In this document: piece after piece, positions 1-64,000 of the stretch
Numbering within the stretch: position 1 is the first letter of the stretch
Layout: every line of letters starts with the position of its first letter
Origin: Candidatus Jorgensenbacteria bacterium
GTDB lineage: Bacteria; Patescibacteriota; Minisyncoccia; UBA6257; GWB1-50-10
Reading direction: 5' to 3'
DNA length: 64,000 bases
NCBI GenBank assembly: GCA_030648515.1
Contig: JAUSHK010000005.1
Coordinates: 162,895 to 226,894 of the forward strand
The notes under the pieces: generated by a model
The model's input: the letters and a program-made list of their open reading frames with translations, nothing else
Told to the model about the DNA's origin: nothing
Databases searched by the model: none
Made by a program: the position numbers and the translations under genes

Positions 1-696
1 AGTTCTTTTGTAACTTCCCGTACGAGGGTTTTTACATCAAGCGATGCGAGAATTTTCCGGATTGCGCCAGCGCCGCGGTCAGCTTCAAAAACATCGCCAA
101 AACGTTCCGCGAGCGTGAAGTATTCGGTTTCCGTGATGATGAGGCCTGGGCGCAATGCCGCGACAACCTCCTGCAATTTCTTCATTTTTTCCGCAAGCTC
201 CTCAACATTCGCGTCTTTCTCACTCCTCAATGATTTGAATTCCTTTGCAAGAGCGTCCAAGGCGCGTTTTCTGTTTTCCACATTCACCGATGTCACAATA
301 TATGCCGCGTAATAAATTACTTTTTCAAGTTTAGAAACCGAAAGGTCAAGCATGAGACCGAGTTTTGATGGGACCGTGCGGAGGAACCAAATATGCGCGA
401 CAGGAGTCGCGAGATTAATGTGCCCCATCCGTTCGCGGCGCACGATTGCGCGAGTAACTTCAACGCCGCACTTTTCGCACGTCACTCCCTTGTACCGAAC
501 TTTTTTATATTTTCCGCAGTAGCACTCATAATCTTTTGTCGGACCGAAAATGCGCTCGGAAAACAATCCATCTTTTTCTGGGCGCTGCGTGCGATAGTTC
601 AGTGTTTCAGCTTTTAAGACTTCGCCGTGCGACCACCCGATAATATCCTCTGGTGAGGCGAGTTTAATTGAAACGAATGCTGCTTTTTCTGTATTA
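1..696 (-). CDS. rpoC: DNA-directed RNA polymerase subunit beta-prime, N-terminal part (continues past window start)
   Basis: Reverse-strand translation from 696 gives [24 protein letters not shown]...[19 protein letters not shown]...CEKCGVEV (beta-prime N-terminal zinc-binding region). It lies immediately downstream of rpoB on the same strand. Confidence 0.85.
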
Positions 697-708
697 TTTT
701 CCATACAA

Positions 709-3700
709 TTATTTTTCTAAATCACTTAACCGGTCCTCAAGTTCGCCGTGATATTGGACATCAAGGCCGAGCGACTTTAATTCTGAAACGAGAACATTGA
801 AGGAAGCGGGGATGTTCGGCTTTTTAATATCATTCCCGCGGATAATCGCCTCAAACGCCGCGGAGCGCCCGAGAATATCATCCGATTTAATGGTGAGCAT
901 TTCCTGCAACGTGTGCGCGGCGCCGTATCCTTCAAGCGCCCACACTTCCATTTCGCCGAAACGCTGTCCGCCCAGCTGCGCCTTTCCACCCAACGGTTGC
1001 TGCGTAATCAGGGAGTACGGACCCGTTGACCGCATATGAAGCTTGTCTTCAACAAGATGGTTCAGTTTCATAACGTAGATGTACCCGACCATGACCGGCT
1101 CGCGGAACGGCTTTCCCGTCATACCATCAAGCACGGTGAGTTTTCCAGATTCAGGAAAACCTGCAGCAACAAGTTCTTCTTTAATATCCTCTTCGGTTGG
1201 TCCCACGAAGTTCGGGACGACGGCGCGATATTTTAATGCGTTTGCCGCAAGCCCCAAGTGCGTTTCAAGAACCTGACCGAGGTTCATACGAGAAGCGATA
1301 CCAAGCGGGTTTAAGACAACATCAACTGGAGTCCCGTCTTCAAGATATGGCATATCTTCAACAGGGCGGATTTGCGAAATAACACCTTTGTTTCCGTGGC
1401 GGCCAGCAAGTTTGTCGCCGGCGCGGATTTTCCGGAGCTGGGCAACTTCAACCTGAATCTTTTTAATAATGCCTGGCTCAAGCTTGTCGGCTTTGTCGCG
1501 CGAGAAAATTTTAATTCCGATTACCCGCCCCTGTTTGCCGTTCGGCATGGTGAGCGACGTATCTTTAATGTCGCGCGCTTTTTCACCGAAAATTGCGCGA
1601 AGTAAACGTTCCTCAGAACTTAATTCTGACTCGCCTTTTGGTGAAATTTTCCCGACGATAATGTCGCCTGTGCGAAGTTCCGCGCCTATGCGCACAATGC
1701 CTTCTTCATCAAGATTGCGAAGCTTGTCCTCTGAAACATTCGGAATGTCAGGTGTTGTGATTTCGGGGCCAAGTTTTGTTTCGCGCACCGAGCAGGTATA
1801 CGTTTCAATATGAATAGATGTAAAGAAATCTTCGCGCGCAACGCGTTCCGAAAGAACAATGGCGTCTTCAAAATTAGCGCCGCGCCACGGTAGAAACGCG
1901 ACGAGAAGATTCTGCCCCAAGGCAAGAACTCCTTTTTGCGTTGCCGGCCCGTCTGCAAGCACGGTTCCTTTTGAAACTTTATCTCCCACCGAAACAACCG
2001 GCCGCTGAGAAATGCACGTTGATTGATTGGAGCGCTGGAATTTGAGAAGCGGGAATTTTTTAGCTCCGCCCGCGGTTTTCACCGTAACACTGCGTCCGTC
2101 AACTTCAGACACGGAACCCGAAACATCTGAAATTACAACTTGCTGGGAATCGCGCGCAGCGATTTCTTCAAGCCCAGTGCCAACAAGCGGCGCCCGCGGA
2201 CGTATTGACGGAACTGCCTGACGTTGCATGTTCGCGCCCATCAGTGCCCTGTTTGCGTCGTCATGCTCAAGGAATGGAATCAAGGATGTCGCGACGCTGA
2301 TAATTTGGTCAGGGGAAACGTCAATCAAGTCAAGGTCTTCACGGGAACAAGTTCCCGGCGCTCCTTTTATGCGCGCAGGAATTACTGATTCTTCAATATG
2401 CCCTTTTTCATCAATTTTAATGTCCGATTGGGCGATGTTATATTCCTCTTCGGCAATCGCATCAAGCCAAACAGAGTCGGATGTAACCACGCCTTTCTTT
2501 ACTTTGAAATATGGCGTCTCAAGAAAACCCATATCGTTCACGCGGCTGAAGTTTGCGAGATAACTAACAAGACCAATGTTCGCGCCCTCAGGGGTCTGAA
2601 TCGGACAGATTCTTCCATAGTATGAAGGGTGCACATCGCGAACTTCAAAGCCGGCGCGCTCGCGGGTAAGACCTCCAGGTCCCATCGCGGAAAGGCGCCG
2701 TTTGTGCTCAAGCTCCGCAAGCGGATTCACCTGATCCATAAATTGCGAAAGCTGGGATGATGAGAAGAAATCGCGGACGACAGCCGTAAGAAGCTTGTAG
2801 TTTACAAGCTGAACCGGCTGGAGTGATATTCGTTCTAATGTTGACATACGGTCCTGCACGCCGCGGCGTAGACGGGCAAAACCGATGCGAAGGCGGGTTT
2901 GGACCAATTCGCCCACCGCACGAATTCGGCGGTTACCAAGGTGGTCAATGTCATCCGGCTCGGCAATCGGAGTATTATTCAAATGGATAATTTCCCGAAT
3001 GAGCGCGATAAGATCGTCTTTATTAAGCAATCCGTCTTTCTTTTCTTTTATCTCGAGGCGCTGGTTATATTTGTACCTTCCGACAGGACTCAGATCGTAT
3101 CGGTCAAAGCGCATGAACATCCCTTCGATGAGCGCCTTTGCATTTTCAACAGTTGTAAGGTCGCCTGGACGAAGACGGGCATGGACACCGAGAAACGACT
3201 CGTCTGCATTTTTTGCATCATCCTTCTTAAGCGTCGCTTGGATGTATTTCACTTCTCCGACATCAATATCCGCGAAAGCTTTTATAATATCTTCGTGCTC
3301 CGTAAGGCCGAACACGCGCAGAAGCTGTGTTATCGGGGCTTTGCGCTTTCGGTCAATTTTGACACCGATAAATCCGTCCGATTCTGTTTCTATTTCAAGC
3401 CATGCGCCACGGTTCGGAATTACTTTTGCGCCGAAAAGTTTTCTTCCGCGAAAAACGTTTGCGGTAAAGTAGGCGCCCGGCGAGCGCATCAACTGGGAAA
3501 TCACCACGCGCTCAACGCCGTTTACAATGAAGGTCCCGCGTTTCGTCATCATTGGGAAATCGCCGAGATAAACTTCCTGAGTTTTCGCCTGTTTTGTACG
3601 TTTATCGGTAAGGCGTAAATCTACGCGAAGCGCGGCCTCGTAGGTCTGGTCTTTTTCTTTTGTCTGTTCCTCGGTATACTTCGGCGGATCAAACTTATAA

Positions 3701-3885
3701 TCCATGAACGAGAGCTCCATTTCTTTGCCGGTATGGTCTTTAATCGGCGAAATTTCATCAAAAAGCTCTCGAAGCCCTTTCTTAATAAACCACTCGTAGG
3801 AAGCTCGCTGAATTTCAATCAGATCGAGACTTGGAAATTTCGGCCCTTTGTATGAAGAAAATATTTTTGGTTTAAACATTAACAT
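709..3885 (-). CDS. rpoB: DNA-directed RNA polymerase subunit beta
   Basis: 1058-aa ORF with hallmark rpoB motifs ([37 protein letters not shown]). Stop is TAA. Confidence 0.95.
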
Positions 3886-3934
3886 AATTATGAATAAAGT
3901 TGCGCTGATTTAGTTAAAATATTCCTGGCGACGC

Positions 3935-4990
3935 TTACTGATACTTCGACCTATTTTCGTTGTGCCCGTCGAGTGTTTTTGAAAATACAGTTGTTCCGTC
4001 TTTTCCAGTTAAATAATACAAATAGGAAGTCGCCGCCGGATCAATCGCCGCGCGGATTGACGATTGGCCAGGATTTGCGATTGGGGTCGGCGTCCAGCCG
4101 AGACGCTGGTATGTGTTATAGAGCGAAGCAGACGCTAGATCGCCTTTTCCGATTTGGATGTTCTCACAATTTATAAACAGTCCTGAGCATTTTGCATAGC
4201 TTACTGTCGCATCAACCTGGAGTGGCATTTTTATCTTTAGTCGGTTAAAAAGAATGCCAGCTACAATCCGCCTGTCGTCAAAACTTTTTACTTCCCGTTC
4301 AAGATACGAAGCGAGTGTAAGCCGATTGTACCAATCATTCCGCCCATCAAGGAGCGGCCACGCTTTCGCTTTAAAATTATCAAAAAATACTCGGAGCACT
4401 TCTTCAGGCGTTGATTGCAGTTTGAAACGATATGTATCTGGAAAGAGCAGACCCTCCAACGAATTAGCCCCCGCGAGCGGAGGATAATCGATTAAAATCT
4501 TTTGCCATGGGGAAGTAAGAAGCGATGTTTCAAGAACGCCTGAGGCGCGGAGCGTAGTGTCAATATCCTTTGCAGTATACCCTTCCGGAATCGTAACCGT
4601 CACATCGTTTTTGCCACCCTCGGTTAAAACATCAACAATCTGCGGAATGCTCATTGAACGCGAAAGCGTATAAAGCCCGGGTTGGAATTTTTGAGCGCGG
4701 CCGGCGAGTAATGAATAAAATTTAAACACGGTGATTGATCGAATAAGGTTTTGTTGCGATAGGTCCGCCCCGATGCGGCGGAATGTTTCTCCTTTTGTAA
4801 TCTTAAATTGCATGGGAGCTGATGCTGGCGTTGATGTCGCTATCACTTCTCCTTTTACTGACGACATCCCGGCAACCGGCTGTAAACTATAAAAAAAATA
4901 TCCGAGGCAAAGTAGGAAAAATAAAACAAGCCCAAGCCAGCTCAGGAGGCGCATGCTTATCGTCCCTTTTTGTTCAAGCTGAGGATTCAA
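3935..4990 (-). CDS. mltG: endolytic murein transglycosylase MltG/YceG family
   Basis: N-terminal TM segment followed by a YceG-like signature (LTLASYLEREV...ILFNRLKIKMPLQVDATVSY). The true start may be the internal Met (MRLLSW...). Confidence 0.75.
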   Translation of the reverse strand: MNPQLEQKGTISMRLLSWLGLVLFFLLCLGYFFYSLQPVAGMSSVKGEVIATSTPASAPMQFKITKGETFRRIGADLSQQNLIRSITVFKFYSLLAGRAQKFQPGLYTLSRSMSIPQIVDVLTEGGKNDVTVTIPEGYTAKDIDTTLRASGVLETSLLTSPWQKILIDYPPLAGANSLEGLLFPDTYRFKLQSTPEEVLRVFFDNFKAKAWPLLDGRNDWYNRLTLASYLEREVKSFDDRRIVAGILFNRLKIKMPLQVDATVSYAKCSGLFINCENIQIGKGDLASASLYNTYQRLGWTPTPIANPGQSSIRAAIDPAATSYLYYLTGKDGTTVFSKTLDGHNENRSKYQ

Positions 4991-6050
4991 GTCGTGTATG
5001 TTCTATGATACTCACGAGTATCGCCGTCGTCAAGAGGTTCGAACCGCCGTAGCTAAAAAAGGGAAATGTGACCCCCGCCACCGGCACTAGACCGAGATTT
5101 GAGCCTATATTGACGAAAAAATGGACTAGGAAGTACAGAGCGGCACCAAACGAGATTAGTTTAAAATAGTTATCGCGCGCTCCGATTCCAATATGAACTA
5201 TCCTATAGATGATGAAAAGAAAAGTCAAGAGCACCACAACTCCCCCAAGAATGCCCCACTCCTCTACAAAAGCGGCGAAGAGAAAGTCGGTCTGTGCCTC
5301 AGGAAGAAACCGCAGTTGCGTCTGTGTGCCGCTGCCAAATCCTTTTCCAAAAAGTCCCGCTGATCCTATAGCAATCTTTGCCTGAATAACATTGTAGTTC
5401 GCGCCAAGTGGGTCCGCCTGCGGGAAGATAAATCCCGTTATGCGTTCTTTTTGGTACGGCTTCATAAATGACGTCCAGAAAACTGCCACAAGAAGCGCTG
5501 CGAGAAGTACGCCGATTGAAAACCGTTTTATATTTATTCCCGAAACGAGAAGGAAACCGAGCCAGAGGCAAAAGATAATAAACGCGGCGCCGATATCTGG
5601 TTGGGTAATAATGAGCGCGGCGGGCACCGCAAAGTATACTAGTGAAATGAAAATATTCTTGCTTTGCCACGCATCAACATGTCGGCGGGAAAAGAAATGG
5701 GCAAAAATAAAAATGAGCGCGAGTTTTACAAGTTCCCCCGGCTCGTATTGCATCCCACCGAACGAGATCCAGCTTTTTGTCCCGCGAATTGCGCCAGGCA
5801 TAAGATGAGACACAACGAGAAGCGCAATAGCAAACCCGTAGAGCCCATAACGAAACCACGCTTGGCTCCCCAACCACCGCCAGTCAATATAACTGCCTCC
5901 TAAAATGATTGCGAATGCAATTACGTACCACAAAGACTGGCGCATAAAAAGCGTGTTGTTTGAACTTGCAAGCGAAAGTAGGCTAGCCGTCGCGAGGACT
6001 GCGAGCGCTCCGACTAGCATCCAATCAAAATGCCGAAGCCGTAACGTCAT
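4974..6050 (-). CDS. ftsW: SEDS-family peptidoglycan glycosyltransferase FtsW/RodA
   Basis: 358-aa polytopic membrane protein with the FtsW/RodA/SpoVE C-terminal signature (GGSNLLTT, FPFFSYGGS). Confidence 0.8.
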   Translation of the reverse strand: MTLRLRHFDWMLVGALAVLATASLLSLASSNNTLFMRQSLWYVIAFAIILGGSYIDWRWLGSQAWFRYGLYGFAIALLVVSHLMPGAIRGTKSWISFGGMQYEPGELVKLALIFIFAHFFSRRHVDAWQSKNIFISLVYFAVPAALIITQPDIGAAFIIFCLWLGFLLVSGINIKRFSIGVLLAALLVAVFWTSFMKPYQKERITGFIFPQADPLGANYNVIQAKIAIGSAGLFGKGFGSGTQTQLRFLPEAQTDFLFAAFVEEWGILGGVVVLLTFLFIIYRIVHIGIGARDNYFKLISFGAALYFLVHFFVNIGSNLGLVPVAGVTFPFFSYGGSNLLTTAILVSIIEHTRLESSA

Positions 6051-6781
6051 TCTTCGTAAACAAATACCTGCGTTGAAGTGGCGTCAGCCTCTTTTAGAAT
6101 TCCTGAATCGCGCGGAAAGAGAATTACGAATGTCCGTTCTTCAAACGGCGCAAGATTGCCAATGATAGTTTTGGACGCAAAGACATCGTCGCCAAAAGCA
6201 TTTCTCAAAATCGCAACAAGTTTTGTAGTTCCTGCCGCAAGCGAGCTTTCGTTCCGAATATAACCAGTTACTTTTATAGCGTCGTTTTCCACAATTGTCA
6301 TGGGTTCGCGCGAAAGCGTAATGTTAGGCAAGATAACGTCTTTCGCCGCTTCCGTGGTTATATTTGAGAAAGAAACGGCAACGCGCGAAATATCTGAAAC
6401 AAGCGTCGTTATTCCGTTGTCCACAATATATTCTTTTTGTGAAGCAAGAACCCTGCCGTTTCCGGAAACGGATTCAATAACGTACCCCGACACGCCGTAC
6501 ACTGAAAGCGCGTATGAAAAATGTTTGTGATAATCAGCGCTTGGATTTGCAACTTCAAAAAGAACAACGGCTTTTCCTGACTGCATTCCTAAAACTTCCG
6601 GCCCGCGGGAAACACGGAGCGCGTCTGCATTTGATGCGGCGGGCAGACGGACTGTCACGGCCGGATTAGCGGCCGGCGAAGGAGCAAGCACAATTTTATA
6701 TGCAACCGAGACGACGAAAAAAAGTATTACGAGATATAACAACCCATAGAGGATTTGCTTCGATAAACGAGACATATGCAT
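6047..6781 (-). CDS. hypothetical membrane-anchored protein
   Basis: 244-aa ORF with an N-terminal TM helix and a Ser/Val-rich extracytoplasmic body. No recognisable domain. Confidence 0.45.
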   Translation of the reverse strand: MHMSRLSKQILYGLLYLVILFFVVSVAYKIVLAPSPAANPAVTVRLPAASNADALRVSRGPEVLGMQSGKAVVLFEVANPSADYHKHFSYALSVYGVSGYVIESVSGNGRVLASQKEYIVDNGITTLVSDISRVAVSFSNITTEAAKDVILPNITLSREPMTIVENDAIKVTGYIRNESSLAAGTTKLVAILRNAFGDDVFASKTIIGNLAPFEERTFVILFPRDSGILKEADATSTQVFVYEE

Positions 6782-6817
6782 ATAATAGAGCAGTAAACAG
6801 CTCTAGGAAAGGCGTGT

Positions 6818-7552
6818 CTAAACTTTGAAATTCTGAACAATCGTCTTAAACTCCTCCGCCCTAAGACTTGCGCCGCCGACTAAGACTCCATCAATCCCGC
6901 CGCATTTCGCAATTGCGTGGGCGCTTCCACCTGACACTGACCCGCCATACAGCACATCAGGAACATTCTGCGCGCCGAATGTTTTTCTAAACCATTCTTT
7001 TATAAACATCGCCATTGTTTCAATATCATTCGGGGTCGCGGTGTCGCCTGTCCCAATTGCCCAAATCGGCTCATAGGCGACAATGATTGACTTTGCGTGG
7101 CGCGGGACCGCGACGGACTCAAGCCCGCGCTGGAGCTCATGCCTTATAAATTCTTCCGCATGGCGGATTCCCTTTTTCCGAACGTCTTTGTTTTCCCCAA
7201 CGCAAAAAATTACCGAGAGCTTCGCAGTGAGCGCCGCATGTATTTTTTTGTTTACCGTCTCGTCCGTTTCATGAAAATAATTTCTCCGTTCCGAGTGGCC
7301 GACGATAACGAATTTTACACCGAGTTTTACAAGCATCATTGGCGACACTTCGCCGGTGTAGGCGCCGGAGTCAGTCCAAAACACATCTTGCGCTCCAAGT
7401 TTCGCGTGTTTCAAAACATCTTTCACGCGCGAAAGAAATGGAAACGGCGGAACAATAACTACTTTTTTCATATCCGTGCCGCGGGCAAGTTCAGCCGCTT
7501 CCTCAATAGACATCGGATTCATTTTCCAGTTAGCAACGATTATTTTATTCAT
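6818..7552 (-). CDS. tpiA: triosephosphate isomerase
   Basis: NWKMN start motif and AYEPIWAIGTG active-site loop. Stop is TAG. Confidence 0.9.
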   Translation of the reverse strand: MNKIIVANWKMNPMSIEEAAELARGTDMKKVVIVPPFPFLSRVKDVLKHAKLGAQDVFWTDSGAYTGEVSPMMLVKLGVKFVIVGHSERRNYFHETDETVNKKIHAALTAKLSVIFCVGENKDVRKKGIRHAEEFIRHELQRGLESVAVPRHAKSIIVAYEPIWAIGTGDTATPNDIETMAMFIKEWFRKTFGAQNVPDVLYGGSVSGGSAHAIAKCGGIDGVLVGGASLRAEEFKTIVQNFKV

Positions 7553-7566
7553 AATTTGTTTATATT

Positions 7567-9921
7567 TTAACTCTTAAGCCTCTGATATGCTTCCGCTTCA
7601 ACATCTTCGCGCGGGCGGCCATATGCCATACGAGACATTTCGCGCGCGGCTTCCGCCGCTTTCGCGACTCCCTTGGGCGGAAACGGTACGAACATGGTGA
7701 ATGGGGCGGTAACCTCGTTTGCAATGATTAATTTTACATGGGCGTTCAAATTATCGATGTTCACTAAGTTGTGCTCGTCAAAAACCGGCGCAAATTGCTG
7801 TTTCAAAAATTCCGCGTCCTGCGCTCCAACCCGAAAAGCAACGATGGAGCCAACGTTTCCAAAAATAGCGTTCCGGATGTTCTCTTTGAGTTGGGCAATG
7901 AATTGGTGCGCGACCGTGAGGCATAGACGATATTTCCGAGCTTCGGAGAGAATTGTTGAAATACTCGGCGTTGTAAAACTCTGAAACTCGTCAATGTAGA
8001 GGTAAAAATCTTTACGGGATTCCATTGGAATATCCGTGCGCGAAAACGCCGCGAGCGTGAGCTTGCCGACAATAATCATTCCAAGAAGCCCCGCGTTCAG
8101 CTCGCCAATCTTGCCTTTTGAAAGGTTCACGAGAAGGATTTTCTGCTCGTCCATAATTTTCCGAAAGTTAATCGTGCTCTTTGATTGCGAGATGACTGGA
8201 CGGACATAGTCGTTGCCGATAAACGTGTTGAACTTTGAAGTAATGTACGGAACTAGATTTGCAAGCGAAGCTTCTCCTCCGGCTTTCTCCGCCTCTTTTT
8301 CCCAAAAATCTTTTGCAATAGGATTTTTGCATTTTTCAAGTAATCGTTTCCGGAACACCGAATCAGCGAGCACGCGCGGGACATCAAGAATCGTGAATCC
8401 GTCCGAGGGGTCGTCCATAAGCAGAAGAAGCGTGAAGCGAAGGTATTGTTCAAAAATCGGGCCGCCGGTTGTTTTTAAATCGTAGAGCGTGTCAAAGATG
8501 TTCAGCATTTCATTCACAATAAACGTCTTGTGCTCCGGAAACGCGGGGTCGTATTCAAGCATATTGAGTCCGATGGGACGCGCAAGATCTGACGGGTCAA
8601 AAATAATAACGTCCTTTGCGCGGTGTTCGGGAACGCGAGCAAGAACGTCTTCAAAAAGATCTCCATTAGGATCAATCACGCAAACCCCCTCGCCATTTTC
8701 AATATCCTGCCCTGAGAGATTATTTAAAAACACGGATTTTCCGGTGCCGGTCTGACCGATTGCATATAAGTGACGCCGCCTGTCTTCGTGAAGCATCCGC
8801 ACCTTGTGCGCCTGATTGCGAAACCTGTTTTCCCCAAGAACGACGCCTTCTTCTGGCAAATTCGGCGGCGGGGGCACTTCTCTGAACTTCAGATGTTTAA
8901 TTTTTGGAATTGAAGTGAACGGCGTCGGAAAATGAAATATGCTCGCAAGCTCCTCGCTATTTAATGTCATCGCGTCAGCGGCGTTAAATTCGCGAAACGA
9001 GTATTGTCGCACGATATCGCGGGTCTTTTTTGCTTCAACAACTTTAAGCTCGTTCCGTTCCGGCGCACTGAACTGCGAAAATCCTGCAGCGAGTCCTTCA
9101 AGAATGAGGTGCGCCTGATATTCGCTTGGCGCGGATGCAAGCACGCGCACATTCACTTCAAAGAACGGCTTTATAAGCTTTGCTTCAAGTGCTTTTACAA
9201 TCGCTTCTTCAACAATCGGCGGCTCTTTTCTTTCTTCTTTTTTCTCGGGGCTTATCGTCTTTGAAATTTCGTCAAATGTTTTTAATACCGATGATTTTGT
9301 AATTTCTTTAAACTTTTTTCCTTTCCGCATTTCACTTAAGATGCGTCGTACTTCTTTTACAGAAGACGCTTTGGCTGGCCGCGCAATTATTTGAAGCGCT
9401 CCGCCTTCGCCAACTTCGCTTATTTTTGAAAAGCCTCCAAGCATCGGGAGAAAGGTATCGGAATTTGCCTCATTATAGGTGCGAAGCGGGATGCCGAAGA
9501 AATTTTTTTGAACCACCTTAGCAGCGGCAACAGCTCCGGAGTAATTGAAAATATTATAATCTTCGGACGGGCGGACATCCGCCTCTTCCCATAATGCCTG
9601 GATTTGCCGCACAAATGCATCGCTTATTCCTTCCTCAATTGCCGCATAAAAATGAATTTCTTCGCCGACATACGGAACCGCAACCTCAAACGTAAACGGC
9701 TTCCGAAAAGCAGAGAGCGCTCCGAGAAGCTGTTCTGAGCGGGCGATTTCCTGCTTTAATTCTTTTCCTTCTGTTTTTTCCCTCGGAAGCCTGATTAAAA
9801 ACAACTTCAACCCAAGCTGTTCAAAAAGCCGCTTTTTAAACGCGCGGCGGGAGATAAAATACACAACAATGCCGACAAGGACCGCTGAAAAAATTACAAG
9901 GAAGATAAAAAGGAGTGGCAT
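7567..9921 (-). CDS. membrane-anchored FtsK/HerA/VirB4-superfamily ATPase (DUF87/TraD-like)
   Basis: 784-aa protein with an N-terminal TM helix, Walker A (IGQTGTGKS) and a Walker B region (ILLVNLSKGK...CLTVAHQF). It sits next to the pilus genes. Confidence 0.65.
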   Translation of the reverse strand: MPLLFIFLVIFSAVLVGIVVYFISRRAFKKRLFEQLGLKLFLIRLPREKTEGKELKQEIARSEQLLGALSAFRKPFTFEVAVPYVGEEIHFYAAIEEGISDAFVRQIQALWEEADVRPSEDYNIFNYSGAVAAAKVVQKNFFGIPLRTYNEANSDTFLPMLGGFSKISEVGEGGALQIIARPAKASSVKEVRRILSEMRKGKKFKEITKSSVLKTFDEISKTISPEKKEERKEPPIVEEAIVKALEAKLIKPFFEVNVRVLASAPSEYQAHLILEGLAAGFSQFSAPERNELKVVEAKKTRDIVRQYSFREFNAADAMTLNSEELASIFHFPTPFTSIPKIKHLKFREVPPPPNLPEEGVVLGENRFRNQAHKVRMLHEDRRRHLYAIGQTGTGKSVFLNNLSGQDIENGEGVCVIDPNGDLFEDVLARVPEHRAKDVIIFDPSDLARPIGLNMLEYDPAFPEHKTFIVNEMLNIFDTLYDLKTTGGPIFEQYLRFTLLLLMDDPSDGFTILDVPRVLADSVFRKRLLEKCKNPIAKDFWEKEAEKAGGEASLANLVPYITSKFNTFIGNDYVRPVISQSKSTINFRKIMDEQKILLVNLSKGKIGELNAGLLGMIIVGKLTLAAFSRTDIPMESRKDFYLYIDEFQSFTTPSISTILSEARKYRLCLTVAHQFIAQLKENIRNAIFGNVGSIVAFRVGAQDAEFLKQQFAPVFDEHNLVNIDNLNAHVKLIIANEVTAPFTMFVPFPPKGVAKAAEAAREMSRMAYGRPREDVEAEAYQRLKS

Positions 9922-9926
9922 AGGGC

Positions 9927-10340
9927 TTACTTCATCATTCCCCTTTTCTTTAATTCGGGAATAATGTGGTCAATGAGAGCGTCGTGAAACGCATCAAGAA
10001 CGAACGCTGGCCGTTTCACCGCCTCGGACTCCGCCTCAATGATTCCTTTCTGAAACGCGACTGAGATGAGGTGATTTACTTCTTCTTGCGCGGCAACATC
10101 TGATTTTTTTGCCGCCAGGTATGAGGGAAGATTCCCTGTTCCTACCGGGACATTATTTTGAGTCCCCTCCTCTTGCGGACGCGACACCGACTCAACCGCC
10201 CGTCTTATAATTTCCCGTTCCTCTAGACCGCGCGCTTCTGGATTTTCTTTTTGCCGTTCAACTTCGGCCCCTATTTCTCCAAGATGCTTTTCAAACGCTT
10301 CGTTAAAATTTATTTCAGCCATGGAATTATTATAGAACAA
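9927..10340 (-). CDS. hypothetical protein
   Basis: 137-aa acidic ORF, co-directional and tightly packed between the ATPase and the pilin-like gene. No recognisable domain. Confidence 0.4.
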   Translation of the reverse strand: MFYNNSMAEINFNEAFEKHLGEIGAEVERQKENPEARGLEEREIIRRAVESVSRPQEEGTQNNVPVGTGNLPSYLAAKKSDVAAQEEVNHLISVAFQKGIIEAESEAVKRPAFVLDAFHDALIDHIIPELKKRGMMK

Positions 10341-10445
10341 CGGCGTTGAAATGACTAATAAAATTCGAATGGCTCAATGTTCAATCTACCAGCTGGCGGA
10401 CCGAGGGATTACTAGAAGTTAAAAATTGCGTTTTTCTAAAAACGT

Positions 10446-11753
10446 TTAGATTCCCCACAAACGAAACGAGCCGGAACTGCTTGTAGCATTTACATTGGAC
10501 GAGCTTGAGTAGTACTTGCTTGAGCCGGTGTAGAAACCGCTCGCATCAAGTCCGCTGGACCAATCCGTTTGCTGAAACGTCGCGTTTTTCCAGCGGGTTA
10601 CGAAACTCGCTAGCGCCGCTTGAAGCGTTGACGCTCCGTTATTCCATTCCACAGTTGCAGTTACTTTTTGTGTTGATGGATCATCGCTTGATCCGCCGGC
10701 GCACGGCGATACGCCGCTTATCGTACTTGATGAATCTGCTGTCCTGCACACATTTTCTACAGAAAACCACCGCGTGAAAATCCTATTGTTATAAAGGCGT
10801 TTTACATCATCTGCCGAGAAAGCGAGGTTATAGATACGGACGTCGTCAATGTAGCCGTTCCAATAAAAACCACTACTATGCCTGCCGATGTAGAGAGTGT
10901 CACTGTTACTTAACGAGCCGCTCTTTGCTGCTATGGTATTTATTAAATCCCCATCTACATACAACGCGGTGCCATTTGTCCTGTCGGCAGAAATGGCAAT
11001 GTTGTACCATATTCCAGTGCTTATTGCGCTACTTGTTGCGAGCGATGAATTCCCACTGCTTACTTCATATCCACCTTGAAATACGTTTGATGGACTAATG
11101 CATAATTGGTAGTTCGGGTATGCAGCCGCATTTTTTGTGATTATACAGTGGTATGCGCCGTCCAAGGCATTTGTATTTACCCATGCCGTTATTGTGAAAT
11201 CCCCGGTTGTGATGTTATTAGTGTTTTCCGCAGTTACATAGGCGTCTACGCCGTTAAAACTCAGACAGTTGCCGATCTTACACGTTGATGATGCCCGCGT
11301 TGGACTGTTCGTGAGAGTCCCATTATTGTTATTTCCCGTCGCGTCATACGTTGTTGTACTCGTTGAGGTGACATCCTCGTCAAATTTCCATTCGCCGACA
11401 AGCCCGTTTGTAACATCATTATCTAAAATGCCTTCTTTCCCCTGAACAACGAAAAGCCTAGAACTTGACGCATTCAAGTAATACTGCGTACTCGTTCCCT
11501 TTGTGAGTCCATATAAGTTTTGCCAACTCTCTCCGCTCCATGCGTTTACTTTATCAATAAGTTCCTGCCCTATGGTTGAAGCGGACTGATTCCGTTCAAT
11601 GCCGACGTTCGAACGCAAAACACTCGAAATCGCTATCGTCGCCCCGCCGATAATAATCGCTCCGACTGACAAACCAATAAGCACTTCAACGAGGGACTGG
11701 CCGACTCGATTAGTTAGTAGTGAGTAGTGAGTAGTGAGTAGTTTTTTAGACAT
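10446..11753 (-). CDS. type IV pilin-like (pseudopilin) protein with C-terminal LamG/concanavalin-like domain
   Basis: The leader MSKKLLTTHYSLLTNRVG is followed by a prepilin cleavage/methylation motif G|QSLVEVLIGL (Glu at +5). The C-terminal LamG-like region reads WNGYIDDVRIYNLAFSADDVKRLYNN. The ORF is open further upstream to 11810 (MSRRDIV...). Confidence 0.7.
   Translation of the reverse strand: MSKKLLTTHYSLLTNRVGQSLVEVLIGLSVGAIIIGGATIAISSVLRSNVGIERNQSASTIGQELIDKVNAWSGESWQNLYGLTKGTSTQYYLNASSSRLFVVQGKEGILDNDVTNGLVGEWKFDEDVTSTSTTTYDATGNNNNGTLTNSPTRASSTCKIGNCLSFNGVDAYVTAENTNNITTGDFTITAWVNTNALDGAYHCIITKNAAAYPNYQLCISPSNVFQGGYEVSSGNSSLATSSAISTGIWYNIAISADRTNGTALYVDGDLINTIAAKSGSLSNSDTLYIGRHSSGFYWNGYIDDVRIYNLAFSADDVKRLYNNRIFTRWFSVENVCRTADSSSTISGVSPCAGGSSDDPSTQKVTATVEWNNGASTLQAALASFVTRWKNATFQQTDWSSGLDASGFYTGSSKYYSSSSNVNATSSSGSFRLWGI
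11712..11743. repeat. 32-nt heptamer-array repeat R, copy 1 (AGTTAGT + 3x AGTGAGT)
   Basis: agttagtagtgagtagtgagtagtgagtagtt matches the copies at 44333 and 46161 at 31 of 32 positions. On the coding strand it is CTACTCA x3.5 and encodes LLTTHYSLLT. Confidence 0.9.
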
Positions 11754-11791
11754 ATGTAAATACGATAAGATTATTTTATCAGTTCTATCTA

Positions 11792-11829
11792 CTATGTCCC
11801 TTCTGGACATCTCCCATAGGGAGACAAAC
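11792..11829. repeat. double-hairpin element H, copy 1 (ctatGTCCCttctGGACatCTCCCataGGGAGacaaac)
   Basis: Two adjacent 4-5 bp hairpins. The second copy, in reverse-complement orientation, is at 44518..44555 (34 of 38 identical). The GGGAG-ATG-TCC core encodes MSRRDIV on the minus strand. Confidence 0.85.
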
Positions 11830-11848
11830 TACCAACTACAAACTTCAC
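11824..11848. repeat. inverted heptamer-array repeat R-prime, copy 1 (acaaactaccaactacaaacttcac)
   Basis: Shares the 17-mer actaccaactacaaact with 46618..46648. Its reverse complement is built of the same AGTNNGT heptamer units as R (AGTTTGT AGTTGGT AGTTTGT). Confidence 0.8.
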
Positions 11849-13020
11849 TTTAGGTCATTATACATGCTCAACACCTCCGCTGCGGTGAGCGCGCGTTTAT
11901 AGATGCGGACCTCGTCAATTGAACCACTGAAATAATCCGTTGATTGCGCCCCTATTGCCGTATACCCGCCAACAGTTTCAGTGTTTGCCTGCGCTAATGT
12001 ATTTGCGCTAAGCGTTTCTTCTGTTCCATCAAGATACAATTTTGGCGTTGTCGCATTTACCCCTATCACAGCGCAAATGTTATGCCAACTTGTATCAATC
12101 GCGGATGTTGATTTAGCATCGCCGTGCCCGGTATGACTGTACCAAAAATTGCCATCTGAAGTTACGGTAAAAATATATCCGTTTGCGGTATTGTCTATTC
12201 CTCCATAATTAATTCTTGTAGAAACTATTCCGCCACCCACGCCGGTGTTTCTTTTTACCCACGCACATATCGTTTTTGCATCGTTTGCGCCTGCGCCTGA
12301 ATTAGTTAGAGCGCTTACATAACTACTTACGCCGTCAAAACTCAGACACCCTCCAGCTTTGCAGCTTGAACCGGAAGCCCAGGTCGGACTATTTGTTGCC
12401 GTGCCATTATTACCCTGTCCTGAAGCGTCATATGTTGTTGTCGCCGTTCCTTCATCAAAATGCCAGTATCCTACCATTCCAGATTCAAAGCGCGTCGTAA
12501 CGCTGCCGCGCGTATTTACAATCACATCTCCCATAAACGCATCAGCGGCGCCGGTTACAATTGATACAATTTTTTTTGATGAAAGCGCGCCTGTTCGCGC
12601 CGCGAACGCTAGGTCAAGCGTACTTGAGGTGTACGGGTTTGAAAATCTTACATTGCGGGTTGAAAGCGCATATGTATTTGTGGTAGTTCCAGCACTAAAG
12701 CTTGTTCCTTGAAACACGTCGTAGATTTGCGAAGAAGTCGTATTGATAAAGTGGACTCCCCACGCGAGCCCGCTCTCCTGGGCTATTGAACGATTTTTTG
12801 CATCGTTTATCGCCGCGGAAAGTTCGCGAAGCGTGAGTTTTATGTTTTGGCTTCCTCCAAATCGCCCCATTACAGCCACGCCAGCAACTGTGAGTATCAC
12901 CATAAGCCCAATCACAATTAAGAGTTCAATGAGGGTGAAACCACCGCACGCCTTGAAGCGCGTTGGTATTAAGTATCTAGTATCATGTATCATGTATTTT
13001 TTCTGCGTATTTTTTTCCAT
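11845..13020 (-). CDS. type IV pilin-like protein with C-terminal LamG domain
   Basis: Classical G|FTLIELLIVIGLM prepilin motif after the leader MEKNTQKKYMIHDTRYLIPTRFKACGG. LamG-like C-terminus reads SGSIDEVRIYKRALTAAEVLSMYNDLK. Confidence 0.75.
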   Translation of the reverse strand: MEKNTQKKYMIHDTRYLIPTRFKACGGFTLIELLIVIGLMVILTVAGVAVMGRFGGSQNIKLTLRELSAAINDAKNRSIAQESGLAWGVHFINTTSSQIYDVFQGTSFSAGTTTNTYALSTRNVRFSNPYTSSTLDLAFAARTGALSSKKIVSIVTGAADAFMGDVIVNTRGSVTTRFESGMVGYWHFDEGTATTTYDASGQGNNGTATNSPTWASGSSCKAGGCLSFDGVSSYVSALTNSGAGANDAKTICAWVKRNTGVGGGIVSTRINYGGIDNTANGYIFTVTSDGNFWYSHTGHGDAKSTSAIDTSWHNICAVIGVNATTPKLYLDGTEETLSANTLAQANTETVGGYTAIGAQSTDYFSGSIDEVRIYKRALTAAEVLSMYNDLK

Positions 13021-13053
13021 ACTTAATACTTTATACTTGCTACCTGATACTTT
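12980..13053. repeat. heptamer tandem arrays at the 5' end of the pilin-like gene: (GTATCAT)x2.5 inside the leader codons and (ATACTTN)x3+1 just upstream
   Basis: gtatcatgtatcatgtat lies at 12980-12997 (coding strand ATACATGATACATGATAC, each unit carrying an ATG). atacttaatactttatacttg...atacttt lies at 13019-13053. Confidence 0.8.
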
Positions 13054-13054
13054 C

Positions 13055-14257
13055 TTAGAACTGCGTCGTGAGTTGGTAAATCGGGATGATAATTGCGAGC
13101 GCTATTACGCCGATTACTACACCAATAAAAAGCAACAACACTGGCTCTAAGAATGAAACGAGTGATTTTACAGAGCCATCAATCTCTTTCATGTAGAAAT
13201 CAGCAAGCGTAGAGAGCACTTCTTCAAGATGCCCGGCGCGTTCGGAGATTGCCACAAGGTTTGTCACCGCCTGCGGAAAATACGGCTCACGTTTAAACGC
13301 CTCACCGATAGTGAGCCCCTTTGCGAGGCCTTCCCGCGAGATGCGCATGAGCGCGATTTTCAAATCAACATTTCCAACGGCGTTTGCAGTGATTTCAATG
13401 GCTTCTGTTATCGGCATACCGGCGCGGATTAAGGAAGAGAGAACCGACGCAAACCGCTGAACGGCGATTTTCCGAACAATATCCCGAATTACCGGAATCT
13501 CATCCACTACGCTCGTTATGAACCTCTTAAACGCCATCGATGATTTGTAGAGATAGGTAATGAAACCAATCACAACAGCGAGCGTCCCGAATATGAGAAT
13601 GCTGTGGTCGCTTAAGAAAAGACCCGCTGTAAAAACAATTTTTGAAAAAAGCGGCGGTTCAAATCCTCCCTGCAAAAATACATTCGCAATTTTAGGCAGT
13701 GCGAACATAACCAAAAAAACAAGAATGGTGACCGACCCCACGAAGAGCAGTGCCGGGTAAATGAGCGCGCCCTTAATCTGGTCGTGCAGTTCTTTCTGCC
13801 GCGTGAGCATGCCCGTGAGATTATCAAAAACATTCTCAAGATTTCCAGAGGCCTCGCCCGCGCGAATCAGATTCGTGTATACCTGGCTGAACACTTTTGG
13901 GTGGCGCGCGAATGTCGTGTAAAACGGATTGCCTTGTTCAAGCGAAGAGCGTATCTCAAGTAAAATATTTTTAACGGCCGGCTTATTAAAATCCGCGATT
14001 AAAATATTTACCGCCTCCATAAGCCCGGTCCCAATCTTTAACATGAGTGTCATATACTTTGAAAGGAAAATCTGGTCTGTGATAGTCACCGTCCCGCTAA
14101 AAATAGAGCGCCGCATTGCGCTTTCCGTCGGCCGCACAGAAACCGGCCGTAGGCCATTTTTCGAAAGAAGCAGAAGAACTTCATTTACATCTTTAGCGTT
14201 AACCTCGTTCTCAATGATTCTTCCGTCCTCCTGCGAAGCAACGTATCTAAATTTCAT
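13055..14257 (-). CDS. pilC: type II secretion/type IV pilus platform protein (GspF/PilC family)
   Basis: 400 aa, polytopic, with duplicated GspF-type domains. Adjacent to the PilB ATPase. Confidence 0.85.
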   Translation of the reverse strand: MKFRYVASQEDGRIIENEVNAKDVNEVLLLLSKNGLRPVSVRPTESAMRRSIFSGTVTITDQIFLSKYMTLMLKIGTGLMEAVNILIADFNKPAVKNILLEIRSSLEQGNPFYTTFARHPKVFSQVYTNLIRAGEASGNLENVFDNLTGMLTRQKELHDQIKGALIYPALLFVGSVTILVFLVMFALPKIANVFLQGGFEPPLFSKIVFTAGLFLSDHSILIFGTLAVVIGFITYLYKSSMAFKRFITSVVDEIPVIRDIVRKIAVQRFASVLSSLIRAGMPITEAIEITANAVGNVDLKIALMRISREGLAKGLTIGEAFKREPYFPQAVTNLVAISERAGHLEEVLSTLADFYMKEIDGSVKSLVSFLEPVLLLFIGVVIGVIALAIIIPIYQLTTQF

Positions 14258-14323
14258 AGTAATTGGTAATTGGCTTTTATGTTATTTTCTCAAATTTAAT
14301 ATCTAATTACTAGCTGTTAACCG

Positions 14324-16045
14324 CTATTCCCTAATAACTCTAAATATCTCTTCAATCGTTGTAAGTCCGCGCTCAACTTTTTTAAGCCCATCCTCAAACA
14401 TCGTTGTCATCCCCTCGGCGCGCGCGAGCTTTCTCAAATTATCAAGATTGAATTCGCTGCTGATAATGAGTTTCCGTACGGCTTCCGAGATATTCATAAT
14501 TTCAAAAATTCCCATGCGTCCAAGAAAGCCCGTGCCGGCGCAGGCATCGCACCCCTTCCCGCGGTAAAATGTTTTTGTGAGGCGCACTGCTTTTGGATCA
14601 ACGTCCAAGTCGCGCAACTCGCGTTCTATCACGGTGTAAATCTGCGGATCCGGAGTGTATGACTCAATACACTCAAGACAGATTTTTCTGACAAGCCGCT
14701 GGGCGATAATGTCGTTTATAACCGCGGAAACAAGAAACGGTTGGACACCCATATCAATCAAACGCGGAATTACTGTTGGGGCATCGTTTGTGTGAACGCT
14801 TGAGAGCACGAGGTGGCCGGTAAGCGACGCCTGCACGGCAATGTTTGCTGTTTCTCCGTCGCGGATTTCACCGACCATAATAATATTCGGGTCCTGGCGG
14901 AGAATAGACCTAAGCCCTGAAGCAAACGTAATGCCGGCGGCAACGTTTACCTGCACCTGGTTTACATATCGCATATCGTATTCTATCGGGTCTTCGACGG
15001 TCACGATATTAACCTCCGGGCGGTTTAAAATGTTCATTATTGAATACAGCGTCGTCGTTTTACCGCATCCAGTAGGACCGCACGCAAGCACCATACCGTA
15101 TGTTTTCCCAACTGCTTCAAGGATAAGTTTTTGTCCATCGTCAAAAATGCCGAGCTCCGTGAGTGAAAGCGGTTTCTGCGCCGCCGAAAGAAGACGAAGC
15201 ACCATTTTTTCGCCGTAGAACGTCGGGATTACCGAAACGCGGATATCAACTTCCGTGCCGCCGATTTCGTAGCGAAAGCGGCCATCCTGCGGATGCGTGT
15301 GTTCGTCAATGCGCAAGCTTGAAAGAATTTTAATACGGGCGACAATCGCCGGATGAATCTCCTTTGGCATTCTGATAACTTCATGGAGAATGCCGTCAAC
15401 CCGATAGCGCACGAGAACGCCGTCTTCAAGAACTTCAAAATGAACGTCTGAAGCGCGCGAGGAAATTCCGTACGAGAGCAGGTTATCGACGATGGCGACA
15501 ATCGGAAGATCTTTCGCGCTTTCCTCGAGAGTCACTCCTCGCGCCTGAGCGCGAAGCGAATCCTGAATGCTATTTTCAATGACAGTTTTGAAATCCTGTG
15601 TGAGCCGCTCGCTATATAGCGAGAATCCTTTGTTTAAATCGTCTTCTGTCGCAAGATACGGTTCAATCTGCCCGCCAAGCTTAAGAGCTAGAAAATCAAC
15701 CGTCTCAAGATCAATCGGGTCTTCCATCGCCACCTTGAATTGCCCAGTTTCTTCATTTTTTCCAAACACAATCGCCCGCCGTTTCCTGGCAATATCTTCC
15801 GGAATCATGCGGAGCAACGCTTCGTCAATTTTTATAAAGCTTAGGTTTGCCTGCGGAACGCCGAGCGCTTTTGCGGTAAGTGTAAAAAAATAATCTTTAC
15901 TAATGAGCCCGCGCGCAATAAGAATCTCGGCAATGTTTTGCTGTTTCCGCTCTGCTTCTATGCGCATCGTTTCAAACGTCGACTCGTCAAAAATGCCGGC
16001 GCGCAAAAAGATGTCGCGGAGTTTCTCGGCAGGAAGGTTAATCAT
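14324..16045 (-). CDS. pilB: type IV pilus assembly ATPase (GspE/PilB family)
   Basis: 573 aa, Walker A LACGPTGCGKTTTLYS, C-terminal tetracysteine motif CLEC...CDAC. Confidence 0.9.
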   Translation of the reverse strand: MINLPAEKLRDIFLRAGIFDESTFETMRIEAERKQQNIAEILIARGLISKDYFFTLTAKALGVPQANLSFIKIDEALLRMIPEDIARKRRAIVFGKNEETGQFKVAMEDPIDLETVDFLALKLGGQIEPYLATEDDLNKGFSLYSERLTQDFKTVIENSIQDSLRAQARGVTLEESAKDLPIVAIVDNLLSYGISSRASDVHFEVLEDGVLVRYRVDGILHEVIRMPKEIHPAIVARIKILSSLRIDEHTHPQDGRFRYEIGGTEVDIRVSVIPTFYGEKMVLRLLSAAQKPLSLTELGIFDDGQKLILEAVGKTYGMVLACGPTGCGKTTTLYSIMNILNRPEVNIVTVEDPIEYDMRYVNQVQVNVAAGITFASGLRSILRQDPNIIMVGEIRDGETANIAVQASLTGHLVLSSVHTNDAPTVIPRLIDMGVQPFLVSAVINDIIAQRLVRKICLECIESYTPDPQIYTVIERELRDLDVDPKAVRLTKTFYRGKGCDACAGTGFLGRMGIFEIMNISEAVRKLIISSEFNLDNLRKLARAEGMTTMFEDGLKKVERGLTTIEEIFRVIRE

Positions 16046-16108
16046 TCAACTTTAAGTATAACAAAACTCCCCGCACTATTGCGGAGAGTTTTATTTTCGT
16101 TTCGTGTT

Positions 16109-16696
16109 TTATAAGCTTAACGAGTTTCCTACTTCATACCAATCATTATCTGTTCCGCCGTCTTTTGTATCTGATTCAACATCGGAACCGCCGCTTGTTT
16201 TATATTTTGTGCTTTCCATACTCGCATTAAGTTCATATTGTTCACTTGTATTACTTGCGAATACGTACATGCATATACTGAGAGTGTTAGTACATGTCGT
16301 TGCTCCGTTATTCGGATCCATCGGTAGTTTCGCGAGCGGGGACCCGGACGAAATACTAGTGAAATCTATCGGAACCCAACCGCCGCCGCTTACGACGGTC
16401 GAACTTGACTGAGTGCATGTCTGAGTCATACTCGCCGGTTTCGTAGCTCCGCTTGTGCATTTGCCTACTGCGGTAAATGCCGGATTCGCAACATCTGAGA
16501 GATAAAGCGCAATGGAGCTGTTGAGCGCCGCAAGATCAGAAATGCGCGTGGAATCGCGCGCTTGTTTGATAAGTTCAACTGGATTCAGAACTAACACAAC
16601 CGCGGTTGCTAAAACTGCAAGGATAGCAATAACAATAAGAAGTTCAATAAGAGTAAAACCCCGTTTTGCAGTAATTACGGCGCGTTCTTTTTTCAT
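16109..16696 (-). CDS. type IV pilin (prepilin-type N-terminal cleavage/methylation domain)
   Basis: MKKERAVITAKRG|FTLIELLIVIAILAVLA class III signal. 195 aa. Confidence 0.8.
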   Translation of the reverse strand: MKKERAVITAKRGFTLIELLIVIAILAVLATAVVLVLNPVELIKQARDSTRISDLAALNSSIALYLSDVANPAFTAVGKCTSGATKPASMTQTCTQSSSTVVSGGGWVPIDFTSISSGSPLAKLPMDPNNGATTCTNTLSICMYVFASNTSEQYELNASMESTKYKTSGGSDVESDTKDGGTDNDWYEVGNSLSL

Positions 16697-16787
16697 TGAT
16701 TACTTTTCTTTATATAAATAATATCACACTTCACCTAAAACGCCCAATCAAAACTATCCACACCCCTAGAAAAGAAAGCGGCTTGCT

Positions 16788-17168
16788 CTATCTCATCTGC
16801 AAGAGCAATTTCGCCTGTTCCACAAGATCCTCAATTGAAAGCCTCGCTTTCACAAAATACTGGACGGCTCCGAGTGATTGGCCTTTCGCTATATCACTAT
16901 CCTGCCCGAGATTTGAAACAATGATGACTGGCGCGCGCTCAAACTGCGGGTCAATTTTTAACTGTTCCAAAACTTCAAATCCGGAAATTTTCGGAAGTAT
17001 GATATCAAGCAAAATGAGATCCGGCTTAAATTCACGAAGTGTTGCAAGCGCTTCCTCGCCGTCGCGCTTCAACACAACATTAATACCTTCGCGCTCAAGC
17101 CGCTGTTTTAACAAGTTACCTAGGAGCGGCTCATCCTCTACAAGCAAGACATTTTTTTGTTCTGGCAT
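16788..17168 (-). CDS. single-domain response regulator (CheY-like receiver)
   Basis: MPEQKNVLLVEDEPLL...DLILLDIILPKISGFEV...VIIVSNLGQ are receiver-domain motifs. The ORF is open to 17201 (MQIKVLRYSHT). Confidence 0.75.
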   Translation of the reverse strand: MPEQKNVLLVEDEPLLGNLLKQRLEREGINVVLKRDGEEALATLREFKPDLILLDIILPKISGFEVLEQLKIDPQFERAPVIIVSNLGQDSDIAKGQSLGAVQYFVKARLSIEDLVEQAKLLLQMR

Positions 17169-17333
17169 AGTGTGACTATATCGCAAAACTTTTATTTGCA
17201 CAACACCAACGGATTCCGATTTAGAGATTAAAGATTTTTTTAGTTATCCCAGCGGGCCGAGACATAAAGGCTCATCGGCTAACACCTTAATTTTAAACTA
17301 TACAATTTTAAAAACTGTATAACGACGAATATA

Positions 17334-18826
<1,493 letters not shown>

Positions 18827-19084
18827 ATGAGCAACCGCGAACGCAAGGATCGTTGAAACAATCCGTGTGTCCGTGATTACTCTCGAATACATTGGGACAA
18901 CTAAAAAAATCCTAAATCCGCTTTAATGCGCGGCGCTGCAGCCGCACTATTAAAGCTATTCTCTTTTTAACGAACAGTCGCTCTCCAAAGAGCAACGTAA
19001 GGTCCATTATAAGCACAGCTCGGCAGGAGTCAAGGGGATGGATTTATTGACTATTTTGAGGAGCACGGCTATTATTACCCCACT

Positions 19085-19336
19085 ATGAAAAAAGATATCC
19101 ATCCCGCATACCATAAGAACGCAACGGTAAAATGCGCCTGCGGAGCGAAACATTCCCTTGGTTCAACATCTGAACATATGGAAGTTGAAATCTGCAGCGA
19201 GTGCCACCCGTTCTATACCGGCAAGCAAACACTCGTTGATACTGCCGGACGCATTGAACGTTTTAAGGCGCGCAAAGAAAAAGCAGTCACGCAACCAAAG
19301 GTTAAGAAAGCTCGTGTTTCAAAAAATAAGGAGTAG
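19085..19336 (+). CDS. rpmE: 50S ribosomal protein L31
   Basis: [10 protein letters not shown]...CxC...[12 protein letters not shown] zinc-ribbon L31 signature. Confidence 0.9.
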
Positions 19337-19354
19337 TCCTCAAACGTATCCACT

Positions 19355-20017
19355 ATGGAACTTCATCTTTCACCAAGAACTGTCCTTGGAAAAAAAGTAA
19401 AACGCATTCGCGCGGAAGGCATTGTCCCAGGAGAACTTTATGGGCACGGCACCTCAAACCGCCATGTAAGCGTAAATAATAAGGAGTTTTTGAAAGTTTA
19501 TCGAGCATCAGGCGAGAACACTATTGTAACCGCCGACATTGAAGGAAATGGGAAAGCCCCTGTTCTTATTTCCCACGTTGACCGTGACGCAATTTCCGGC
19601 GCTATTTTATCCATTGATTTTCACCAAATCAGAATGGACGAAAAAATCACCACTCAGGTTCCTATCGCGTTTCATGGCGAATCGCCTGCTACAAAAGCCG
19701 GCCTTGTGGTGATTAAAGTGCTGCACGAAATCAATATTGAATCGCTTCCGGGAAATATCCCGCATGAGTTTCGTGTGTCTCTCGAGAAGCTTGAGAAAAC
19801 CGGCGACAGCATCGCGGTACAAGACATTCCCGTACCGAACGGCGTAAAGATTTTAACGTCGGCTGACATGACTGTTGTGACGGTCCAGGAAAAAACGAGG
19901 GAGGAAGTACAGGCACCAGCGGCTGTTCCAATCGCGACAGAGACGACAACAGCTGAAACAAAAGCTGAAACCGCGCCGACCGCGAAAGCATCTGAACAGA
20001 AAACCGAGAAAAAATAG
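19355..20017 (+). CDS. rplY: 50S ribosomal protein L25 / general stress protein Ctc
   Basis: N-terminal L25 fold (RTVLGKKVKRIRAEGIVPGELYGHG), acidic C-terminal tail. Confidence 0.85.
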   Translation: MELHLSPRTVLGKKVKRIRAEGIVPGELYGHGTSNRHVSVNNKEFLKVYRASGENTIVTADIEGNGKAPVLISHVDRDAISGAILSIDFHQIRMDEKITTQVPIAFHGESPATKAGLVVIKVLHEINIESLPGNIPHEFRVSLEKLEKTGDSIAVQDIPVPNGVKILTSADMTVVTVQEKTREEVQAPAAVPIATETTTAETKAETAPTAKASEQKTEKK

Positions 20018-20096
20018 CGCGAGTTTGTCGCGCGCATTCCCCGGCCCCACGGGGAATTTTTGTTTCTAACGTTCTCCTTGTATACTTATACTATAC

Positions 20097-21479
20097 ATGC
20101 AAAGCGCACAGAAAAATCTTTGGATGCTTGGTTTAATTTTTGTTTGTGCGGCCGCACTGCTTTTCAGCGTTTTTCTTGGCGCGCCTACTACTCAGGCGCA
20201 AAGCGCTTCGAATTCGCAAAGCACGCAGGACCAGCGTAGCGCGCTTGAAGCACAGCTCGCGGAACTTGAAAAGCAAGAAGCAGAATACGAAAAGACGGTG
20301 GCTAAGTACCAGACACAAGGAAAAACATTAAAGGGGGAAATTTCGGTGCTTACCGCGAAAATTTCTCAGCTTAAAAAGCAAATCACAACTGTCACGTTGA
20401 ACCTCCAAAAAATCAACGAGGAAATTACCGCCACTCAGCAGAACATCAACAAGACGGAAAACAAAATCGGCGACCATCTTAATGCAATCGCAAGCGCTCT
20501 CCGTAGTTTAAATGAAGCGGATCGGGAAAGTCTGCTTACTATTATGATGGCAAACCGTCAGCTCTCCGATTTCTTTGGAGATATCACAAATGTCGTTTTA
20601 GTTCAGCAAAGCATTAAAACCGCGCTCGACGAGATTATCAAGCTTCGCGAGGAACTGCTCCAACAAAAAGAACAATTGAGTAATGAGCGGACTGACGCGG
20701 AAAACCTTCGTCTTATCCGCCTCTCTCAGCAAAAACAGATTGAAGTTACGCAAAAAGAGAAAACCAAAATTCTTACGGTCACTAAAGGAAAGGAGTCCGA
20801 ATATCAAAAACTTCTTAAAAAAACCCAGGAGAGCGCGGCACAAATCAGGAGCCGTATCTTTGAGCTTCTAGGCGGCGGCGAACTTACATTTGAAAAGGCG
20901 TACAACTATGCAAAGCTTGCGGAAAGCGCGACAGGCGTGCGCGCAGCGCTTACTCTCGCAATCCTTGACCGCGAATCCCTACTTGGGAAAAATGTCGGGA
21001 GGTGCAATTATCAAACCGCGATGCACCCGACGCGGGATATTCCTTACTTCCTTGATTTATTAAGAAGACTCGGCATTGACCCAAACTCTGCGGCCGCATC
21101 AGTTTCATGCCCGATTTCCGCCCATGGTTCTTATGGCGGCGCAATGGGTCCCGCGCAATTTATTCCGTCAACGTGGAAATTGTATGAAACTGAGATTTCC
21201 AAGATTACGAGTAACAACCCGGCAAATCCCTGGAACAATTCAGACGCGTTTGTCGCAACCGGGCTTTATATCCAAGATCTTGAAGCTTCTGACAGCTGCA
21301 AGAGCTATGCCAATGCTAATAGCGCCACATTACCGAGACAGACGCTTATTGAGCGTTGCGCAGCCGCGAAATATTATTCAGGAAGCAGCTGGTACACATA
21401 TCGGTTTTGGTACGGCCAACCAGTGGTTGATAAAGCCAACAAGTTCCAGCAGGATATTAATGTCTTAACGGGAGCGTAA
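20097..21479 (+). CDS. secreted coiled-coil protein with C-terminal MltB-like lytic transglycosylase (SLT_2) domain
   Basis: Signal peptide, about 250 aa of heptad-rich coiled coil, then GAMGPAQFIPSTW (GxMQFxPxTW motif of family-3 lytic transglycosylases). Confidence 0.6.
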   Translation: MQSAQKNLWMLGLIFVCAAALLFSVFLGAPTTQAQSASNSQSTQDQRSALEAQLAELEKQEAEYEKTVAKYQTQGKTLKGEISVLTAKISQLKKQITTVTLNLQKINEEITATQQNINKTENKIGDHLNAIASALRSLNEADRESLLTIMMANRQLSDFFGDITNVVLVQQSIKTALDEIIKLREELLQQKEQLSNERTDAENLRLIRLSQQKQIEVTQKEKTKILTVTKGKESEYQKLLKKTQESAAQIRSRIFELLGGGELTFEKAYNYAKLAESATGVRAALTLAILDRESLLGKNVGRCNYQTAMHPTRDIPYFLDLLRRLGIDPNSAAASVSCPISAHGSYGGAMGPAQFIPSTWKLYETEISKITSNNPANPWNNSDAFVATGLYIQDLEASDSCKSYANANSATLPRQTLIERCAAAKYYSGSSWYTYRFWYGQPVVDKANKFQQDINVLTGA

Positions 21480-21486
21480 ACTAAAA

Positions 21487-21520
21487 CCGCCGCGGCGGCG
21501 CGGCGGAATTTTCGATTTTT
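21487..21520. terminator. bidirectional rho-independent terminator between convergent genes
   Basis: CCGCCGCG-GCGG-CGCGGCGG hairpin followed by AATTTTCGATTTTT, with an A-rich run on the other side. Confidence 0.7.
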
Positions 21521-22256
21521 ATTTACTAAACGCTTTCACGATTTGCTCCATTTCGCCGCCCAGTATTTTTTCAATATTGTGAAATTTTTTCCCAATTCTG
21601 TGGTCAGTGATTCTGTCTTCCGGGAAATTGTACGTTCTGATTTTCTCCGCCCGCTCGCCCGAGCCAATTTGTTCGTTGCGCAGTTCGCCGACTGATCCGA
21701 CAGCTTGCTCTTTCTGCATTTCAAAAAGTTTTGCGCGCAGAACCTCCATCGCTTTCTCGCGGTTCGCGTGCTGTGAGCGTTCTTCGCGGGACCCTACCAC
21801 TAACCCGGTTGGTTTATGCGTAATACGAACGGCGGTTTCAACTTTATTAACATTCTGCCCGCCGGGACCGCCAGCGCGCGAAAACGTAACCTCTAAGTCG
21901 CTTTCTTTTACATCCACTGCCTTCGCTTCAACGACCGGCAAAACCGCCACTGATGCGGTTGATGTATGAATTCTTCCCTGCCGCTCGGTTTCAGGAATTC
22001 GCTGTACTCGGTGCACGCCTGATTCTTGCTTCAAGGCATCGTAAACGCCGAGGCCCGCTATTTCCGCGACAAGCGTTTTATATCCGCGTGCGCCGCTCAT
22101 ACTTGAATCGAGCGTCACAAACTGCCACCCGCGCTTCGCGGCATATTTCTGATACATCCGTGCCAAGTCGCCCGCAAAAAGCGACGCTTCGTCTCCACCG
22201 GTTCCCGCGCGCACTTCAAGAATGATTTTATTAATTGTGGTTTCCATAAATACCAT
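21519..22256 (-). CDS. prfA: peptide chain release factor 1-like protein lacking N-terminal domain 1
   Basis: GGQ motif ([14 protein letters not shown]), RF1-type tripeptide region [14 protein letters not shown] (PxT class). The ORF is 245 aa and aligns to RF1 from about residue 107. An in-frame TAA lies directly upstream of the start. Confidence 0.75.
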
Positions 22257-22338
22257 TTAAACACAAGAAACGCTGTTCAGCAATTGCCTTATTTCTAAAT
22301 TGCTGTATGTGATTAGATGGGGATGCTCCTTGTTCTAT

Positions 22339-22374
22339 AGCACAGGTGGTATGACATGTCATACCACCTGTGCT
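22339..22374. promoter_or_regulatory. 36-bp perfect palindrome overlapping a -10-like TATAAT in a divergent intergenic region (candidate operator)
   Basis: agcacaggtggtatgacatgtcataccacctgtgct is immediately followed by tataat (22374-22379), about 19 nt before the probable start of the HTH gene. The GGTGGTATGAC arm recurs at 22812-22835. Confidence 0.6.
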
Positions 22375-22397
22375 ATAATTATGTTATAGCTAACAAT

Positions 22398-22784
22398 ATG
22401 CCATCTCCGCTACCGTTGAAAAACCTTTCTTTATCGCACAAGGAATTGGAAAGGATGTATTGGAAGAAGATATTGAAATCCGAAAAACTTTTTGATTCGC
22501 TGATTACCTCGAGCGAACGCCACAACATAGTTATGCGTGCCGCAGTAGCGGAACTTGTAGATTCAGGAATGGGGACTCGACAAATCTCAAGAGAGCTTAG
22601 TATTTCTCGGCAAACCATAAGCAATATAAAAAGGATTACTAAAGAGAGTGCTTATAAAAGTTACCGCGAACGAGGTAAAACAGAACGGAGAAAGAAAGCG
22701 TATAACGGCAACTCTTCTCAGAAGAAAAAAGAACATGACCAGCACTACCGCCAAACTAAGTACGGAAAAGTTTACTTGCCTTGA
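22398..22784 (+). CDS. TrpR-like / YerC-YecD family helix-turn-helix protein
   Basis: ERMYWKKILKSEKLFDSLITSSERHNIVMRAAVAELVDSGMGTRQISRELSISRQTISNIKR resembles YerC/YecD and the Trp-repressor fold. The ORF is open from 22356 but the palindrome overlaps that start. Stop is TGA. Confidence 0.55.
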   Translation: MPSPLPLKNLSLSHKELERMYWKKILKSEKLFDSLITSSERHNIVMRAAVAELVDSGMGTRQISRELSISRQTISNIKRITKESAYKSYRERGKTERRKKAYNGNSSQKKKEHDQHYRQTKYGKVYLP

Positions 22785-22802
22785 TTACTTGATATTAAAT
22801 TT

Positions 22803-22849
22803 CAGATTTTGGGTGGTATGACACGTCATACCACCGCGCTTTAAATCTG
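22803..22849. terminator. extended hairpin between convergent genes (bidirectional terminator candidate; shares an arm with the 22339 palindrome)
   Basis: cagatttt-G-GGTGGTATGAC-ac-GTCATACCACC-gcgc-tttaaatctg. The outer stem overlaps the fba stop codon. Confidence 0.55.
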
Positions 22850-23710
22850 TGTTCTATTAAACAAACGCAGTTTTTTCTCTATCACCTTTTCCATTTCTCC
22901 AACAACATCCGCCATTACTTTATACGGCGCAACTTCGTTTTTATTTTCTTCTAGTTCATGCTCAACTCCGCTGCGCCACGCGGCGCGCAATTCCGTTGAA
23001 ATGTGAATTATGGAAATGCCGGCGTCAATCGCGGAAATAAAATCTTCATCCGATATTCCCGAACCGCCGTGTAAAACTAATGGGATATTTACCGATTGTT
23101 TTATCGCGCGAATGCGCGGAATATCAAGCCGCGGATTCGGCGCGTTCTTGAACATCCCGTGGACGTTCCCGACTGCCGGCGCAAGCAAGTCAATACTGGT
23201 TTCTTTTACAAATTTTTGAGCGTCTTCCGGCTTCGTAAAACTTTCGGCGGATATCGCGGCGTCTTCCGGCAATTTTTCCAAAATCTCAGACCCTCCGCCG
23301 ATATACCCGAGTTCTCCCTCAACTAAAACATCCGACGCGATAGATTTTGCAACATGGATTGCTTCTTGTGTTTGTTTTATATTCTCATCAAGTGGTAATT
23401 TTCCGCCGTCAAAAAGAACCGCGTCAAATCCCGCTTCAACTGCCTCGCGGACTTTTTCTGTTGAATGCGTGTGGTCGGCATTCAAGTATATTTCTAAGCC
23501 CTCATTTCGGAAGCTTTCAATAAGCGCAACCACTTGATCAACGCCTATAAATTCGCGTTCGCCTTCCGAAACGCCCACAATAACAGAAACATTCAGTTTC
23601 CTTACGACGCCAACAATTGCATTTAATTGCTCAAGGTTTGACACATTAAAATGTCCGATGGCAATTTTTTTCTTCTCCGCGTCTTTTATAACCTCGGCAA
23701 GGCTTCTCAT
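22841..23710 (-). CDS. fba: class II fructose/tagatose-bisphosphate aldolase
   Basis: 289 aa. HFNVSNLEQLNAIV..., GGSGISDEDF and His-rich Zn-site motifs of the class II ketose-bisphosphate aldolase family. Confidence 0.8.
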   Translation of the reverse strand: MRSLAEVIKDAEKKKIAIGHFNVSNLEQLNAIVGVVRKLNVSVIVGVSEGEREFIGVDQVVALIESFRNEGLEIYLNADHTHSTEKVREAVEAGFDAVLFDGGKLPLDENIKQTQEAIHVAKSIASDVLVEGELGYIGGGSEILEKLPEDAAISAESFTKPEDAQKFVKETSIDLLAPAVGNVHGMFKNAPNPRLDIPRIRAIKQSVNIPLVLHGGSGISDEDFISAIDAGISIIHISTELRAAWRSGVEHELEENKNEVAPYKVMADVVGEMEKVIEKKLRLFNRTQI

Positions 23711-24711
23711 AATTTATTTACTTTTATTGCTAATTTTTTCCATCGCGCATCGTGATACTCACGCTTATGCAAAATTCCCTTCTGCGCTCCAACATATTCC
23801 ACGACGGACGCCGAATTCGCCATTCCCATGCGAATTGCTTCCTCGATGCTTTTTGTTTTCATTATGCCAACCACGAATGCCGAGCTGAACGCATCGCCTG
23901 CGCCTGTGCTGTCAATAAATTTTTCTTTATGGAAAGCGGGGGATTCAAATATATTCGAACCGTCCGACACAAACGCGCCTTTCTTTCCGTCAGTCATAAC
24001 CGCGATGCCGGGCACGATATCGTCAAACTTTTTAAAAATCCCGCGCGTGTTTTCATATGAAACGCCGGTTATACGCGACGCCTCCTCGCGGTTTACGAGA
24101 ACGATGTCAACTTCATGCAGTATTTTGTGCAGTTTTGCTTTCGGAAGCGCGATGTAGTGTTTTGAAGGATTAAATGCAATGAATGTATTGTTTTTCTTTA
24201 ATGTCGCGACGATTTTTTCAATTACAGGAAATGAAATTCCTCCTGGGGCGATATATGCCCATTTTGCGTTTAGTTTACTGAAGGGTACTTCTCTTTCTTC
24301 TAAAGATTCGGATGCTCCGCGATATACAAGAATTGTGCGTTCTCCGCCTGACGAGAGAAGAATGGTTGAATATGCCGTTCTGCGCTTCGCATCGCGAACT
24401 ACAAATGCTTCAATTTTTTCTTTTTTTAACGATGAAGTTATTTCGTCTCCGGATGGGTCATTTCCTATTCGAATGAGCGACGCCGTTTTTAACCCGTATC
24501 GCGCGAAGGTAACCGCGGTATTCGTCGCTCCGCCACCGACGGTAATTTCCGCGTCCTCAATCTCAATTTTTGAGCCAAGAGCGAAGCATTCCGCCTCGCC
24601 TGTTATAAATCCGAGCTTTTCAAGATGCTTCTTGGCACGCAAAATTTTAAAAAGTTTGCTTTTTAAAAATACATCACGCGTTGCGGTTCCGATGGTTATA
24701 ATGTCGAACAT
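23707..24711 (-). CDS. PfkB-family carbohydrate kinase (probable phosphofructokinase-type sugar kinase)
   Basis: Ribokinase-superfamily motifs GGGATNTAV and DSTGAGDAFSSAF. It lies between the aldolase and transketolase genes. Confidence 0.75.
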   Translation of the reverse strand: MFDIITIGTATRDVFLKSKLFKILRAKKHLEKLGFITGEAECFALGSKIEIEDAEITVGGGATNTAVTFARYGLKTASLIRIGNDPSGDEITSSLKKEKIEAFVVRDAKRRTAYSTILLSSGGERTILVYRGASESLEEREVPFSKLNAKWAYIAPGGISFPVIEKIVATLKKNNTFIAFNPSKHYIALPKAKLHKILHEVDIVLVNREEASRITGVSYENTRGIFKKFDDIVPGIAVMTDGKKGAFVSDGSNIFESPAFHKEKFIDSTGAGDAFSSAFVVGIMKTKSIEEAIRMGMANSASVVEYVGAQKGILHKREYHDARWKKLAIKVNKL

Positions 24712-24712
24712 T

Positions 24713-25705
24713 CTATTTTTTCCGTTTCAAAACTTTTTTGACCGCTTTCACGATATCCCGCGTGGTGAGGCCGTATTTTTTCATGAGGTCGTCCGGATTC
24801 CCTGATTCGCCGAACGTGTCATGGATTCCGACCATCTCAATCGGAAGCGGAAAATGTTTTGCGAACAGTTCCGCGATTGCGCCTCCGAGTCCCCCGCTTA
24901 TCTGATGCTCTTCCGCGGTTACCATTGCTTTTGTCTGCTTTCCATATTTCAAAAGCGTTGCTTCATCTAACGGCTTTATTGTGTGAATGTTTAAAACAAT
25001 TGCGCCGATTTTTTCTTTTTCAAGCTCGCGCGCGGCGAGAAGCGCTTGGTAGACCATTGTCCCGCACGCGGCAATCGTTACACTCGGTCTAGTGGATTCC
25101 CAAAACACTTCTGCTTTTGCCGGAGTGAACGGCGTGTCATTAGTTGTAACCACCGGCGTTTTCTCGCGCGCAAACCGGATATATACCGGACCCATAATAT
25201 GCGCCGCGGCTTCCGTTGCTTTTTTCGCTTCAATCGCATCGCACGGAACAAATACTTTCATATTCGGCATTACGCGCATAATTGCAATATCCTCCGTCGC
25301 TTGATGTGTTGCGCCGTCCGGACCCACTGATATGCCGGCGTGATGCCCCGCGATTTTCACATTCGCGTCATTATACGCAATCGTCGTGCGAATTTGTTCC
25401 CAGTTTCTGCCTGGGGAAAACACCGCGTATGAAGAAACGAACGGAATCTTTCCCGAAATGCCGAGGCCCGCCGCGATTGTCGCGAGATTTTGCTCCGCAA
25501 CGCCAACCTCAAAAAACCGCTCCGGAAACCTTTTCGCAAACTCTTCGCACCGCGTTGATTCGCGCAAATCAGCCGAGAGCGCGACAATATTTTTATTTTC
25601 TCCGCCGGCAATTACCAACCCTTCGCCGTAGCCGTCCCGAATGGCTTTCATTTCCACATCATCCTTGAATAACCCGCTATTTAATTTTGCCTCTTTATTT
25701 AACAT
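24713..25705 (-). CDS. transketolase, C-terminal subunit (split transketolase)
   Basis: Pyrimidine-binding and C-terminal domains (FEVGVAEQNLATIAAGL...). Abuts the N-terminal subunit gene. Confidence 0.85.
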   Translation of the reverse strand: MLNKEAKLNSGLFKDDVEMKAIRDGYGEGLVIAGGENKNIVALSADLRESTRCEEFAKRFPERFFEVGVAEQNLATIAAGLGISGKIPFVSSYAVFSPGRNWEQIRTTIAYNDANVKIAGHHAGISVGPDGATHQATEDIAIMRVMPNMKVFVPCDAIEAKKATEAAAHIMGPVYIRFAREKTPVVTTNDTPFTPAKAEVFWESTRPSVTIAACGTMVYQALLAARELEKEKIGAIVLNIHTIKPLDEATLLKYGKQTKAMVTAEEHQISGGLGGAIAELFAKHFPLPIEMVGIHDTFGESGNPDDLMKKYGLTTRDIVKAVKKVLKRKK

Positions 25706-25709
25706 ATGA

Positions 25710-26570
25710 TTATTCGTGCTCTGATTTTATTCTATTTCCAAGCGTGCGAAGTTCTGAAATTGCTTTTCTCGCCTCGTCTTTTGTCGGCGGCTTTCCGTGC
25801 CAGCGGTAATCCTGTTCCATAAAATCAACGCCTTTTCCCGGAATCGTGTGGGCGATTATCGCCGTCGGCGCTTCGTAGACCGCCTGTGCTTCACGAATCG
25901 CATCAATGATTTGTTCAATATTATGCCCGTCAATTTCCAAAACGTGCCAGCGGAACGCCTCGTATTTTTTGCGCAATGATTCAAGCGGCATTATATCTTC
26001 CGTAAACCCGCTGATCTGGATGTTGTTGCGGTCAATAATCGCCGTGAGGTTTGCGAGCCGGCGTTTTCCCGCAAACATAATCGCTTCCCATGTGTTGCCT
26101 TCCTGGTGTTCCGCGTCCGACATCATGCAATAGATCTGCCGGCGCGATTTATCCAATTCCGCCGCGAGCGTCATGCCGATTGCCTGTGAGAGGCCGCTTC
26201 CTAAGGGGCCTGACGTTGTTTCAATTCCTGGGATGGACCCGCGGTGCGGGTGCCCTTGAAGCCGCGAATTGATTTTTCGGAGCGTTTTGAGTTCTTCAAT
26301 CGGAAAATACCCCGCAAGCGCAAGCGCGGCATATTGCACTGGGCAGATGTGGCCGTTTGAAACAACTAATCTGTCGCGCTCGCTCCAGTGCGGATTTTTG
26401 GGGTCGTGTTTTAAAATATGAAAATAGAGCGCGGAAAAAATATCCGCCATTCCTAATGGTCCGGCGGAATGTCCGGAACCGGCCTCAACCAACATTTCAA
26501 CAATGTGTTCGCGAATCCTGTTTGCGGTTAATTCAAGATATCTTGTCTTCTTTTCTGTGAGTGAGTCCAT
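25710..26570 (-). CDS. transketolase, N-terminal subunit (TPP-binding)
   Basis: GHSAGPLGMADIFSALYF and GxG...N TPP-binding motifs. 286 aa. Confidence 0.85.
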   Translation of the reverse strand: MDSLTEKKTRYLELTANRIREHIVEMLVEAGSGHSAGPLGMADIFSALYFHILKHDPKNPHWSERDRLVVSNGHICPVQYAALALAGYFPIEELKTLRKINSRLQGHPHRGSIPGIETTSGPLGSGLSQAIGMTLAAELDKSRRQIYCMMSDAEHQEGNTWEAIMFAGKRRLANLTAIIDRNNIQISGFTEDIMPLESLRKKYEAFRWHVLEIDGHNIEQIIDAIREAQAVYEAPTAIIAHTIPGKGVDFMEQDYRWHGKPPTKDEARKAISELRTLGNRIKSEHE

Positions 26571-26641
26571 TAGAAATAATTATACCATTGTAATAACCTC
26601 CTCTATGCACTCACGTGAGTGGTTTCCTGGTAAAGTAAAAA

Positions 26642-26667
26642 CCCCGCATCAATAAATTGACGCGGGG
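26642..26667 (-). terminator. rho-independent terminator candidate downstream of the hypothetical gene at 26696
   Basis: CCCCGC-aTCAATaaATTGAc-GCGGGG hairpin. A U-run on the minus strand follows it (plus-strand gtaaagtaaaaa precedes it). Confidence 0.55.
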
Positions 26668-26695
26668 AAATAAATCAGTTTCTTATTATTCCTAT

Positions 26696-27103
26696 TTAAA
26701 TGAAACGATCTACTGCATTTGCAATTAGGATAAATGATTCGGCGCCGGTCGGCCACAAGTGACGAAAATTAGTTTCCAGGCCTACAATCGTGACTTCTTC
26801 TCCTCTAGAGGAGAACCGTTTGAATTTCCCTTTCTTGCTTTTAGGACGTATCACTATGTCAAAATCTCCATTATCAGAAGGGTTTGTTTTCGGATGGTAG
26901 AAGTAATATTCACACCTATCTCCAACGCCTCCAAAATCAACTTTCACAAATGCATATCCTAGGCATTTAAAACGCTCGCCATTCTTAATAATTTTTGGAG
27001 CTCGAAAAGCCGTCTCAAGCGTCTCAAGAAGCGACTCAAATGAATTAGCTTCGTATTCGACTTCATGCGGAAATTTTAGATTTACTAACATGAAAGTTTC
27101 CAT
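26696..27103 (-). CDS. hypothetical protein
   Basis: 135-aa ORF with no recognisable motif. Isolated between terminator-like hairpins. Confidence 0.4.
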   Translation of the reverse strand: METFMLVNLKFPHEVEYEANSFESLLETLETAFRAPKIIKNGERFKCLGYAFVKVDFGGVGDRCEYYFYHPKTNPSDNGDFDIVIRPKSKKGKFKRFSSRGEEVTIVGLETNFRHLWPTGAESFILIANAVDRFI

Positions 27104-27213
27104 TACATACTCCTTTCTTGCTGTTTTGGGATTTGTTAATTACAACTAAACTATTTAAAAAATAGCACAGTATCTATTTATAGTCAAGTTTTTAGAGCCT
27201 AGCTCTTAACCTT

Positions 27214-28818
27214 CTATTGTTTCAGCGCCGCGCCGATAAATCCTAAAAACAGCGGGTGCGGTTCAAGGAAACGCGATTTGAATTCAGGATGCGCCTGCGT
27301 CGCGACGAAAAACGGATGGCCAGGAAGTTCAATGAAGTCAACGAGCCGCGCGTCTGATTTCGCAAAACCGGAAAAAACGAGTCCGTTCTTTTCGAGCGCC
27401 GCGTGATATTTCGGATTTACTTCGTAGCGATGGCGGTGGCGCTCGGCGATTTCCTGTTTTCCATATAATTTCGCGACAAGCGTCCCCTTTTTCGCCCGCA
27501 CTTTCCAGCTCCCGAGGCGCATCGTGCCGCCAAGATTTTTTACATCTTTTTGCTCCGCTAAAATATCAACAACCGGATGCGGCGTTTTCACATCAAATTC
27601 GGTGCTGTTCGCGCCCTTGAGTCCGCATTTGTTCCGCGCAAATTCAATCACCGCGGTTTGAAGACCGAGGCATAATCCCAAAAACGGAATCTTATGTTCG
27701 CGGGCATATTGGATTGCCGCGATTTTCCCTTCAACGCCGCGCTTTCCGAAACCGCCCGGAACTAAAATGCCGCGGGCATCCTTGAGCATGTCCCCAACAT
27801 TGTCGTTTTCCGCGTCAATGTGGACTATTTCAATTTTCGCCCCGTGCGCGATGCCCGCTGAAAAAAGCGCCTCCTCAACAGATATATATGCGTCCGAGTG
27901 CTCAGTGTATTTTCCGACCAATGCGATTTTGATATGCTTTCGCATTGATTTCACGCGCTGGATTGCGTGCCGCCACTCTACAAAATCCGGCTTTTTGGGC
28001 CGCACACCGATTTCTTCTAAAATAAGGTCGTCTAAACGCGCTTTTTTGAAATTGAGCGGAGCTTCGTACACAGTTGTCGCAACATCAATGCCCTGAATAA
28101 TGTGATTTTGGGGAACGCTCGTGAATAGAGAAATTTTTTCCTGGTTGTCTTTTGAGAGCGGGCGCTTGCACCGGACGATTAAAAAGTTCGGCTGGATTCC
28201 TTTTGAGCGAAGAAGCGCGACTGATTGCTGAATCGGCTTTGTTTTGCTTTCATCGGACGGAAAGATGTAATCAATTTTCACAACCTGCACGAATTTCACG
28301 TTCTCGCTTCCGTAGTCGCGGTGAATCTGCCGCGCCGCTTCAAGGAACGGCTCGCCTTCAATGTCACCGACCGTGCCGCCGATTTCAATAATAGTAATAT
28401 CGGGCTTGTGCTTCCGCGACGCCGTGATAATCCGCCGTTTGATTTCATCCGTCACGTGCGGAATCACCTGAATCGTTCTTCCTAAGAAATCTCCGCGGCG
28501 CTCCAAGTCCATCACGTGAGCGTAGACAGAACCGGACGTAAAATTTGAGTCCCGCGTGAGACTCAAACCAGTGAAACGTTCATAGTGCCCGAGGTCAAGA
28601 TCGGTTTCCGCGCCATCATCCGTCACAAACACCTCGCCGTGCTGGTACGGATTCATCGTGCCCGCGTCTTTATTTAAATATGGATCTGCTTTTATCGGCA
28701 GAACCGAAATGCCACGCGATTGCAGAAGGCTCGTGATTGAAGCAACAGTAACTCCTTTTCCGATTCCCGACACGATTCCGCCAAGCACAAAAATAAATTT
28801 TTGATTTTGTTTAGGCAT
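27214..28818 (-). CDS. pyrG: CTP synthase
   Basis: KFIFVLGGIVSGIGKGV N-terminal P-loop and a C-terminal glutamine amidotransferase domain (GLCLGLQ). Probable start is MPKQNQ at 28818; the ORF is open to 28899. Confidence 0.9.
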   Translation of the reverse strand: MPKQNQKFIFVLGGIVSGIGKGVTVASITSLLQSRGISVLPIKADPYLNKDAGTMNPYQHGEVFVTDDGAETDLDLGHYERFTGLSLTRDSNFTSGSVYAHVMDLERRGDFLGRTIQVIPHVTDEIKRRIITASRKHKPDITIIEIGGTVGDIEGEPFLEAARQIHRDYGSENVKFVQVVKIDYIFPSDESKTKPIQQSVALLRSKGIQPNFLIVRCKRPLSKDNQEKISLFTSVPQNHIIQGIDVATTVYEAPLNFKKARLDDLILEEIGVRPKKPDFVEWRHAIQRVKSMRKHIKIALVGKYTEHSDAYISVEEALFSAGIAHGAKIEIVHIDAENDNVGDMLKDARGILVPGGFGKRGVEGKIAAIQYAREHKIPFLGLCLGLQTAVIEFARNKCGLKGANSTEFDVKTPHPVVDILAEQKDVKNLGGTMRLGSWKVRAKKGTLVAKLYGKQEIAERHRHRYEVNPKYHAALEKNGLVFSGFAKSDARLVDFIELPGHPFFVATQAHPEFKSRFLEPHPLFLGFIGAALKQ

Positions 28819-28831
28819 ATTTGCGTGCGCG

Positions 28832-29467
28832 TTAAGCTGCCTCAAGTTTTCTATAACTTTCGAGCGGATTTTGGCTTTCGAAAATGTACGATCCAACAAC
28901 TACACTGTCGGCACCGGCTTTTCTAACTTCGGGAATTATCTCGGGCGTAATTCCTCCATCGGTTTCTATCGTAGCACTGGGAAAATGTTCGCGCAAAAAG
29001 GAAATCTTCCCGAGCGCAGAACGATTGAACACTTGGCCCGACGGCCCCGGAGGAACGGCAAGAACCTGGATAAAAGTTATGTATTCTCCATACGGAATGA
29101 GGGTTTCGGGCGCCGTGTCCGGCGCGATTGCGAAGCCGATTTCGCTCTCGTGAAGCTCGGCGTCAAGCGTTTTTATATCCACAGGTCCCGGGTGGACAAT
29201 AATTCGTTCCGCTCCAATACGCATCCATTGTGTCGCGCGGTCAAGTACGTTTTTTGCCATAATATGCACCTCAAGGTGCACATGGCGCGGGCAATGCATG
29301 GCAAGTAATTTCTTGAATTCTTCCGGCTCGTCCCACGTTGAAATATGCGCAAAATCTTTTTCCGCTACATCAATATGCACCCAGTCCGACGGCAATGTTG
29401 CGAGAATTTTTATTCTGTTTTCAGCGCATGCCTTATCCGCACAATTGATGGAAGGGATGATTTTCAT
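28832..29467 (-). CDS. rpe: ribulose-phosphate 3-epimerase
   Basis: 211-aa TIM-barrel with a PSINCAD...HIDVAEKDF start and the usual His/Asp metal-ligand pattern. Confidence 0.75.
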   Translation of the reverse strand: MKIIPSINCADKACAENRIKILATLPSDWVHIDVAEKDFAHISTWDEPEEFKKLLAMHCPRHVHLEVHIMAKNVLDRATQWMRIGAERIIVHPGPVDIKTLDAELHESEIGFAIAPDTAPETLIPYGEYITFIQVLAVPPGPSGQVFNRSALGKISFLREHFPSATIETDGGITPEIIPEVRKAGADSVVVGSYIFESQNPLESYRKLEAA

Positions 29468-29472
29468 AAAAA

Positions 29473-29952
29473 TTATAATCCGCGGTCATGCTTTATTTCG
29501 GCGACCACTGTTTCAATGTGATCAATTTTGCGAAGGCGGTTTTTGTGCCGCTCATCTTCAGAAAACGGCGTTTCGAGCCATGTGGATATGATTTTTATAG
29601 CATCTTCCGGCTCAATATAATTTGCGCCGAGTGAAAGGATGTTTGAATTGTCGTCAGCGCGGCTATCAAATGCCTGATTCGGGGTTCCGGCAAGCGCCGA
29701 ACGGACGTGCGGAAATTTATTCGCCACGATATCAACGCCAACACCGGAACCACAGAATAAAATTCCCCTGCCGCGTTCAAAATCAACGCTTACTTTTTGC
29801 GCAACTTTTTGCGCAAAGTCCGGATAGTCGTCGGATTCGTCATACACTGCGTTTCCTAAATCCACCACCGGATACCCGCGATCAAGCAGAACTTGTTTTA
29901 CGTGCTCTTTTAATTGAAATCCGCGGTGGTCCGCGCCGAGATAGATAACCAT
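29473..29952 (-). CDS. rpiB: ribose-5-phosphate isomerase B
   Basis: MVIYLGADHRGFQLKEH...GSGVGVDIVANKFPHVRSA matches the RpiB/LacAB family. The ORF is open to 29994, but a start at 29952 avoids overlapping the upstream stop. Confidence 0.8.
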   Translation of the reverse strand: MVIYLGADHRGFQLKEHVKQVLLDRGYPVVDLGNAVYDESDDYPDFAQKVAQKVSVDFERGRGILFCGSGVGVDIVANKFPHVRSALAGTPNQAFDSRADDNSNILSLGANYIEPEDAIKIISTWLETPFSEDERHKNRLRKIDHIETVVAEIKHDRGL

Positions 29953-29959
29953 GGTTCCA

Positions 29960-30994
29960 TTATAGCCCAACGGCTTCTGGCTGGAAATCACCATTTAGTT
30001 GAATTTTCATTTGGCTTAATTCCGCTATTTTATTTCCTTTAATATCTACTTTTAAAAGCAAGCCCTCCATTGTTTCTTTTGAGAAATACTGGTCAAAAAC
30101 GAAATTCCCTAAACTATACGCAATCCATCCGTTTTTGTACTGCTCAACTTCCTGGACCACGTGCGGATGGTGTCCAATTATCAAATCGCCGCCGGCATCA
30201 ATCATTGCGTGGGCTATCACTTGCTGTTCTTCTGATGATTTCGTTTCATATTCATTCCCCCAGTGAAATGAAATAGCCACAATATCAGCTTCTGTACGGA
30301 GATGGCGCACATTTTCTTCTGCGGAGGCGAGTGAAAACTTACTTGTTTCTGCCTGCGCTATGCCTGCGCACGCAGGAGGCGTGCCTGCACACGTTTCAGT
30401 CGCCAGTCCGCCAGCTGACGGATTCGGCTGATACACAAGCGTGTACGCGAGAAAACCGATTTTGATTCCGTTCGCGTTTATGATAATCGACGCGTTCGCT
30501 TCTTCACTGTCTTTTCCGGCGCCCACAGTACGGATTCCGCGGCCCGATAATATATTTATTGTTTCAAGGAGCGCGCCGCTTCCCCAATCCATGTTGTGAT
30601 TATTCGCGAGCGAAAGGATATCAAATCCGGCAAATGAGAGTCCTTCCGCGGCCTGAGGCGCCGCTCTAAACGAAAAATAATTTCCTTGGTCTTCCCCGCC
30701 AGCAGCTATCAGACTTTCCAAATTTCCGAACGCCACATCCGCCACCTGGATTATCGGCGCGATATTTCGAAACGGAAAAATGAAATCGCCGGACGAAGCA
30801 ATCCTTCTTCCTACCGCGCGCGAAAGCATAATGTCCCCAACGGCGACAAGCGTTGCTTCCGGCTCGGCCTCAACCGCGAGCGCCGATGCCCGAAGCGGAA
30901 CTACTTCGCCTTGCGGGCGTATTTCATGAAACAAACCGGCGCCCGAGAAAAACCCGAGCGCCAATCCGATAATTACAACAATTAACGCCCGCAT
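29960..30994 (-). CDS. CapA/PgsA-family metallophosphoesterase-like protein
   Basis: Signal/TM N-terminus, ISFHWGNEYE and GHHPHV motifs typical of CapA-family proteins. Confidence 0.65.
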   Translation of the reverse strand: MRALIVVIIGLALGFFSGAGLFHEIRPQGEVVPLRASALAVEAEPEATLVAVGDIMLSRAVGRRIASSGDFIFPFRNIAPIIQVADVAFGNLESLIAAGGEDQGNYFSFRAAPQAAEGLSFAGFDILSLANNHNMDWGSGALLETINILSGRGIRTVGAGKDSEEANASIIINANGIKIGFLAYTLVYQPNPSAGGLATETCAGTPPACAGIAQAETSKFSLASAEENVRHLRTEADIVAISFHWGNEYETKSSEEQQVIAHAMIDAGGDLIIGHHPHVVQEVEQYKNGWIAYSLGNFVFDQYFSKETMEGLLLKVDIKGNKIAELSQMKIQLNGDFQPEAVGL

Positions 30995-30997
30995 CGC

Positions 30998-32011
30998 TTA
31001 TGGGAGATGTGAAATGTGCTTCAGTAACGCTGAAACGTATCCCATTTCGTTGTCGTACCATGACAAAACTTTTACGAGGTTTCCATCCACTACCTTTGTA
31101 AAACTCAAATCAATAATTGCCGGGTACGGTTCGCCGACGATGTCGGAGGAAACAATCTGGTCTTCCACAATTTTTATAATGCCCTGCCATCGCGGGTCTA
31201 CCGCCGCCTTTTTGAATATCCCGTTTATTTCCTCAACAGATGTAGGCCGTTTTGCGATAAATGTTATGTCGGCAATTGACCCCGTCGGAACCGGCACGCG
31301 CATTGCAATTCCGTCAAACTTACCGGTTAGTTCTGGAATAACGCGCGCAACTGCAATTGCGGCGCCAGTCGTTGAAGGAATAATGTTCTGCGCCCCAGCA
31401 CGCCCGCGCCTCCAGTCGGAACCCTTAACCGGACTATCAACAATGCTTTGCGTTGCAGTGTATCCGTGCACCGTGGTTAAAATAGCTTTCTCAACGCCAG
31501 GATTCTCTCTCATGATTTCCATGACAGGCGATGCGGCGTTCGTGGTACACGAACCATTAGACGTAATTGCAACATTTTTCGCAGAATCTTCATTTACTCC
31601 GACTAAGACGGTCTGCCCGAGCGTGCCGTCTCCGTCTTTTGCCGGCGCGGTGATAACCACTCGCTTCGCTCCAGCATCAAGATGCGCTTTGGCTTTTTCA
31701 TATGATTCAAACGCTCCCGTTGATTCAACCACCACGTCAATGCCAAGCGAGCCCCACGGCAGTTTCGCTGCATCTTTTTCCTGCGAGAAGGCGATTTCTT
31801 TACCGTCAACAATCAGCTTGGAATCAGAGACGGAAACTGATTTGTCATATCGTCCATACACCGTGTCGTACTGTAAGAGATAGGCAAAATTCTTTAGATC
31901 CCCGAGGTCGTTGATTGCGACGATATCAAATGCCGGGTTCCCAAACACGTAGCGGAAAAACAAGCGACCAATCCTCCCGAAGCCATTAATGGCGATTTTT
32001 TTGGTTTGCAT
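30998..32011 (-). CDS. gap: type I glyceraldehyde-3-phosphate dehydrogenase
   Basis: INGFGRIGR NAD-binding start and SCTTN active-site Cys motif. 337 aa. Confidence 0.9.
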   Translation of the reverse strand: MQTKKIAINGFGRIGRLFFRYVFGNPAFDIVAINDLGDLKNFAYLLQYDTVYGRYDKSVSVSDSKLIVDGKEIAFSQEKDAAKLPWGSLGIDVVVESTGAFESYEKAKAHLDAGAKRVVITAPAKDGDGTLGQTVLVGVNEDSAKNVAITSNGSCTTNAASPVMEIMRENPGVEKAILTTVHGYTATQSIVDSPVKGSDWRRGRAGAQNIIPSTTGAAIAVARVIPELTGKFDGIAMRVPVPTGSIADITFIAKRPTSVEEINGIFKKAAVDPRWQGIIKIVEDQIVSSDIVGEPYPAIIDLSFTKVVDGNLVKVLSWYDNEMGYVSALLKHISHLP

Positions 32012-32025
32012 GGTACTAGTATAAA

Positions 32026-32538
32026 TTATTGTTGCGAATTTTGCACAAATGGGCGAATACGAACTACATCCCCTACGCCGGCCCTGAATAGTCCTGTCCT
32101 TCCGGCTTTAAGCTCAAGCACGCGTTTTGCCGGCGCGGGCGGATAGTATGCTTTAAGAAGATTCTGTACAATGCCCGGCTGGGGTTCAACATTTTTAGTT
32201 ATTCCTATAATGACGTCTTTTTCATCTATCCAAACAATATCAATAGGAAACTTCATTCCCTTCATCCAAAACGAGTGTTTCCCGGGCTTATCAAACACAA
32301 ACAACATTCCTTCGTTTACTCCGATGCTTCCCCTGCCGGAGAGCCCCTGCGCGCGGGTTATCGCGTTACTCGCAACTTCCGCGTTAATAAGCTGGTCGCC
32401 GATTTTTATTTCTACCTTGCTTCCGATAGTATCAAGGCTCTTTAAGTACGGTATGCTCGCAACCGCCGCGACAAGCAGTATTCCAATGAGTACGAATGAG
32501 AATTTGAAAAATAGAGAGTCCATATCTTGATTATACAC
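32026..32538 (-). CDS. DUF192-like secreted/membrane-anchored protein
   Basis: N-terminal TM segment and an MKGMKFPIDIVWID motif characteristic of DUF192. Confidence 0.55.
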   Translation of the reverse strand: MYNQDMDSLFFKFSFVLIGILLVAAVASIPYLKSLDTIGSKVEIKIGDQLINAEVASNAITRAQGLSGRGSIGVNEGMLFVFDKPGKHSFWMKGMKFPIDIVWIDEKDVIIGITKNVEPQPGIVQNLLKAYYPPAPAKRVLELKAGRTGLFRAGVGDVVRIRPFVQNSQQ

Positions 32539-33007
32539 CCGAGCACATTCCGTATACCGCTATACCAAACGCGACGCTTACATTAAGCGATTCTTTCATT
32601 CCATGCATCGGAATTTCAAGAACTTTATCACACGCGCTTAGTACAGACGGCGGAAGCCCCCGCACTTCATTTCCAAACACGAGCGCTATCTTTTTTTGTT
32701 TTGTTTTGAGCCGATTATACGGAACTGAACGAGGCGATTGTTCAATGGCGCATACAAGGTAGCCGTCTTCGCGCAGTTTTTTTATGGTTGATGCCGTTCT
32801 CGCCGCGTACTCCCACGGCACCGTTTTTTCCGCGCCGAGCGAAACTTTTGTAAAGTCCATTCTGAATTTTCCCAACCTGTCTAACGGCGTCGGCGTTATG
32901 CCGGTAAGGTATATTTTTGAAACGCCGACCGCGTCCGCCGTGCGGAAAATGGAGCCGACGTTATGTACGCTCCTGATATTATGCAAAACAGCCACGATGG
33001 TTTTCAT
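32531..33007 (-). CDS. SpoU/TrmH-family RNA 2'-O-methyltransferase (TrmL-like)
   Basis: 158 aa with NVGSIFRTA, LVFGNEVRGLP and the trefoil-knot motif KVLEIPMHG...SLNVSVA. Confidence 0.75.
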   Translation of the reverse strand: MKTIVAVLHNIRSVHNVGSIFRTADAVGVSKIYLTGITPTPLDRLGKFRMDFTKVSLGAEKTVPWEYAARTASTIKKLREDGYLVCAIEQSPRSVPYNRLKTKQKKIALVFGNEVRGLPPSVLSACDKVLEIPMHGMKESLNVSVAFGIAVYGMCSGV

Positions 33008-33087
33008 TGTTGTTCTATTCTACACCAAAAATGATAACCCCCAGGTATTTAATATTAAGTACCGGGGGGTTATAAAAATTTTTGAAT

Positions 33088-33375
33088 CTATATGGCCACG
33101 CGGCGTATTATTCTTTCTTGTGTAGGCGTAAGCCTAACGCGCTCTCCAACTCCTCCAATTCCATGCGGAAGTTCGCGTTTGGATTTCCGTCCTTTCCACT
33201 TTCCTTGACGCCCATTTGTTAAAACTTCCTTTTTAGGGATGGTTTTAAGTACCTCCCGAAGCGTTCCAGGCTGTCCGCAACGTGGGCACTTACCCCTTAG
33301 CGCCTCGCCAAGTTTATAATTGGCTTCTCGTTCTACTACTTCTCCACAATTTGTACACTTTGCCTTATGAGCCAT
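33088..33375 (-). CDS. small zinc-ribbon protein (hypothetical)
   Basis: 95 aa with CTNCG...CPRCG and a basic C-terminus. Confidence 0.45.
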   Translation of the reverse strand: MAHKAKCTNCGEVVEREANYKLGEALRGKCPRCGQPGTLREVLKTIPKKEVLTNGRQGKWKGRKSKRELPHGIGGVGERVRLTPTQERIIRRVAI

Positions 33376-33519
33376 GACCTACTCCTTGTGTTTTGAATTA
33401 ATAAAAGGCGGAGGAGAACTAGATTGGTCTCCGCAGTGGATGAGTGAGAATGTTCTAGTTTTTCAGTTTATAACATTACAAAATTAATATCAATAACTCT
33501 GTGGATAATGAATAAAATA

Positions 33520-33545
33520 CCCTTCCGATCCCGGGATCGGAAGGG
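33520..33545 (-). terminator. rho-independent terminator of the minus-strand tRNA cluster
   Basis: 26-nt perfect palindrome CCCTTCCGATCCCGGGATCGGAAGGG followed on the minus strand by GUAUUUUAUU. Confidence 0.6.
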
Positions 33546-33620
33546 TTTGTGCTGCACAGAAGCGGGAATTTAACCCGCGAGTTTTCTTTGTGAGAAAAGA
33601 CGATCGTTTTCTGCGCTGCG

Positions 33621-33690
33621 CGGCGGGAGAAGGATTCGAACCTCCGTAATCCCATTTGAATAGGATGCTCTGCCTCTAAGCTATCCCGCC
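33621..33690 (-). tRNA. tRNA with non-canonical anticodon loop (6- or 8-nt; candidate anticodons CAA/UCA), G73 discriminator
   Basis: Good acceptor (GGCGGGA/TCCCGCC), D arm and canonical T arm (GGAGG-TTCGAAT-CCTTC). The anticodon region ATCCT-ATTCAAAT-GGGAT only folds with an 8-nt loop; the alternative TCCTA/TGGGA stem leaves a 6-nt loop. Confidence 0.55.
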
Positions 33691-33718
33691 TAAGAAATAT
33701 AATGATGTAAAACTGTCG

Positions 33719-33820
33719 AGGCCCTAACTGGATTCAAACCAGTGACCATCTCGTTATCCAATCAATGCTATAAACATTGACCGGCGAGGCACTCTGACCA
33801 TAACTCTGAGCTATAGGGCC
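33719..33820 (-). tRNA. atypical 102-nt tRNA-like gene with extended (about 15 bp, bulged) anticodon arm; candidate anticodon UAU
   Basis: Perfect 7-bp acceptor (GGCCCTA/TAGGGCC), GCTCAG D-arm start and T arm ACTGG-TTTGAAT-CCAGT. The central hairpin is CCTCG-CCGG-TCAATG-[TTTATAG]-CATTGA-TTGG-(ATAA)-CGAG. Confidence 0.4.
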
Positions 33821-33824
33821 GTCG

Positions 33825-33897
33825 AACGGGGAGAAGGACTTGAACCTCCGACCTAATGCTCCCGAAGCACTTGCTCTACCAGCTGAGCTATCCCCGT
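33825..33897 (-). tRNA. tRNA-Pro (anticodon CGG)
   Basis: ACGGGGA-TA-GCTC-AGCTGGTA-GAGC-A-AGTGC-TTCGGGA-GCATT-AGGTC-GGAGG-TTCAAGT-CCTTC-TCCCCGT-T. A1-U72 and U73 are atypical for tRNA-Pro. Confidence 0.7.
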
Positions 33898-33902
33898 AAT
33901 CG

Positions 33903-33975
33903 CTGGGGGGTAAGGGACTCGAACCCCTGACGCACGGATTTAACGTCCGCCGCTCTAACCAACTGACCTGCCTGC
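33903..33975 (-). tRNA. tRNA-like sequence with an intact T arm but disrupted acceptor and anticodon regions (possible pseudogene)
   Basis: The reverse complement has D arm AGTTGGTTAGAGC and T arm AGGGG-TTCGAGT-CCCTT, with 3' end ACCCCCCA. The best anticodon stem is GCGGA/TCCGT with loop CGTTAAA (no U33). No complementary 5' acceptor strand is present unless the upstream palindrome is skipped. Confidence 0.35.
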
Positions 33976-33987
33976 GCAGGCAGGGCT
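33968..33987. repeat. GC-rich perfect palindrome CCTGCCTGCGCAGGCAGG (GCCTGCC...GGCAGGC family)
   Basis: An 18-nt perfect palindrome directly 5' of the tRNA-like sequence. A related palindrome GCCTGCCGGCAGGC lies at 36209-36222. Confidence 0.7.
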
Positions 33988-34045
33988 AACCCCCGAACAA
34001 AAAACTGTTTTAGAGTGTACCTCTATGATTTTATTCCGTCAAGAT

Positions 34046-35503
34046 TTACGGCGTCTGCGAGTTTTGCGGCGATGGAGATGGCCTAATTGTAAATTCATTA
34101 CTTGTCCATGCGGCGCGCTCATAGCTCTGCCCTTTCAAAATTTCTGTCCAACTTGCTTCATCAGTTTTTTCTCCCGACGCGTTATAAATCACAACCGCGT
34201 TATTCGTGTACGCAAGTGAATACGAGTGCGGCCACACAACATCCAAAATCGGTTCTCCTGTATATCCGGTTTCGTTCCCAAGGAGGAAAAATTTCTTTGG
34301 TTGTATGCTTTTTCCTTCGAGTCGGCTTATGGCAACAAATGATGATTCGCTTCCCGAAGAACTTTTCTTTTTAATAGTCCACCCGGTAAGGTCTGCTTGG
34401 GTGTCGCCCGCGTTATAGAGTTCAATAAAATCAAAATCAGCGTTTCCTTCCATGCCCGCCATCACTTCGCTTATTAAAACGCGTGCTGGCTGTTGTGGTG
34501 TTTCTGACGGCGATTGCGGCGGCGGTGCTTCCGGCGTTTGTTGTAGCTGTTGCGATGCTCCACCGCTTTCCGGCTCCTCTGCGACTGATGTCTCCGCGGT
34601 AACTATGGTTCGCGGTGAATTTTGTATCTTCGGCGTTCCACCTGGAATGCTCGAGGTATACCACGAGAAATCCGTAGCACGCTCCATCGTTGCTTTTGTT
34701 TCATTGTTTCCGGCGGGCCACGCTGGCAAAGCCGATACTTTATCAATCGGGCGACACCCAGCGTCAAAAAGCGTAAGTTCTTCATCGCTGTTATTTATCG
34801 TTCCAGAAAACGCTGCGTCCGCGCCATCCGTCCAATTTTTATCCTTGCCCTGCCTTGCTAAAACAAACGTACCGCCGGCGGAGAGCACCGCATCGTTTCG
34901 TATTACCGTTTTTATCGTCCTGCTTTTATCAAACAGCTGCCAGCCGCCGATCGGAATTACTGCTGACGATATATTTTTTAGCTCAATCCATTCGCGCTGA
35001 GCACTTACAGCGTCCCCCATCCATGCAACTTCGTTAATAATTACCGGGTCGTTGGCTGGCGGCGCGCCAGTTTCCAAACAAAAAACCGGCTCCTTTTGCA
35101 CTGGTCGTGCCGGAACCGGCGGTTGCGCCATCACTACCGGCGATTCTGGTTCTTCAGTTTCAGTTGTCGTGGCTTGTTTTTTCTGTTTAACGGCGGTTTT
35201 CGCCACAGAATTTACCGCGACCGCTGTTTTTTGGGTTTTTATATTTCCTGCCGTGCGTCCCTGAGCCGCGACAATATTATTTTGTAAACCGCTTGCAGAT
35301 TTTTCCTCTACTACCTCCATATCAGTTCTGAGCGGAATTTCATCAACGAGCGTACCGGCTTCAAAACTATTTACAGGAAACAAGCTTGCTATAAGCGCGC
35401 CGTTTTTAAAACTTTCTGACTGAAACACTTCTTTTCCGGAAAAAAACCCGCTGGCGCACAAAATGATGGTCCCTAGAATAATTGCGAGTTTGTTTACTGC
35501 CAT
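34046..35503 (-). CDS. secreted lamin-tail-domain (LTD) protein
   Basis: Signal peptide. Two LTD-like segments (AWMGDAVSAQREWIELKNIS...GGWQLFD and DFDFIELYNAGDTQADLTGWTIKK), separated by Pro/Ser/Gln-rich linkers. Confidence 0.55.
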   Translation of the reverse strand: MAVNKLAIILGTIILCASGFFSGKEVFQSESFKNGALIASLFPVNSFEAGTLVDEIPLRTDMEVVEEKSASGLQNNIVAAQGRTAGNIKTQKTAVAVNSVAKTAVKQKKQATTTETEEPESPVVMAQPPVPARPVQKEPVFCLETGAPPANDPVIINEVAWMGDAVSAQREWIELKNISSAVIPIGGWQLFDKSRTIKTVIRNDAVLSAGGTFVLARQGKDKNWTDGADAAFSGTINNSDEELTLFDAGCRPIDKVSALPAWPAGNNETKATMERATDFSWYTSSIPGGTPKIQNSPRTIVTAETSVAEEPESGGASQQLQQTPEAPPPQSPSETPQQPARVLISEVMAGMEGNADFDFIELYNAGDTQADLTGWTIKKKSSSGSESSFVAISRLEGKSIQPKKFFLLGNETGYTGEPILDVVWPHSYSLAYTNNAVVIYNASGEKTDEASWTEILKGQSYERAAWTSNEFTIRPSPSPQNSQTP

Positions 35504-35556
35504 AACACGCTTGAGTTTTTTCTATTCGTTGTTTTTATTTTAACACAAAAAAATAA

Positions 35557-35588
35557 CCGCTCGGTTCACTTTACAGTGAGACGAGCGG
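35557..35588 (-). terminator. rho-independent terminator candidate
   Basis: CCGCTCGgTTCACTttacAGTGAGaCGAGCGG hairpin, followed on the minus strand by a U-rich run (plus-strand cacaaaaaaataa precedes it). Confidence 0.55.
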
Positions 35589-35602
35589 CGAAATATTGAG
35601 AG

Positions 35603-36061
35603 TTACCATCTTTTAAACGCGACTTCCAAATGAAGTCTTGCGCAAAAAAGGCAGTTTCCGAGGCTTGACCGGAAGAATGTTTTCCTCATATTCCTTACCG
35701 GCATAATGAAAAAATTATGAACGCGGTTGCGGACTCTTTTTGTAAACTCACCTAACTTGTCGGTAAATTTACTAATATCTCTTTTAAAAACTTGCCATGC
35801 TGATATTGCGAACAGCGCGGAGAAAACCGTAAGCGCAAACGGCAGATTTTGAACTTCTTGAGGAAATCGCGCATATATTACTGCCAGTAACACAATCGAT
35901 GAAGCAGAGAATGCTGTCCCTGATAAACCGAGATAGAATTTCAAAATTTCGTTTTTGCGGTTTCGTCGTAAACTCCCGTTTCTATTTGACATTGATGCAA
36001 TGGCAATCCCAACAACGGAGAACGTAGATACCATAAAAAACACCGCCAATATGATAAGCAT
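35603..36061 (-). CDS. hypothetical membrane protein
   Basis: 152 aa with 3-4 predicted TM helices. No recognisable motif. Confidence 0.4.
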   Translation of the reverse strand: MLIILAVFFMVSTFSVVGIAIASMSNRNGSLRRNRKNEILKFYLGLSGTAFSASSIVLLAVIYARFPQEVQNLPFALTVFSALFAISAWQVFKRDISKFTDKLGEFTKRVRNRVHNFFIMPVRNMRKTFFRSSLGNCLFCARLHLEVAFKRW

Positions 36062-36173
36062 ATCTTCCTCCTTTATCTTAATTTTATTTGTTTGCGCGGT
36101 TTTTAGCGCCTAACTTTATACTGGTTAAATTTTAGCATAACCCAAGTTATTTTGTCAACCCAGTTAGAAATAG

Positions 36174-36222
36174 CCTGCCCACAGGCCTTTTGGGCGCGCA
36201 GGCGCTCTGCCTGCCGGCAGGC
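36174..36222. repeat. cluster of GC-rich hairpins in a 230-bp intergenic region (candidate structured element or ncRNA)
   Basis: GCCTGcccaCAGGC, GGCGCGCAGGCGC and GCCTGCCGGCAGGC fall within 50 nt, in a region otherwise below 50% GC. Confidence 0.5.
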
Positions 36223-36290
36223 ATGGACTTCTAATGGGGTTAATACAAACAACCTAGGGGACCAGCAACGGACGGGGTTTGTTATGTTAT

Positions 36291-37217
36291 CTAATAACAA
36301 GTCCAGTTTGTGAGTTGACTTCCATCGCCACTTGCGCAGTTACATGAATACCCAGGAGGATTTGATGTTCCGTCAAAGCCAGTGGCAGGCCTGTATGTTG
36401 GGACGGAACTTGATTCATTAACACAGCCTGTATCTGACCTCCATCTAGAGTTATACGCAACGCTTCCTGTAGTGGGCGCGTTTCCAAAATCAACGGCCCA
36501 TTGGTTGTAACAGTTGCCGACTATTCCAAAGTAGTCCGGTTTAACAGGAAGCCATTCTCCTCCGCCTCCACCGCCCCCGCCTGGGTTTAAGGAAGCTGTA
36601 CTACAATCCATATCCCACGGATCAAACCTCGTGTTCTTAGCAACAATGCTGCCACCGCAGTCAGCTTCGCTATACCATTGCGTTTCTGTGTAAGTAGCTT
36701 TATACGCCCCATCCCACGATTCCGGAGTGTGGTTAGTCCCAAGTGACATGTTAACATCAACATCTGAATCGCAATTATCGTCCCAATTACTGTTACAGGA
36801 TCCTGTAGCGCCTGGGTTTATACTCGCTATTCCATCATTACAATCACTGCCACCGTTGTTAGTAGAAAGACACGCCGTTGTCGCCGCCCCATCACTATCC
36901 GTATCTGCCGTCACACAACTGCTTCCGTTCCAGCATTCACCGACGGCACAGCATTGCGCCGAAGTCGTGCTCGGCGGTAGATTGCTCAAAAATGTTGACC
37001 ACTCGCCCGCTGTATTCGTCGGAACAAAATATGTATCGCCCGAGGTGTTATTAATTTTTCTGCACGCGTCGCTTCTGCTTGCCGCGTTAATCGTTATATT
37101 TGAACTTGGCGTGCTCTGGTATCCTTCGCTTAATGTATTAATGCCGTAAAGCGCCAATGGCAGAAAGAGAATAACCAGCGCGAAAATGAGCCGGTATTTT
37201 TTTATAAACTCAAGCAT
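36291..37217 (-). CDS. secreted Cys-rich hypothetical protein
   Basis: Signal peptide, many Cys in CxxGxC-type spacing, and a GGGGGGGEW run. No recognisable catalytic motif. Confidence 0.45.
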   Translation of the reverse strand: MLEFIKKYRLIFALVILFLPLALYGINTLSEGYQSTPSSNITINAASRSDACRKINNTSGDTYFVPTNTAGEWSTFLSNLPPSTTSAQCCAVGECWNGSSCVTADTDSDGAATTACLSTNNGGSDCNDGIASINPGATGSCNSNWDDNCDSDVDVNMSLGTNHTPESWDGAYKATYTETQWYSEADCGGSIVAKNTRFDPWDMDCSTASLNPGGGGGGGGEWLPVKPDYFGIVGNCYNQWAVDFGNAPTTGSVAYNSRWRSDTGCVNESSSVPTYRPATGFDGTSNPPGYSCNCASGDGSQLTNWTCY

Positions 37218-37219
37218 TT

Positions 37220-38299
37220 CTATCTTATTTTTTTACGAAGCGCCTCAAGTTCTATTTTCAATTTATTAATCTGCTTTTGCTGTTCCTTTACTGCCTCAAT
37301 AAGCGGCGCAACTAAGTTTGCGTACTGAAGCGACATCACGCCGGTTGCTTCATCGGTTGAGACAAGCTCTGGAAAAACTTTTTGCGTATCTTGTGCGATG
37401 AGCCCTATGCTCCCACTTCCATCTTTTTTCCATTCAAATGAAACGCCCTGCAACTGCATTATTTTCTGAAGCGAGTTCTGAAGTGGCTTTATATTTTCTT
37501 TCATCCTGACATCGGATGAATAATAAAACGCTGTTGCCTGAACATTTCCGGTTACGGCTAATTTATATGAGCCCGGGTTTGTGTTTCCTATGCCAACGCT
37601 ATAACTCGTTGAGGACGCATAAAGGTTGGAACCGGAAAGAGTCCAGTGGTTAGACACGTTTGCTGCGGCTGTAGTTTGAATAGTATTGTCTGAAAATACA
37701 ATTCCATAACTTGAACTCGCGATTCGCATATTTCCGTTTGATATAGTGCTTGTACCAACTATGTGAAGAGGCGTTGCAGGATTAGTTGTCCCGATACCTA
37801 CCAGGCCAGCGGAACTGATTCGCATTACTTCAGTGCTTGAGCCAAGGCGCACGCCACTTTGAACATCAAGTTTATACGCCGGCGCGTTAGTCCCGATGCC
37901 GATGCGTTCATTTGTAGCATCAACAAAGAGAACTGTATTAGCCGACGCGGCTCCCTGAAAAGTGTAGTTGCCTTTTCCTACTACCGAGCCAAAAACTCCG
38001 GTTGAAACGTTCCCGGCGGACGTCGTTGTAGCTACGGACCCGCTTACGGCTGATGTCTGCGTGGTGCCGTCAAAAAATTTAATTCCGTTTAATGCATAAA
38101 TCGTGCCGGCTCCCTGGCTTGTTGTTGTGCCCACTGAAAGACTTCCGAGAATAGTGGTTGTTGACGCGTTTAATATTCTATAAACACCATCAAAATCAAG
38201 GTCGCTGCCAACGTTTATGGCCGCCGTCAGAGAAACAGTTCCTAGAAAAAGCGTGACGGCTAAAACTATAAAAATTACTCTTTTATTTTTTTCTCCCAT
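37220..38299 (-). CDS. tail-fibre-like surface protein with C-terminal intramolecular chaperone (peptidase S74-like) domain
   Basis: Signal peptide and GIGTxxPxxxL-type beta-helix repeats (RIGIGTNAPAYKLDV, LVGIGTTNPATPLHIV). The C-terminus LQGVSFEWKKDGSGSIGLIAQDTQKVFPELV...LVAPLIEAVKEQQKQINKLK matches the endosialidase chaperone / S74 domain pattern. Confidence 0.6.
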   Translation of the reverse strand: MGEKNKRVIFIVLAVTLFLGTVSLTAAINVGSDLDFDGVYRILNASTTTILGSLSVGTTTSQGAGTIYALNGIKFFDGTTQTSAVSGSVATTTSAGNVSTGVFGSVVGKGNYTFQGAASANTVLFVDATNERIGIGTNAPAYKLDVQSGVRLGSSTEVMRISSAGLVGIGTTNPATPLHIVGTSTISNGNMRIASSSYGIVFSDNTIQTTAAANVSNHWTLSGSNLYASSTSYSVGIGNTNPGSYKLAVTGNVQATAFYYSSDVRMKENIKPLQNSLQKIMQLQGVSFEWKKDGSGSIGLIAQDTQKVFPELVSTDEATGVMSLQYANLVAPLIEAVKEQQKQINKLKIELEALRKKIR

Positions 38300-38352
38300 T
38301 TTAAAATCGTTTAGTTATATGGCCTTTTATCTTGTTTATTATACCACGAGCT

Positions 38353-38892
38353 TTATTTCAATTTATTAACAATGAGCGTTCCACCCACTTTATCTCGTCC
38401 AACGCACGAATCGCGGCAAAAGAATTCATATTGGCCGTAGGAAGCAGCGCTAAATTGCAGGCGACCAGTTTCTCCTTTTAATACCTTCCTGTATGAGCCG
38501 GTGTCCGGCAAGAAAAAGTCGTAAGCATTGTCAATCGCTTTTATTCTTAAATCCACTGTATCGCCCTCGTTTACAACAATCACCGACGGCACGTATTTAT
38601 TATTATTCCCTTGGATTTCAAATACGCGAAAAGCGTACGAGCCTTGTTTGTTCACGCTAATTGGCACAGCAACTCCAGTGGGTGTTGATGTCGCGCCATC
38701 CGGAGTTTCTATGTCTATAGAAAGTTTTTCCCTTGTGCCTCCCTGCACGCTTGGAAGCGCGTCTGAATTCCACGGGCGGAACCCATCAAGCTTGCGCGTT
38801 GATTTTTCATAATAACTCCAGCTGAAATAGCCGGCTATAAGCAGGACTATTAAAAGCCCTATAATTAGATCGCGTTTGACGTTAGAGTCCAT
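38353..38892 (-). CDS. membrane-anchored cupredoxin-fold paralog (Cu ligands absent; CxxxC present)
   Basis: N-terminal TM helix, then a beta-sandwich domain ending YEFFCRDSCVGRDKVGGTLIVNK. Paralogous to 40448, 41037 and 46657. Confidence 0.45.
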   Translation of the reverse strand: MDSNVKRDLIIGLLIVLLIAGYFSWSYYEKSTRKLDGFRPWNSDALPSVQGGTREKLSIDIETPDGATSTPTGVAVPISVNKQGSYAFRVFEIQGNNNKYVPSVIVVNEGDTVDLRIKAIDNAYDFFLPDTGSYRKVLKGETGRLQFSAASYGQYEFFCRDSCVGRDKVGGTLIVNKLK

Positions 38893-38923
38893 TCTAATTT
38901 AGTTTTATTATATCAAACCGGCT

Positions 38924-40441
38924 TTATAAAAAACTTACTTTGTAATCAAGACGCAGGCGGTCAAGAAACGGCGTGGTTTCTGTGTCGCTGTCAGGAGTGA
39001 ATCGCGCGCGCCACAAAAGCCGGCTTCTGTTTTCTCCGCTAAAACTAACGTCTTGATTAAGCGTGGCAGGCACCCATGTTACGCCATCACTTGAAAGCGC
39101 AAACTCAACTTTCCCTCCTGAAGTAGAAAAATCTAGTTCTGAAATTTTTGCGCTTCGTACTTCAGCCGGATAGTTGTTGATATTCGCCGATGTTACTTCA
39201 CGCGATTTGCTTTTATCAAAGCCGTCGTCTTTTATCTCCCAAAATTCTGTATTCAGCGCATTGCCAGTTTTCGCGCGTAAAACCACCTCGCCTTTTTGAG
39301 TTGCCTCAATATTAAACGAGGCATTTGAAGCGTTCCGTAATGGCCCAACGAGAGACGTGAGGTCGGCTATGCCTTGGATTTCTCTGGTTTTATTTTGAAA
39401 TAGTTTTATAAGTTTTGGATTGCCGGACGTGAGGCTGAAAATATACCACGCAGTAGATTCCGAATCGTTCCCGACTTGCGTACGCAGAACAACTGGCTGA
39501 AAACCATCATCCATAAGTCGCGAGTGAAAGAAGTATGAAAGATCTGTTGGTGTTTCGCCCCCACGAATTCGATACGCGATGCCTTCATACGCGCCATACA
39601 TCGCAATCCAATCATTGTCGTTCCCGCCGAAACCAAGCGTCCCTGGGTACTGTGAAACAAAAGGATTCCCCTCCCCGCCAAACACCTTACTGAAATTCTT
39701 GCCGTCAAAGTAAAATGCCCATCCCTCATATGTTCCATCATTGCGCCGAGTCACTGCGCCAAGCAAAAGCAACGCATCTAAGTTCCCGACGGAAATATTT
39801 ACTAGCTGTTTTCCTTGTAAGTCTGCTGGAAGCGAAAGCTGGCTACCTTGAAATAAAAGCTCAAAATCGCGCTGGGAAAAACATTTACTGCCCGCGCAAC
39901 GGACGTCCTCTCCATTCGACCCGCGTTCAACGAACCCGTTCGGCTGGCTCAGAGCAGGTCTTCCCGCGAAAGCCGTGATTTTTTGCGCTGATATTACTGT
40001 CGGAAACATAAACGCCGTAGCCGACCTGTCCTGGTGCATTGTCGTTTTTGACTGGTCAATCCATCCGACGCCAGAAAAAAGATCAGTAAAACTTGAGAGC
40101 GTGAGATTTTCTTCTGCTTTCTGTTGAACGGCGAATGGCGATCCTGGCGGAAGCGGCTCTTTGGTGATTACTGGAGCAATACTTGGCTTTGTGCCAAATT
40201 GAATTGATAAAGGCGGTCTTATTCCTGATGGTGCCGTTCCGATTTTCTGCTCCGTTTCAAATGTCCGTAAATTTGTAAGAAGCTGTTTCCCAAGTCCAGC
40301 CTCAAACCATGAGCGGAGCAAACTTGCCCCGCCGATTATAAGCACTGCGAACCCGAGAATAAGAACCATCGTAGTAAATGCAACGCCGACGCCGGAGAAG
40401 ACGCGGCGCAGTGAATCACGGTTTTTAAAAACTCGATTCAT
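38924..40441 (-). CDS. large membrane-anchored extracellular hypothetical protein
   Basis: 505 aa with an N-terminal TM helix and a long extracytoplasmic domain. No recognisable motif. Confidence 0.45.
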   Translation of the reverse strand: MNRVFKNRDSLRRVFSGVGVAFTTMVLILGFAVLIIGGASLLRSWFEAGLGKQLLTNLRTFETEQKIGTAPSGIRPPLSIQFGTKPSIAPVITKEPLPPGSPFAVQQKAEENLTLSSFTDLFSGVGWIDQSKTTMHQDRSATAFMFPTVISAQKITAFAGRPALSQPNGFVERGSNGEDVRCAGSKCFSQRDFELLFQGSQLSLPADLQGKQLVNISVGNLDALLLLGAVTRRNDGTYEGWAFYFDGKNFSKVFGGEGNPFVSQYPGTLGFGGNDNDWIAMYGAYEGIAYRIRGGETPTDLSYFFHSRLMDDGFQPVVLRTQVGNDSESTAWYIFSLTSGNPKLIKLFQNKTREIQGIADLTSLVGPLRNASNASFNIEATQKGEVVLRAKTGNALNTEFWEIKDDGFDKSKSREVTSANINNYPAEVRSAKISELDFSTSGGKVEFALSSDGVTWVPATLNQDVSFSGENRSRLLWRARFTPDSDTETTPFLDRLRLDYKVSFL

Positions 40442-40447
40442 AATCCG

Positions 40448-41026
40448 CTACTGCACCACCATTGTTCCTCTTTCGCTTCCGTGATTTGGAACATCGCAGT
40501 GAAATGTATATGTGCCGCGCGCCGGAGCGTTGAAGGTTATGGCGCGCGTCTCGTTCGGCCCGATTCCCATCGCAACAGCAGAAAGAGACGGATCGTCAAA
40601 TTTAAATACGTGCGTTTTCTCATCGGTTGATGAAATCGCAAGTGTTATTACGTTTCCAGCTGACACGGAGAATGTCGCGGGCAAAAAACCGCCCGTCGAC
40701 ACCGAGAGTTTTATTGCTTTCGAGGGCAGTTGTTTTTCTGAAATAGAATTAGATTGTTGTGGCGCTTCCTGCGTGCCGGGCACTGCGTTTAATTTTACTG
40801 GGGCACCATTTTGCGTCACTACCTTCCCCGTTTCTGAAACCGGGCTGGCCCCAGGCACCAGTGGAACAAGTAAGGTATTTTTTGTTGCTGTTTGTGTCCC
40901 GGAAACAGTTCCGTTGTTTGGAGTTGTTGGCGATTTTGAGTTGCTTCCCCAGACCGCAAAATAAATTATCGCGATAGCGCCTACTACGCCGATTACAATC
41001 CAGGCTTTTGAGTTATTTTCTTCCAT
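40448..41026 (-). CDS. membrane-anchored cupredoxin-like protein with a candidate type-1 copper site
   Basis: TM anchor, STPG-rich linker, then KTHVFKFDD...GTYTFHCDVPNHGSERGTMVV. This is a His...Cys-x4-His-x6-Met pattern in a cupredoxin-like (PF13473-type) domain. Confidence 0.55.
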   Translation of the reverse strand: MEENNSKAWIVIGVVGAIAIIYFAVWGSNSKSPTTPNNGTVSGTQTATKNTLLVPLVPGASPVSETGKVVTQNGAPVKLNAVPGTQEAPQQSNSISEKQLPSKAIKLSVSTGGFLPATFSVSAGNVITLAISSTDEKTHVFKFDDPSLSAVAMGIGPNETRAITFNAPARGTYTFHCDVPNHGSERGTMVVQ

Positions 41027-41036
41027 TCGCTATTTA

Positions 41037-41618
41037 TTATTTTACAGTCATTTTTCCCACAAGACCTTGCGCGGCCTGGCCAGGAACTGCCGAGCGGAAA
41101 TCATATACCCCAGGAGCCGGCGCATTGAAATTGATAACCCTTGATTGGCCGGGCGGCACGCCAACCGTAACTGCCGAGAGTGACGAATCGTCAAATGCAA
41201 AAAGATAACTTTGACCATCAAGCGAAGTGACTGCGAGTGTCACCACGGAGCCCGACCGTACTTCAAATGTTGACGGAGAAAACCCTTTTGATGATGCCGT
41301 GATTTTTATCGCTGTCGGCGGAATGCTTCCTTGTCCGACTACAACTGATTGCTTCGGCGCATCGGCAGAGCCCGGCGCTGCGTTATTTTGTGCGGTTTTA
41401 CCCGATTCAGTGATTACTTCTCCGCCCTTAACCTGACTAATACCCGGCAATGTTGTCCCTGGTGTTGCTATAGGCATTCCCCCTCCAGGCACTACGGTTC
41501 CGCTACTAAGATTATTTCCTGCTGGAGTCCATCGAGTAAAAATAACTAGTGCGAGAACTGCAACGGCGGCAACTACTCCGATTATAATCCATATTATTGT
41601 TGTTTTGTTTTCTTCCAT
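41037..41618 (-). CDS. membrane-anchored cupredoxin-fold paralog (metal ligands lost)
   Basis: Same architecture as 40448. The C-terminus YDFRSAVPGQAAQGLVGKMTVK lacks Cys and His. Confidence 0.5.
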   Translation of the reverse strand: MEENKTTIIWIIIGVVAAVAVLALVIFTRWTPAGNNLSSGTVVPGGGMPIATPGTTLPGISQVKGGEVITESGKTAQNNAAPGSADAPKQSVVVGQGSIPPTAIKITASSKGFSPSTFEVRSGSVVTLAVTSLDGQSYLFAFDDSSLSAVTVGVPPGQSRVINFNAPAPGVYDFRSAVPGQAAQGLVGKMTVK

Positions 41619-41797
41619 AGAATTAACTTATAACTAATAATGTATAACCTATGACCCATGACGATTGCTGTTATTTGTTATTGGTTATTTGTTATACGTT
41701 GCTTTTATTTTTGACCTTTCATTGACGGCCGACGACCTATGACATCCAATGGCCGTAATTAGTTCCTTGTCGTTTGTCATTAGTTATTAGTCATTTG
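41619..41797. repeat. AT-rich intergenic region with several short direct and inverted repeats (candidate promoter/regulator-binding region)
   Basis: ttatttgttat x2, three ATGAC-centred copies (cctatgac, ccatgacg, cctatgacat), and ttgtcattagtta/ttagtcatttgtcac. Confidence 0.45.
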
Positions 41798-44227
41798 TCA
41801 CCTGAATATTACATCACTTCCGAAAATCACGTTACTTCCGAGCGAGATTTCCTGCGATTCGCCCGTTGTGAATGACGTATATGAACCATAACTTGTTCCT
41901 CCGGAATTTGTGGCAAAGGCACGAACATAATACGTTACGCCCGCGGAAAGTTCCGATACTAACAAACTATATTCCCCCGTTCCGTATGACCCGCTTTCGC
42001 TAACTGTCCATGTGTCGTCTTGCGTAAGGCCATATTTGAAACCGCGAGCCGTTGCATTTGCTCCGCCGGTAGCTGTAATATTCCCATTTAATGTTGAGCT
42101 CGATACCCCAATGTTTGTTATACCGCTTGTTGTTATTGTCGGTGCGACTGCTGGAGTTGCAAACGAAACATACGAACCATACGCCGTACCTTGAGCGTTC
42201 GTAGCAAAAGAACGCACATAATAAGTTGTTCCAGGCGAAAGTCCGGTCAAAGAACCCGTGTACGCGCCGGTATCGTAAGTTCCGCTTTCGCTCACTGTCC
42301 ACGTGTCGGTCTCAGTCAAGCCGTATTTGAAACCACGAGTAGTCGGCGACGAACCTCCTATATCCGTTATGTTTCCATTCGCAGTTGCCGTTGTTGAGCT
42401 TACGCTTGATGCCGCTTGCGTTGTCACTACCGGAGATGCTGTAATAGTCGCAAAAGAGACATAGGAGCCATAACCAAAACTAGTAATAGAATATTGGTAA
42501 ACTTTCCCCTGACCAATATCAAGAAGGTACATACTGGTTCCGTCTGGCTTGAAATATGAACTTGTAAGCGTTACAGAAGGACTGTTTGCAAAACTTACAC
42601 TGTCGTAACTCGCAGTTGAAACATCCCATGGAGTAGATAGGGTATATTGATATGAGTTCGCCACGCCATATCCGGCGCTGAACATTTTAGTTCCGTCCGA
42701 ATTAAAGAATACAGCGTCTGAACGGCTTAACTGGCTCCCGACAGAAAAGGACTTACTATCATAACTTGCTGTAGAAACATCCCACGGGGTTGATAAGGAA
42801 TATTGGGTGACAATTTTCGTATCATAAGGGCTTACATACATCTTAGTTCCGTCTGATTTAAAATAAGCGTTAATTGGGGATCCTGAAGCCGTGCTCATAA
42901 ATTTAGTATCATAGGTTGCGCTTGTCACGTCCCAGGCGGAACTTAATGAATATTGGAATACTTTTTGTGCACCGTAATCAGTCACGTACATTTTAGTTCC
43001 GTCACCTTTAAAGAATACTCCAGCTGTAAAATAAGATTGGCCTGCCACGCTATAACTTGAATTATAACTTGCCGTAGAAACATCCCACGGGGTTGATAAT
43101 GTATATTGGCCAACTATATGATAAGTAGCGTCGTATGAAGTAATATACATACTGGTTCCATCTGGCTTGAAAGAAACACCAAACTTGTTATCTTTAGCAT
43201 TCGTTATAGCGTAGTTCACGCTGTCATAACTTGCCGTTGATAGGCTCCAAGGCGTCCCTTTCATAGCAAACGCACGGGAATAGTAAGTAGTACCAGGTGA
43301 AAGCCCGGTTAACGAACCCGTGAACGCCCCCGTTCCAAATGAACCATCTTCGCTTATACTCCACGTGTCTGTTTCCGTGAGGCCGTACTTGAAACCGCGA
43401 GTTGTGGCGTTGGCTCCATTGGTAGCAGTGATGTTGCCGTTCCCAGTCGCAGTTGTCGATCCAACACTGGATGCCGCTTGTGTGGTGACTGTCGGCGCGA
43501 TTGCAAGTGGATAAGCCAAACCATTTCCAGAATTATATAAAGTTGTTACTTCAGTAGAAGTTAAAGCCCTACTCCACACTCCTATTTCATCCATATCTCC
43601 TGAATAAAACCATGCAGTTTCGTCGTAACTTGCTCCAAAAGTAACATCTGCTCCAATATCTATTGAACCAAGCCCTGTTAATTGTGTGCTTTGTATTCCA
43701 TCTAAATAAATATACGCTGTTGCTCCTGAATAAGATAAAACTACATGGTGCCAGGCGTTATCGGTTGGAGTTGCTAAATTACTTTCTTTTACTGTTGCGT
43801 TGTCCAAAAACCCAAGAGTGTTTGCTGCTCTGTTTAAATGAAACATAAATCTTGGCGAATAACTATCAAGTAAAGATCTATATGTTCCGCCCGCTGTTTT
43901 TATCCACATTGAAATTGAATAGGCAGTTCCCAACGATGACAATCCGTTCACTGAAATATAATCATTCCCGCTAAGCGTATACGCCGTCCCTATTTTTCCG
44001 GTAGTGCCGTATGTCATTGTGGCACTGACTGTCCCAGTATTTGCTCCGGCGCTATCCGCCGCGTTTCCGCTTGCTTCGTCAAATTTGTAATAAGAAACCA
44101 AACTATCGGTTAAAGCGGCTGCCTTCGTTGTAAAAATGCCTGCTCCGAAATATGTAAGAATGAGCGCGACGACTGCGAGGACGCTGGTTATTTCGTGCGC
44201 AAGTTTTTTTATTTTAGTTTTATTCAT
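41798..44227 (-). CDS. giant membrane-anchored surface protein with LamG domain, YxLSTPWDVSTASYD repeats and Ig/FN3-like repeats
   Basis: TM anchor, then a LamG region (LVSYYKFDEASGNAADSAG...YIYLDGIQ). Then at least 6 copies of the Q(Y)xLSTPWDVSTASYDS repeat and 3 copies of the TTQAASSVxSTTATxNGNIT...RGFKYGLT repeat. Confidence 0.6.
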   Translation of the reverse strand: MNKTKIKKLAHEITSVLAVVALILTYFGAGIFTTKAAALTDSLVSYYKFDEASGNAADSAGANTGTVSATMTYGTTGKIGTAYTLSGNDYISVNGLSSLGTAYSISMWIKTAGGTYRSLLDSYSPRFMFHLNRAANTLGFLDNATVKESNLATPTDNAWHHVVLSYSGATAYIYLDGIQSTQLTGLGSIDIGADVTFGASYDETAWFYSGDMDEIGVWSRALTSTEVTTLYNSGNGLAYPLAIAPTVTTQAASSVGSTTATGNGNITATNGANATTRGFKYGLTETDTWSISEDGSFGTGAFTGSLTGLSPGTTYYSRAFAMKGTPWSLSTASYDSVNYAITNAKDNKFGVSFKPDGTSMYITSYDATYHIVGQYTLSTPWDVSTASYNSSYSVAGQSYFTAGVFFKGDGTKMYVTDYGAQKVFQYSLSSAWDVTSATYDTKFMSTASGSPINAYFKSDGTKMYVSPYDTKIVTQYSLSTPWDVSTASYDSKSFSVGSQLSRSDAVFFNSDGTKMFSAGYGVANSYQYTLSTPWDVSTASYDSVSFANSPSVTLTSSYFKPDGTSMYLLDIGQGKVYQYSITSFGYGSYVSFATITASPVVTTQAASSVSSTTATANGNITDIGGSSPTTRGFKYGLTETDTWTVSESGTYDTGAYTGSLTGLSPGTTYYVRSFATNAQGTAYGSYVSFATPAVAPTITTSGITNIGVSSSTLNGNITATGGANATARGFKYGLTQDDTWTVSESGSYGTGEYSLLVSELSAGVTYYVRAFATNSGGTSYGSYTSFTTGESQEISLGSNVIFGSDVIFR

Positions 44228-44230
44228 GTT

Positions 44231-46240
44231 TTATTTAATAATAAAGCTTGCTTTTTCATTTTGATCTTTCGCTAATGTGGGCCAATTTTTCCAATCAAAT
44301 CGCTTTCCGACGAGGCGGAAGGAGATGGGAATAGTTTGTAGTGAGTAGTGAGTAGTGAGTAGTTGAGCGGAGAAGATGACTTTGTTGCCGGAGATTGCGT
44401 ATGAAACTGGGGCTGATACTCCGATTGGGGTGGCAAAAACATCAACATTGTCAGCGGAAAAATCCACGGCGTTTTTCCAGACCCACAGGTCCGAGCCCAC
44501 CTCGACTTTAGAAAAGTCGATGACGTGCTCGTAGGAGTTTGTCTCCCTACGGGAGATGTCCCGTAGGGACATAGTTGGGACAAGAGTCGCGCGACCGATA
44601 AATTCTTCACGGACGCCTCCGGCGATTGCCGACGCGTATGTTGAATATTTTTTCCCATCAATTTCATAGAGCGGATCGATAGTCGCCGCAGTGATTTTAT
44701 TTACTCCTACAAGATTATTGTTATTCATATTCAAATTTGTGATCGCCGCGCCGCCGAATGAAAGATTGCCGTTCAGCGACGATGTTCCGGTGACGAGAAA
44801 TGTTCCTTCAACAGAGAGCGTGTTTGTCGGAGTTGTCGTTGCGATGCCGACTGCTCCGGAAGTCGTGAGCGAGTATGGCATCTGCCCCGCATCGGGATCA
44901 AAATAATACGAGGAATCCGCAACGTCGTAATAAACGCCGGCCGAGAGATTGCCGTGGATGATGGCACTTTTTACGAACGATCCTGCCGGGCCGACTTCCA
45001 AGTATTCCGTCGGGGATGTGGTTGCGATACCAACTTTCCATGCCGTGCTTGATGCGTATATCGTGCTTCCGTTGAGCAACCAGAGTCCGGCGCTACCACC
45101 CGAGATAGCAGAGTCAACATAACTTTTCGTTGTGGCATCACTATCGCCTACTGGCGTCCCCACGACTACTGGCTGGGAAAAATACGAAGTGCCATTTACT
45201 TCAAATTTGTATGACGGGGAAGTAGTCGCTATACCGACGTTTCCGCCGTTTGGATTTAATAACAATGGTATTTCTGTCGCGAGATTACTTGAGTCATAAC
45301 CCTGTAGCCATGCCCCATATGGGGATGAAAGAGCTACGCCCATATCTAGAGCACCATTTGTGTTTCCGCTCCAAATACGAAATAACCCATTAGTAGTTGT
45401 TCCGGATGTTGCGGGTCCCACTGCAGCACCTGCAATAATTAATTTTGCATTTGGAAAATTTAATCCACCCCAAGTGTTGACTCCAATAGATGCGCTGCCA
45501 ATAACATCTAATTTATTTACCGGAGTACTGGTACCAATTCCAACATTTCCTGCTGTCGTCGCAAGCGTTGTTGTGCCGGTTATGTTTGTTGTACCAAGCG
45601 TGTAAAATGTCGCCGGCAAATTGCTTGTTGTTGAAGTACCAACAGCTAGACCGAGCGGAAACGCGTAATTTGCAGTTGTAAATGGACCGCCTAAAACATT
45701 CGCGGCGTCAATACTTGAAAGATACGCGCCCGTCCCGCGAAACGCGCCGTTTACTGTGCGTATGTCGCCCCCAACAATTAGCCGTTCATCAACGCCTGTT
45801 GAGGTCGCTTTAATGCCGATTCCAATACTGCCAAACTTATTAATGTCCATAACGACAAATCCTGGTAGGTTATCTGGCGCCCCTGATTCTCGATAAAGCT
45901 GGAGATTGCCAAAATTGCGGGCCGACCAAATATATGAATGGCCCGAGGTAAGGTTCTTTACGCCGACTCCAGGACTTGTTGTTGAAGCTACTATAAACAC
46001 GTACCCGTGCGACGACGAGCCGCTTTCCGTTGAGGTGGTGTTAAAAGTACTAACTGGGGAAGGCGCCGTTGTTCCAAAACCGATATTTAAATTTGAATCA
46101 ACACTAAACAGTCCCCCGCCGGTGCCCGCGGATTGGGTAGGACCGATGAAGGCACGGACAGTTTGTAGTGAGTAGTGAGTAGTGAGTAGTTCGAAAACGA
46201 GAATTACTACTACAAAGAAAGTTCTAGGGAAGTTTTTCAT
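44231..46240 (-). CDS. tail-fibre-repeat surface protein (contains the R repeat at both ends and the H element)
   Basis: Hydrophobic N-terminus, multiple VGIATTSPxxxLEV-type repeats, and a long Gly/Thr/Ser-rich beta-helix-like body. R copies lie at 46161-46192 (codons 17-27) and 44333-44364 (near the C-terminus). H lies at 44518-44555, antisense. Confidence 0.5.
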   Translation of the reverse strand: MKNFPRTFFVVVILVFELLTTHYSLQTVRAFIGPTQSAGTGGGLFSVDSNLNIGFGTTAPSPVSTFNTTSTESGSSSHGYVFIVASTTSPGVGVKNLTSGHSYIWSARNFGNLQLYRESGAPDNLPGFVVMDINKFGSIGIGIKATSTGVDERLIVGGDIRTVNGAFRGTGAYLSSIDAANVLGGPFTTANYAFPLGLAVGTSTTSNLPATFYTLGTTNITGTTTLATTAGNVGIGTSTPVNKLDVIGSASIGVNTWGGLNFPNAKLIIAGAAVGPATSGTTTNGLFRIWSGNTNGALDMGVALSSPYGAWLQGYDSSNLATEIPLLLNPNGGNVGIATTSPSYKFEVNGTSYFSQPVVVGTPVGDSDATTKSYVDSAISGGSAGLWLLNGSTIYASSTAWKVGIATTSPTEYLEVGPAGSFVKSAIIHGNLSAGVYYDVADSSYYFDPDAGQMPYSLTTSGAVGIATTTPTNTLSVEGTFLVTGTSSLNGNLSFGGAAITNLNMNNNNLVGVNKITAATIDPLYEIDGKKYSTYASAIAGGVREEFIGRATLVPTMSLRDISRRETNSYEHVIDFSKVEVGSDLWVWKNAVDFSADNVDVFATPIGVSAPVSYAISGNKVIFSAQLLTTHYSLQTIPISFRLVGKRFDWKNWPTLAKDQNEKASFIIK
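44333..44364. repeat. 32-nt heptamer-array repeat R, copy 2
   Basis: agtttgtagtgagtagtgagtagtgagtagtt is identical to 46161-46192. Confidence 0.9.
44518..44555. repeat. double-hairpin element H, copy 2 (inverted relative to copy 1)
   Basis: gtttgtCTCCCtacGGGAGatGTCCCgtaGGGACatag is the reverse complement of the 11792-11829 architecture. The plus-strand ATG at 44536 opens a 37-codon ORF MSRRDIVGTRV... Confidence 0.85.
46161..46192. repeat. 32-nt heptamer-array repeat R, copy 3
   Basis: Identical to 44333-44364. Lies just inside the 5' end of ORF 44231..46240 and 45 nt downstream of the avd-like gene's stop. Confidence 0.9.
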
Positions 46241-46614
46241 AGACTGTTTACTAATTTATTCAACATTTTCATCACTTCACTTAATAGTTTTTGAGATTCG
46301 CCACAAAATTCGGTATTGTTGCAAAAATTTAGTTGTCTTGCAATTTCAATTTGAGTTTCTAGCTCAGCGCCGGACCCATAAGCGTTTAGTAAAAAATGTC
46401 GAAAATCTTTTCGTGAACTTCTTCTGCTTCCTTCGGCGATGTTTGAAGGTATTGAAACTACGGCTCGCTTCATCTGTATCCCAAGCGCGTATGTTTCCGT
46501 TTGTGGAAATTGATTAACTAATTTGTAAATTGATTTCACTAATTCCATGGATTTATTCCAAACTATTAAATCTTTGTATGAGCTTATTTTATCTGTTGAG
46601 TTTTGTTGTTCCAT
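46237..46614 (-). CDS. four-helix-bundle protein (23S rRNA intervening-sequence protein / Avd-like, TIGR02436 family)
   Basis: YKDLIVWNKSMELVKSIYKLVNQFPQTETYALGIQMKRAVVSIPSNIAEGSRRSSRKDFRHFLLNAYGSGAELETQIEIARQL is the canonical pattern of this family. Confidence 0.8.
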   Translation of the reverse strand: MEQQNSTDKISSYKDLIVWNKSMELVKSIYKLVNQFPQTETYALGIQMKRAVVSIPSNIAEGSRRSSRKDFRHFLLNAYGSGAELETQIEIARQLNFCNNTEFCGESQKLLSEVMKMLNKLVNSL

Positions 46615-46617
46615 TTT

Positions 46618-46648
46618 CTACTCACTACCAACTACAAACTACTCACTG
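46618..46648. repeat. inverted heptamer-array repeat R-prime, copy 2
   Basis: ctactcactaccaactacaaactactcactg lies 4 nt upstream of the avd-like start codon. It is inverted relative to R at 46161-46192. Confidence 0.8.
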
Positions 46649-46656
46649 CTTCATTC

Positions 46657-47181
46657 CTATGGAATGACAATCAGCTGTCCCTGAATCTTTCCTCCCGACG
46701 GGCAGTGATCACGGCACTCGAAGAGAAACGAACCAACTGTGCCGGCTTTAAAACTGATTTGTTTTGTCTCTCCTTTTGGCGCTGTTATGTAAAATCCGAA
46801 ACTTTCCGAAAACATATCGTACGCATTATCCACGGCGGTAAAGTCAATCGTCACAATATTTCCGCGCCCAACAGTGAGCACTGCCGGATCGTAGCCATTT
46901 TTTGTCGCTTTTACTCCGTAAAATCCCTGCCGTTTTGTTTCTCCCGGGTCGGGTTTGATATCGACAGCGGGAGGCGTAAGTGCTGCGTTTTTAGGAACTT
47001 CCGGCGTGAAAGCCGGAATAATTTCCGGCACAGCCGGCCTTTCATTTGTTGATGTCGCCGTTTGCGTAGTTCCGCCTGTCCCCGGCAATGCCGCCTTTTG
47101 GCGCGCAAAAAAACCGGCCGCCGCGATACCAATAATAACAAGTACGAGCGCAACAATAAGCCCGAGATCTTTTTTGCTCAT
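46657..47181 (-). CDS. membrane-anchored cupredoxin-fold paralog
   Basis: TM anchor, TP-rich linker, then TIDFTAVDNAYDMF...SFLFECRDHCPSGGKIQGQLIV. Paralogous to 38353. Confidence 0.5.
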   Translation of the reverse strand: MSKKDLGLIVALVLVIIGIAAAGFFARQKAALPGTGGTTQTATSTNERPAVPEIIPAFTPEVPKNAALTPPAVDIKPDPGETKRQGFYGVKATKNGYDPAVLTVGRGNIVTIDFTAVDNAYDMFSESFGFYITAPKGETKQISFKAGTVGSFLFECRDHCPSGGKIQGQLIVIP

Positions 47182-47326
47182 CTCACCTAGAATTATATCA
47201 AATGGGCGCCCTAACTTTTACTGAGCGTCCAAAATGCGGTCGGGATGCGTTGGTATATAATGAAATAGCAAACAGGAAATCATAGCGGCGGGAAAAAATA
47301 TTATTTATCATTCATAATCCACCCAT

Positions 47327-48295
47327 ATGCGCGCATTAAAGATTCTTTTTTGGGCCTGTATCGGCACCGTGCTTCTTCTCGCTTCAATCATCGCGGCGTT
47401 TTCAAATCGCGCAAGCGCGGCGACAAATATAAGTTCAACCGTAACTGAACATTTTGCATGGAACGATACTATGGGGTGGATTGATTTTTATACACCAAAC
47501 ACTGTTTGGGTGTGGGGGTACAAAGTTGAGGGGTACGCAAGTTCAAGCGTCGGCGATGTGTCGCTTGATTGCACAACAACAAGAAACGGGAATATATGTG
47601 CTACTTCGAATTATGGAATCTGTAATGGAGTTTACTCCACGTCAACTGGGTGCACCGCGGACGCTTCAGGAGATTTAAGCGGCTACGCATGGAACGATAC
47701 AATGGGGTGGATTAGTTTCAGTTGCTACAATCACGGCAATTGCTCTCCGTCTTATGGAGTATCGGTGAATGGAAACACCGGCGAATTCAGCGGCTACGCA
47801 TGGAATGACACTGTCGGGTGGATTAGCTTTAATTACACGAACCCCGGGTCTCCGACTTCCACGACCTATTTTGTAAATACAAATTGGCGGGCCACTTCGA
47901 GTATCGGCTACATTGAATCCGCCACAGTTGATACACAAGTTGTTGGCGGTGCAACGCTAAATAGTATTACGTGGAAAGGCACAAAGAGCGCGAACGGAGT
48001 CTCAAGCGCGACGTATGTTGATTTCCAAGTCGCTGCCTCAAATAGCTCCGCCGGACCATGGACATTTGAAGGCCCGGACGGAAGTGAAACCGATTATTAC
48101 GGGGCGTCATGCTCTGATGCTGGGTTTACCGGAGGAACAGCAATAAACGGGGCCGACCCCGACGTGCCGATTTGCATTAACCCCGCGCAAGTCGCAAACT
48201 ATCGGTATCTCCGATACAAAGTCCGCCTGCGAAGCAACCTGATTCAAAATGACACACCGAGGGTTGATGATGTTATTTTAAACTGGAGCATATAA
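47327..48295 (+). CDS. secreted repeat protein (4x YAWNDTMGWISF-type repeats)
   Basis: Signal peptide and four copies of (F/Y)AWNDTxGWI(D/S)F, each followed by Cys-containing spacers. A -10-like TATAAT lies at about 47256. Confidence 0.5.
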   Translation: MRALKILFWACIGTVLLLASIIAAFSNRASAATNISSTVTEHFAWNDTMGWIDFYTPNTVWVWGYKVEGYASSSVGDVSLDCTTTRNGNICATSNYGICNGVYSTSTGCTADASGDLSGYAWNDTMGWISFSCYNHGNCSPSYGVSVNGNTGEFSGYAWNDTVGWISFNYTNPGSPTSTTYFVNTNWRATSSIGYIESATVDTQVVGGATLNSITWKGTKSANGVSSATYVDFQVAASNSSAGPWTFEGPDGSETDYYGASCSDAGFTGGTAINGADPDVPICINPAQVANYRYLRYKVRLRSNLIQNDTPRVDDVILNWSI

Positions 48296-48298
48296 CGC

Positions 48299-49696
48299 AT
48301 GAAAATATACAATACCTTATCTCAAAAAAAAGAACTCTTTAAACCGCTACATGGAAAGCGCGTTGGCTTATATACCTGCGGGCCGACGGTTTATAACTAC
48401 GCGCACATTGGGAATTTGCGAACATATATTTTTGAGGACATTCTTGAACGCGCGCTAGAATACGACGGGTATAGCGTAAAACGCGTTATGAACATCACGG
48501 ATGTCGGCCATCTTACATCCGATGCCGACAGCGGCGAGGACAAGCTTGAACGCGGGGCTGAGCGCGAGAAGAAAACCGTGTGGGACGTCGCCAAGTTTTA
48601 CACTGACGCGTTTTTTGCCGATTTGAAATCTTTAAATATTGAAAAACCGAAAATTACCGCGCCGGCGACAAAATTCGTGCCGGAGCAGATAAAAATAATA
48701 AAAAAGCTTTTTGAGTGCGGCTTTGCGTACGAAACCTCAAGCGCGGTTTATTTTGACACAAGCAAATTTAAAAAATATACAAAACTCTCGCGGCAAAAAC
48801 TTTCCGAAAAAAGAACTGCCTCGCGCGAAGCCGTTGTGGAAGATTCCGAGAAGCGCAATCCGTCGGATTTCGCGCTTTGGTTTAAGCTAGTCGGAAAATT
48901 TAAAAATCACACTATGCAGTGGAAGTCCCCGTGGGGGACCGGATTCCCGGGGTGGCACATAGAGTGTTCGGCAATTTCCACGAAGTTTCTCGGACAGCCG
49001 TTTGATATTCACACCGGCGGAATTGACCACATTCCAGTGCATCACACGAATGAAATTGCGCAATCCGAGGGCGCATTCGGAAAACCGCTTGCCAAGTATT
49101 GGATGCACGGCGAATTTTTAGTAATAGACCAGGCGCGCATGGGAAAATCCGCCGGCAACTTTTTAACTCTCAAAACATTGGAGGAAAAGGGATTCAACCC
49201 GATGCATTACCGTTATCTTGTTTTAACAGCGCACTACCGCTCCCCGCTTAATTTCACGTGGGAAAGTTTGGAAGCGGCAAAAAATGCGTACGAACGGCTT
49301 AAAGAACAAATAGCCACTGCTGTCGCCGTGAAGTCAAAAGAGCCGGCGGGGAAATTTACAGAGGTGTTTCTTAAAAAATTTAATGCCGCAATCAATGACG
49401 ATCTTAACGCTCCGGTCGCGCTCGCGGCCTTGCATGAATTTTTAAGCGTCTGCGCCGTGCATTCAGTTTCGGGAGTGAGCGCGCGCGAAACAATCAAAAA
49501 AGCGGATTCCGTGCTCGGGCTAGAGCTTTTGAAACAGGACAAAATCCCAGCAAATATCATACGTTTGGCGCGCGAACGAGAGTTATACAGAGGAAGTAAA
49601 CAGTTTGTGCAGGCCGACTACTTGAGAAAACAAATAGAATCGCTAGGATACAAGGTAAGCGATACGCCGTCCGGACCGGTTGTTCGGCGGACGTAA
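48299..49696 (+). CDS. cysS: cysteine--tRNA ligase
   Basis: Class I HIGH (NYAHIGNLRTY) and KMSKS-type (RMGKSAGN) motifs, with the typical CysRS Zn-binding Cys (YTCGPTVY). Confidence 0.9.
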   Translation: MKIYNTLSQKKELFKPLHGKRVGLYTCGPTVYNYAHIGNLRTYIFEDILERALEYDGYSVKRVMNITDVGHLTSDADSGEDKLERGAEREKKTVWDVAKFYTDAFFADLKSLNIEKPKITAPATKFVPEQIKIIKKLFECGFAYETSSAVYFDTSKFKKYTKLSRQKLSEKRTASREAVVEDSEKRNPSDFALWFKLVGKFKNHTMQWKSPWGTGFPGWHIECSAISTKFLGQPFDIHTGGIDHIPVHHTNEIAQSEGAFGKPLAKYWMHGEFLVIDQARMGKSAGNFLTLKTLEEKGFNPMHYRYLVLTAHYRSPLNFTWESLEAAKNAYERLKEQIATAVAVKSKEPAGKFTEVFLKKFNAAINDDLNAPVALAALHEFLSVCAVHSVSGVSARETIKKADSVLGLELLKQDKIPANIIRLARERELYRGSKQFVQADYLRKQIESLGYKVSDTPSGPVVRRT

Positions 49697-51068
49697 GAAA
49701 CGCTTATCAAATATGTCTAAACTTCCAAATGACTTGCGGGTGCCGCCGCAGGATATTGACGCAGAAATATCAGTGCTTGGCTCGCTCATGCTAGACAAGA
49801 ACGCGATTGTAAAAATCGCGGACGTTTTAACAGCAAATGATTTTTATCATCCCGCGCACCAAAGAATTTACGAGGTTATTATTGAACTATTTGAACACAC
49901 GAAGCCAATTGACCTTCTCACTGTCTCGCACGAGCTTAAAACAAAAAAGCAATTAAAAGACATCGGCGGATCGCAGTATCTTGCCGACCTTGTGGCGCGC
50001 GTGCCGACGTCGGCGCATATTGCGGAATACGCCGAGGTGGTTCGCGAGAACCGCGTGCGCCGCGACCTTATTAACGCCTCATCTGAAATCAATGAGAAGG
50101 CGATGGAGAAGCGGGATTTTGAAAGTTTGCTTGATGACGTTGAACAGAGAATTTTTAATATTTCCCAGCGCTCGCGCACGCAAAAGTTTATGCCGCTCAA
50201 AGACGAGCTCTCTATCGCTTACGAACGTTTTGAAAAACTTCATCGTGGTGAACGCGACACGTATCGCGGCATCCCGACTGGTTTCCGCCAGCTTGATAAT
50301 CTTCTCTCGGGCCTCCAAAAATCCGACCTGATTCTTTTGGGAGCGCGGCCATCATACGGAAAAACATCGCTTGCACTGGACATCGCGCGGCAAGCGGCGC
50401 TTATGGGACGCTCAGTCGGCGTTTTCTCGCTTGAAATGTCGCGCGATCAGGTTATTGACCGGCTTATCGCAAGCCAGGCAAATGTTCCGTTGTGGCGGCT
50501 TCGAAGCGGACACTTAAACGACGAGCTTGAATTCGCGATGATTCAGCAGGCGCTTGATGAGCTTTCAAAGATACCGCTTTTTATCGACGACTCCGGTTCG
50601 CAAAATATTTTGCAAATGCGCTCTATGGCGCGCCGGCTTCAGATCGAGCACGGGCTTGAGCTTGTTGTTATTGATTACCTCCAGCTTATCCAGCCGCGGA
50701 CCACGAGCGACAATTTAGTCCAGCAGATAACTGAAATATCGCGCGGTTTGAAATCGCTAGCCCGCGAACTCAACGTGCCGGTGCTTGCGCTCTCTCAGCT
50801 TTCCCGCGATGTTGAAAAACGCGAAACAAAAGTTCCGCGCCTTTCCGACTTGCGCGATTCCGGTTCGCTTGAACAGGACGCTGATGTTGTTATGTTTATT
50901 CACCGCAAAGATCGCGACCGCACCGACATTTCTGATGAAGAGAAAAACACGATTGAGCTTATTATCCAAAAACATCGGAATGGCCCGCTTGGCACAGTCC
51001 AGCTGAAATTTGATCCTGAGCGCGTAACGTTTAGAAGCATTGACACGGAACACGCGCCGGCAGAATAA
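49680..51068 (+). CDS. dnaB: replicative DNA helicase DnaB
   Basis: AEISVLGSLML N-terminal domain, Walker A GARPSYGKTSLAL, no intein. The start may be the internal Met (MSKLPND). Confidence 0.9.
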   Translation: MFGGRKKRLSNMSKLPNDLRVPPQDIDAEISVLGSLMLDKNAIVKIADVLTANDFYHPAHQRIYEVIIELFEHTKPIDLLTVSHELKTKKQLKDIGGSQYLADLVARVPTSAHIAEYAEVVRENRVRRDLINASSEINEKAMEKRDFESLLDDVEQRIFNISQRSRTQKFMPLKDELSIAYERFEKLHRGERDTYRGIPTGFRQLDNLLSGLQKSDLILLGARPSYGKTSLALDIARQAALMGRSVGVFSLEMSRDQVIDRLIASQANVPLWRLRSGHLNDELEFAMIQQALDELSKIPLFIDDSGSQNILQMRSMARRLQIEHGLELVVIDYLQLIQPRTTSDNLVQQITEISRGLKSLARELNVPVLALSQLSRDVEKRETKVPRLSDLRDSGSLEQDADVVMFIHRKDRDRTDISDEEKNTIELIIQKHRNGPLGTVQLKFDPERVTFRSIDTEHAPAE

Positions 51069-51072
51069 GAGC

Positions 51073-51672
51073 ATGATTCCTGAACAAATCCAGAAATTCA
51101 TTGAGCTTTTTTCAAAGCTTCCTTCAATCGGCCCACGGCTTGCAACGCGGCTTGCGTTTTATTTGGTCGGCAAAGATACTTCTACTATCTCACGCCTTGA
51201 AGAAGCTCTCGGGGGTTTAAAAAAACTTGACCGGTGCGAGCGGTGCTTCTTTCTTAAAAATACTGACAAAAAACTGTGCGACATATGCTCCGATAAAAAA
51301 CGCGATCCGGGAAGTATTGCGATTGTTGAGAAAGAGACGGATTTAATCACTATTGAAAAAACTGGCGCATTCCACGGACATTACCTTGTTTTGGGCGAGC
51401 TTGCGGAGCGCGGAGTTTTTGAGAGCGCGCAGAAATTGCGGCTTCAGCACTTAAAGGCGCGGATTAATAAAGAGCTTAGCGGGAAAGCAAAAGAGATTGT
51501 CATCGCCTTAAGCCAAAACAGTTTCGGGGATTTCACCGCAACGCTTATTGAACAGGTTTTTAAAAACTCAGCCGAGAAAATAACTCGCATCGGGCGCGGC
51601 GTCCCCACTGGCGGTTCTATTGAGTTCGCGGATGAGGAAACGATTATGAGCGCGTTTAAGAGGAGAAACTAA
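51073..51672 (+). CDS. recR: recombination protein RecR
   Basis: PSIGPRLATRLAFYL helix-hairpin-helix, CxxC...CxxC zinc finger and Toprim region. The ORF is open from 51040. Confidence 0.85.
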   Translation: MIPEQIQKFIELFSKLPSIGPRLATRLAFYLVGKDTSTISRLEEALGGLKKLDRCERCFFLKNTDKKLCDICSDKKRDPGSIAIVEKETDLITIEKTGAFHGHYLVLGELAERGVFESAQKLRLQHLKARINKELSGKAKEIVIALSQNSFGDFTATLIEQVFKNSAEKITRIGRGVPTGGSIEFADEETIMSAFKRRN

Positions 51673-51728
51673 AAATGCCCAGTTTGGGGCATTTTTATTC
51701 CTACACCAATGGAATTGGTAGTGGGGAT

Positions 51729-52055
51729 TTATTTGATTTCAGTGATTTTTACTTCGGAATAATCTTGGCGGTGGCCCTTTTTGCGCATGTGGCGGGTTTT
51801 GGAATGAAACTTAAAGATTATCTTTTTGTCCCCGCGGCCCTGCTTTACCATAGTGCCATCAACTGACGCGCCGGCGATGAATGGCGCCCCAACCTCAACA
51901 GAGGAACCGTCTGCTTTGAGTAAAACCTGCCCAAAAGAAATCTGCGCGCCTGCCTGCGCGGGAGAGCCATCCGCACCGTCAAGCCTTTCAATCTGGATTG
52001 TATCGCCTTTTGCAACCTTATATTGTTTTCCGCCTGTTTCAATCACGGCAAACAT
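51729..52055 (-). CDS. rplU: 50S ribosomal protein L21
   Basis: MFAVIETGGKQYKVAKGDTIQIERL...FHSKTRHMRKKGHRQ. The ORF is open to 52124 but the L21 homology begins at the Met at 52055. Confidence 0.85.
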   Translation of the reverse strand: MFAVIETGGKQYKVAKGDTIQIERLDGADGSPAQAGAQISFGQVLLKADGSSVEVGAPFIAGASVDGTMVKQGRGDKKIIFKFHSKTRHMRKKGHRQDYSEVKITEIK

Positions 52056-52151
52056 AATAGTGAGATGATACCACGGGTTTTCTAAAATGCAAACCCCGCC
52101 TGTCCGTGGACAGGCGGGGTGCATAATATTAGCAACTAACAGTTACCTCTA

Positions 52152-52829
52152 TTACTCCGTGTGCTGTTTGAGCTTCGAGATTAATGATGCCGCATAATCC
52201 TTTCCGCCCAAGCCAAAGGCAATGCCGCCAGCAAGCGCTATCATTGCGACAAATCCTGTGACGATCGAGTTGATAATCGCAACTGCGATCCCAAGCTGTG
52301 AAAGCGCGGTAAGAAATCCGAAGATTACGACCGCCCACCATGTAAGCGAGCCTAGGAAGTTTGCCGCATGAAGCCTGGCGCCCCTCACGGACACCCGGAC
52401 CAATTTCCTGAGGAAATTTGCGATAACAACCGCCGCGAGCATGATAAGCACCGACACAATCACGTTCGGAATGTAGAGAAGTGTTTCACGCAGGAAGTTT
52501 GAAAGCGAGTAAAATCCGAGAATGTCCGTCGCGGCGAGCAAAAAGACAATAACCAAAAACCAATACACAAGCCGCCCGAAGAACTTCCCTGTGTTTATCG
52601 CAATCCCCGCGCGCTCAAAGTGCTCTTTGAGGCCAAGTCCGACCAGAACCCGGTCGAGCTTGATTAACTTCACAAACCGCTCAACCAAAGCCCCAATTCC
52701 GCTAGCTACAATGAGGCCGATGATGAGTACAATAAGCGCTCCTAAGATTCCTGCGAGTACGCCTATTGTTCCCGTCCAGAGGTTTTGGAGGGAACCAGCA
52801 ACCAACGCTGCCCAATTTTGAACGTACAT
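52152..52829 (-). CDS. hypothetical polytopic membrane protein
   Basis: 225 aa with about 5 TM helices. No recognisable motif. Confidence 0.4.
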   Translation of the reverse strand: MYVQNWAALVAGSLQNLWTGTIGVLAGILGALIVLIIGLIVASGIGALVERFVKLIKLDRVLVGLGLKEHFERAGIAINTGKFFGRLVYWFLVIVFLLAATDILGFYSLSNFLRETLLYIPNVIVSVLIMLAAVVIANFLRKLVRVSVRGARLHAANFLGSLTWWAVVIFGFLTALSQLGIAVAIINSIVTGFVAMIALAGGIAFGLGGKDYAASLISKLKQHTE

Positions 52830-52944
52830 AAATACGTTTGTACTTTTTATCTCCCGACAACGCCCATTTCGTGGGCTATATCGGAGAATTGATTTAAAAA
52901 CTCGACCTTTACCTGATGTGGTACTATTATAGCATATTTATTTT

Positions 52945-53367
52945 ATGAAACCCGCGCGCCTCAGTGGATTACTCGTTGCCGCTACGCTTCTTATTGTCCT
53001 CGGGCACGCGCTTGGGATGAAAGAGCTTATGAATTTATATTACCGCGTTCCGTATTACGATTCGCCGATGCACTTTTTAGGCGGCATCTGGATTGGATTG
53101 ATTATTATCGCTTTCTGGGACCGGTTCTTTGAGCCGCTCAGCCTTGAGCGCTCGCTCAGCAACGCGCTCAAAGTAGCTGGTATTGTGCTTATTATCGGGC
53201 TTTTCTGGGAGCTTTTTGAGTTTTCCCTCTACTCGCTCCACGTGCAGTTCGGAATCGGCATATATCAAAATATGGAACTTGCCGACACGCTTAAAGACAT
53301 GACCTTGGATCTACTTGGCGGAATTACCGCGTTTTTACTTGTTTCGCGGCGAAATATAAACAATTAA
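52945..53367 (+). CDS. hypothetical membrane protein
   Basis: 140 aa with 4 predicted TM helices. Confidence 0.4.
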   Translation: MKPARLSGLLVAATLLIVLGHALGMKELMNLYYRVPYYDSPMHFLGGIWIGLIIIAFWDRFFEPLSLERSLSNALKVAGIVLIIGLFWELFEFSLYSLHVQFGIGIYQNMELADTLKDMTLDLLGGITAFLLVSRRNINN

Positions 53368-53390
53368 GCCCCGTTAAGTGGCTTAATTGT

Positions 53391-54413
53391 TTATATAGCT
53401 GCTTCTTCATCAACTGATCTCCAAACGTCGCGAAGCGTTTTTAGTTCTGGATTTCCTTCTAACGCCTCTTCCCATGTTTTATATCTTGCCCGTTGTTCGT
53501 TATTAGCGTCCTCCATACTGCGCACACTCGCAAAACCTTCCATTTTGCGCTCTAACTCAAGCGACACATCGAGTTTAAAGTCTGGTTCTTCTAAGTGGAA
53601 CTCTTCCGCTTGTTTCTTTATTATTTCAGTTGTTCCCTCCGCTTCTTTAACTAGTTCGCTGTATAGTTTGCTCGTTTTACTAATATTCAACTCAACTACT
53701 TGTAGTTTTGACCCGAGCTGTTTAAGAGTCTCATCTTGTTCATCTACAAGCTGAAGCCATCCTCTTTTTTCCGAAAGAAGCTTATCAATCGCAGTTTTAT
53801 CAAAAATTTCGAAAAACTTTGTATCTTTGCGTTTTTCTTCCAAAAGTTTAATAATCTCGGCTCCTGATTTTGCATTTACTAGTTCCTCGTGTCCTTTGAT
53901 AAGACTTTTTATATTTTCCCACGCTTTTTTATGTTCTTTTTCCCTAATTTTAACCTCGCGTTCAAGTTCATGCTTCCTATCAGCAAGATTCTTAATTATC
54001 TCGGCAATATCGCGAGCCCTTAAACAGAGTTTTTCTTTTGTCGTCCGTATGTATTCTTTTGCTTTTTTCTTTTTTTCTTCATACTGTTTTTCCCATTCCA
54101 TTACTTCCGGTTTGGATCCTATTTTTTTAACTTCGCCGACTATTTCTATCTGTCTGCTTTTAATTTTTTTAATGAGGTCCCTGACATCGCCTAGGTCAAC
54201 TCCAGCTGGCGGGGTTTTTAATGTATTCTCTAGTTTTAAAAGTTTTCCTTGATTACTTTTAAGTTCATTCACTAATTCTGTCCTTTTTTCCAGTTCTTTC
54301 ATAAGCGGGCTATTTTGCTCATTAACTGCCGGGCCACCGCCAATACGCGCTCCACGAGTTTCGTGCGCATTCTCTTCTGTTCTACGAATTTGGGGTGTTT
54401 CAAATGGAGGCAT
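53391..54413 (-). CDS. coiled-coil hypothetical protein
   Basis: 340 aa, Lys/Glu-rich heptad-like sequence throughout. Confidence 0.4.
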   Translation of the reverse strand: MPPFETPQIRRTEENAHETRGARIGGGPAVNEQNSPLMKELEKRTELVNELKSNQGKLLKLENTLKTPPAGVDLGDVRDLIKKIKSRQIEIVGEVKKIGSKPEVMEWEKQYEEKKKKAKEYIRTTKEKLCLRARDIAEIIKNLADRKHELEREVKIREKEHKKAWENIKSLIKGHEELVNAKSGAEIIKLLEEKRKDTKFFEIFDKTAIDKLLSEKRGWLQLVDEQDETLKQLGSKLQVVELNISKTSKLYSELVKEAEGTTEIIKKQAEEFHLEEPDFKLDVSLELERKMEGFASVRSMEDANNEQRARYKTWEEALEGNPELKTLRDVWRSVDEEAAI

Positions 54414-54549
54414 ATTATTTTTATATCTGTATCGTACACCTTTTATCTTGTTGTGTCAAGTGTGTGTTTTGGGTTAGATCTTGGCTCTTATATTGTTTGA
54501 CTTTTCTTTTATTGGCTTCATTATACAACTTTCTTTGCGAAATCAAACT

Positions 54550-54623
54550 TGGTGGACCCAGCGAGAATCGGACTCGCGCCTCGGCAATGCGAATGCCGCG
54601 TAATACCACTTTACTATGGGCCC
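54550..54623 (-). tRNA. tRNA-Ala (anticodon CGC), CCA encoded
   Basis: GGGCCCA-TA-GTAA-AGTGGTA-TTAC-G-CGGCA-TTCGCAT-TGCCG-AGGC-GCGAG-TCCGATT-CTCGC-TGGGTCC-A-CCA. The G3:U70 wobble Ala identity element is present. The T loop has C at position 55. Confidence 0.8.
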
Positions 54624-54691
54624 GTTTTCAATTTGAACCAGCAAAAGAATAATAACCGCCTATAGCGCGGTAGTCAAAATAAACGAAACCG

Positions 54692-55285
54692 TTATTCGTA
54701 CGCCCTGTCGCTTTTCTTTTTTTTGTAGTAATGAAGAAAGGCAAGTATAGCGATGATACCAATGCTGATTGAGAGGGCGCCGATGAATTCAAGAATTGAG
54801 TTTGCCTTTCTAACCGCCTCGCCGAAATAAAAGCCGACAAGGAGGAGCGCTAAGGATTTCAAAAGCGTCGCAACCATATTCGCCCCGAGAAATTTCAAAA
54901 AAGGCATCCGCACCAGTCCCGCGGCGACGAGAAATATCGCGCCGATGCCATGCGCTAATTTACCAAAGAGAAGCGTCTTGCCGCCGTGTTTTTCAAAATG
55001 CGTTTCAATGCGCGCGATCACGTCGGGTTTTAGTCCGATATATTTGCCCCACCGATTCAAAAATTTTTCCCTTCCATAGCGCCCGATGGCGTAGTATATC
55101 GCGTCACCTGCTAGATCCCCAATTACAATAACGGCGTAGGCTATAAACAGGTTCATAAAACCCGTCGCCACCACCAGTCCCGCTATAACGGTTACAATCG
55201 GCCCCTCAACTACAACAATGGGGAACAAAATTAGATATTTGTAATGAAGCAATAACTGTAAAACTTGGTCTAAAGAAAAAAACAT
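54692..55285 (-). CDS. DedA/TVP38-family membrane protein
   Basis: 197 aa. YLILFPIVVVEGPIVTVIAGL...GRYGREKF DedA signature. Confidence 0.7.
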   Translation of the reverse strand: MFFSLDQVLQLLLHYKYLILFPIVVVEGPIVTVIAGLVVATGFMNLFIAYAVIVIGDLAGDAIYYAIGRYGREKFLNRWGKYIGLKPDVIARIETHFEKHGGKTLLFGKLAHGIGAIFLVAAGLVRMPFLKFLGANMVATLLKSLALLLVGFYFGEAVRKANSILEFIGALSISIGIIAILAFLHYYKKKKSDRAYE

Positions 55286-55289
55286 TTTG

Positions 55290-55360
55290 TCGGGCTGCTG
55301 GGAATCGAACCCAGTCTACACCGACCCGAACGGTGCGTACTACCGGTATACTACAGCCCG
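55290..55360 (-). tRNA. tRNA-Pro (anticodon CGG)
   Basis: CGGGCTG-TA-GTAT-ACCGGTA-GTAC-G-CACCG-TTCGGGT-CGGTG-TAGA-CTGGG-TTCGATT-CCCAG-CAGCCCG-A. C1-G72 and A73 fit Pro. The 3' end is 4 nt from the dedA start codon. Confidence 0.8.
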
Positions 55361-55402
55361 CCTTCGCTACTTAAGATAACACAGAAAAAAATAAAGAAAA
55401 GT

Positions 55403-55789
55403 CTACCGCGGCGGCAGGCGTTGTTCTATTTTTTCAAGTTTGTCAGAAATAACTTTGAGTTCTTTTTTCACATTTGCGAGCGCGCCTGATTCTTCTTCAA
55501 CCTCGGTTTCCGTTTTCTCAGCTAATTTTTTTTCATGGCGCAAGCCGGAAATGATAATCTGGTCGCCGATAAAAACCGAGACAAGCAACCCCGTGACAAG
55601 TAATAAAACGACACTGGTAACGAGCGAACCGACTGCGCTTAAATCAAGGCCATCAGCAATGTACCACACGCCGCGCCAAAAAAGCACAACACCAACACCG
55701 CCGATAAGGCCGTATATAATCGGGAAGTGGCTGAGTGCCCCACGAATGCGGTCCTCCAACCTATCAAAAAATTTCATGATGCCTTTCAT
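55403..55789 (-). CDS. hypothetical membrane protein with C-terminal coiled coil
   Basis: 128 aa with two TM helices, then a Lys/Glu-rich helix. Confidence 0.4.
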   Translation of the reverse strand: MKGIMKFFDRLEDRIRGALSHFPIIYGLIGGVGVVLFWRGVWYIADGLDLSAVGSLVTSVVLLLVTGLLVSVFIGDQIIISGLRHEKKLAEKTETEVEEESGALANVKKELKVISDKLEKIEQRLPPR

Positions 55790-55791
55790 GG

Positions 55792-57264
55792 TTATTGTAC
55801 ATAATACTTCTTTTTCATCTCGCCTTCAATCGCCGAGTTCGCTTCATCCTTTTTTGATTTTGCCTCTTCGGCTTTTTTCTTCAAGCCGGCGTCCGGCAAT
55901 TTTCCAAGTTCCGTTGCGCGTATAGTGAGATATTCTTTTGTGTTTCTCGTTGGATCATCCAGCACATCTTCAAGCAAAATCATTAAAATCATGCCGATGT
56001 GCGGCCCCGGCTTAACGTCTAAAAGCTTCATGAGCTCGTTGCCGTCCAGGGCGAGCATTTTGGGATGCAATGGGTCGTGCTTCACTTTTTCAATCATGAA
56101 AAGGAGATGGCGAATTTTGTATGGCGCCGCTTTAGGTACGCCCGAACCGATGCGGTCCGCCTCGCGCACTTTTATCAAATCGTCAATATTTTCCGGACCA
56201 ACGCGCGCGAGAAATCTTCGCACGCCAGCTTCGGTTACTTCGCCGACATTGTAGTAAAAGAGGTGGTGGCGGACGAGATGGATAACCTTTCCCGCTATCT
56301 CTTTTGAAAAACGGAGGCGGTCCACAATTTTTGTAGCCATCCGCGCGCCGATTACCTCGTGACTGTAAAACGTGGAGTCAATCCCCTCGCCGCGCTTTGA
56401 CTTCGGCTTTCCTACGTCATGGAGCAGTGCCGCGAGCCGCACCTCAAGCGAATATCCTTTTTCCGCGGTGTAGTTCAGCGCCCGCACATTGTGGTCAAAA
56501 ACGGTATAGATGTGATGCTTGTTTTGGCCGATGGCGATTCCTTCGCGCAATTCGGGAATCACGTACCGAAGAAGCCCGAGATCTTCAAGAAGAATAATCC
56601 CCTCCGCCGCGCGCGGTGTCATAATCATTTTTGTAAGCTCGTCGCGAACGCGCTCTTTCGCAATCATTTCAAGTAACCCCGCGTTTTCGCGTATGGCGCG
56701 CGCCGTTTCGTGTTCTATTTCAAATCCCAATTGCGCTGCGAGACGCACGGCGCGCATAAGGCGGAGCGCGTCTTCTTCAAACCGCGTTCCGGGATCGCCG
56801 ACGGTTGAAATTACTTTTTGGCTTATGTCATTCAAGCCGCCGTGCTGGTCTATAAGCTTTCCGTTTTTAGAATTCAGATCAAGCGCAATCGCATTAATCG
56901 TAAAGTCGCGCCTATCAAGATCATCCTCAACATTTTTCGCAAATTTAATTTCGTCCGGGTGACGCTTATCCGTATATTTTCCTTCAAGCCGAAACGTGGT
57001 CACTTCAACAATTTTGAGCGTTTCATCGTCGCTTCCAGTCTTTACGCCGACCGTGCCAAAATCATTTTCATACACGCTCTCGGGGAAAATTTCCTGGATT
57101 TTTTCCGGCTCCGCGCTCGTTGTAATATCCCAGTCCTTGGGCTCACACTTCATAATGAGGTCGCGAACACAGCCGCCCACGAGATACGCCTCATAGCCGG
57201 CTTTTGTAAGGCCGTTTGCGATTTCATTCACCTCTTTTGGAACTTTAAAATCCATGAATTCCAT
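55792..57264 (-). CDS. cca: CCA-adding enzyme / tRNA nucleotidyltransferase with HD domain
   Basis: Pol-beta nucleotidyltransferase head (GGCVRDLIM...DWDI) and an HD domain (HDVGKP...H). 490 aa. Confidence 0.75.
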   Translation of the reverse strand: MEFMDFKVPKEVNEIANGLTKAGYEAYLVGGCVRDLIMKCEPKDWDITTSAEPEKIQEIFPESVYENDFGTVGVKTGSDDETLKIVEVTTFRLEGKYTDKRHPDEIKFAKNVEDDLDRRDFTINAIALDLNSKNGKLIDQHGGLNDISQKVISTVGDPGTRFEEDALRLMRAVRLAAQLGFEIEHETARAIRENAGLLEMIAKERVRDELTKMIMTPRAAEGIILLEDLGLLRYVIPELREGIAIGQNKHHIYTVFDHNVRALNYTAEKGYSLEVRLAALLHDVGKPKSKRGEGIDSTFYSHEVIGARMATKIVDRLRFSKEIAGKVIHLVRHHLFYYNVGEVTEAGVRRFLARVGPENIDDLIKVREADRIGSGVPKAAPYKIRHLLFMIEKVKHDPLHPKMLALDGNELMKLLDVKPGPHIGMILMILLEDVLDDPTRNTKEYLTIRATELGKLPDAGLKKKAEEAKSKKDEANSAIEGEMKKKYYVQ

Positions 57265-57298
57265 TGTACACTGAAGTCTGGAATTGAGAAACTTTTCC

Positions 57299-57370
57299 GC
57301 CCCTGTAGTGAAACGGATATCACGCGACGCTTCGGACGTCGTATTCCGGGTTCGAATCCTGGCGGGGGCA
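57299..57370 (+). tRNA. tRNA-Arg (anticodon TCG)
   Basis: GCCCCTG-TA-GTGA-AACGGATA-TCAC-G-CGACG-CTTCGGA-CGTCG-TATT-CCGGG-TTCGAAT-CCTGG-CGGGGGC-A. Ends 1 nt before the ATG of the next CDS. Confidence 0.85.
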
Positions 57371-57371
57371 C

Positions 57372-57692
57372 ATGTCTTGGATTATACCGATTTCAATTTT
57401 AATACTGTTTGAGTTAATCGCTGACGTGCTTGCGAAAGAGTGGTCAATGCACGGTCTTGCAATACGTTGGATAGGCGCGCTCGTCGCGTATCTTTTGGGA
57501 AATATGTTTTGGCTTTTCGCGCTTAAAAACGGCTCTGGACTTGCCCGCGGAGCGATTATTTTTTCTGTCGTTTCGGCTATTCTCGCAATAGTGATCGGAA
57601 TTATCTTCTATCGCGAAGAACTGACAACTACGCAAATCGCCGGTATTATCGTCGGCATCATCTCAATTGTGCTTATTTTCTGGAATTCATAA
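57372..57692 (+). CDS. small multidrug resistance (SMR/EmrE-like, DMT superfamily) transporter
   Basis: 106 aa with 4 TM helices. Conserved membrane Glu in TM1 (ELIADVLAKEW). Confidence 0.65.
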   Translation: MSWIIPISILILFELIADVLAKEWSMHGLAIRWIGALVAYLLGNMFWLFALKNGSGLARGAIIFSVVSAILAIVIGIIFYREELTTTQIAGIIVGIISIVLIFWNS

Positions 57693-57729
57693 ACTCTTTC
57701 CAAATATAAGAATTTCAGGTATATAATTA

Positions 57730-57802
57730 TGTAGCAATCGCCCCGTTAGCTCAGTTGGTAGAGCAACTCCCTCTTAAGGAGATGGTCGTAGGTTCGAATC
57801 CT
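57730..57802 (+). tRNA. tRNA-Lys (anticodon CTT)
   Basis: GCCCCGT-TA-GCTC-AGTTGGTA-GAGC-A-ACTCC-CTCTTAA-GGAGA-TGGTC-GTAGG-TTCGAAT-CCTAC-ACGGGGC-A. Confidence 0.85.
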
Positions 57803-57830
57803 ACACGGGGCACTAGTATTGGAAATCGGA

Positions 57831-57861
57831 AATAAAAAAAGCCGCTTCCCCCGAGAGCGGC
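57831..57861. terminator. bidirectional rho-independent terminator
   Basis: A7 tract, GCCGCT-tcccccgag-AGCGGC hairpin, TTTCTATTATT. Confidence 0.7.
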
Positions 57862-57889
57862 TTTCTATTATTGTATTTCCGAAACCCGG

Positions 57890-58396
57890 CTAGAAATCCG
57901 GGTATACTTCGATTTTGATTTCCCGGATAATAACTCTCGTATTTTCATTTTCCCCGGTCATCACATATTTTGCATGAAAATTCACTTTTCTATTATTGAG
58001 TAAATCTAACATGCCTAATGGCAATTTTTCGTCTGTGTCAAGAAATTCCACAGACACTTTCGCGTCATACCGATCAAACTCGCCTTGCCATTCCGCCGTT
58101 ATCATTTTTTCACCATCGACAGCATTGGACCAAACCCTAATTCCACCTATCTCGCCGGCAATACAAATTTGTCGGCTTGTGTCCAGAACTGACTTAATTT
58201 TGAATACTCCGCATCCTATTACGTAGTGCGTTGCCTTGGCTGCTTTTTGTCCTGTGGCACTTTTTAAAGTCTTTTCTTTGGCCGGCTTTGTTTTGTTAGC
58301 CGAGGTACTTTGTGCCTCAACGTTGGCAAAAAATCCGATTGTTATTGCAAATACTAACAACAAAGTTAGTAACGACGCGAAAAAAGATTTTTTCAT
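57890..58396 (-). CDS. secreted hypothetical protein
   Basis: 168 aa with a signal peptide (MKKSFFASLLTLLLVFAITIGFFANVEA). No recognisable motif. Confidence 0.45.
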   Translation of the reverse strand: MKKSFFASLLTLLLVFAITIGFFANVEAQSTSANKTKPAKEKTLKSATGQKAAKATHYVIGCGVFKIKSVLDTSRQICIAGEIGGIRVWSNAVDGEKMITAEWQGEFDRYDAKVSVEFLDTDEKLPLGMLDLLNNRKVNFHAKYVMTGENENTRVIIREIKIEVYPDF

Positions 58397-58515
58397 TGCG
58401 TTTTCTCCTTGTTTATATGTTAAAAACAGCGGTTGTTTATTACTGGTTACAACATATCATATTATATATTATATGTCAATCATCGCAGCGTTTCGAAAAG
58501 CGAGTAAAATAGTAG

Positions 58516-60654
58516 TTGATTATGGATATAGCAACGCCGCTTTCTGAAATTAAAGGCATCCCTCCCCGCTTTCTGCCGAAACTCAAAAAACTTGGGATTG
58601 AAACTGCCCGTGATTTATTGTGGCACATTCCGTCTCGCTACGTTGATTTTTCGCGCGTTCTCCATATTAGCGAGCTAAAAGCGCAAGAAGAAGCGACGAT
58701 TCACGGCACAGTGGAAAAAGCGCGGGCGCGACGCACATGGAAGCGGAATCTGTATCTTATGGAGGCGTTTATCCGCGACGAGAGCGGCACTATCCGAGCG
58801 ACGTGGTTTAATCAGCCATATATAAAAAATATTTTGACGCCGGGGCGCGAGGCAAATTTTTCAGGGAAACCGACGCTTTCAAAAGACGGCGAGTTGTATC
58901 TTTCAAATCCGACGTACGAACTCGTTTCAATGTCGGAAACCGATACAAAGCACACCGCGCGCGTTGTTCCGATATATCCGGAAACGCGCGGGCTTACATC
59001 AAAAGGCATTCGTTATCTTGTCTCAATACTTTTTAAACAAAATGTGCCGCTTGAAGAACCGCTTCCCCAAAATATACTTGATTCTGAAAAACTTCCCGCG
59101 CTTCGCGATGCGATTCGCGCGGTGCATTTTCCCGACACGCTTGATGATGCCGCGCACGCAAAGCGCCGGTTCGCGTTTGAGGATTTATTTTTAATACAGC
59201 TCCGCAACATAACGGAACGCGCGAAACTGAATAATTTAAAAGCGCATTCGACTCCTCCGAATGTCGAACTAATGAAAGAACTTATTGACCAACTGCCGTT
59301 TCCCCTTACCGTCTCGCAAAAAAAATCACTTTGGGAAATTCTTCAGGGGCTTCAAGAACCACACCCAATGAACCGCTTGCTTCAGGGCGATGTCGGTTCC
59401 GGAAAAACGATTGTCGCCGCGCTTGCGGCGATGAATATCGCAGAGTCAGGGCTCCAGGCCGCATTTATGGCTCCTACGGAAATTCTTGCGCGGCAACATT
59501 ATCAAACTATCAAAAAATTCTTTCCTGAGTTTGAAAAAGGAACCGCGCTTTTGACGTCAAGCGAGGCGCGCATTTTTTACGGACAAGGAATGGAAACAAC
59601 AACCAAAAAGCCAGCGATTTTACGCGAGCTTTCCGCGGGGCGAATAAAAATCATCATCGGCACGCACGCGCTCATTCAAAAAAACGTTACGATTCCAAAT
59701 CTTGCGCTGGTTGTTATTGATGAACAGCACCGTTTTGGCGTCCGCCAGCGCGCAGAACTTTTACAGGGCAAACGCGAGGCGCGCGTCCCGCATCTCTTAA
59801 GCATGTCCGCAACTCCTATCCCCCGCACGTTGAGTTTAACCATTTTCGGCGACTTGGATCTTTCGCTTATCAATGAACTTCCCAAAAACCGCAAGGCCAT
59901 TATTACAAAGGTTGTTTTGCCGACCGAACGAGACAGCGCGTATCATTTCATCAGAGAACAGATCAATGAAGGGCGACAGGCGTTCGTGATTTGTCCGCGC
60001 ATTGAGCAAACTGTAAAAATTGATGGCGATGCTCTTGAATTATCTGAATTTGAGCTCTCTCGCATTGAGATGAAAAACGTGAAAGACGAGTATGAAAAAT
60101 TATCAAAAAAGATTTTTCAGGAATTTGAAGTCGGAATGCTGCACGGGAAACTTCATCCGAAAGAGAAAGAACATATTATGAAAAAATTTGCTGGCGGCGA
60201 AATTAATGTTCTCGTCGCGACATCAGTCGTTGAAGTCGGCGTAGACGTGCCGAACGCGACGGTGATGATGATTGAAAGCGCCGAGCGGTTCGGGCTCGCC
60301 CAACTTTACCAATTTCGCGGGCGTGTTGGCCGAGGAGAACACCAATCGCATTGCCTTCTCTTTACCGAGTCAAAATCGCAGGAAACAAAAAAACGCCTCC
60401 TATCAATCGTGGAAGCGAAAAATGGATTTGAGCTTGCTGAAAAAGATTTGGCTATCCGCGGGCCCGGAGAATTCTTGGGAGAAATCCAAACAGGAATGCC
60501 CGATATCGCGATGACCGCGCTTCAAAATCCAGAACTCGTTAAACACTCGCGCGAATTGGCAATCGCGCTTCTACGCGACGACCCACCGCTTAAAAACCAT
60601 CCGCTTCTTAAATCCCAGCTCGAGCAATTCCAAAAATCTGTGCATTTGGAGTAA
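58516..60654 (+). CDS. recG: ATP-dependent DNA helicase RecG
   Basis: Wedge domain, Walker A GDVGSGKT, DEQH box (VVIDEQHRFGV), helicase C motifs (QFRGRVGRG). 712 aa. Confidence 0.9.
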   Translation: MIMDIATPLSEIKGIPPRFLPKLKKLGIETARDLLWHIPSRYVDFSRVLHISELKAQEEATIHGTVEKARARRTWKRNLYLMEAFIRDESGTIRATWFNQPYIKNILTPGREANFSGKPTLSKDGELYLSNPTYELVSMSETDTKHTARVVPIYPETRGLTSKGIRYLVSILFKQNVPLEEPLPQNILDSEKLPALRDAIRAVHFPDTLDDAAHAKRRFAFEDLFLIQLRNITERAKLNNLKAHSTPPNVELMKELIDQLPFPLTVSQKKSLWEILQGLQEPHPMNRLLQGDVGSGKTIVAALAAMNIAESGLQAAFMAPTEILARQHYQTIKKFFPEFEKGTALLTSSEARIFYGQGMETTTKKPAILRELSAGRIKIIIGTHALIQKNVTIPNLALVVIDEQHRFGVRQRAELLQGKREARVPHLLSMSATPIPRTLSLTIFGDLDLSLINELPKNRKAIITKVVLPTERDSAYHFIREQINEGRQAFVICPRIEQTVKIDGDALELSEFELSRIEMKNVKDEYEKLSKKIFQEFEVGMLHGKLHPKEKEHIMKKFAGGEINVLVATSVVEVGVDVPNATVMMIESAERFGLAQLYQFRGRVGRGEHQSHCLLFTESKSQETKKRLLSIVEAKNGFELAEKDLAIRGPGEFLGEIQTGMPDIAMTALQNPELVKHSRELAIALLRDDPPLKNHPLLKSQLEQFQKSVHLE

Positions 60655-60728
60655 TAAATAATCCCTCGGAAATTATCCAAGGGATTATTAGTAAAAATTC
60701 AGAAAAATTCGCTGAGATCTGATTTGAG

Positions 60729-61379
60729 TTATATTGCAAACGCGAACCCTGTTTTTTTAGACCATAAATCACCAGGGGTGAAACCGCCACATCCCCTCAA
60801 AAATTCGCTACCACCACTACGATCCGTTCTAAACAGGAGGCCCGGACCGCCTTGCGGACCATTAACAAGTTCGTGCATTGCGACAATTTCGATAAGACCC
60901 ATCATAGCGATTTCCTTTTCCGTGAATGCTTCGTGAATCAGGCATGATTCTTCGGTGTTCGGCTCCCTAAGACCCAGATCCTTAGCTTTGACTCGAACAT
61001 CTCTCGTATGTCGTTTATTGATATTGAATAATGTCCCCTTAAGAACAGCGATTTTTGTTGTTACATTACTTGTTGGCGTAAAATCCTCCTCAGGGATCTG
61101 GAATCTGTCTTGTGAGAGAAGTGTGTCTCGCGCGCATTCTCCAATACGGAAGCCCTTTTCCGACTCTGGGCGGTTAACCCATTCCTCGCCTGTCATACCG
61201 CTTGAAGTGACTGAGAAATAGATGATACCCTTTTTTTCGTTCCATTTACGTGGCGATTCGGAAACCGTTAGAGTGCCACGGAGAAGCTTGATAGCCGCGT
61301 CATGTCCGCCTAGCTTTTTAACAATGGCGTTCAATTGGCCAGCTGTAAGATTAGCTGATGCAAATTTCCCACTCATCAC
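60729..61379 (-). CDS. hypothetical protein
   Basis: 216-aa soluble ORF with no recognisable motif. Confidence 0.4.
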   Translation of the reverse strand: MMSGKFASANLTAGQLNAIVKKLGGHDAAIKLLRGTLTVSESPRKWNEKKGIIYFSVTSSGMTGEEWVNRPESEKGFRIGECARDTLLSQDRFQIPEEDFTPTSNVTTKIAVLKGTLFNINKRHTRDVRVKAKDLGLREPNTEESCLIHEAFTEKEIAMMGLIEIVAMHELVNGPQGGPGLLFRTDRSGGSEFLRGCGGFTPGDLWSKKTGFAFAI

Positions 61380-61447
61380 TACCTCCTACGCTCAATTGCG
61401 CGTTTTTATTTTCCTCTCATCCGAGGCGGAACTTGTGGCCATTATGG

Positions 61448-61496
61448 TCACAGCCAAAAATCTCGGGCTAGGCCAGGAACTTTTGGCTATGACCAC
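61448..61496. repeat. imperfect inverted repeat GGTCACAGCCAAAA...TTTTGGCTATGACC (14/15-nt arms, about 22-nt loop) downstream of pheS
   Basis: Arms at 61448-61461 and 61483-61496. A (TGAATCT)x2 heptamer lies at 61597-61610, just past the pheS stop. Confidence 0.5.
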
Positions 61497-61614
61497 TTAA
61501 CATTTGTAAGTTTCTAATGACAATTGTACTATTCTATTTTCTATCTGTCAACTATCCTCAATTCTTGTGATTCACTTTTCGCAATTCTTAAATCCTGAAT
61601 CTTGAATCTTTCCA

Positions 61615-62754
61615 TCACCGAACCACAGCGTTGAATTCAGCCTTCGTGCGGAATTCTATGTCCTTGTGGATTTTGTCCACTTCTTCATTTGTGAGCGTGC
61701 GCTCGTTTGAACGATATGTGATGCGGAATGTATAACTGATTTTATCCTTGCCGAATTTTTCTTCGTTCTCATACTTATCAAAAAGTTTTACCTCTTCAAC
61801 TAAATCCCCCGCGCAGTCGCGGACTATTTCATAATAACTATTTAAGCTCACATTTTTATCAACGACGAATGAAATGTCGCGGTACGTCATCGGATACTTG
61901 CTGACTTCGTGGTACGCGCTGTTTAAATCTTTAAATTGGCTTGTTATCCGCTTGTCGGTTGACCAGAAAATCCGAATGTCTGGAATGTTCATCTTTGTCA
62001 TAGCCAAGCGCTCCAAACCAAAGCCAAACGCCCAGCCGTTATAAACATCCGGGTCAAGTCCCAGTTTTTTCAAAACTTCCGTGTGCACAACGCCGGAACC
62101 TAAAATTTCAAGCCAATTACCATTAAGTTGTATCGCCATTTCAATGCTCGGATTTGTGAATGGAAACGTGTCCTCAGAAATTTTGTATTTCACGTCTGCG
62201 CCGTAAATGTTTTTCGCGATATCGACCAATACTTCCGTGAGCTCCGGTATACCAATAATTTTTTTGTCTTTTTTACACACATACCATCCGTCTATTTGAT
62301 GGAATGCCGGGTAATGTGAGCGGTCAATTTCGTCTTTCCTGTACACCTTGCCATAACATAACGCTCCAACCTCGCCATCCTTTTCTAATCTTTTTCTGGT
62401 TTCTTCTGATAGGTGGTACGGCCACATCACTGTCGTGTGCGTACGGAGTATCCAATCTTTTTCCAGATAGTATGTGTCAGTTTCCCTCCGGCTCGGGTGG
62501 TCCGGCGGCGTGTTCAATAAGTCAAAGTTATTTTTTACGTTTACGATTTCTGGAATTTCCAAAACATCAAAATCTTTAAAACGCGGTATTTTAAGAATCG
62601 CGTCAATAAAAAACTTGAGCGGAGAGCCCACGGTTCTCGTGAGATCAGGCAGTACTAGAAGCCGCTTAATGCGCCGGTTTTTGAAATCGTCTTTTTTCTC
62701 AAGCCACGCAAGGATTGCGTCAGCTTCCCTGTCATCAATCTTTATATTCCTCAT
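61615..62754 (-). CDS. pheS: phenylalanine--tRNA ligase alpha subunit
   Basis: Class II motifs FPFTNPSIE and GWAFGFGLERLAM. 379 aa. Stop is TGA. Confidence 0.85.
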   Translation of the reverse strand: MRNIKIDDREADAILAWLEKKDDFKNRRIKRLLVLPDLTRTVGSPLKFFIDAILKIPRFKDFDVLEIPEIVNVKNNFDLLNTPPDHPSRRETDTYYLEKDWILRTHTTVMWPYHLSEETRKRLEKDGEVGALCYGKVYRKDEIDRSHYPAFHQIDGWYVCKKDKKIIGIPELTEVLVDIAKNIYGADVKYKISEDTFPFTNPSIEMAIQLNGNWLEILGSGVVHTEVLKKLGLDPDVYNGWAFGFGLERLAMTKMNIPDIRIFWSTDKRITSQFKDLNSAYHEVSKYPMTYRDISFVVDKNVSLNSYYEIVRDCAGDLVEEVKLFDKYENEEKFGKDKISYTFRITYRSNERTLTNEEVDKIHKDIEFRTKAEFNAVVR

Positions 62755-62756
62755 GT

Positions 62757-62826
62757 TGCGGGGGTGGGAATTGGACCCACTACCTCAAGGTTATGAGCCT
62801 TGCGAGCAACCGTTACTCTTCCCCGC
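62757..62826 (-). tRNA. tRNA-Met/Ile2-type (anticodon CAT), atypical T loop
   Basis: GCGGGGA-...-G-CAAGG-CTCATAA-CCTTG-AGGTA-GTGGG-TCCAATT-CCCAC-CCCCGC-A. A7 and C66 are unpaired and the T loop has C55. The 3' end is 2 nt from the pheS ATG. Confidence 0.5.
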
Positions 62827-62963
62827 GTAGTGAGAATACCAAACCCTGGACATATTTTCAACTTGCGCATTCATATGAAAATCGTGTTTAATGATGATAT
62901 CAGCCCACGCCTCTGGCGGGGCGCTGAAAATTATAACTTCGTTTCACATCAGGTAATTTTCGC

Positions 62964-63036
62964 GCCGGCGTAGCTCAGTGGTTAGAGCGAGCGCTTCATA
63001 AGCGTTAGGTCGGAGGTCCGATTCCTCCCGCCGGCA
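62964..63036 (+). tRNA. tRNA-Met (anticodon CAT; G1-C72 paired, so elongator or lysidine-Ile type)
   Basis: GCCGGCG-TA-GCTC-AGTGGTTA-GAGC-G-AGCGC-TTCATAA-GCGTT-AGGTC-GGAGG-TCCGATT-CCTCC-CGCCGGC-A. Confidence 0.8.
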
Positions 63037-63099
63037 CACGAGTTTTCTCCGAGCGTAAGATTGCCAGTTTTAAAAAAGTTGGTACAATAGAAATGTTTT

Positions 63100-63174
63100 G
63101 GGCACGTAGTGTAGCCTGGTTAACACGTCTCCCTGTCACGGAGAAGATCACCGGTCCGAATCCGGCCGTGCCCG
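63100..63174 (+). tRNA. tRNA-Asp (anticodon GTC)
   Basis: GGGCACG-TA-GTGT-AGCCTGGTTA-ACAC-G-TCTCC-CTGTCAC-GGAGA-AGATC-ACCGG-TCCGAAT-CCGGC-CGTGCCC-G. Confidence 0.8.
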
Positions 63175-63251
63175 CATTAGTTTTAACGCACAGAACTTTG
63201 TATCGTGTTATAATGTCAGAAAGTCGGAGTTTTGAACTATCACCATAGCTA

Positions 63252-64000
63252 TGTATAAAAAACTATTTCTCATCGGCATTATTTCAGCCATACTCATTGC
63301 ACAAGTAAATGTGGCGTCGGCACAAAGCATTACTGTGGTAACGCCCTTTGAAGCAATACAGGTGATGATACTGCAAATACAGAAGCAGATTGATATATTA
63401 CGCGAGCAAATCGCTCTCTTAACAGCAAAATCCAGTATTATCGCCACTACTACAGCACCAATAGCTGTAACGCAAACTAATTCCCCGGAGCCAGTTTTAA
63501 CGCCGGTTTCAACCTCGTCTCAGTTAGTATCTACATCGTCTATATCAACGGAGGCACTGGTTTCTACTTCGTCCCAATCCAATGCAGTATCTACATCGAC
63601 GGAAACATCTACAATAGTTCCGCCAAATCGTCATGTATCTGGCCCGAATGAATATCTTCCTACTGATACGACGGTAGCTATCCTTAAACCGAACGGCGGG
63701 GAAACATGGCAAACGGGATCGACGCATGCGATTAAGTGGCGTCTCAACGCCGGTAGCAGCTCCGAGGCTTTTAAGACCTCAATCCTTTTACAGTCAGCGA
63801 ATGCGGGCGTCCGTGAAACTGCCGTTACTATTTCCACTTCCACGTTATCAATTGACGGAGAAAATCAGCTTATATGGACTGTTCCACAGACTGTTAATCC
63901 GGCGGCAAACTACCGCGTATATATTCAAATGAACCAAATGGCATACATAACTTCGCTTGTATACGCCACCGGCGATTGGACATATCCAAAAGACGAGTCG
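63252..64000 (+). CDS. secreted Ser/Thr-rich hypothetical protein (partial, continues past window end)
   Basis: ATG at 63252 gives MYKKLFLIGIISAILIAQVNVASAQS (signal peptide), then a coiled segment and STS-rich linker. It is not in the ORF track because there is no stop before the window end. Confidence 0.5.

Follow-up and report, generated by a model that had tools for sequence, protein, structure and literature searches.

Small inverted repeats that lie at gene junctions and are co-transcribed with their neighbours are familiar from the REP/BIME and Correia elements, and in the latter RNase III acts on the stems, with effects on mRNA stability. The Pfam family PF05635 ('23S rRNA intervening sequence protein', S23p; here IVP) is a common family of unknown function, known from intervening sequences (IVSs) of 23S rRNA. 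In the Coxiella IVS, the S23p ORF occupies the loop of a 28-bp stem cut by RNase III, and the ORF is immediately preceded by heptamers, present in 2-3 units across strains (PMC4990558). The suspicion that IVSs are remnants of transposition is an old one, and the structure of the Xanthomonas protein XCC0516 (PDB 2GSC) was described as a homopentamer (PMC4990558). In H. influenzae, a heptamer array makes up one arm of the RNase III-processed 5'-UTR hairpin of hmw1 and hmw2 (PMC12721329). Dispersed heptanucleotide repeats have been reported as the STRR of cyanobacteria and as TAACTGA repeats of Beggiatoaceae, cyanobacteria and Bacteroidetes (PMC4679880), and GGGAATC/GGGGAYT repeats are found in Xanthomonas and Nostoc (PMC4692102). 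No description of inverted heptamer arms enclosing an IVP gene outside ribosomal RNA was found in the literature. Such arms are present in the 64-kb stretch of DNA analysed here (the window), and they recur in many other genomes.

Heptamer arrays and their inverted partners in the window

The initial annotation of the window described three copies of a 32-nt heptamer repeat, and all three are present. Copy 1 reads AGTTAGTAGTGAGTAGTGAGTAGTGAGTAGTT (11712-11743) and copy 2 reads AGTTTGTAGTGAGTAGTGAGTAGTGAGTAGTT (44333-44364); copy 3 is the same 32-mer as copy 2 and lies at 46160-46191, one base away from the 46161-46192 first given. For the 25-nt core of the repeat, 0.00 chance matches are expected (100 dinucleotide shuffles). 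Each tract consists of three perfect heptamer units and one or two variant units, and the coding originally assigned to the minus strand was recovered, (CTACTCA)x3 plus a variant unit giving LLTTHYSL(L/Q)T. The gene contexts were also as described, namely the leader of a LamG pilin-like protein (10446..11753, with N_methyl and Laminin_G_3 domains in Pfam) and both the N-terminus and the region near the C-terminus of a 669-aa fibre-like protein. The name 'tail-fibre-repeat' given to the latter found no confirmation in Pfam, and some of its homologues carry Peptidase_S74.

Three things had been overlooked: arrays complementary to the repeat at 46618-46650 and 11823-11850, a 23S_rRNA_IVP gene between copy 3 and its partner, and period-7 arrays of other unit types at several further gene junctions. 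In the window, eight arrays were found at period 7 versus none at periods 6 and 8-12 and none in shuffles, and these period-7 arrays sit at gene junctions or at the 5' ends of genes. The features referred to below are as follows.

11712-11743, minus strand: copy 1, CTA-phase 3' arm of a hairpin without cargo; translated in the prepilin leader MSKKLLTTHYSLLTNRVG of the LamG pilin, which continues as QSLVEVL
11744-11822, minus strand: loop of the pilin-junction hairpin, about 79 nt, with two small internal hairpins, the pilin ATG (11753) and a weak promoter-like site at chance level
11823-11850, minus strand: TAG-phase array GTGAAGTTTGTAGTTGGTAGTTTGT, 5' arm of the hairpin at the pilin junction; overlaps the upstream pilin gene (11845..13020) at its stop codon
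12966-13046, minus strand: second heptamer hairpin, located around the upstream pilin gene's start and built of other units, (AAGTATN)n/(ATACNNG)n; z -3.8
44333-44364, minus strand: copy 2, orphan CTA-phase arm, identical to copy 3, in a variable linker ahead of FRLVGKRFDWKNWPT, the conserved C-terminal segment
46160-46191, minus strand: copy 3, stop-free CTA-phase array rich in C and A, 3' arm of the IVP cassette; translated as LLTTHYSLQT in the signal peptide of the fibre-like protein (669 aa)
46237-46614, minus strand: cargo gene for a 125-aa 23S_rRNA_IVP/S23p four-helix-bundle protein, matching Pfam PF05635 and PDB 2GSC
46618-46650, minus strand: TAG-phase array GCAGTGAGTAGTTTGTAGTTGGTAGTGAGTAG, rich in G and T, 5' arm of the IVP cassette; base-paired with copy 3 in both the MFE and the centroid fold

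The region at 46160-46650 is an intact cassette, formed by copy 3 and the array at 46618-46650, between a cupredoxin-like ORF and the fibre-like ORF that adjoin it. The 5' arm starts 7 nt past the cupredoxin-like stop codon and reaches to 4 nt before the IVP ATG; at the other end of the IVP gene, its stop codon and the fibre start codon overlap in the sequence ATGA. The protein matches PF05635 with an E value of 1.3e-35 (122 bits, with a cut-off of 33.8) and 2GSC, an entry with five chains, with an E value of 4.9e-22. The arms, 31 nt long and 81% complementary, are the strongest inverted repeat in the 64-kb window; the folds in which they pair have a z of -4.0, and the duplex of copy 3 with the 5' arm scores -40.7 as against -19.1 +/- 3.9 in shuffles. 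The cassette lies outside any 23S rRNA gene, since Rfam gives only a 16S gene (17328-18826) and tRNAs in the window; a search for an Rfam family covering the heptamer arms gave none. Exact-protein look-ups of the window IVP and fibre proteins matched no other contig, and the closest homologue of the fibre protein is 68% identical.

Copy 1 and the array at 11823-11850 make up a hairpin without cargo at the junction from the second to the first pilin gene. These arms pair in MFE and centroid folds as well (z -4.4; duplex -22.7), and no remnant of an IVP gene was found in the loop. When read from the sequence, no alternative start codon lies between the copy 1 array and Gly-1 of the pilin. The neighbouring hairpin at 12966-13046 has the same relation to its gene, its 3' arm being translated in the leader of the upstream pilin (KYMIHDTRYLIPT). 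Scans for promoters and terminators around both the IVP and the pilin-junction hairpins gave results at chance level only.

Copy 2 sits 1827 nt (609 codons, in the same frame) downstream of copy 3 and about 100 nt before the stop codon of the fibre-like gene. It could form a duplex with the IVP 5' arm (-39.8; 89% complementary over 27 nt), and no partner array was found past the fibre stop codon. This copy is an orphan arm, fixed in a linker that is permissive.

The two arm types differ in what they do to reading frames: (TGAGTAG)n is closed by stops in each of the three frames, whereas (CTACTCA)n gives (LLTTHYS)n in all three. Because the CTAC-type arm is free of stops and always encodes this peptide, it can be absorbed into cleaved leaders, such as a prepilin leader or a signal peptide, or into a loose linker, which is why the arrays appear to be embedded in surface-protein genes. 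The earlier view that the copies are not products of drift agrees with these observations, as they are members of one dispersed element family translated inside surface-protein genes.

Orthologous junctions and IVP loci of other genomes

One locus (L002) is syntenic with the window, with the order CysRS-cupredoxin-IVP-fibre, and shares its arm type, the 3' arm again lying in a signal peptide. The coding arm of L002 has four units and is in frame as in the window, with substitutions only, while the non-coding 5' arm has six units as against four in the window. The fibre proteins next to this conserved cassette are only 33% identical between the two genomes, within a range of 33-68% among fibre relatives. 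A Y1 transposase gene (Y1_Tnp) is found two genes from the L002 cassette and is nearby in L002 only. At L003, more distant IVP genes are flanked by arms of other unit types that are nevertheless complementary.

The orthologous pilin junction takes several forms. It carries a TTTTCAA/TTGAAAA hairpin in L206, a PDDEXK_3 gene between arms in L205 and an IVP-like gene in L204, and in L208 there is nothing between the genes and no hairpin. The absence of the hairpin from some orthologous junctions (L208) implies that any host function is dispensable. PDDEXK_3 genes carry ACGAAT- or ACGCAGAT-type arms, the same type that makes up the solo hairpins in L206. Among about 100 pilin orthologues, the leaders are hypervariable and rich in heptamer-derived peptides.

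To see how general the arrangement is, 80 IVP loci were fetched from other genomes; most of these are CPR MAGs, and a few carry the labels of other phyla. Relatives of IVP were found with a two-sequence alignment, as the four-sequence IVP alignment was too divergent. At least three phased TAG heptamers occur within 100 nt upstream at 72 of 77 IVP loci, as against 0.6% of control windows, the modal unit number being 4-5; downstream, at least three phased CTA heptamers occur at 55/77 loci and in 2.2% of controls. The spacing of units in the arms is 7 or 8 nt and almost never 6 or 9. The complementarity of the arms was scored by Smith-Waterman alignment with cross-locus and shuffled controls, arms of different loci sharing unit families; the median score was 32 within a locus and 20 across loci (p 2.5e-13). 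Mismatches between arms comprise 58 G.U and 58 A.C, without a wobble bias for the sense strand, so that the pairing could be at the DNA level (terminal inverted repeats) rather than RNA structure. The spacer subtype of the arms barely tracks the similarity of the IVP proteins (identity difference 0.014).

The cassettes are co-directional with their neighbours inside operons. A same-strand ORF ends at most 200 nt upstream at 72/73 IVP loci (median gap 47 nt), and one starts at most 150 nt downstream at 62/73 (median gap 33.5 nt). The 5' arms are closed in all three frames in 62 of 73 cases, and the 3' arms are open in all three in 3 of 55; a general rule of a 3' arm without stops in every frame was thus rejected, as it fails beyond CTAC-type arms. 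Five of 78 cassettes lie upstream of prepilins with the arm inside the leader, and in most of the 80 loci the arrays adjoin non-surface genes and occupy non-coding positions.

Heptamer arrays are also found apart from IVP genes. At metagenomic (CTACTCA) loci of at least 2.5 units, an IVP gene was present at only 1 of 120, with positive controls working, which indicates that heptamer arrays are a broader class than IVP cassettes. A TAG partner lies within 200 nt upstream of 18/98 such free arrays and downstream of 2, and the free arrays reach 16 units. On cyanobacterial plasmids, five of six four-helix-bundle genes are flanked by heptamer arrays, three of which are clearly inverted.

Origin and possible role of the arrays

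Taken together, the architecture of the cassettes, their generality, their embedding in operons and their presence or absence among orthologues are established by these observations. The reading that we consider reasonably probable is that the arrays are arms of inverted repeats with 7-8-nt units at intercistronic junctions of operons, typically enclosing a PF05635 gene, which persist as low-cost insertions subject to RNase III-type processing. The arms follow the layout (NNNNTAG)n upstream and (CTANNNN)n downstream, forming an imperfect inverted repeat, and the whole resembles a 23S rRNA IVS placed in mRNA instead of rRNA. Once transcribed, the arms may form an imperfect stem of about 30 bp. 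By analogy with rRNA IVSs and the hmw 5'-UTR hairpin, this stem could be a substrate for RNase III-type processing, which would separate the upstream and IVP cistrons from the surface-protein mRNA and set the 5' end or the translation of the latter. As a cut in the 3' arm would take away the start codon that follows, only cleavage in the left arm, the case reported for hmw, would be productive. The cassette itself is probably maintained as a selfish or low-cost insertion. The exact identity of copies 2 and 3 and the lack of a local partner for copy 2 count against this explanation.

It is possible, though we hold it only tentatively, that the cassette is a mobile or selfish element at the DNA level, the arrays being terminal inverted repeats or recognition sites of a small arm-cargo-arm element that would insert at gene junctions or into hairpins, without need of a host function. 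This is compatible with the explanation above and does not exclude it. Loss of the cargo would leave the solo hairpins and orphan arms, which could be compared to MITEs or REP sequences, and the window does contain one TAG/CTA arm family both without cargo (11823-11850/11712-11743) and with IVP (46618-46650/46160-46191). The symmetry of arm mismatches between strands (58 G.U, 58 A.C), the one orthologous junction that may be empty or hold a hairpin, IVP cargo or PDDEXK_3 cargo, and the Y1 transposase gene two genes away in L002 point in the same direction. Arm type also goes with cargo type, TAG/CTA arms accompanying IVP at 72/77 loci and other arms the PDDEXK_3 genes. However, no transposase, integrase or nuclease lies in or beside the window cassette, no target-site duplications are evident by eye at the arms in the window, and the IVP is a four-helix bundle without known catalytic activity; moreover, the cassette has been vertically conserved at one locus in two genomes, next to fibre proteins with only 33% identity.

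The arrays may instead bind protein, a pentameric IVP toroid or a host factor recognizing phased (U/T)AG triplets as TRAP binds (G/U)AG and regulating its own and neighbouring cistrons. This reading is considered unlikely. Across lineages the feature that does not change is the TAG/CTA triplet, spaced at 7-8 nt, with spacers free to vary, and distant IVP subfamilies use other unit types. bAvd, a homologue of IVP, binds nucleic acid in diversity-generating retroelements (DGRs). The modal unit number is 4-5, the closest solved homologue being a homopentamer (PMC4990558; five chains in PDB 2GSC). Against this, the conservation of TAG could stem from common descent of the cassettes or from the stops in all frames (62/73 arms), the spacer subtype barely tracks protein similarity (0.014 identity difference), and in Coxiella S23p is reported to be probably untranslated (PMC4990558). 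A wider version is also unlikely: IVP genes and, in parallel, PDDEXK_3 genes would be the cargo of a widespread and so far undescribed class of 'hairpin-loop gene cassettes', with phased heptamer arrays as arms, read in a TRAP-like manner by the encoded pentamer as (U/T)AG triplets at 7-8 nt. The cassettes, together with derivatives lacking cargo, would have given rise to the STRR-type arrays in CPR and cyanobacteria and would act as intercistronic regulators of adjacent genes, among them pilins and cas operons.

The original interpretation of the repeat was that (CTACTCA)n tracts are contingency loci in which slippage by 7 nt switches the pilin and fibre genes on and off. The underlying logic is sound in principle, as the unit length is not a multiple of three, the tracts lie inside surface-protein ORFs and one 7-nt indel there would shift the frame. 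Unit numbers are known to change, with tracts of two or three units in Coxiella IVSs (PMC4990558) and 7-nt indels between Cyanothece strains (PMC4679880); the 5' arm has four units in the window and six in L002, free metagenomic arrays have up to 16, and the phase-variable hmw adhesins have a heptamer tract that forms a hairpin arm (PMC12721329). Nevertheless, switching is quite unlikely here. The tracts have three perfect units as compared with 11-63 in natural hmw tracts, which essentially never have fewer than 10 (PMC12721329); the coding arm of L002 keeps four units and the frame, and the approximately 100 pilin orthologues include no frameshifted leaders. Two gene calls for pilin orthologues without a leader were considered as candidate OFF alleles, and both were mis-called starts of intact genes. 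A frameshift in copy 2, near the 3' end, would cost only the last ~33 residues, and most of the 80 loci have their arrays beside non-surface genes or in non-coding positions. Of the initial interpretation, therefore, the dispersed family and its translation in surface-protein genes stand, and the slipped-strand switch, with three perfect units per tract, an in-frame coding arm in L002 and no frameshifted alleles seen, finds no support.

Antigenic variation by recombination, in which copies 2 and 3 would allow the 1.8-kb fibre body to be deleted, duplicated or exchanged, or to be inverted against the 5' arm, is very unlikely. The two copies are identical at 32/32 positions, in the same frame and exactly 609 codons apart, several homologues have arrays at both the N-terminal leader and a C-terminal linker, and the fibre proteins diverge fast (33-68% identity among relatives). 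Yet 32 nt is marginal for homologous recombination, no recombinase was found near the fibre gene and no deletion or inversion variant was found, and the C-terminal arrays of L001 and L003 differ in unit type from the N-terminal ones. The four-helix-bundle gene has also been considered as the Avd accessory protein of a DGR targeting the fibre protein. DGRs are common in CPR and the protein has a weak bAvd match in Pfam, at 26 bits; the cut-off is 40, however, and the same protein scores 122 bits as 23S_rRNA_IVP. No reverse transcriptase was found among the ORFs scanned at ~37.2-51.7 kb (~9 kb and ~5 kb around the IVP gene), and no TR/VR-type pair was found, the direct repeats in 36-54 kb being intragenic domain repeats only; this candidate was rejected as essentially refuted.

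Comparison with described elements

A common protein family of unknown function is thus tied to heptamer arrays that have been noticed for decades, and the architecture of arm, IVP gene and arm is near-universal, crosses lineages and lies co-directionally between operon genes. It follows that odd N-terminal peptides of CPR pilins and secreted proteins, such as LLTTHYSL, LQPTTYNL or IKNLKFKIL, are translated repeat arms in cleaved leaders. The open arm also leads gene callers, in some cases, to join the cargo gene and the gene downstream into one (P0205, P0212). Caution is advisable before short heptamer tracts in surface-protein genes are called phase-variation switches.

The 23S rRNA IVSs of Leptospira, Coxiella burnetii and Brucella encode the same protein family, PF05635, and have their ORF inside a loop between terminal inverted repeats of ~28-30 bp, as in the window. 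They differ in that the window element lies between protein genes of an operon and not in helix 25 or 45 of 23S rRNA, that its arms are themselves TAG/CTA-phased heptamer arrays and that its 3' arm is translated in the leader of the downstream gene; processing would be similar by analogy only.

The hmw loci are alike in that a heptamer array at or upstream of the 5' end of a surface-adhesin gene forms an arm of a long imperfect hairpin, the left arm of which is cut by RNase III and controls expression (PMC12721329). Their tracts are composed of 11-63 pure units, non-coding and phase-variable, whereas those of the window have 3-4 partly degenerate units with a coding 3' arm and a loop that can hold a gene, and variation in their length was not observed.

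The STRR-type repeats share the 2-6 units of 7 nt, the mostly intergenic positions abutting start codons, and the stops in all frames one way with, the other way, an occasional translation inside ORFs into a peptide of 7-aa periodicity. Published accounts treat them as direct repeats and give neither a systematic inverted partner nor an associated gene family, whereas arrays of the window type form inverted pairs with a near-universal association with PF05635, also on cyanobacterial plasmids. The REP and Correia elements are comparable in that the solo hairpins may be non-autonomous derivatives. They bear no sequence relation to the window arms, which are heptamer arrays accompanied by cargo genes (IVP, PDDEXK_3), with no RAYT or transposase partner identified.

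Paired heptamer arrays in the window

All three 32-nt repeats described in the initial annotation are present, and they do lie on the coding strand of real surface-protein genes; copy 3 was found one base lower than reported there, and the complementary partners upstream of both N-terminal copies (1 and 3) had been overlooked.

Repeats and partner arms in the window
11712-11743, minus (coding) strand: copy 1, single mismatch at position 5
44333-44364, minus (coding) strand: copy 2, identical to copy 3
46160-46191, minus (coding) strand: copy 3, identical to copy 2
11850..11823, minus strand: upstream partner of copy 1, complementary type, GTGAAGTTTGTAGTTGGTAGTTTGT
46650..46618, minus strand: upstream partner of copy 3, complementary type, GCAGTGAGTAGTTTGTAGTTGGTAGTGAGTAG

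Shuffles gave 0.00 matches to the 25-nt core of the repeats, so a chance occurrence is not expected. This DNA, from a Candidatus Jorgensenbacteria MAG, is specifically marked by period-7 arrays: eight were counted, against none at periods 6 and 8-12 and none in shuffles. A prepilin-type LamG protein carries copy 1 in its leader (MSKKLLTTHYSLLTNRVG/QSLVEVL); a secreted repeat protein of 669 aa (the fibre protein) carries copy 3 in its signal peptide, between the hydrophobic core and the VRA/FIGP cleavage region. Both copies are necessarily translated, since no alternative start codon exists downstream of either array, and they sit in leaders that the mature proteins no longer contain. Since the unit length of 7 shares no factor with the codon length of 3, all three frames of (CTACTCA)n read (LLTTHYS)n without a stop, and every frame of the complement contains stops.

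Of all inverted repeats in the 64-kb window, the pair 46159-46189 / 46618-46648 is the longest; it encloses a 125-aa ORF, a clear 23S_rRNA_IVP protein (PF05635, E 1.3e-35; hereafter IVP). Its closest solved structure is Xanthomonas S23p XCC0516 (PDB 2GSC), reported to be a homopentamer (PMC4990558). In MFE and centroid RNA folds, the arms pair around the 430-nt IVP gene (z -4.0) and, at the pilin junction, across a 79-nt loop holding no cargo gene (z -4.4). Arrays of other heptamer units form more hairpins, some at further junctions of this pilus operon and some in other parts of the window.

Copy 2 lies in a linker of the fibre gene, about 100 nt ahead of the stop codon. Most homologues have a short linker at this position, and several independently carry heptamer-like inserts of differing unit types there. 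In the comparison locus L003, a second IVP cassette (arm-gene-arm) follows just downstream, and its 5' arm is complementary to the array in the linker; the window lacks a partner of this kind, which leaves copy 2 an orphan. Copy 2 could yet pair with the 5' arm of the IVP cassette, which lies 2.2 kb upstream: this duplex scores -39.8, against -40.7 for copy 3.

Further features of the window
41625-41800, minus strand: two more array pairs, AATGACN/GTCATNN and ATAACAA/GTTATNN, filling the 180-nt gap from an 809-aa LamG/FN3 protein to the next cupredoxin-like gene; fold z only -1.8
14259-14273: short period-7 array (GTAATTG) at the PilB/PilC gene boundary
61583-61610: short period-7 array (TCTTGAA) directly past the stop of ORF 61615..62754
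38353-47181: small cupredoxin-like secreted proteins (46657-47181, 41037-41618, 40448-41026, 38353-38892) alternating with large surface/fibre-like ones (44231-46240, 41798-44227, 38924-40441 and, with Peptidase_S74, 37220-38299), as also in L003
22336-22377: perfect 42-bp palindrome (TATAGCACAGGTGGTATGACA/TGTCATACCACCTGTGCTATA) overlapping the start of a 142-aa Trp-repressor-like HTH ORF (22356-22784)
22812-22835: second copy of the palindrome's 24-bp core, just past that ORF; the two may be operators, or this may be a further small gene flanked by inverted repeats
17226-17251 / 18893-18918: 26-nt inverted repeat, 88% complementary, flanking the 16S rRNA gene (17328-18826), as expected for an RNase III processing stem; the window holds no 23S rRNA gene
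33620-33690: tRNA by ARAGORN, anticodon undetermined; Rfam tRNA 55 bits
62756-62827, minus strand: additional tRNA by Rfam, not listed by ARAGORN

IVP cassettes in other genomes

Eighty loci encoding relatives of the window IVP (54-67% identity) were fetched, the majority from CPR/Patescibacteria MAGs belonging to many named lineages and the others from a few MAGs labelled as other phyla; almost all have the same arm-IVP-arm design. At least three phased TAG units were found within 100 nt upstream at 72 of 77 loci (0.6% of control windows; mode 4-5 units), and at least three phased CTA units downstream at 55 of 77 (controls 2.2%). Unit spacing was 7 nt in 177 upstream and 121 downstream cases and 8 nt in 78 and 60, but almost never 6 or 9. 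Arms from the same locus were more complementary than arms from different loci (median score 32 vs 20, p 2.5e-13). The conserved part of the arms is the TAG/CTA core; the spacer subtype hardly follows IVP protein similarity, and more distant IVP genes in L003 carry arms of other heptamers (AATTTTT/AAAAATT; GTAATTA/TAATTAC) that are still mutually complementary. In the IVP-fibre interval of L003 (3594-3986), a unit of ~110 nt with an AAATTTC-type array is repeated four times in tandem; Ns within this run suggest an assembly problem caused by the repeat.

The cassettes are embedded in operons, co-directional with their neighbours. A same-strand ORF ends within 200 nt upstream in 72 of 73 cases (median gap 47 nt) and another starts within 150 nt downstream in 62 of 73 (median 33.5 nt); the arms thus essentially fill the intercistronic gaps. 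Five of 78 cassettes lie directly upstream of prepilin genes, with an arm in the leader.

The Jorgensenbacteria locus L002 has the same gene order as the window (CysRS, 322-aa ORF, cupredoxin-like, IVP, fibre) and has arms of the same type, the 3' arm again lying in the signal peptide (LLTTHYSLPT), with fibre proteins only 33% identical. An IS200/IS605-type Y1 transposase gene (PF01797; L002:2198-2914), absent from the window, lies two genes upstream of its cassette. At the orthologous pilin junctions, the hairpin is present or absent and its content varies.

Pilin junction in comparison loci
L206: syntenic, pilin 62% identical; unrelated TTTTCAA/TTGAAAA hairpin, 3' arm again in the leader
L205: PDDEXK_3 gene between the arms
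L204: IVP-like gene
L208: no hairpin, only an ATGA stop/start overlap

Across ~100 orthologues the pilin leaders are hypervariable, from 6-9 residues to nearly 40, the long ones being packed with heptamer-derived peptides of many unit types, frequently with both arms translated. Small PDDEXK_3 genes (PF13366) are a second kind of cargo with their own inverted arrays (L003:8095-8765, L003:2260-2675 and L205:700-1220; arms ACGCAGAT/ATCTGCGT in L003 and CTACGAAT/ATTCGCA in L205); in L206, arms of the L205 type recur as solo hairpins at two junctions, PilB-PilC and PilC-pilin. The presence of a predicted nuclease in a hairpin loop could bear on mobility. In the public gene calls P0205 (L204:1251-3218) and P0212 (L205:777-2426), the IVP-like or PDDEXK_3 cargo is joined to the LamG pilin that follows, because the open 3' arm permits read-through; such annotation artefacts are typical of these cassettes.

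In plasmids of cultured cyanobacteria, heptamer arrays flank five of six four-helix-bundle genes examined, three as clear inverted pairs: (GGGAGTA)n/(TACTCCC)n in Nostoc edaphicum, (GGTGACA)n/(TGTCACC)n between cas6 and cas4 in Anabaena sp. 90, and GGAGATA/ATCTCCT between cas10 and cmr3 in Picosynechococcus. Four-helix-bundle genes with heptamer arms and inserted between cas genes (L210, L212, L214) include a cas6-cas4 case in Pseudanabaena as well; such insertion may account for the family's reported 'cas-associated' label.

Function and known systems

The association does not hold in the converse direction. An IVP gene was found at only one of 120 metagenomic loci with at least 2.5 (CTACTCA) units; positive controls worked, and many of these loci are longer simple repeats from other organisms. 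Free arrays had a TAG-type partner within 200 nt upstream in 18 of 98 cases and downstream in two. Heptamer arrays and hairpins are therefore a broader class, with IVP and PDDEXK_3 genes inside a subset.

It had been proposed that slipped-strand gain or loss of heptamers switches the genes on and off. Unit number in such arrays clearly changes over evolutionary time, and the non-coding arm has four units in the window and six in L002; phase variation is nevertheless unlikely as the function, with only three perfect units per tract against 11-63 in hmw (PMC12721329), a coding arm kept at four units in L002, and no frameshifted allele among ~100 pilin orthologues. By analogy with two systems studied by experiment, the Coxiella intervening sequence (IVS) and hmw, the transcribed arms may instead act at intercistronic junctions as determinants of processing or stability; if only the 5' arm were cut, the downstream mRNA would stay whole and its start codon would lie in what had been the loop. 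The reading as a selfish cassette at the level of DNA has roughly equal support and is compatible with RNA processing. Arm mismatches were 58 G.U and 58 A.C, without strand bias, so arm complementarity is not assignable to RNA over DNA. A putative sequence-specific contact of protein and array, a pentamer on 4-5 TAG units, is an attractive idea.

No Rfam family covers the arms. Full-text searches found papers on IVS, STRR, the TAACTGA and GGGAATC heptamers and hmw, none of which describes PF05635 genes enclosed by heptamer arrays in an mRNA context. In the Coxiella 23S rRNA IVS, the S23p ORF lies in the loop of a 28-bp inverted-repeat stem cut by RNase III, with two or three heptamer repeats, by strain, just upstream of the ORF (PMC4990558). 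The 5'-UTR of H. influenzae hmw contains an imperfect hairpin whose left arm is a heptamer array; RNase III cleavage of this arm controls adhesin expression (PMC12721329). The window cassette resembles the rRNA IVS but lies outside rRNA; as no prior description was found, it is classed as an IVS-like cassette tied to the known, unexplained dispersed heptamer repeats.

Follow-up and report, generated by a model that had tools for sequence, protein, structure and literature searches.

Two short arrays of heptamers, R and R', face each other in opposite orientation at the junction of two co-directional pilin-like genes of a Candidatus Jorgensenbacteria (CPR) genome, which raises the question of what kind of element occupies this junction and the beginning of the second gene. 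An earlier note on this DNA had considered a long-range stem in the mRNA, the terminal inverted repeats of a miniature element, or the crossover sites of an invertible switch. We analyzed the whole 64,000-nt stretch of DNA (the window) and compared the locus with loci from other genomes, which are labelled with L-numbers (L121, L122, L099 and so on). Terminal inverted repeats of a miniature element turned out to be best supported: the same arms recur at a PF05635 gene near 46 kb, related junctions are found empty, with an ORF-less element or with an ORF-carrying one, and the pattern extends to all PF05635 genes that we sampled (7/7). In our estimate, the probability is roughly 55% that R' and R serve as arms to an imperfectly palindromic cassette of AGTNNGT units, resembling the intervening sequences (IVSs) of 23S rRNA but residing in mRNA, and constituting an ORF-less member of a family that also carries PF05635 or PF13366 genes.

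Table 1 Coordinates of the 11.7-kb element, its host genes and related sites in the window.
Feature	Position	Strand	Evidence
LamG pilin-like gene with the element at its 5' end	10446..11753	-	Pfam Laminin_G_3, E 1e-25
18-codon leader of prepilin type, MSKKLLTTHYSLLTNRVG, with the conserved G/QSLVEV cleavage/methylation motif at its end	11700..11753	-	Pfam N_methyl, residues 18-38
R, 3' arm; sense (ACTACTC)n, translated as LLTTHYSLLT in the prepilin leader	11709..11744	-	period-7 run scan
Start codon ATG, followed by TCT AAA AAA	11751..11753	-	translation; public annotation P0001 (435 aa) begins here
Conserved loop block TAGTAGATAGAACTGATAAAAT	11773..11794	-	15/15 identical to L121 over TAGAACTGATAAAAT
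30-nt insertion with two small hairpins, TCTCCC-TAT-GGGAGA and ATGTCC-AGAAG-GGACAT	11795..11824	-	absent from the L121 element
R', 5' arm; AGTTTGT AGTTGGT AGTTTG, stops in all three frames	11825..11844	-	sequence, TRF
TGA stop of the upstream LamG pilin-like gene (11845-13020)	11845..11847	-	ORF list
Second pair of the same architecture, neighbouring gene	12965..13044	-	fold z -3.5; 22/28 Watson-Crick pairs
Solo R copy near the C-terminus of the 669-aa ORF, same frame	44332..44365	-	32 bp identical to 46160-46191
R-type 3' arm, read as LLTTHYSLQT close to the N-terminus of the 669-aa ORF	46160..46193	-	repeat match, translation
PF05635 '23S rRNA intervening sequence protein' gene in the loop	46237..46614	-	Pfam E 1.3e-35
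R'-type 5' arm, ORF-carrying cassette, CAGTGAGTAGTTTGTAGTTGGTAGTGAGTAG	46618..46648	-	array/pairing analysis

The element lies on the minus strand within a type IV pilus-like operon. Genes between 709 and 21479 encode rpoB, YceG, FtsW, TIM, a coupling-protein-like ATPase, pilins, PilC, PilB, 16S rRNA, L25 and an SLT-domain protein, in addition to two ORFs without a Pfam match. The product of the gene that carries the element has 135 homologues, mostly from Patescibacteria. The upstream gene matches Pfam Laminin_G_3 and N_methyl, and its C-terminus (...YNDLK, then the stop) is kept in L121, L122, L173 and L160. The sole rRNA gene in the window is the 16S gene (17328–18826), and the element, between two protein-coding genes, is located outside any 23S rRNA helix (25 or 45). 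A search of positions 11500–12000 against Rfam at a permissive threshold matched zero families, and a terminator scan found no terminator.

Both arrays are real, and the positions previously assigned to them were right to within a few bases. They consist of AGTNNGT heptamers in opposite orientation. TRF reports R as a period-7 repeat of 4.6 copies with 96% matches (11711–11742) and R' at 11824–11844, where the sense strand reads AGTTTGTAGTTGGTAGTTTG (11825–11844). The 5' arm R' starts 1 nt past the stop of the upstream gene, and R is open in all three frames on the sense strand. The unit GTAGTGA holds both TAG and TGA, while ACTACTC arrays read LLTTHYS whatever the frame, which gives stops in one direction and open frames in the other. 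An inverted-repeat search aligned 11726–11744 with 11826–11844 (19 nt, 79% complementary, spacing 81 nt), and checking by hand the 13-nt pairing that had been proposed gave 11 Watson-Crick pairs, one G-U pair and one mismatch. The motif GTAGTNNGTAGT has 12 matches in the window versus 0.03 expected by chance, and all of them fall at five sites (R and R' at 11.7 kb, 44.3 kb, and 46.2/46.6 kb). Among the short-period arrays of the window, five have period 7, compared with 0 for each other period from 4 to 12.

R is coding and specifies residues 5–14 of the 18-aa leader (MSKKLLTTHYSLLTNRVG/QSL). Residues G18, Q19, S20, L21 and E23 are invariant among 19 homologues, and insert-free homologues have short leaders, e.g., MRKRKG or MKNKRSG. 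The leader with the translated R is probably removed at G/QSL, and the insertion would thus be harmless to the mature protein. Reading the sequence between R and the G/QSL site revealed no in-frame start. Of the two start codons suggested earlier, the one at 11753 is indeed the gene start, whereas the upstream ATG (11808–11810) sits, along with the proposed 'double hairpin', in the 30-nt insertion that lacks an L121 counterpart; both small hairpins of this insertion appear in the predicted fold. Part of the conserved loop block is an extended -10-like motif, TGnTAAAAT (11773–11781), with promoter-like matches overall being at chance level (2 found versus 1.2 expected). If this chance-level match were a loop promoter, it would give transcripts without R'.

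Within the window, the arm family comprises three R-type arms (11.7, 44.3 and 46.2 kb) and two of the R' type (11.8 and 46.6 kb), and the same arms occur in L121, L224 and L099. As the earlier note had observed, R and R' also bracket a gene at 46 kb. There, the 5' arm lies 8 nt past the stop of a cupredoxin-like gene (46657–47181), the stop of the PF05635 gene shares bases with the ATG that begins the next gene (ATGA), and the predicted fold contains a long-range stem (z −3.9; 25/31 Watson-Crick pairs). Calling this gene 'avd-like' was right by fold family, but the gene belongs to PF05635 (E 1e-35), a bAvd-like four-helix bundle, and no retroelement is nearby. A diversity-generating retroelement was considered for 46237–46614 and rejected: the neighbours are the cupredoxin-like gene, a Pfam-less ORF and CysRS, with no reverse transcriptase among them. 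The solo R copy at 44 kb has no partner arm nearby. In the second pair (12965–13044), a 5' arm of (AAGTATN)n follows the PilC stop, a 3' arm of (GATACWT)n falls within the leader encoded by LamG pilin-like gene 1, and the ATG at 13020 is positioned at the stem edge. A 17-mer of R' recurs at 46 kb and in the groES-groEL spacer of L099; the loops of the 11.7-kb, 46-kb and L099 elements are mutually unrelated. The 14 matches of this 17-mer in viral contigs proved to be unrelated, as they are coding (QFVVGS, in tail-fibre-like genes) and not part of arrays.

Comparison of the homologous junctions revealed three states. Empty junctions measure 48–51 nt from the stop to the G codon (L134, L184, L135), junctions with ORF-less inverted arrays 75–161 nt (13 loci including the window), and junctions with a PF05635 or PF13366 cassette 420–481 nt (L173, L160, L124; Pfam), the gene in L173 and L160 being PF05635. 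Presence/absence polymorphism at orthologous sites is a property of MITE/REP-like elements; a conserved internal sequence and a target-site duplication, as in such elements, were not found, the latter by eye in the flanks of the element, and no mobility genes were identified. Heptamer-array leaders occur at 15/70 homologous junctions. Ranked by helix score, the cognate upstream region was in the top 4 of 70 for 6/15 array leaders (expected 0.9, p 1e-4) and for 4/55 non-array leaders, with an ungapped score in place of RNAduplex energies and with related loci among the trials, which are not fully independent. RNAduplex energies themselves (−26.4 for cognate versus −25.3 kcal/mol for non-cognate upstream/leader pairs) carried no information, being dominated by large interior loops. 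Pairing of consensus heptamers, scored with a detector that misses imperfect arms, gave a modest enrichment (inverted distance ≤1 in 7/53 neighbouring pairs versus 4.8% in the null).

PF05635 genes were also sampled by protein similarity alone. Each of the seven lies between cistrons and has heptamer arrays on its upstream side and an inverted arm on its downstream side, and one of them (L224) belongs to the genome of L121 and has the same GTAGTGA/CTACTCA arms. In every cassette seen, the PF05635 or PF13366 gene is co-oriented with the downstream gene. Among 104 (GTAGTGA)n arrays from across phyla, a complementary partner lies within 1 kb on the downstream side of 29 and on the upstream side of 0, the loops being mostly 10–98 nt and up to about 900 nt long. 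The idea that PF05635 accompanies every such array did not hold, with only 2–3 of 120 loci from other phyla carrying one (L048, L012).

The long-range stem that had been proposed to enclose the start region on the mRNA is predicted by RNA folding. For a 153-nt fragment, both the MFE and the centroid structure contain it (−45.5 kcal/mol, z −4.8, 0/200 shuffles as stable), and it persists in both structures of a 321-nt fragment. Stems of the R'/R type are also predicted in the orthologues L121 and L122; the closing stem of L122 is built from a different heptamer (z −3.9), and the L121 fold is no better than shuffles (z −1.3). Selection specifically on the RNA was not borne out, since arm mismatches over 353 positions show no excess of G-U over A-C (10 versus 13). 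The complementarity of the arms could therefore reflect a palindrome at the DNA level instead of RNA selection.

These results bear on a competing explanation that we consider unlikely, although it survives best among the alternatives, namely a local regulatory RNA hairpin which evolved in place and either gates the translation of the downstream pilin or couples it to the upstream cistron, or stabilizes a processed pilin mRNA. Such a hairpin is in line with the stem predicted in three orthologues, with the ATG and A-rich stretch in the apical loop at many loci, and with the start of the 5' arm 0–8 nt past the upstream stop at every junction examined, where a terminating ribosome would melt the arm. 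It is also consistent with the element being better conserved than its flanks: nucleotide identity between the window and L121 is 80–100% over 11865–11700 and 25–70% in the flanks, the flanking proteins are 39–49% identical, and R' is 21/21 identical. Evolution in place, however, does not account for the same arm sequences at unrelated sites (the 46-kb PF05635 gene, the L099 groES-groEL spacer, and L224), and the arms lack the G-U bias. Furthermore, the closer relative L122 (PilC 80%) carries wholly different arms, TTTTCAA and TTGAAAA, at the same places, whereas the more distant L121 carries identical ones, a pattern that fits replacement or spread better than compensatory change in place.

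An improbable alternative is a phase-variation contingency locus, in which slipped-strand gain or loss of one 7-nt unit in R puts the pilin leader into another reading frame, turning the pilin off and on. R is suited to this role as a nearly perfect array of 4.6 copies, with a unit not divisible by 3, in the frame of a surface protein (leader codons 5–14); because all three frames of R are open, slippage would affect the downstream frame only. The heptamer copy number of the Coxiella IVS does differ among strains (PMC4990558). Slippage in R nevertheless leaves R', the complementarity and the same arms in a non-coding spacer (L099) unexplained, and conservation of the element extends to L121, where slippage would be suppressed because the R arm is degenerate and a 30-nt insert breaks it up.

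Very improbable is a neutral by-product of polymerase slippage, tolerated here since the constraint on a cleavable leader and on a short spacer is low. Heptamers are reported to be over-represented in many bacterial genomes, for which a polymerase footprint has been proposed (PMC4692102), and 412 kb of CPR DNA contain 82 period-7 arrays versus 3–19 for other periods. Neutrality is at odds with the element exceeding the rest of the region in conservation between two genomes whose flanking proteins are about 40–50% identical, and with the strict polarity of arm order (29 versus 0). In addition, the ordered variant units of R' (AGTTTGT AGTTGGT AGTTTGT) recur exactly in three genomes, and R' is not a homogeneous slippage product.

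An invertible DNA switch, in which R and R' recombine and thereby invert the 80-bp segment with the start codon and a possible promoter, is highly unlikely: inverted repeats do flank the start codon of a surface protein and a weak promoter-like site lies inside, but the arms are 79% complementary with short identical runs only, no recombinase is found among annotated neighbours within about 10 kb, the L121 loop has the same orientation as that of the window, the loop gene keeps its orientation in every ORF-carrying cassette, and loops of 10 to about 900 nt are unlike invertase sites.

The palindromic cassette is best compared with the 23S rRNA IVSs of Coxiella, Leptospira, Salmonella and other bacteria, which combine an inverted-repeat stem, a variable loop with or without an S23p/PF05635 gene, and heptamers at the stem/ORF junction. 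The 46-kb cassette has every one of these features and the 11.7-kb element all but the ORF; its 19-nt arms and predicted stem correspond to the long stem of an IVS. In Coxiella, the terminal inverted repeats make up a stem of 28 bp, three tandem GACAGAT heptamers precede the S23p start, and RNase III cuts at the first repeat; the 23S rRNA IVS is seen as a selfish element of unknown origin (PMC4990558). The element fails the literal definition of an IVS because it is not in rRNA: it lies between protein-coding genes, and its 3' arm is translated in a prepilin leader.

Heptanucleotide repeats, as described from Cyanobacteria and exemplified by TAACTGA of Beggiatoaceae, Cyanobacteria and Bacteroidetes and GGGAATC of Xanthomonas, comprise 2–6 copies of 7-base units in short spacers by starts, and share with our element stops in the forward direction, a translatable reverse, a patchy distribution across phyla and a function that is unknown (PMC4679880, PMC4692102). 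The published cases are mainly direct arrays, with a single inverted set among 170 in the Beggiatoa genome (PMC4679880, PMC4692102). The element likewise has tandem 7-nt units in or beside intergenic spacers near start codons, but what defines it is an inverted pair whose polarity is fixed and which encloses a start codon or a small gene.

REP/BIME, ERIC, Correia and RUP sequences are dispersed intercistronic palindromes, and Rickettsia palindromic elements insert in frame; some elements of these groups are tolerated in reading frames, and some are RNase III or stability determinants. The cassette resembles them as a short imperfect palindrome that is transcribed in operons and present or absent at orthologous sites, and differs from them in that its arms are heptamer arrays without a unique consensus, its interiors differ completely between copies, and neither a target-site duplication nor a dedicated transposase was identified. 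With contingency loci and invertible pilus or adhesin promoter switches, it shares repeats at the 5' end of a surface-structure gene; it differs from them by its two complementary arrays, its occurrence in a housekeeping spacer (groESL) and the lack of a recombinase.

In the palindromic cassette, the stop-rich 5' arm lies against the upstream stop, the conserved A/T-rich block and ATG TCT AAA AAA are in the loop, and the 3' arm, open in all frames, is read through into the prepilin leader. On a read-through operon transcript, the arms would pair and enclose the translation start region, and by analogy with IVSs the resulting stem would be an RNase III-type substrate. In contrast to the situation in 23S rRNA, excision by RNase III would remove the downstream start codon: the cut would fall inside the pilin frame and detach the start, so that IVS-style excision would silence the mRNA and not mature it. 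Alternatively, the stem may make downstream initiation depend on ribosomes or processing, with translation from the loop ATG melting the stem.

More tentatively, inverted heptamer-array cassettes could be selfish insertion modules found across phyla, which enter gene 5' ends and operon junctions without killing the host gene, with the classical 23S rRNA IVSs as their rRNA-resident subset. The 5' arm of such a module would provide stops in all frames, and the 3' arm, with every frame open, would end up as the n-region in a signal or prepilin leader that can be cleaved off. In between, the loop would hold an optional PF05635 nucleic-acid-binding bundle or PF13366 PD-(D/E)XK nuclease, followed by the overlapping ATGA restart and Lys codons; the PF05635 or PF13366 product is possibly a mobility or homing factor.

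IVSs and S23p/PF05635 genes have been known for more than 30 years, and the over-representation of heptamers has long been known as well. The locus described here joins the two outside rRNA, as one arm family occurs at a PF05635 gene and at an ORF-less pilin start. Since one orthologous junction can be compared empty, with a hairpin, and with a hairpin plus gene, both the spread of the cassette and the role of the stem become testable. CPR bacteria have an episymbiotic lifestyle that depends on pili. Should the stems be processed or gate initiation, type IV pilus components would be subject to a general post-transcriptional control in CPR. Where metagenome gene calls show PF05635 or PF13366 'fused' in frame to pilins, read-through of a cassette is the probable cause, and the odd low-complexity leaders of many CPR surface proteins, such as LLTTHYSLL, KIENCKLEI and NNCQLSVVNC, are translated repeat arms.

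The R/R' pair sits within a type IV pilus-like operon whose genes, by ORF and Pfam annotation, all lie on the minus strand; the product of 10446-11753 has the same sequence as a public LamG-domain protein of Candidatus Jorgensenbacteria (Patescibacteria/CPR). Both arrays stand in an exact relation to the upstream stop codon, the start codon and the leader of LamG pilin-like gene 2. Because R lies between ATG TCT AAA AAA and the prepilin motif, it encodes residues 5-14 of the 18-residue leader MSKKLLTTHYSLLTNRVG, and prepilin peptidase would cut off this leader together with its repeat-encoded segment.

Features of the pilus-like operon and of the R/R' element (sense = minus strand)
Feature	Position	Strand	Context
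PilB	14324-16045	minus	
PilC	13055-14257	minus	
LamG pilin-like gene 1	11845-13020	minus	
Upstream stop codon TGA	11845-11847	sense	after ...YNDLK
R' = AGTTTGTAGTTGGTAGTTTG	11825-11844	sense	directly after TGA
Double hairpin, 30 nt	11795-11824	sense	between R' and TAGTAGATAGAACTGATAAAATAATCTTATCGTATTTACAT
TAGTAGATAGAACTGATAAAATAATCTTATCGTATTTACAT		sense	between double hairpin and ATG 11753
Start ATG, then TCT AAA AAA	11753	sense	LamG pilin-like gene 2
R = CTACTCACTACTCACTACTCACTACTAACTAAT	11709-11744	sense	after ATG TCT AAA AAA
CGA GTC GGC / CAG TCC CTC GTT GAA		sense	after R; conserved prepilin cleavage/methylation motif G|QSLVE
LamG pilin-like gene 2	10446-11753	minus	
Small unknown ORF		minus	listed after LamG pilin-like gene 2
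Coupling-protein-like ATPase		minus	last listed operon member

R and R', described in the earlier note as inverted heptamer arrays, were both called by TRF, and a repeat search returned inverted arms of 19 nt (79% complementary, 81 nt between them). Within the window, GTAGTNNGTAGT has 12 matches, confined to five sites, against 0.03 expected, and ACTACTCACTACTCACTAC has 10 matches with up to three mismatches against 0.01 expected. The 64 kb sampled from this genome contain five short-period arrays of period 7 and none of any other period from 4 to 12. Related CPR DNA (412 kb) yielded 82 period-7 arrays, compared with 3-19 for other periods and 2 in shuffled sequence.

The junction was compared with ~80 homologous loci from metagenomes, on contigs that are partly related to one another, and three found via exact protein look-up. 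In another Jorgensenbacteria genome (L121; PilC 67.5% and pilins 39-49% identical to the window), R' is identical at 21/21 positions and likewise directly follows the stop codon, and the loop block TAGAACTGATAAAAT and the ATG..AAAAAA-R junction are kept. The element is better conserved than its flanking genes (80-100% identity over the whole element versus 25-70% in flanking coding DNA). The two loci differ by reciprocal indels of exactly 30 nt each, the AT/GC double hairpin in the window's loop and a GC-rich in-frame insert in the R arm of L121 (L121:3040-3069). ATG 11810 lies within the window-only hairpin and therefore cannot be the conserved start, which leaves ATG 11753 of the two starts previously proposed. 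The loop sequence TGATAAAAT at 11773-11781, the same in L121, is a possible, statistically unsupported promoter. In a closer relative (L122/L125; PilC 80%, pilin 62%), both arms have been exchanged together for another heptamer: TTTTCAA repeats follow the stop and TTGAAAA-type repeats occupy the leader, inverted and at identical positions, with a closing stem again predicted.

Sorted by the length between the upstream stop and the G|QSL codon, the orthologous junctions fall into three classes, which differ in presence or absence of the element and of an ORF within it. Empty junctions (48-51 nt) encode leaders that are short and basic, for example MQREKRKLKFVCDRSG. Inverted arrays without an ORF (75-161 nt) occur at 13 loci including the window, at each of which the stop is followed, in this order, by the 5' arm, ATG, A-rich codons and the 3' arm. 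Gene-bearing cassettes (420-481 nt) carry PF05635 (L173, L160) or the PD-(D/E)XK family PF13366 (L124) inside inverted arrays. In L173 the stop of the PF05635 gene and the start of the pilin overlap in ATGA, and the leader is MKKLITHYSLLKSIEG, an arrangement shared by the window's 46-kb cassette; some gene calls fuse the cassette gene to the pilin in frame (P0085, P0092). A divergent PF05635 subfamily with a ~35-residue internal insertion is also fused in frame to a pilin homologue (L123:1251-1935 and L149:1-500); its flanking purine-rich ~10-nt repeats (TTAAAGGAG / TTAAGGGA) are direct rather than inverted, with further copies within the gene.

The second site of the earlier note, a gene at 46237-46614 bracketed by R (46160-46193) and R' (46618-46648), was recovered. 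Its 'avd-like' label holds for the bAvd-like fold, but the family is PF05635, '23S rRNA intervening sequence protein' (E 1e-35). Pfam finds no reverse transcriptase among its neighbours, so the gene does not belong to a diversity-generating retroelement, and we dismissed that candidate.

A scan for GTAGTGAGTAGTGAGTAGT with one genome per species gave at least 120 loci; the matches listed span many phyla, including Bacteroidota, Cyanobacteria, Alphaproteobacteria, Planctomycetota, Acidobacteriota and CPR. Their (GTAGTGA)n arrays usually lie amid other heptamer arrays (GTGAATA, GTGAGTG, CAGTAGT, GTGATTA). Among the matches listed, 29 of 104 usable arrays have a complementary partner downstream of the GTAGTGA-oriented arm, no more than 1 kb away, and 0/104 have one upstream; the loops are mostly 10-98 nt, and two larger ones hold a PF05635 gene (L048, Hyphomicrobiales; L012, Prevotella). 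On a Patescibacteria contig (L099), the groES-groEL spacer holds a compact hairpin of the same R' sequence and R. In a small independent sample selected solely by PF05635 protein similarity and contig size (7 genes, 6 loci), all seven genes have upstream heptamer arrays and a downstream inverted arm, the helix being short and not above controls in three. All seven precede a co-directional gene by a short gap and six also lie just behind one, for example between NiFe-hydrogenase small and large subunits or between a histidine kinase and a PAS protein. One sampled locus (L224) belongs to the same genome as L121 and shares its GTAGTGA/CTACTCA arms; R/R', the window's PF05635 cassette and this related genome have one arm family in common.

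R and R' are best interpreted as the two arms of a miniature cassette that lacks an ORF and belongs to an IVS-like family. The Coxiella 23S rRNA intervening sequence (IVS) carries its S23p (PF05635) gene in the loop of a 28-bp stem of terminal inverted repeats; three tandem heptamers, variable in copy number among strains, directly precede the S23p start codon, and the first is the RNase III cut site (PMC4990558). That IVS resides in rRNA, whereas the R/R' element resides in mRNA. Mobility of such elements has been proposed before (cited in PMC4990558), and the terminal-inverted-repeat reading of the earlier note gains from the arm family common to PF05635 cassettes and from the empty, ORF-less and ORF-bearing junctions. 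A regulatory hairpin evolved locally fits in part: it accounts for the 5' arm adjoining the stop and the ATG exposed in the loop, but leaves unexplained why identical arms recur at unrelated loci and why arm family fails to follow host relatedness. Slippage by 7 nt could make R phase-variable, but would leave R' unaccounted for. An invertible switch, also proposed earlier, is unlikely: the arms are imperfect, no recombinase occurs among annotated neighbours up to about 10 kb away, and every locus shows the same orientation. Both the peak in conservation and the fixed order of variant units in R' contradict neutral slippage. Heptameric repeats are reported as over-represented in bacteria, with function unknown (PMC4679880, PMC4692102); like the R/R' heptamers, TAACTGA arrays next to start codons contain stops when read one way and an open frame when read the other way (PMC4679880).

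All structures considered here are predictions. In the sense RNA of 11700-11852, R' and R form the closing stem, as the earlier note had suggested for the mRNA (-45.5 kcal/mol; z -4.8 against shuffled sequences, none of which folded as well), and the stem persists within a 321-nt context. The neighbouring PilC/pilin 1 junction has the same design, with (AAGTATN)n after the PilC stop, the inverse (GATACWT)n in the pilin 1 leader and ATG 13020 at the stem edge (z -3.5), as has the enclosing stem of the 46-kb gene (z -3.9). Array-type leaders occur at 15 of 70 distinct junctions; for 6 of the 15, helix score places the cognate upstream region among the top 4 of 70 (0.9 expected, p about 1e-4), and leaders without arrays are not enriched in this way (4/55). 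The arms may pair in vivo, and the stem may be cleaved or control initiation. Two points limit this RNA-level reading: arm mismatches show no bias of G-U over A-C, and IVS-style excision would detach the pilin start codon. If the stem were cut, read-through transcripts would be silenced rather than matured.

How the cassettes move we infer rather than observe. In L224, 0.7 kb upstream of the PF05635 cassette, a 31-35-nt palindrome with GGAAGTCCGACTTCC flanks a transposase gene of the IS200/IS605 Y1 type (PF01797; L224:65-781). Transposases of the Y1 type work on DNA hairpins, which could bear on the movement of hairpin elements; the pilin of L172 also has a similar palindrome upstream. Thousands of close homologues (60-70% identity) exist for the window's PF05635 protein, mostly on very short contigs (0.5-5 kb), a pattern to be expected if assembly is interrupted at flanking repeats.

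The 46-kb cassette belongs to a cell-surface gene cluster with an 809-aa LamG/FN3 protein and four small, scattered cupredoxin-like paralogues (PF13473; 38353-38892, 40448-41026, 41037-41618, 46657-47181). The spacer between the LamG/FN3 gene and a cupredoxin-like gene (41619-41797) is full of diverse heptamer arrays (TGACAAA/TGACTAA, ATAACAA), with an inverted pair ATAACAA... / TTATTAG TTATAAG immediately upstream of ATG 41618. A 669-aa ORF (44231-46240, minus) carries a perfect 32-bp direct repeat (plus-strand sequence AGTTTGTAGTGAGTAGTGAGTAGTGAGTAGTT), with one copy close to the N-terminus and one close to the C-terminus (46160-46191 and 44333-44364; separation 1827 bp, one frame, both LLTTHYSLQT). 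The C-terminal R-type copy is without a partner arm, and recombination between the copies would leave a short in-frame ORF.

The window also holds a complete, solitary 16S rRNA gene (17328-18826) between a pilin gene and a gene for ribosomal protein L25; 23S and 5S genes are absent from the 64 kb. Two tRNA-Pro(CGG) genes are also present (33824-33897 and 55289-55360). A further tRNA at 33620-33690, which ARAGORN calls 'tRNA-???' with anticodon (ca) and Rfam scores as tRNA at 55 bits, may have an unusual or interrupted anticodon loop.

Follow-up and report, generated by a model that had tools for sequence, protein, structure and literature searches.

A 30-bp double-hairpin repeat, probably mobile, at two sites of a Patescibacteria chromosome and in many CPR lineages

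Two similar sites in a 64-kb window of DNA (by the window we mean the whole stretch analysed, 64,000 nucleotides of the core chromosome of a CPR/Patescibacteria bacterium) are, judging from their sequences and those of their relatives, probably both copies of a small mobile, or selfish, repeat family that is widespread in CPR/Patescibacteria and that we call E. Aligning 111 copies among the matches listed gave a 30-nt core, TGTCCC-TNC-GGGACA^TCTCCC-GNA-GGGAGA (throughout, a caret marks a junction or insertion point), a pair of 15-nt hairpins set end to end, both consisting of a 6-bp stem and a triloop. One loop is TNC and the other GNA, so either strand of the DNA has one hairpin with each loop; read as its reverse complement, the element again shows the TNC hairpin first and the GNA hairpin second, which makes it nearly strand-symmetric, and its ends form the inverted repeats T(G/C)TCCCnnnGGGA(C/G)A. 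E is unusual in its minimal size, its exact ten-codon length, its conservation across many CPR lineages, its frequency in essential genes and its association with a minimal GIY-YIG nuclease. The genomes of CPR/Patescibacteria are tiny and streamlined, and are regarded as poor in repetitive or selfish DNA. A 30-bp element that is nearly constant in sequence across many candidate lineages and inserts cleanly in essential genes, such as those for aminoacyl-tRNA synthetases, a topoisomerase, a ligase and EF4, would be a force in the shaping of CPR proteins that has gone unrecognised.

The original prediction put a 38-mer twice in the window, in opposite orientation and with 34 of 38 positions identical, with all substitutions confined to loops and the stems preserved in both copies. 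The first copy is indeed at 11792-11829 and the second is inverted relative to it, but the latter lies at 44537-44574, 19 nt from the predicted 44518-44555, and the identity between 11792-11829 and the reverse complement of 44537-44574 is 35/38. The full match spans 40 nt at 93% (11791-11830 against 44536-44575), and a comparable pair was seen in 0/100 dinucleotide shuffles. Two of the three substitutions do fall in loops, at 11802 (the middle base of loop 1) and at 11816 (the first base of loop 2), so the claim about loops was two-thirds right. The third, at 11804, is T in copy 1 and G in copy 2 and affects the loop-closing C-G pair of hairpin 1; because the T breaks that pair, hairpin 1 of copy 1 has a 5-bp stem and a 5-nt loop, and the stems are thus not preserved in both copies. 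Copy 1 is predicted to fold into two hairpins on either strand, as DNA or as RNA (z about -2.4 to -3.9). The loops of copy 2 are complementary (TAC/GTA), and its predicted fold is a single 11-bp hairpin (z about -5 to -6). By a mismatch scan, a generic hairpin scan and a covariance model, the window holds two copies of E. The coordinates of these and of the neighbouring features are collected in Table 1.

Table 1. Positions of the E copies, heptamer arrays and host or neighbouring genes in the window
Feature	Position	Strand	Description
E copy 1 (30-nt core)	11795..11824	+	TGTCCC-TTC-TGGACA^TCTCCC-ATA-GGGAGA; covariance model 52.3 bits
E copy 2 (30-nt core)	44542..44571	-	minus-strand TGTCCC-TAC-GGGACA^TCTCCC-GTA-GGGAGA; covariance model 61.9 bits
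Full similarity between window copies	11791..11830	+	core flanked by ACTA (left) and CAAACT (right); 40 nt, 93%
R array, (TAGTGAG)x4.6	11711..11742	+	minus strand encodes LLTTHYSLLT of the pilin leader
R array	44338..44363	+	encodes QLLTTHYSLQT towards the C-terminal end of the 669-aa ORF; most homologues lack this insertion
Third R array	46165..46190	+	N-terminal region of the 669-aa ORF
Heptamer array, (ACAAACT)x3	11824..11844	+	abuts copy 1; contains CCAACTACAAACT
Type IV pilin-like gene	10446..11753	-	N_methyl motif and LamG domain; likely start ATG 11753
669-aa surface protein	44231..46240	-	no Pfam domain; host of copy 2 and of two R arrays

We scanned one genome per species, 596 Gb in all, with a strict 20-base pattern, TCCCNNNNGGACATCTCCCNNNGGGAG, for which about one chance match is estimated from the pattern length and the size of the collection. 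The pattern matched at least 113 loci in public genomes. Nearly all of the E loci listed are in Patescibacteria MAGs, the exceptions being four high-GC or chance-looking matches; taxonomy here means the MAG labels as deposited, and some of the non-CPR labels are probably binning errors. At least 14 candidate lineages carry E (Staskawicz-, Paceibacter-, Berkel-, Vogel-, Kuenen-, Portnoy-, Uhr-, Harrison-, Nomura-, Kerfeld-, Yanofsky-, Moran-, Lipton- and Nealsonbacteria), and several genomes have at least 4 to 8 loci each among the matches listed, all copy numbers being lower bounds. Copy 1 itself was also found, in the same arrangement, in an independent Logan assembly (contig L001). A phage origin was considered and rejected, as the viral contigs of IMG/VR gave zero matches. 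Rfam covariance models matched neither window copy and none of 12 related loci, and a description of E was not found in Rfam or in the literature searched by literal sequence and keywords.

The same loci were searched for diverged copies with a covariance model built on the two-hairpin structure; the copies recovered in this way come from a structure-aware model, which leans towards pairing. The diverged copies change both sides of their stems (TCACCC/GGGTGA, TCCCGC/GCGGGA, TCTCGC/GCGAGA, TCTGCC/GGCAGA, TCTACC/GGTAGA and TCCCCC/GGGGGA). Across 34 distinct E sequences, 95.6% of cells are paired and double-sided changes occur at 6/12 pairs, values of pairing and covariation that were matched by 0/500 shuffles or slid registers. 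For the main subfamily, conservation figures are partly circular, because the strict pattern fixed most stem positions. That the double hairpin is conserved and structured had been predicted, and this is borne out by the at least 113 loci together with the covariance search of relatives, which returned both further copies and compensatory changes in the stems of the diverged ones. The middle bases of the two loops are complementary in only 11/111 copies, against 31% expected; this depletion indicates that the two-hairpin form is preserved and that the alternative long hairpin is avoided, and for the same reason we reject one long hairpin as the fold under conservation. Among the exceptions, whose loops are complementary, is window copy 2.

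Compensatory change in the stems speaks for base pairing in single-stranded DNA or RNA and against a protein that reads a fixed duplex sequence. This bears on the suggestion that E is not mobile at all but is a selected functional motif, such as a DNA-uptake sequence, the cells being naturally competent and piliated, a site bound by a conserved factor, or a REP-like stabiliser or attenuator of mRNA between the two pilin genes. Such a motif would account for a near-identical sequence being kept over very distant lineages, for stable hairpins (z-scores -2.4 to -6.1), for equal orientations with copies in coding regions, as in uptake sequences, and for the place of copy 1 between co-transcribed-looking pilin genes, a typical REP position. 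However, the compensatory changes speak against recognition of a fixed double-stranded sequence, and the density of two copies per 64 kb is far from that of uptake sequences, which occur about once per kb. Moreover, E is a discrete 30-bp block that is missing from most PolA orthologues, which is not how a motif of point-mutation origin would look. We therefore think selection for such a function improbable as the explanation of the family. Nor is E a canonical terminator, because the T-tract is absent.

The window encodes rpoB, mltG, ftsW, tpi, a VirD4-like ATPase, LamG-domain pilins, PilC and PilB, as well as 16S rRNA (with 23S not adjacent), L25, a release factor, FBA, CysRS, DnaB and RecR. 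Copy 1 is intergenic, 20 nt past the stop of a pilin gene at 11845-13020 (minus strand) and 41 nt ahead of the ATG at 11753 of the pilin gene that follows. We consider it likely, as part of the mobile-repeat reading, that copy 1 is an intergenic passenger inserted in the heptamer tract between the two pilin genes. It could incidentally alter read-through there or, in a REP-like way, the stability or processing of pilin mRNA, and an exapted local effect of this kind is compatible with the mobile-repeat explanation.

A more specific role had been envisaged for both copies, in which E is a cis-regulatory RNA module and a Shine-Dalgarno-like GGGAG box, sequestered in hairpin 2 beside an ATG, controls a product that begins MSRRDIV. 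The GGGAG-ATG-TCC string and MSRRDIV are present in both copies, each of which opens an ORF; in a few other genomes (L012 and L016) the terminal GGGAGA lies 5 nt before a real start codon; and the terminal GGGACA, with a downstream TGnTAAAAT, makes a promoter-like match upstream of the pilin gene. Yet such matches occur at chance level (2 found against 1.2 expected), and there is no spacer between GGGAG and the ATG. The string in question, GGGAGATGTCCC, is the hairpin junction of the family consensus read on the other strand; it is found in about 120 copies among the matches listed, whatever their context, in both orientations and in all ORF frames, with no gene-orientation bias. Copy 1 had also been said to extend the pilin ORF, and the ORF does run upstream to 11810, into copy 1, but the prepilin motif (…NRVG^QSLVEV) read from ATG 11753 gives an ordinary 18-aa leader, and leader and N_methyl motif fit that start. 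The 37-codon plus-strand ORF said to be headed by copy 2 likewise exists but is antisense inside a conserved, coding region of the protein. A regulatory module of this design is highly unlikely in our view. The GGGAG-ATG and the MSRRDIV are by-products of the family consensus, and neither they nor the inverted orientation of the two window copies have any special meaning.

Copy 2, by contrast with the intergenic copy 1, supplies ten in-frame codons, (M)SLRDISRRE(T), to the ORF at 44231-46240 (minus strand). Homologues of this 669-aa protein are labelled Patescibacteria, the closest found being only 56% identical, and an exact-sequence look-up returned no record. The copy-2 peptide, which lies in a variable linker, is missing from 11/11 database homologues. 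An orthologue at locus L018 carries E in the same linker in the opposite orientation, and has insertions at the same two places (E and R) as the window protein. On the mobile-repeat reading, copy 2 is probably a tolerated 10-residue insertion in the linker of a surface protein.

The window also contains heptanucleotide arrays, and these help to explain where E is found. There are three arrays of the repeat R, (TAGTGAG)n, all oriented alike, and a degenerate inverted copy at 46618-46648 that, together with the array at 46165-46190, brackets a 23S_rRNA_IVP/bAvd-like gene; two 23S_rRNA_IVP ORFs occur in E loci, one of them adjoining E, which is uninformative. Among 11 homologues, only the two closest have the R-type insertion of the 669-aa protein, and theirs has diverged. 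On the coding strand the R arrays read (CTCACTA)3-CAAACTA, and the heptamer units of the window are one family, CnnACTA. The context of copy 1 is TCTACTA-E-CAAACTA-CCAACTA-CAAACTT, and copy 2 interrupts a CCAACTACAAACT string to give CCAACTA-E-CAAACTC; the uninterrupted string occurs at about 11833-11845 and again within 46618-46648. Beyond the window, the 7-nt flanks of E are identical at five or more of seven positions in 41/116 copies, against 7/116 in a shifted control, and lag-7 autocorrelation is raised in the flanks. CPR homologues of LepA have heptamer-type insertions of 26-61 residues at one loop, with E in only 1/120, and heptamer arrays therefore exist independently of E. E sits at the junctions between heptamer units, and the 7-nt direct repeats around about 35% of copies are units of pre-existing arrays. 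A 7-bp target-site duplication as a general rule is ruled out by a PolA pair that lacks any duplication and by the LepA arrays that lack E.

An R repeat had been placed 50-150 bp from each E copy, which is true of core 1 (52 nt) and not of core 2 (178 nt). That R and E are neighbours reflects the landing of E in such arrays rather than a pairing of the two as recombination sites. The latter idea belongs to the proposal that the segment between the copies can invert or be exchanged, with the two copies serving as recombinase crossovers for 32.7 kb of DNA or for the 5' regions of the pilins. The window copies are mutually inverted, and in other genomes cassettes of a GIY-YIG gene and tRNA-Cys are bracketed by E in an att-like GTCTG...CAAAA context, as crossover sites might be. 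However, the inverted pair is unremarkable because any two copies of a dispersed repeat are expected to be inverted half of the time, and the bracketing copies elsewhere are direct repeats. E is dispersed, single at many unrelated sites (at least 113 loci) that include essential genes. The 32.7-kb interval holds housekeeping and 16S rRNA genes (PilB/PilC, 16S rRNA, L25, RF and FBA), which are co-oriented with the flanks and have uniform GC skew, and inverting the interval would cut the 669-aa ORF short. Searches of the window for a tyrosine or serine recombinase were negative, both with Hin-like and XerD-like single-sequence queries of the ORFs, which are weak, and with Pfam, which found only housekeeping domains in the flanking genes. 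This part of the original prediction does not stand; we rate inversion or exchange as exceedingly improbable, and pilin phase variation by inversion is not needed to explain the window.

Many copies of E lie inside genes. By a strict criterion, 32/118 copies among the matches listed are embedded in long ORFs, 23 in the sense and 9 in the antisense direction; both orientations and all frames are represented, and orientation relative to flanking genes is unbiased. The host genes encode LeuRS, LepA, TopA, LigA, GlmS, TsaD, KsgA (at two different sites), YchF, Fmt, MnmA, UppP, a prepilin peptidase and the PolA 5'-exonuclease. The reading frame continues through these insertions in LepA of L032, which has 43 residues where Aquifex LepA has 3, and in LeuRS of L091, where 23 residues have no counterpart in the Thermus enzyme, both comparisons being with solved structures. 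In virtually all copies four of the six frames through the core are open, and the remaining frame of each strand has a stop in about one quarter of them. Ten codons long and open in this way, E survives inside essential genes.

The clearest filled and empty sites come from PolA. We compared the L048 protein with its 120 closest homologues (74-100% identity), of which 117 could be scored. At the 5'-exonuclease site 113/117 orthologues, with 74-85% identity, lack the peptide CPSGTSPEGR, and two carry it; the empty form reads …TDL-KPDY-VVACFD and the filled form …TDL-CPSGTSPEGR-KPLY-IVACFD. In the DNA the difference is an exact 30-column gap, GATTT[ATGTCCC…GGGAG]AAAGCC, and target duplication is absent. 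E also occupies this PolA site, in the same orientation, in a more distant genome (L081). The presence/absence pattern at PolA could mean precise loss instead of gain.

Copies of E are also found inside one another. One (L070) interrupts another E within its loop, at G^CA, and two (L025 and L110) lie inside another's stem, at the same TCTC^CC position, while an ORF at L084 contains a 111-nt tandem array, (E + heptamer)x3. E is usually flanked by TTN on its left and by (C/A)AA on its right, with the consensus TT(G/A/T/C)^(C/A)AA, and the recurrent insertion sites are TCTG^CA, CCCG^CA and TCTC^CC. E thus lands at T-rich^(C/A)AA junctions, namely those between heptamer units, the G^CA of tRNA-Cys-like anticodons, and other E copies.

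About 26/116 copies have the context GGTCTG-E-CAAAACC or its complement, with no flanking repeat, which places E between the G and the CA of a tRNA-Cys-like anticodon loop. This exact placement, together with the strong hairpins that E forms and a length of exactly 30 nt, the removal of which would also keep the reading frame, might suggest an intervening sequence that is removed after transcription in the manner of an intron or is skipped by ribosomes. However, the tRNA-Cys sequences that bear E are 5' or 3' fragments or chimeras, beside intact tRNA-Cys and tRNA-Leu(UAA), and their acceptor and anticodon stems fail to pair. Their fragmentary state, their unpaired stems and the intact tRNA-Cys alongside rule out E as a tRNA-Cys intron. 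Copies in ORFs, for their part, never have an in-frame stop, and the one frame per strand capable of TAG is used only with non-T loop variants, a pattern that translation of E would predict but that is partly forced by ORF detection; no known ribozyme or Rfam family matches. We give very little credence to removal or skipping of E in general.

The tRNA fragment and the intact gene are separated by an ORF (about 80 aa) that encodes a GIY-YIG catalytic domain (PF01541, 62 bits). Of the GIY-YIG ORFs most similar to this protein, 14/14 have E within about 160 nt, in most cases 5-15 nt ahead of the ATG, whereas five more distant GIY-YIG ORFs of the same loci have none. Five loci (L076, L083, L106, L114 and L061) have the arrangement E-GIY-(tRNA-Cys)-E, with the bracketing copies in direct orientation. 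The 64-kb window has no GIY-YIG gene. Nothing convincing by way of a Y1/HUH transposase was found in the 0.8 Mb of E-bearing loci or in the window with phmmer and a single IS200 TnpA query, which is a weak test.

We suggest that E may move through a hairpin or single-stranded DNA intermediate, in the style of IS200/IS605 or REP, with an enzyme that would act in trans. Being bracketed by E at other loci, the gene for the small GIY-YIG nuclease is the best candidate for encoding that enzyme; to our knowledge, GIY-YIG enzymes are known as nucleases and not as transposases. At its fullest, the proposal would make E the non-autonomous partner of the nuclease of about 80 aa. The two would constitute an undescribed homing system or hairpin transposon that inserts a module of 30 bp (10 codons), leaves no target duplication, has spread through much of the CPR radiation, lands on heptanucleotide arrays and stem-loop G^CA sites, and adds peptides to essential proteins. 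We put this forward tentatively and think it rather doubtful as a whole. E also offers a very small, defined substrate for studying a possibly new insertion mechanism. Its link to the GIY-YIG gene and the heptamer arrays would moreover be a source of annotation errors, among them false N-terminal extensions, ORFs that are fused or split, and breaks in assemblies.

E belongs among the small palindromic mobile repeats, although its description as a family was not found in the literature searched. Several known systems resemble parts of what we see. A shufflon or other invertible segment likewise has short inverted repeats near pilin genes, but in the window a recombinase was not detected and alternative gene segments are absent, and E is a genome-wide and phylum-wide family. 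Free-standing GIY-YIG homing genes, such as the seg genes of T4 including segB, resemble the E cassettes in that a small GIY-YIG gene lies in a tRNA cluster and is bordered by tRNA fragments that are duplicated or chimeric; no accompanying family of dispersed hairpin repeats is known for homing endonuclease genes. MITEs (Correia/NEMIS and ERIC) share with E their small, non-autonomous nature, terminal inverted repeats (in E, the two 15-nt halves), nested or tandem copies and effects on neighbouring genes, but MITEs make target-site duplications, whereas E made none at the one filled and empty site compared (PolA).

IS200/IS605 elements and PATEs are closer in mechanism, with no target-site duplication, a short target motif, end hairpins and precise presence or absence. 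In contrast to them, no Y1 transposase or TnpB was found near E, and a strand bias is not evident. The ends of IS608-type elements need guide and cleavage sequences outside the hairpin, whereas E has no sequence between or outside its two hairpins. REP/BIME sequences and their RAYT enzymes, the REPtrons of proteobacteria, are like E in being short (20-40 nt), GC-rich, hairpin-forming and multicopy in both orientations, in that the enzyme gene is bracketed by repeats, and in that positions between operon genes are typical. E has no GTAG/CGTC tag (GTAG appears only when loop 2 is GTA), and its ends are TGTC.../...GAGA. It is a fixed pair of abutting hairpins that also occurs in coding genes (32/118 in long ORFs), whereas REP is extragenic; it is conserved across a superphylum, whereas REP is conserved within species; and the gene associated with it encodes a GIY-YIG nuclease rather than a Y1/HUH RAYT. 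Finally, the Rickettsia palindromic elements (RPE) are, like E, palindromic, present in frame in essential genes, apparently translated as extra surface peptides, and also intergenic. RPE are about 100-150 bp long and confined to Rickettsia, whereas E is a CPR element of 30 bp that is open in four of six frames.

Heptanucleotide repeats are frequent in the window, with period 7 accounting for 13 of the 30 rows in its tandem-repeat listing. The units differ and are of several kinds, and the arrays are concentrated where genes begin and within the 5' coding portions of genes for pilins and surface proteins. Since the gain or loss of a single unit would shift the reading frame, these arrays could act as phase-variation switches. 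In other CPR genomes, comparable arrays encode low-complexity insertions within housekeeping proteins. An independent assembly of the region around the first copy of E, the 30-nt double-hairpin repeat (L001, Logan contig SRR13727527_44803), ends at about window position 11718. That point lies within the R heptamer array, where one would expect a break if such repeats fragment short-read assemblies.

Two genes adjoin the 669-aa surface-protein ORF that hosts the second E copy. Directly upstream is a 23S_rRNA_IVP/bAvd-like gene flanked by inverted heptamer arrays (46159-46189 and 46618-46648; 31 nt, 81% complementary), and gene and bracketing arrays together look like a small inserted cassette. 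The other neighbor, a LamG/Fn3-like gene, contains internal DNA repeats with a period of about 150-156 nt (42600-43255) as well as longer repeats spaced about 1062 nt apart; its product is a repetitive surface protein.

Coordinates of the features discussed, in the window unless a locus is named
Feature	Position	Strand	Details
Period-7 arrays	11711-11742, 11824-11844, 12980-12997, 13019-13038, 14259-14273, 41669-41695, 41776-41800, 44338-44363, 46165-46190, 46624-46642, 54057-54075, 58459-58474, 61586-61610		tandem-repeat listing
Release-factor ORF	21519-22256	-	PCRF domain, C-terminal half only, profile positions 100-194
Trp-repressor/HTH-like ORF	22356-22784		142 aa; start overlapped by 42-nt palindrome
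tRNA-Pro(CGG), two genes	33824-33897 and 55289-55360		
LamG/Fn3-like protein	41798-44227	-	809 aa; adjoins E-bearing 669-aa ORF
23S_rRNA_IVP/bAvd-like four-helix-bundle gene	46237-46614	-	125 aa; PF05635, 122 bits
tRNA-Cys/E/GIY-YIG cassette	L076 2400-2900; L083 6880-7660; L114 200-930; L106; L031 1900-2480		E-bearing loci of other CPR genomes
Extra hairpin modules	L074 3940-4000; L107 2585-2660; L045 7442-7504; flanks of L021, L044, L103		E-bearing loci of other CPR genomes

Elsewhere among CPR genomes, E recurs in a cassette that runs from a tRNA-Cys 5' fragment through E to a GIY-YIG nuclease gene of about 80 aa, and on through an intact tRNA-Cys and a second E to tRNA-Leu(UAA), the second E sometimes being repeated with tRNA 3' fragments. 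This arrangement looks like a homing-endonuclease-type element aimed at the anticodon region of tRNA-Cys. Further small hairpin modules are found alongside E in CPR genomes, for example the chain ATCACCC-TAC-GGATGA/TCACCC-GCA-GGGCGA and the family CCTGCC-nnnn-GGCAGG, and one such module sits within the loop of an E copy.

Several LepA homologues (P0205, P0201, P0174, P0160, P0140 and P0242) were called at only 220-320 aa on very long contigs of up to 1.1 Mb, and some share a common end position (…VGDTVTL.KYF.K..K). Together, these observations suggest that in some genomes a recurring site splits or interrupts lepA.

Within the window, a perfect 42-nt palindrome (TATAGCACAGGTGGTATGACA/TGTCATACCACCTGTGCTATA, 22336-22377) overlaps the start of the Trp-repressor/HTH-like ORF, and its 24-nt core occurs a second time just after that ORF (22812-22835). 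The two sites may be operators, or they may form the termini of a small element.

Besides the two tRNA-Pro genes, a tRNA-like gene at 33620-33690 scores 55 bits with the Rfam tRNA model, though ARAGORN gives it only an undetermined two-base 'anticodon'. Of the PCRF domain, just the C-terminal half is present in the release-factor ORF; the N-terminal part must be encoded upstream in a different frame, an arrangement like that of the programmed +1 frameshift in prfB.
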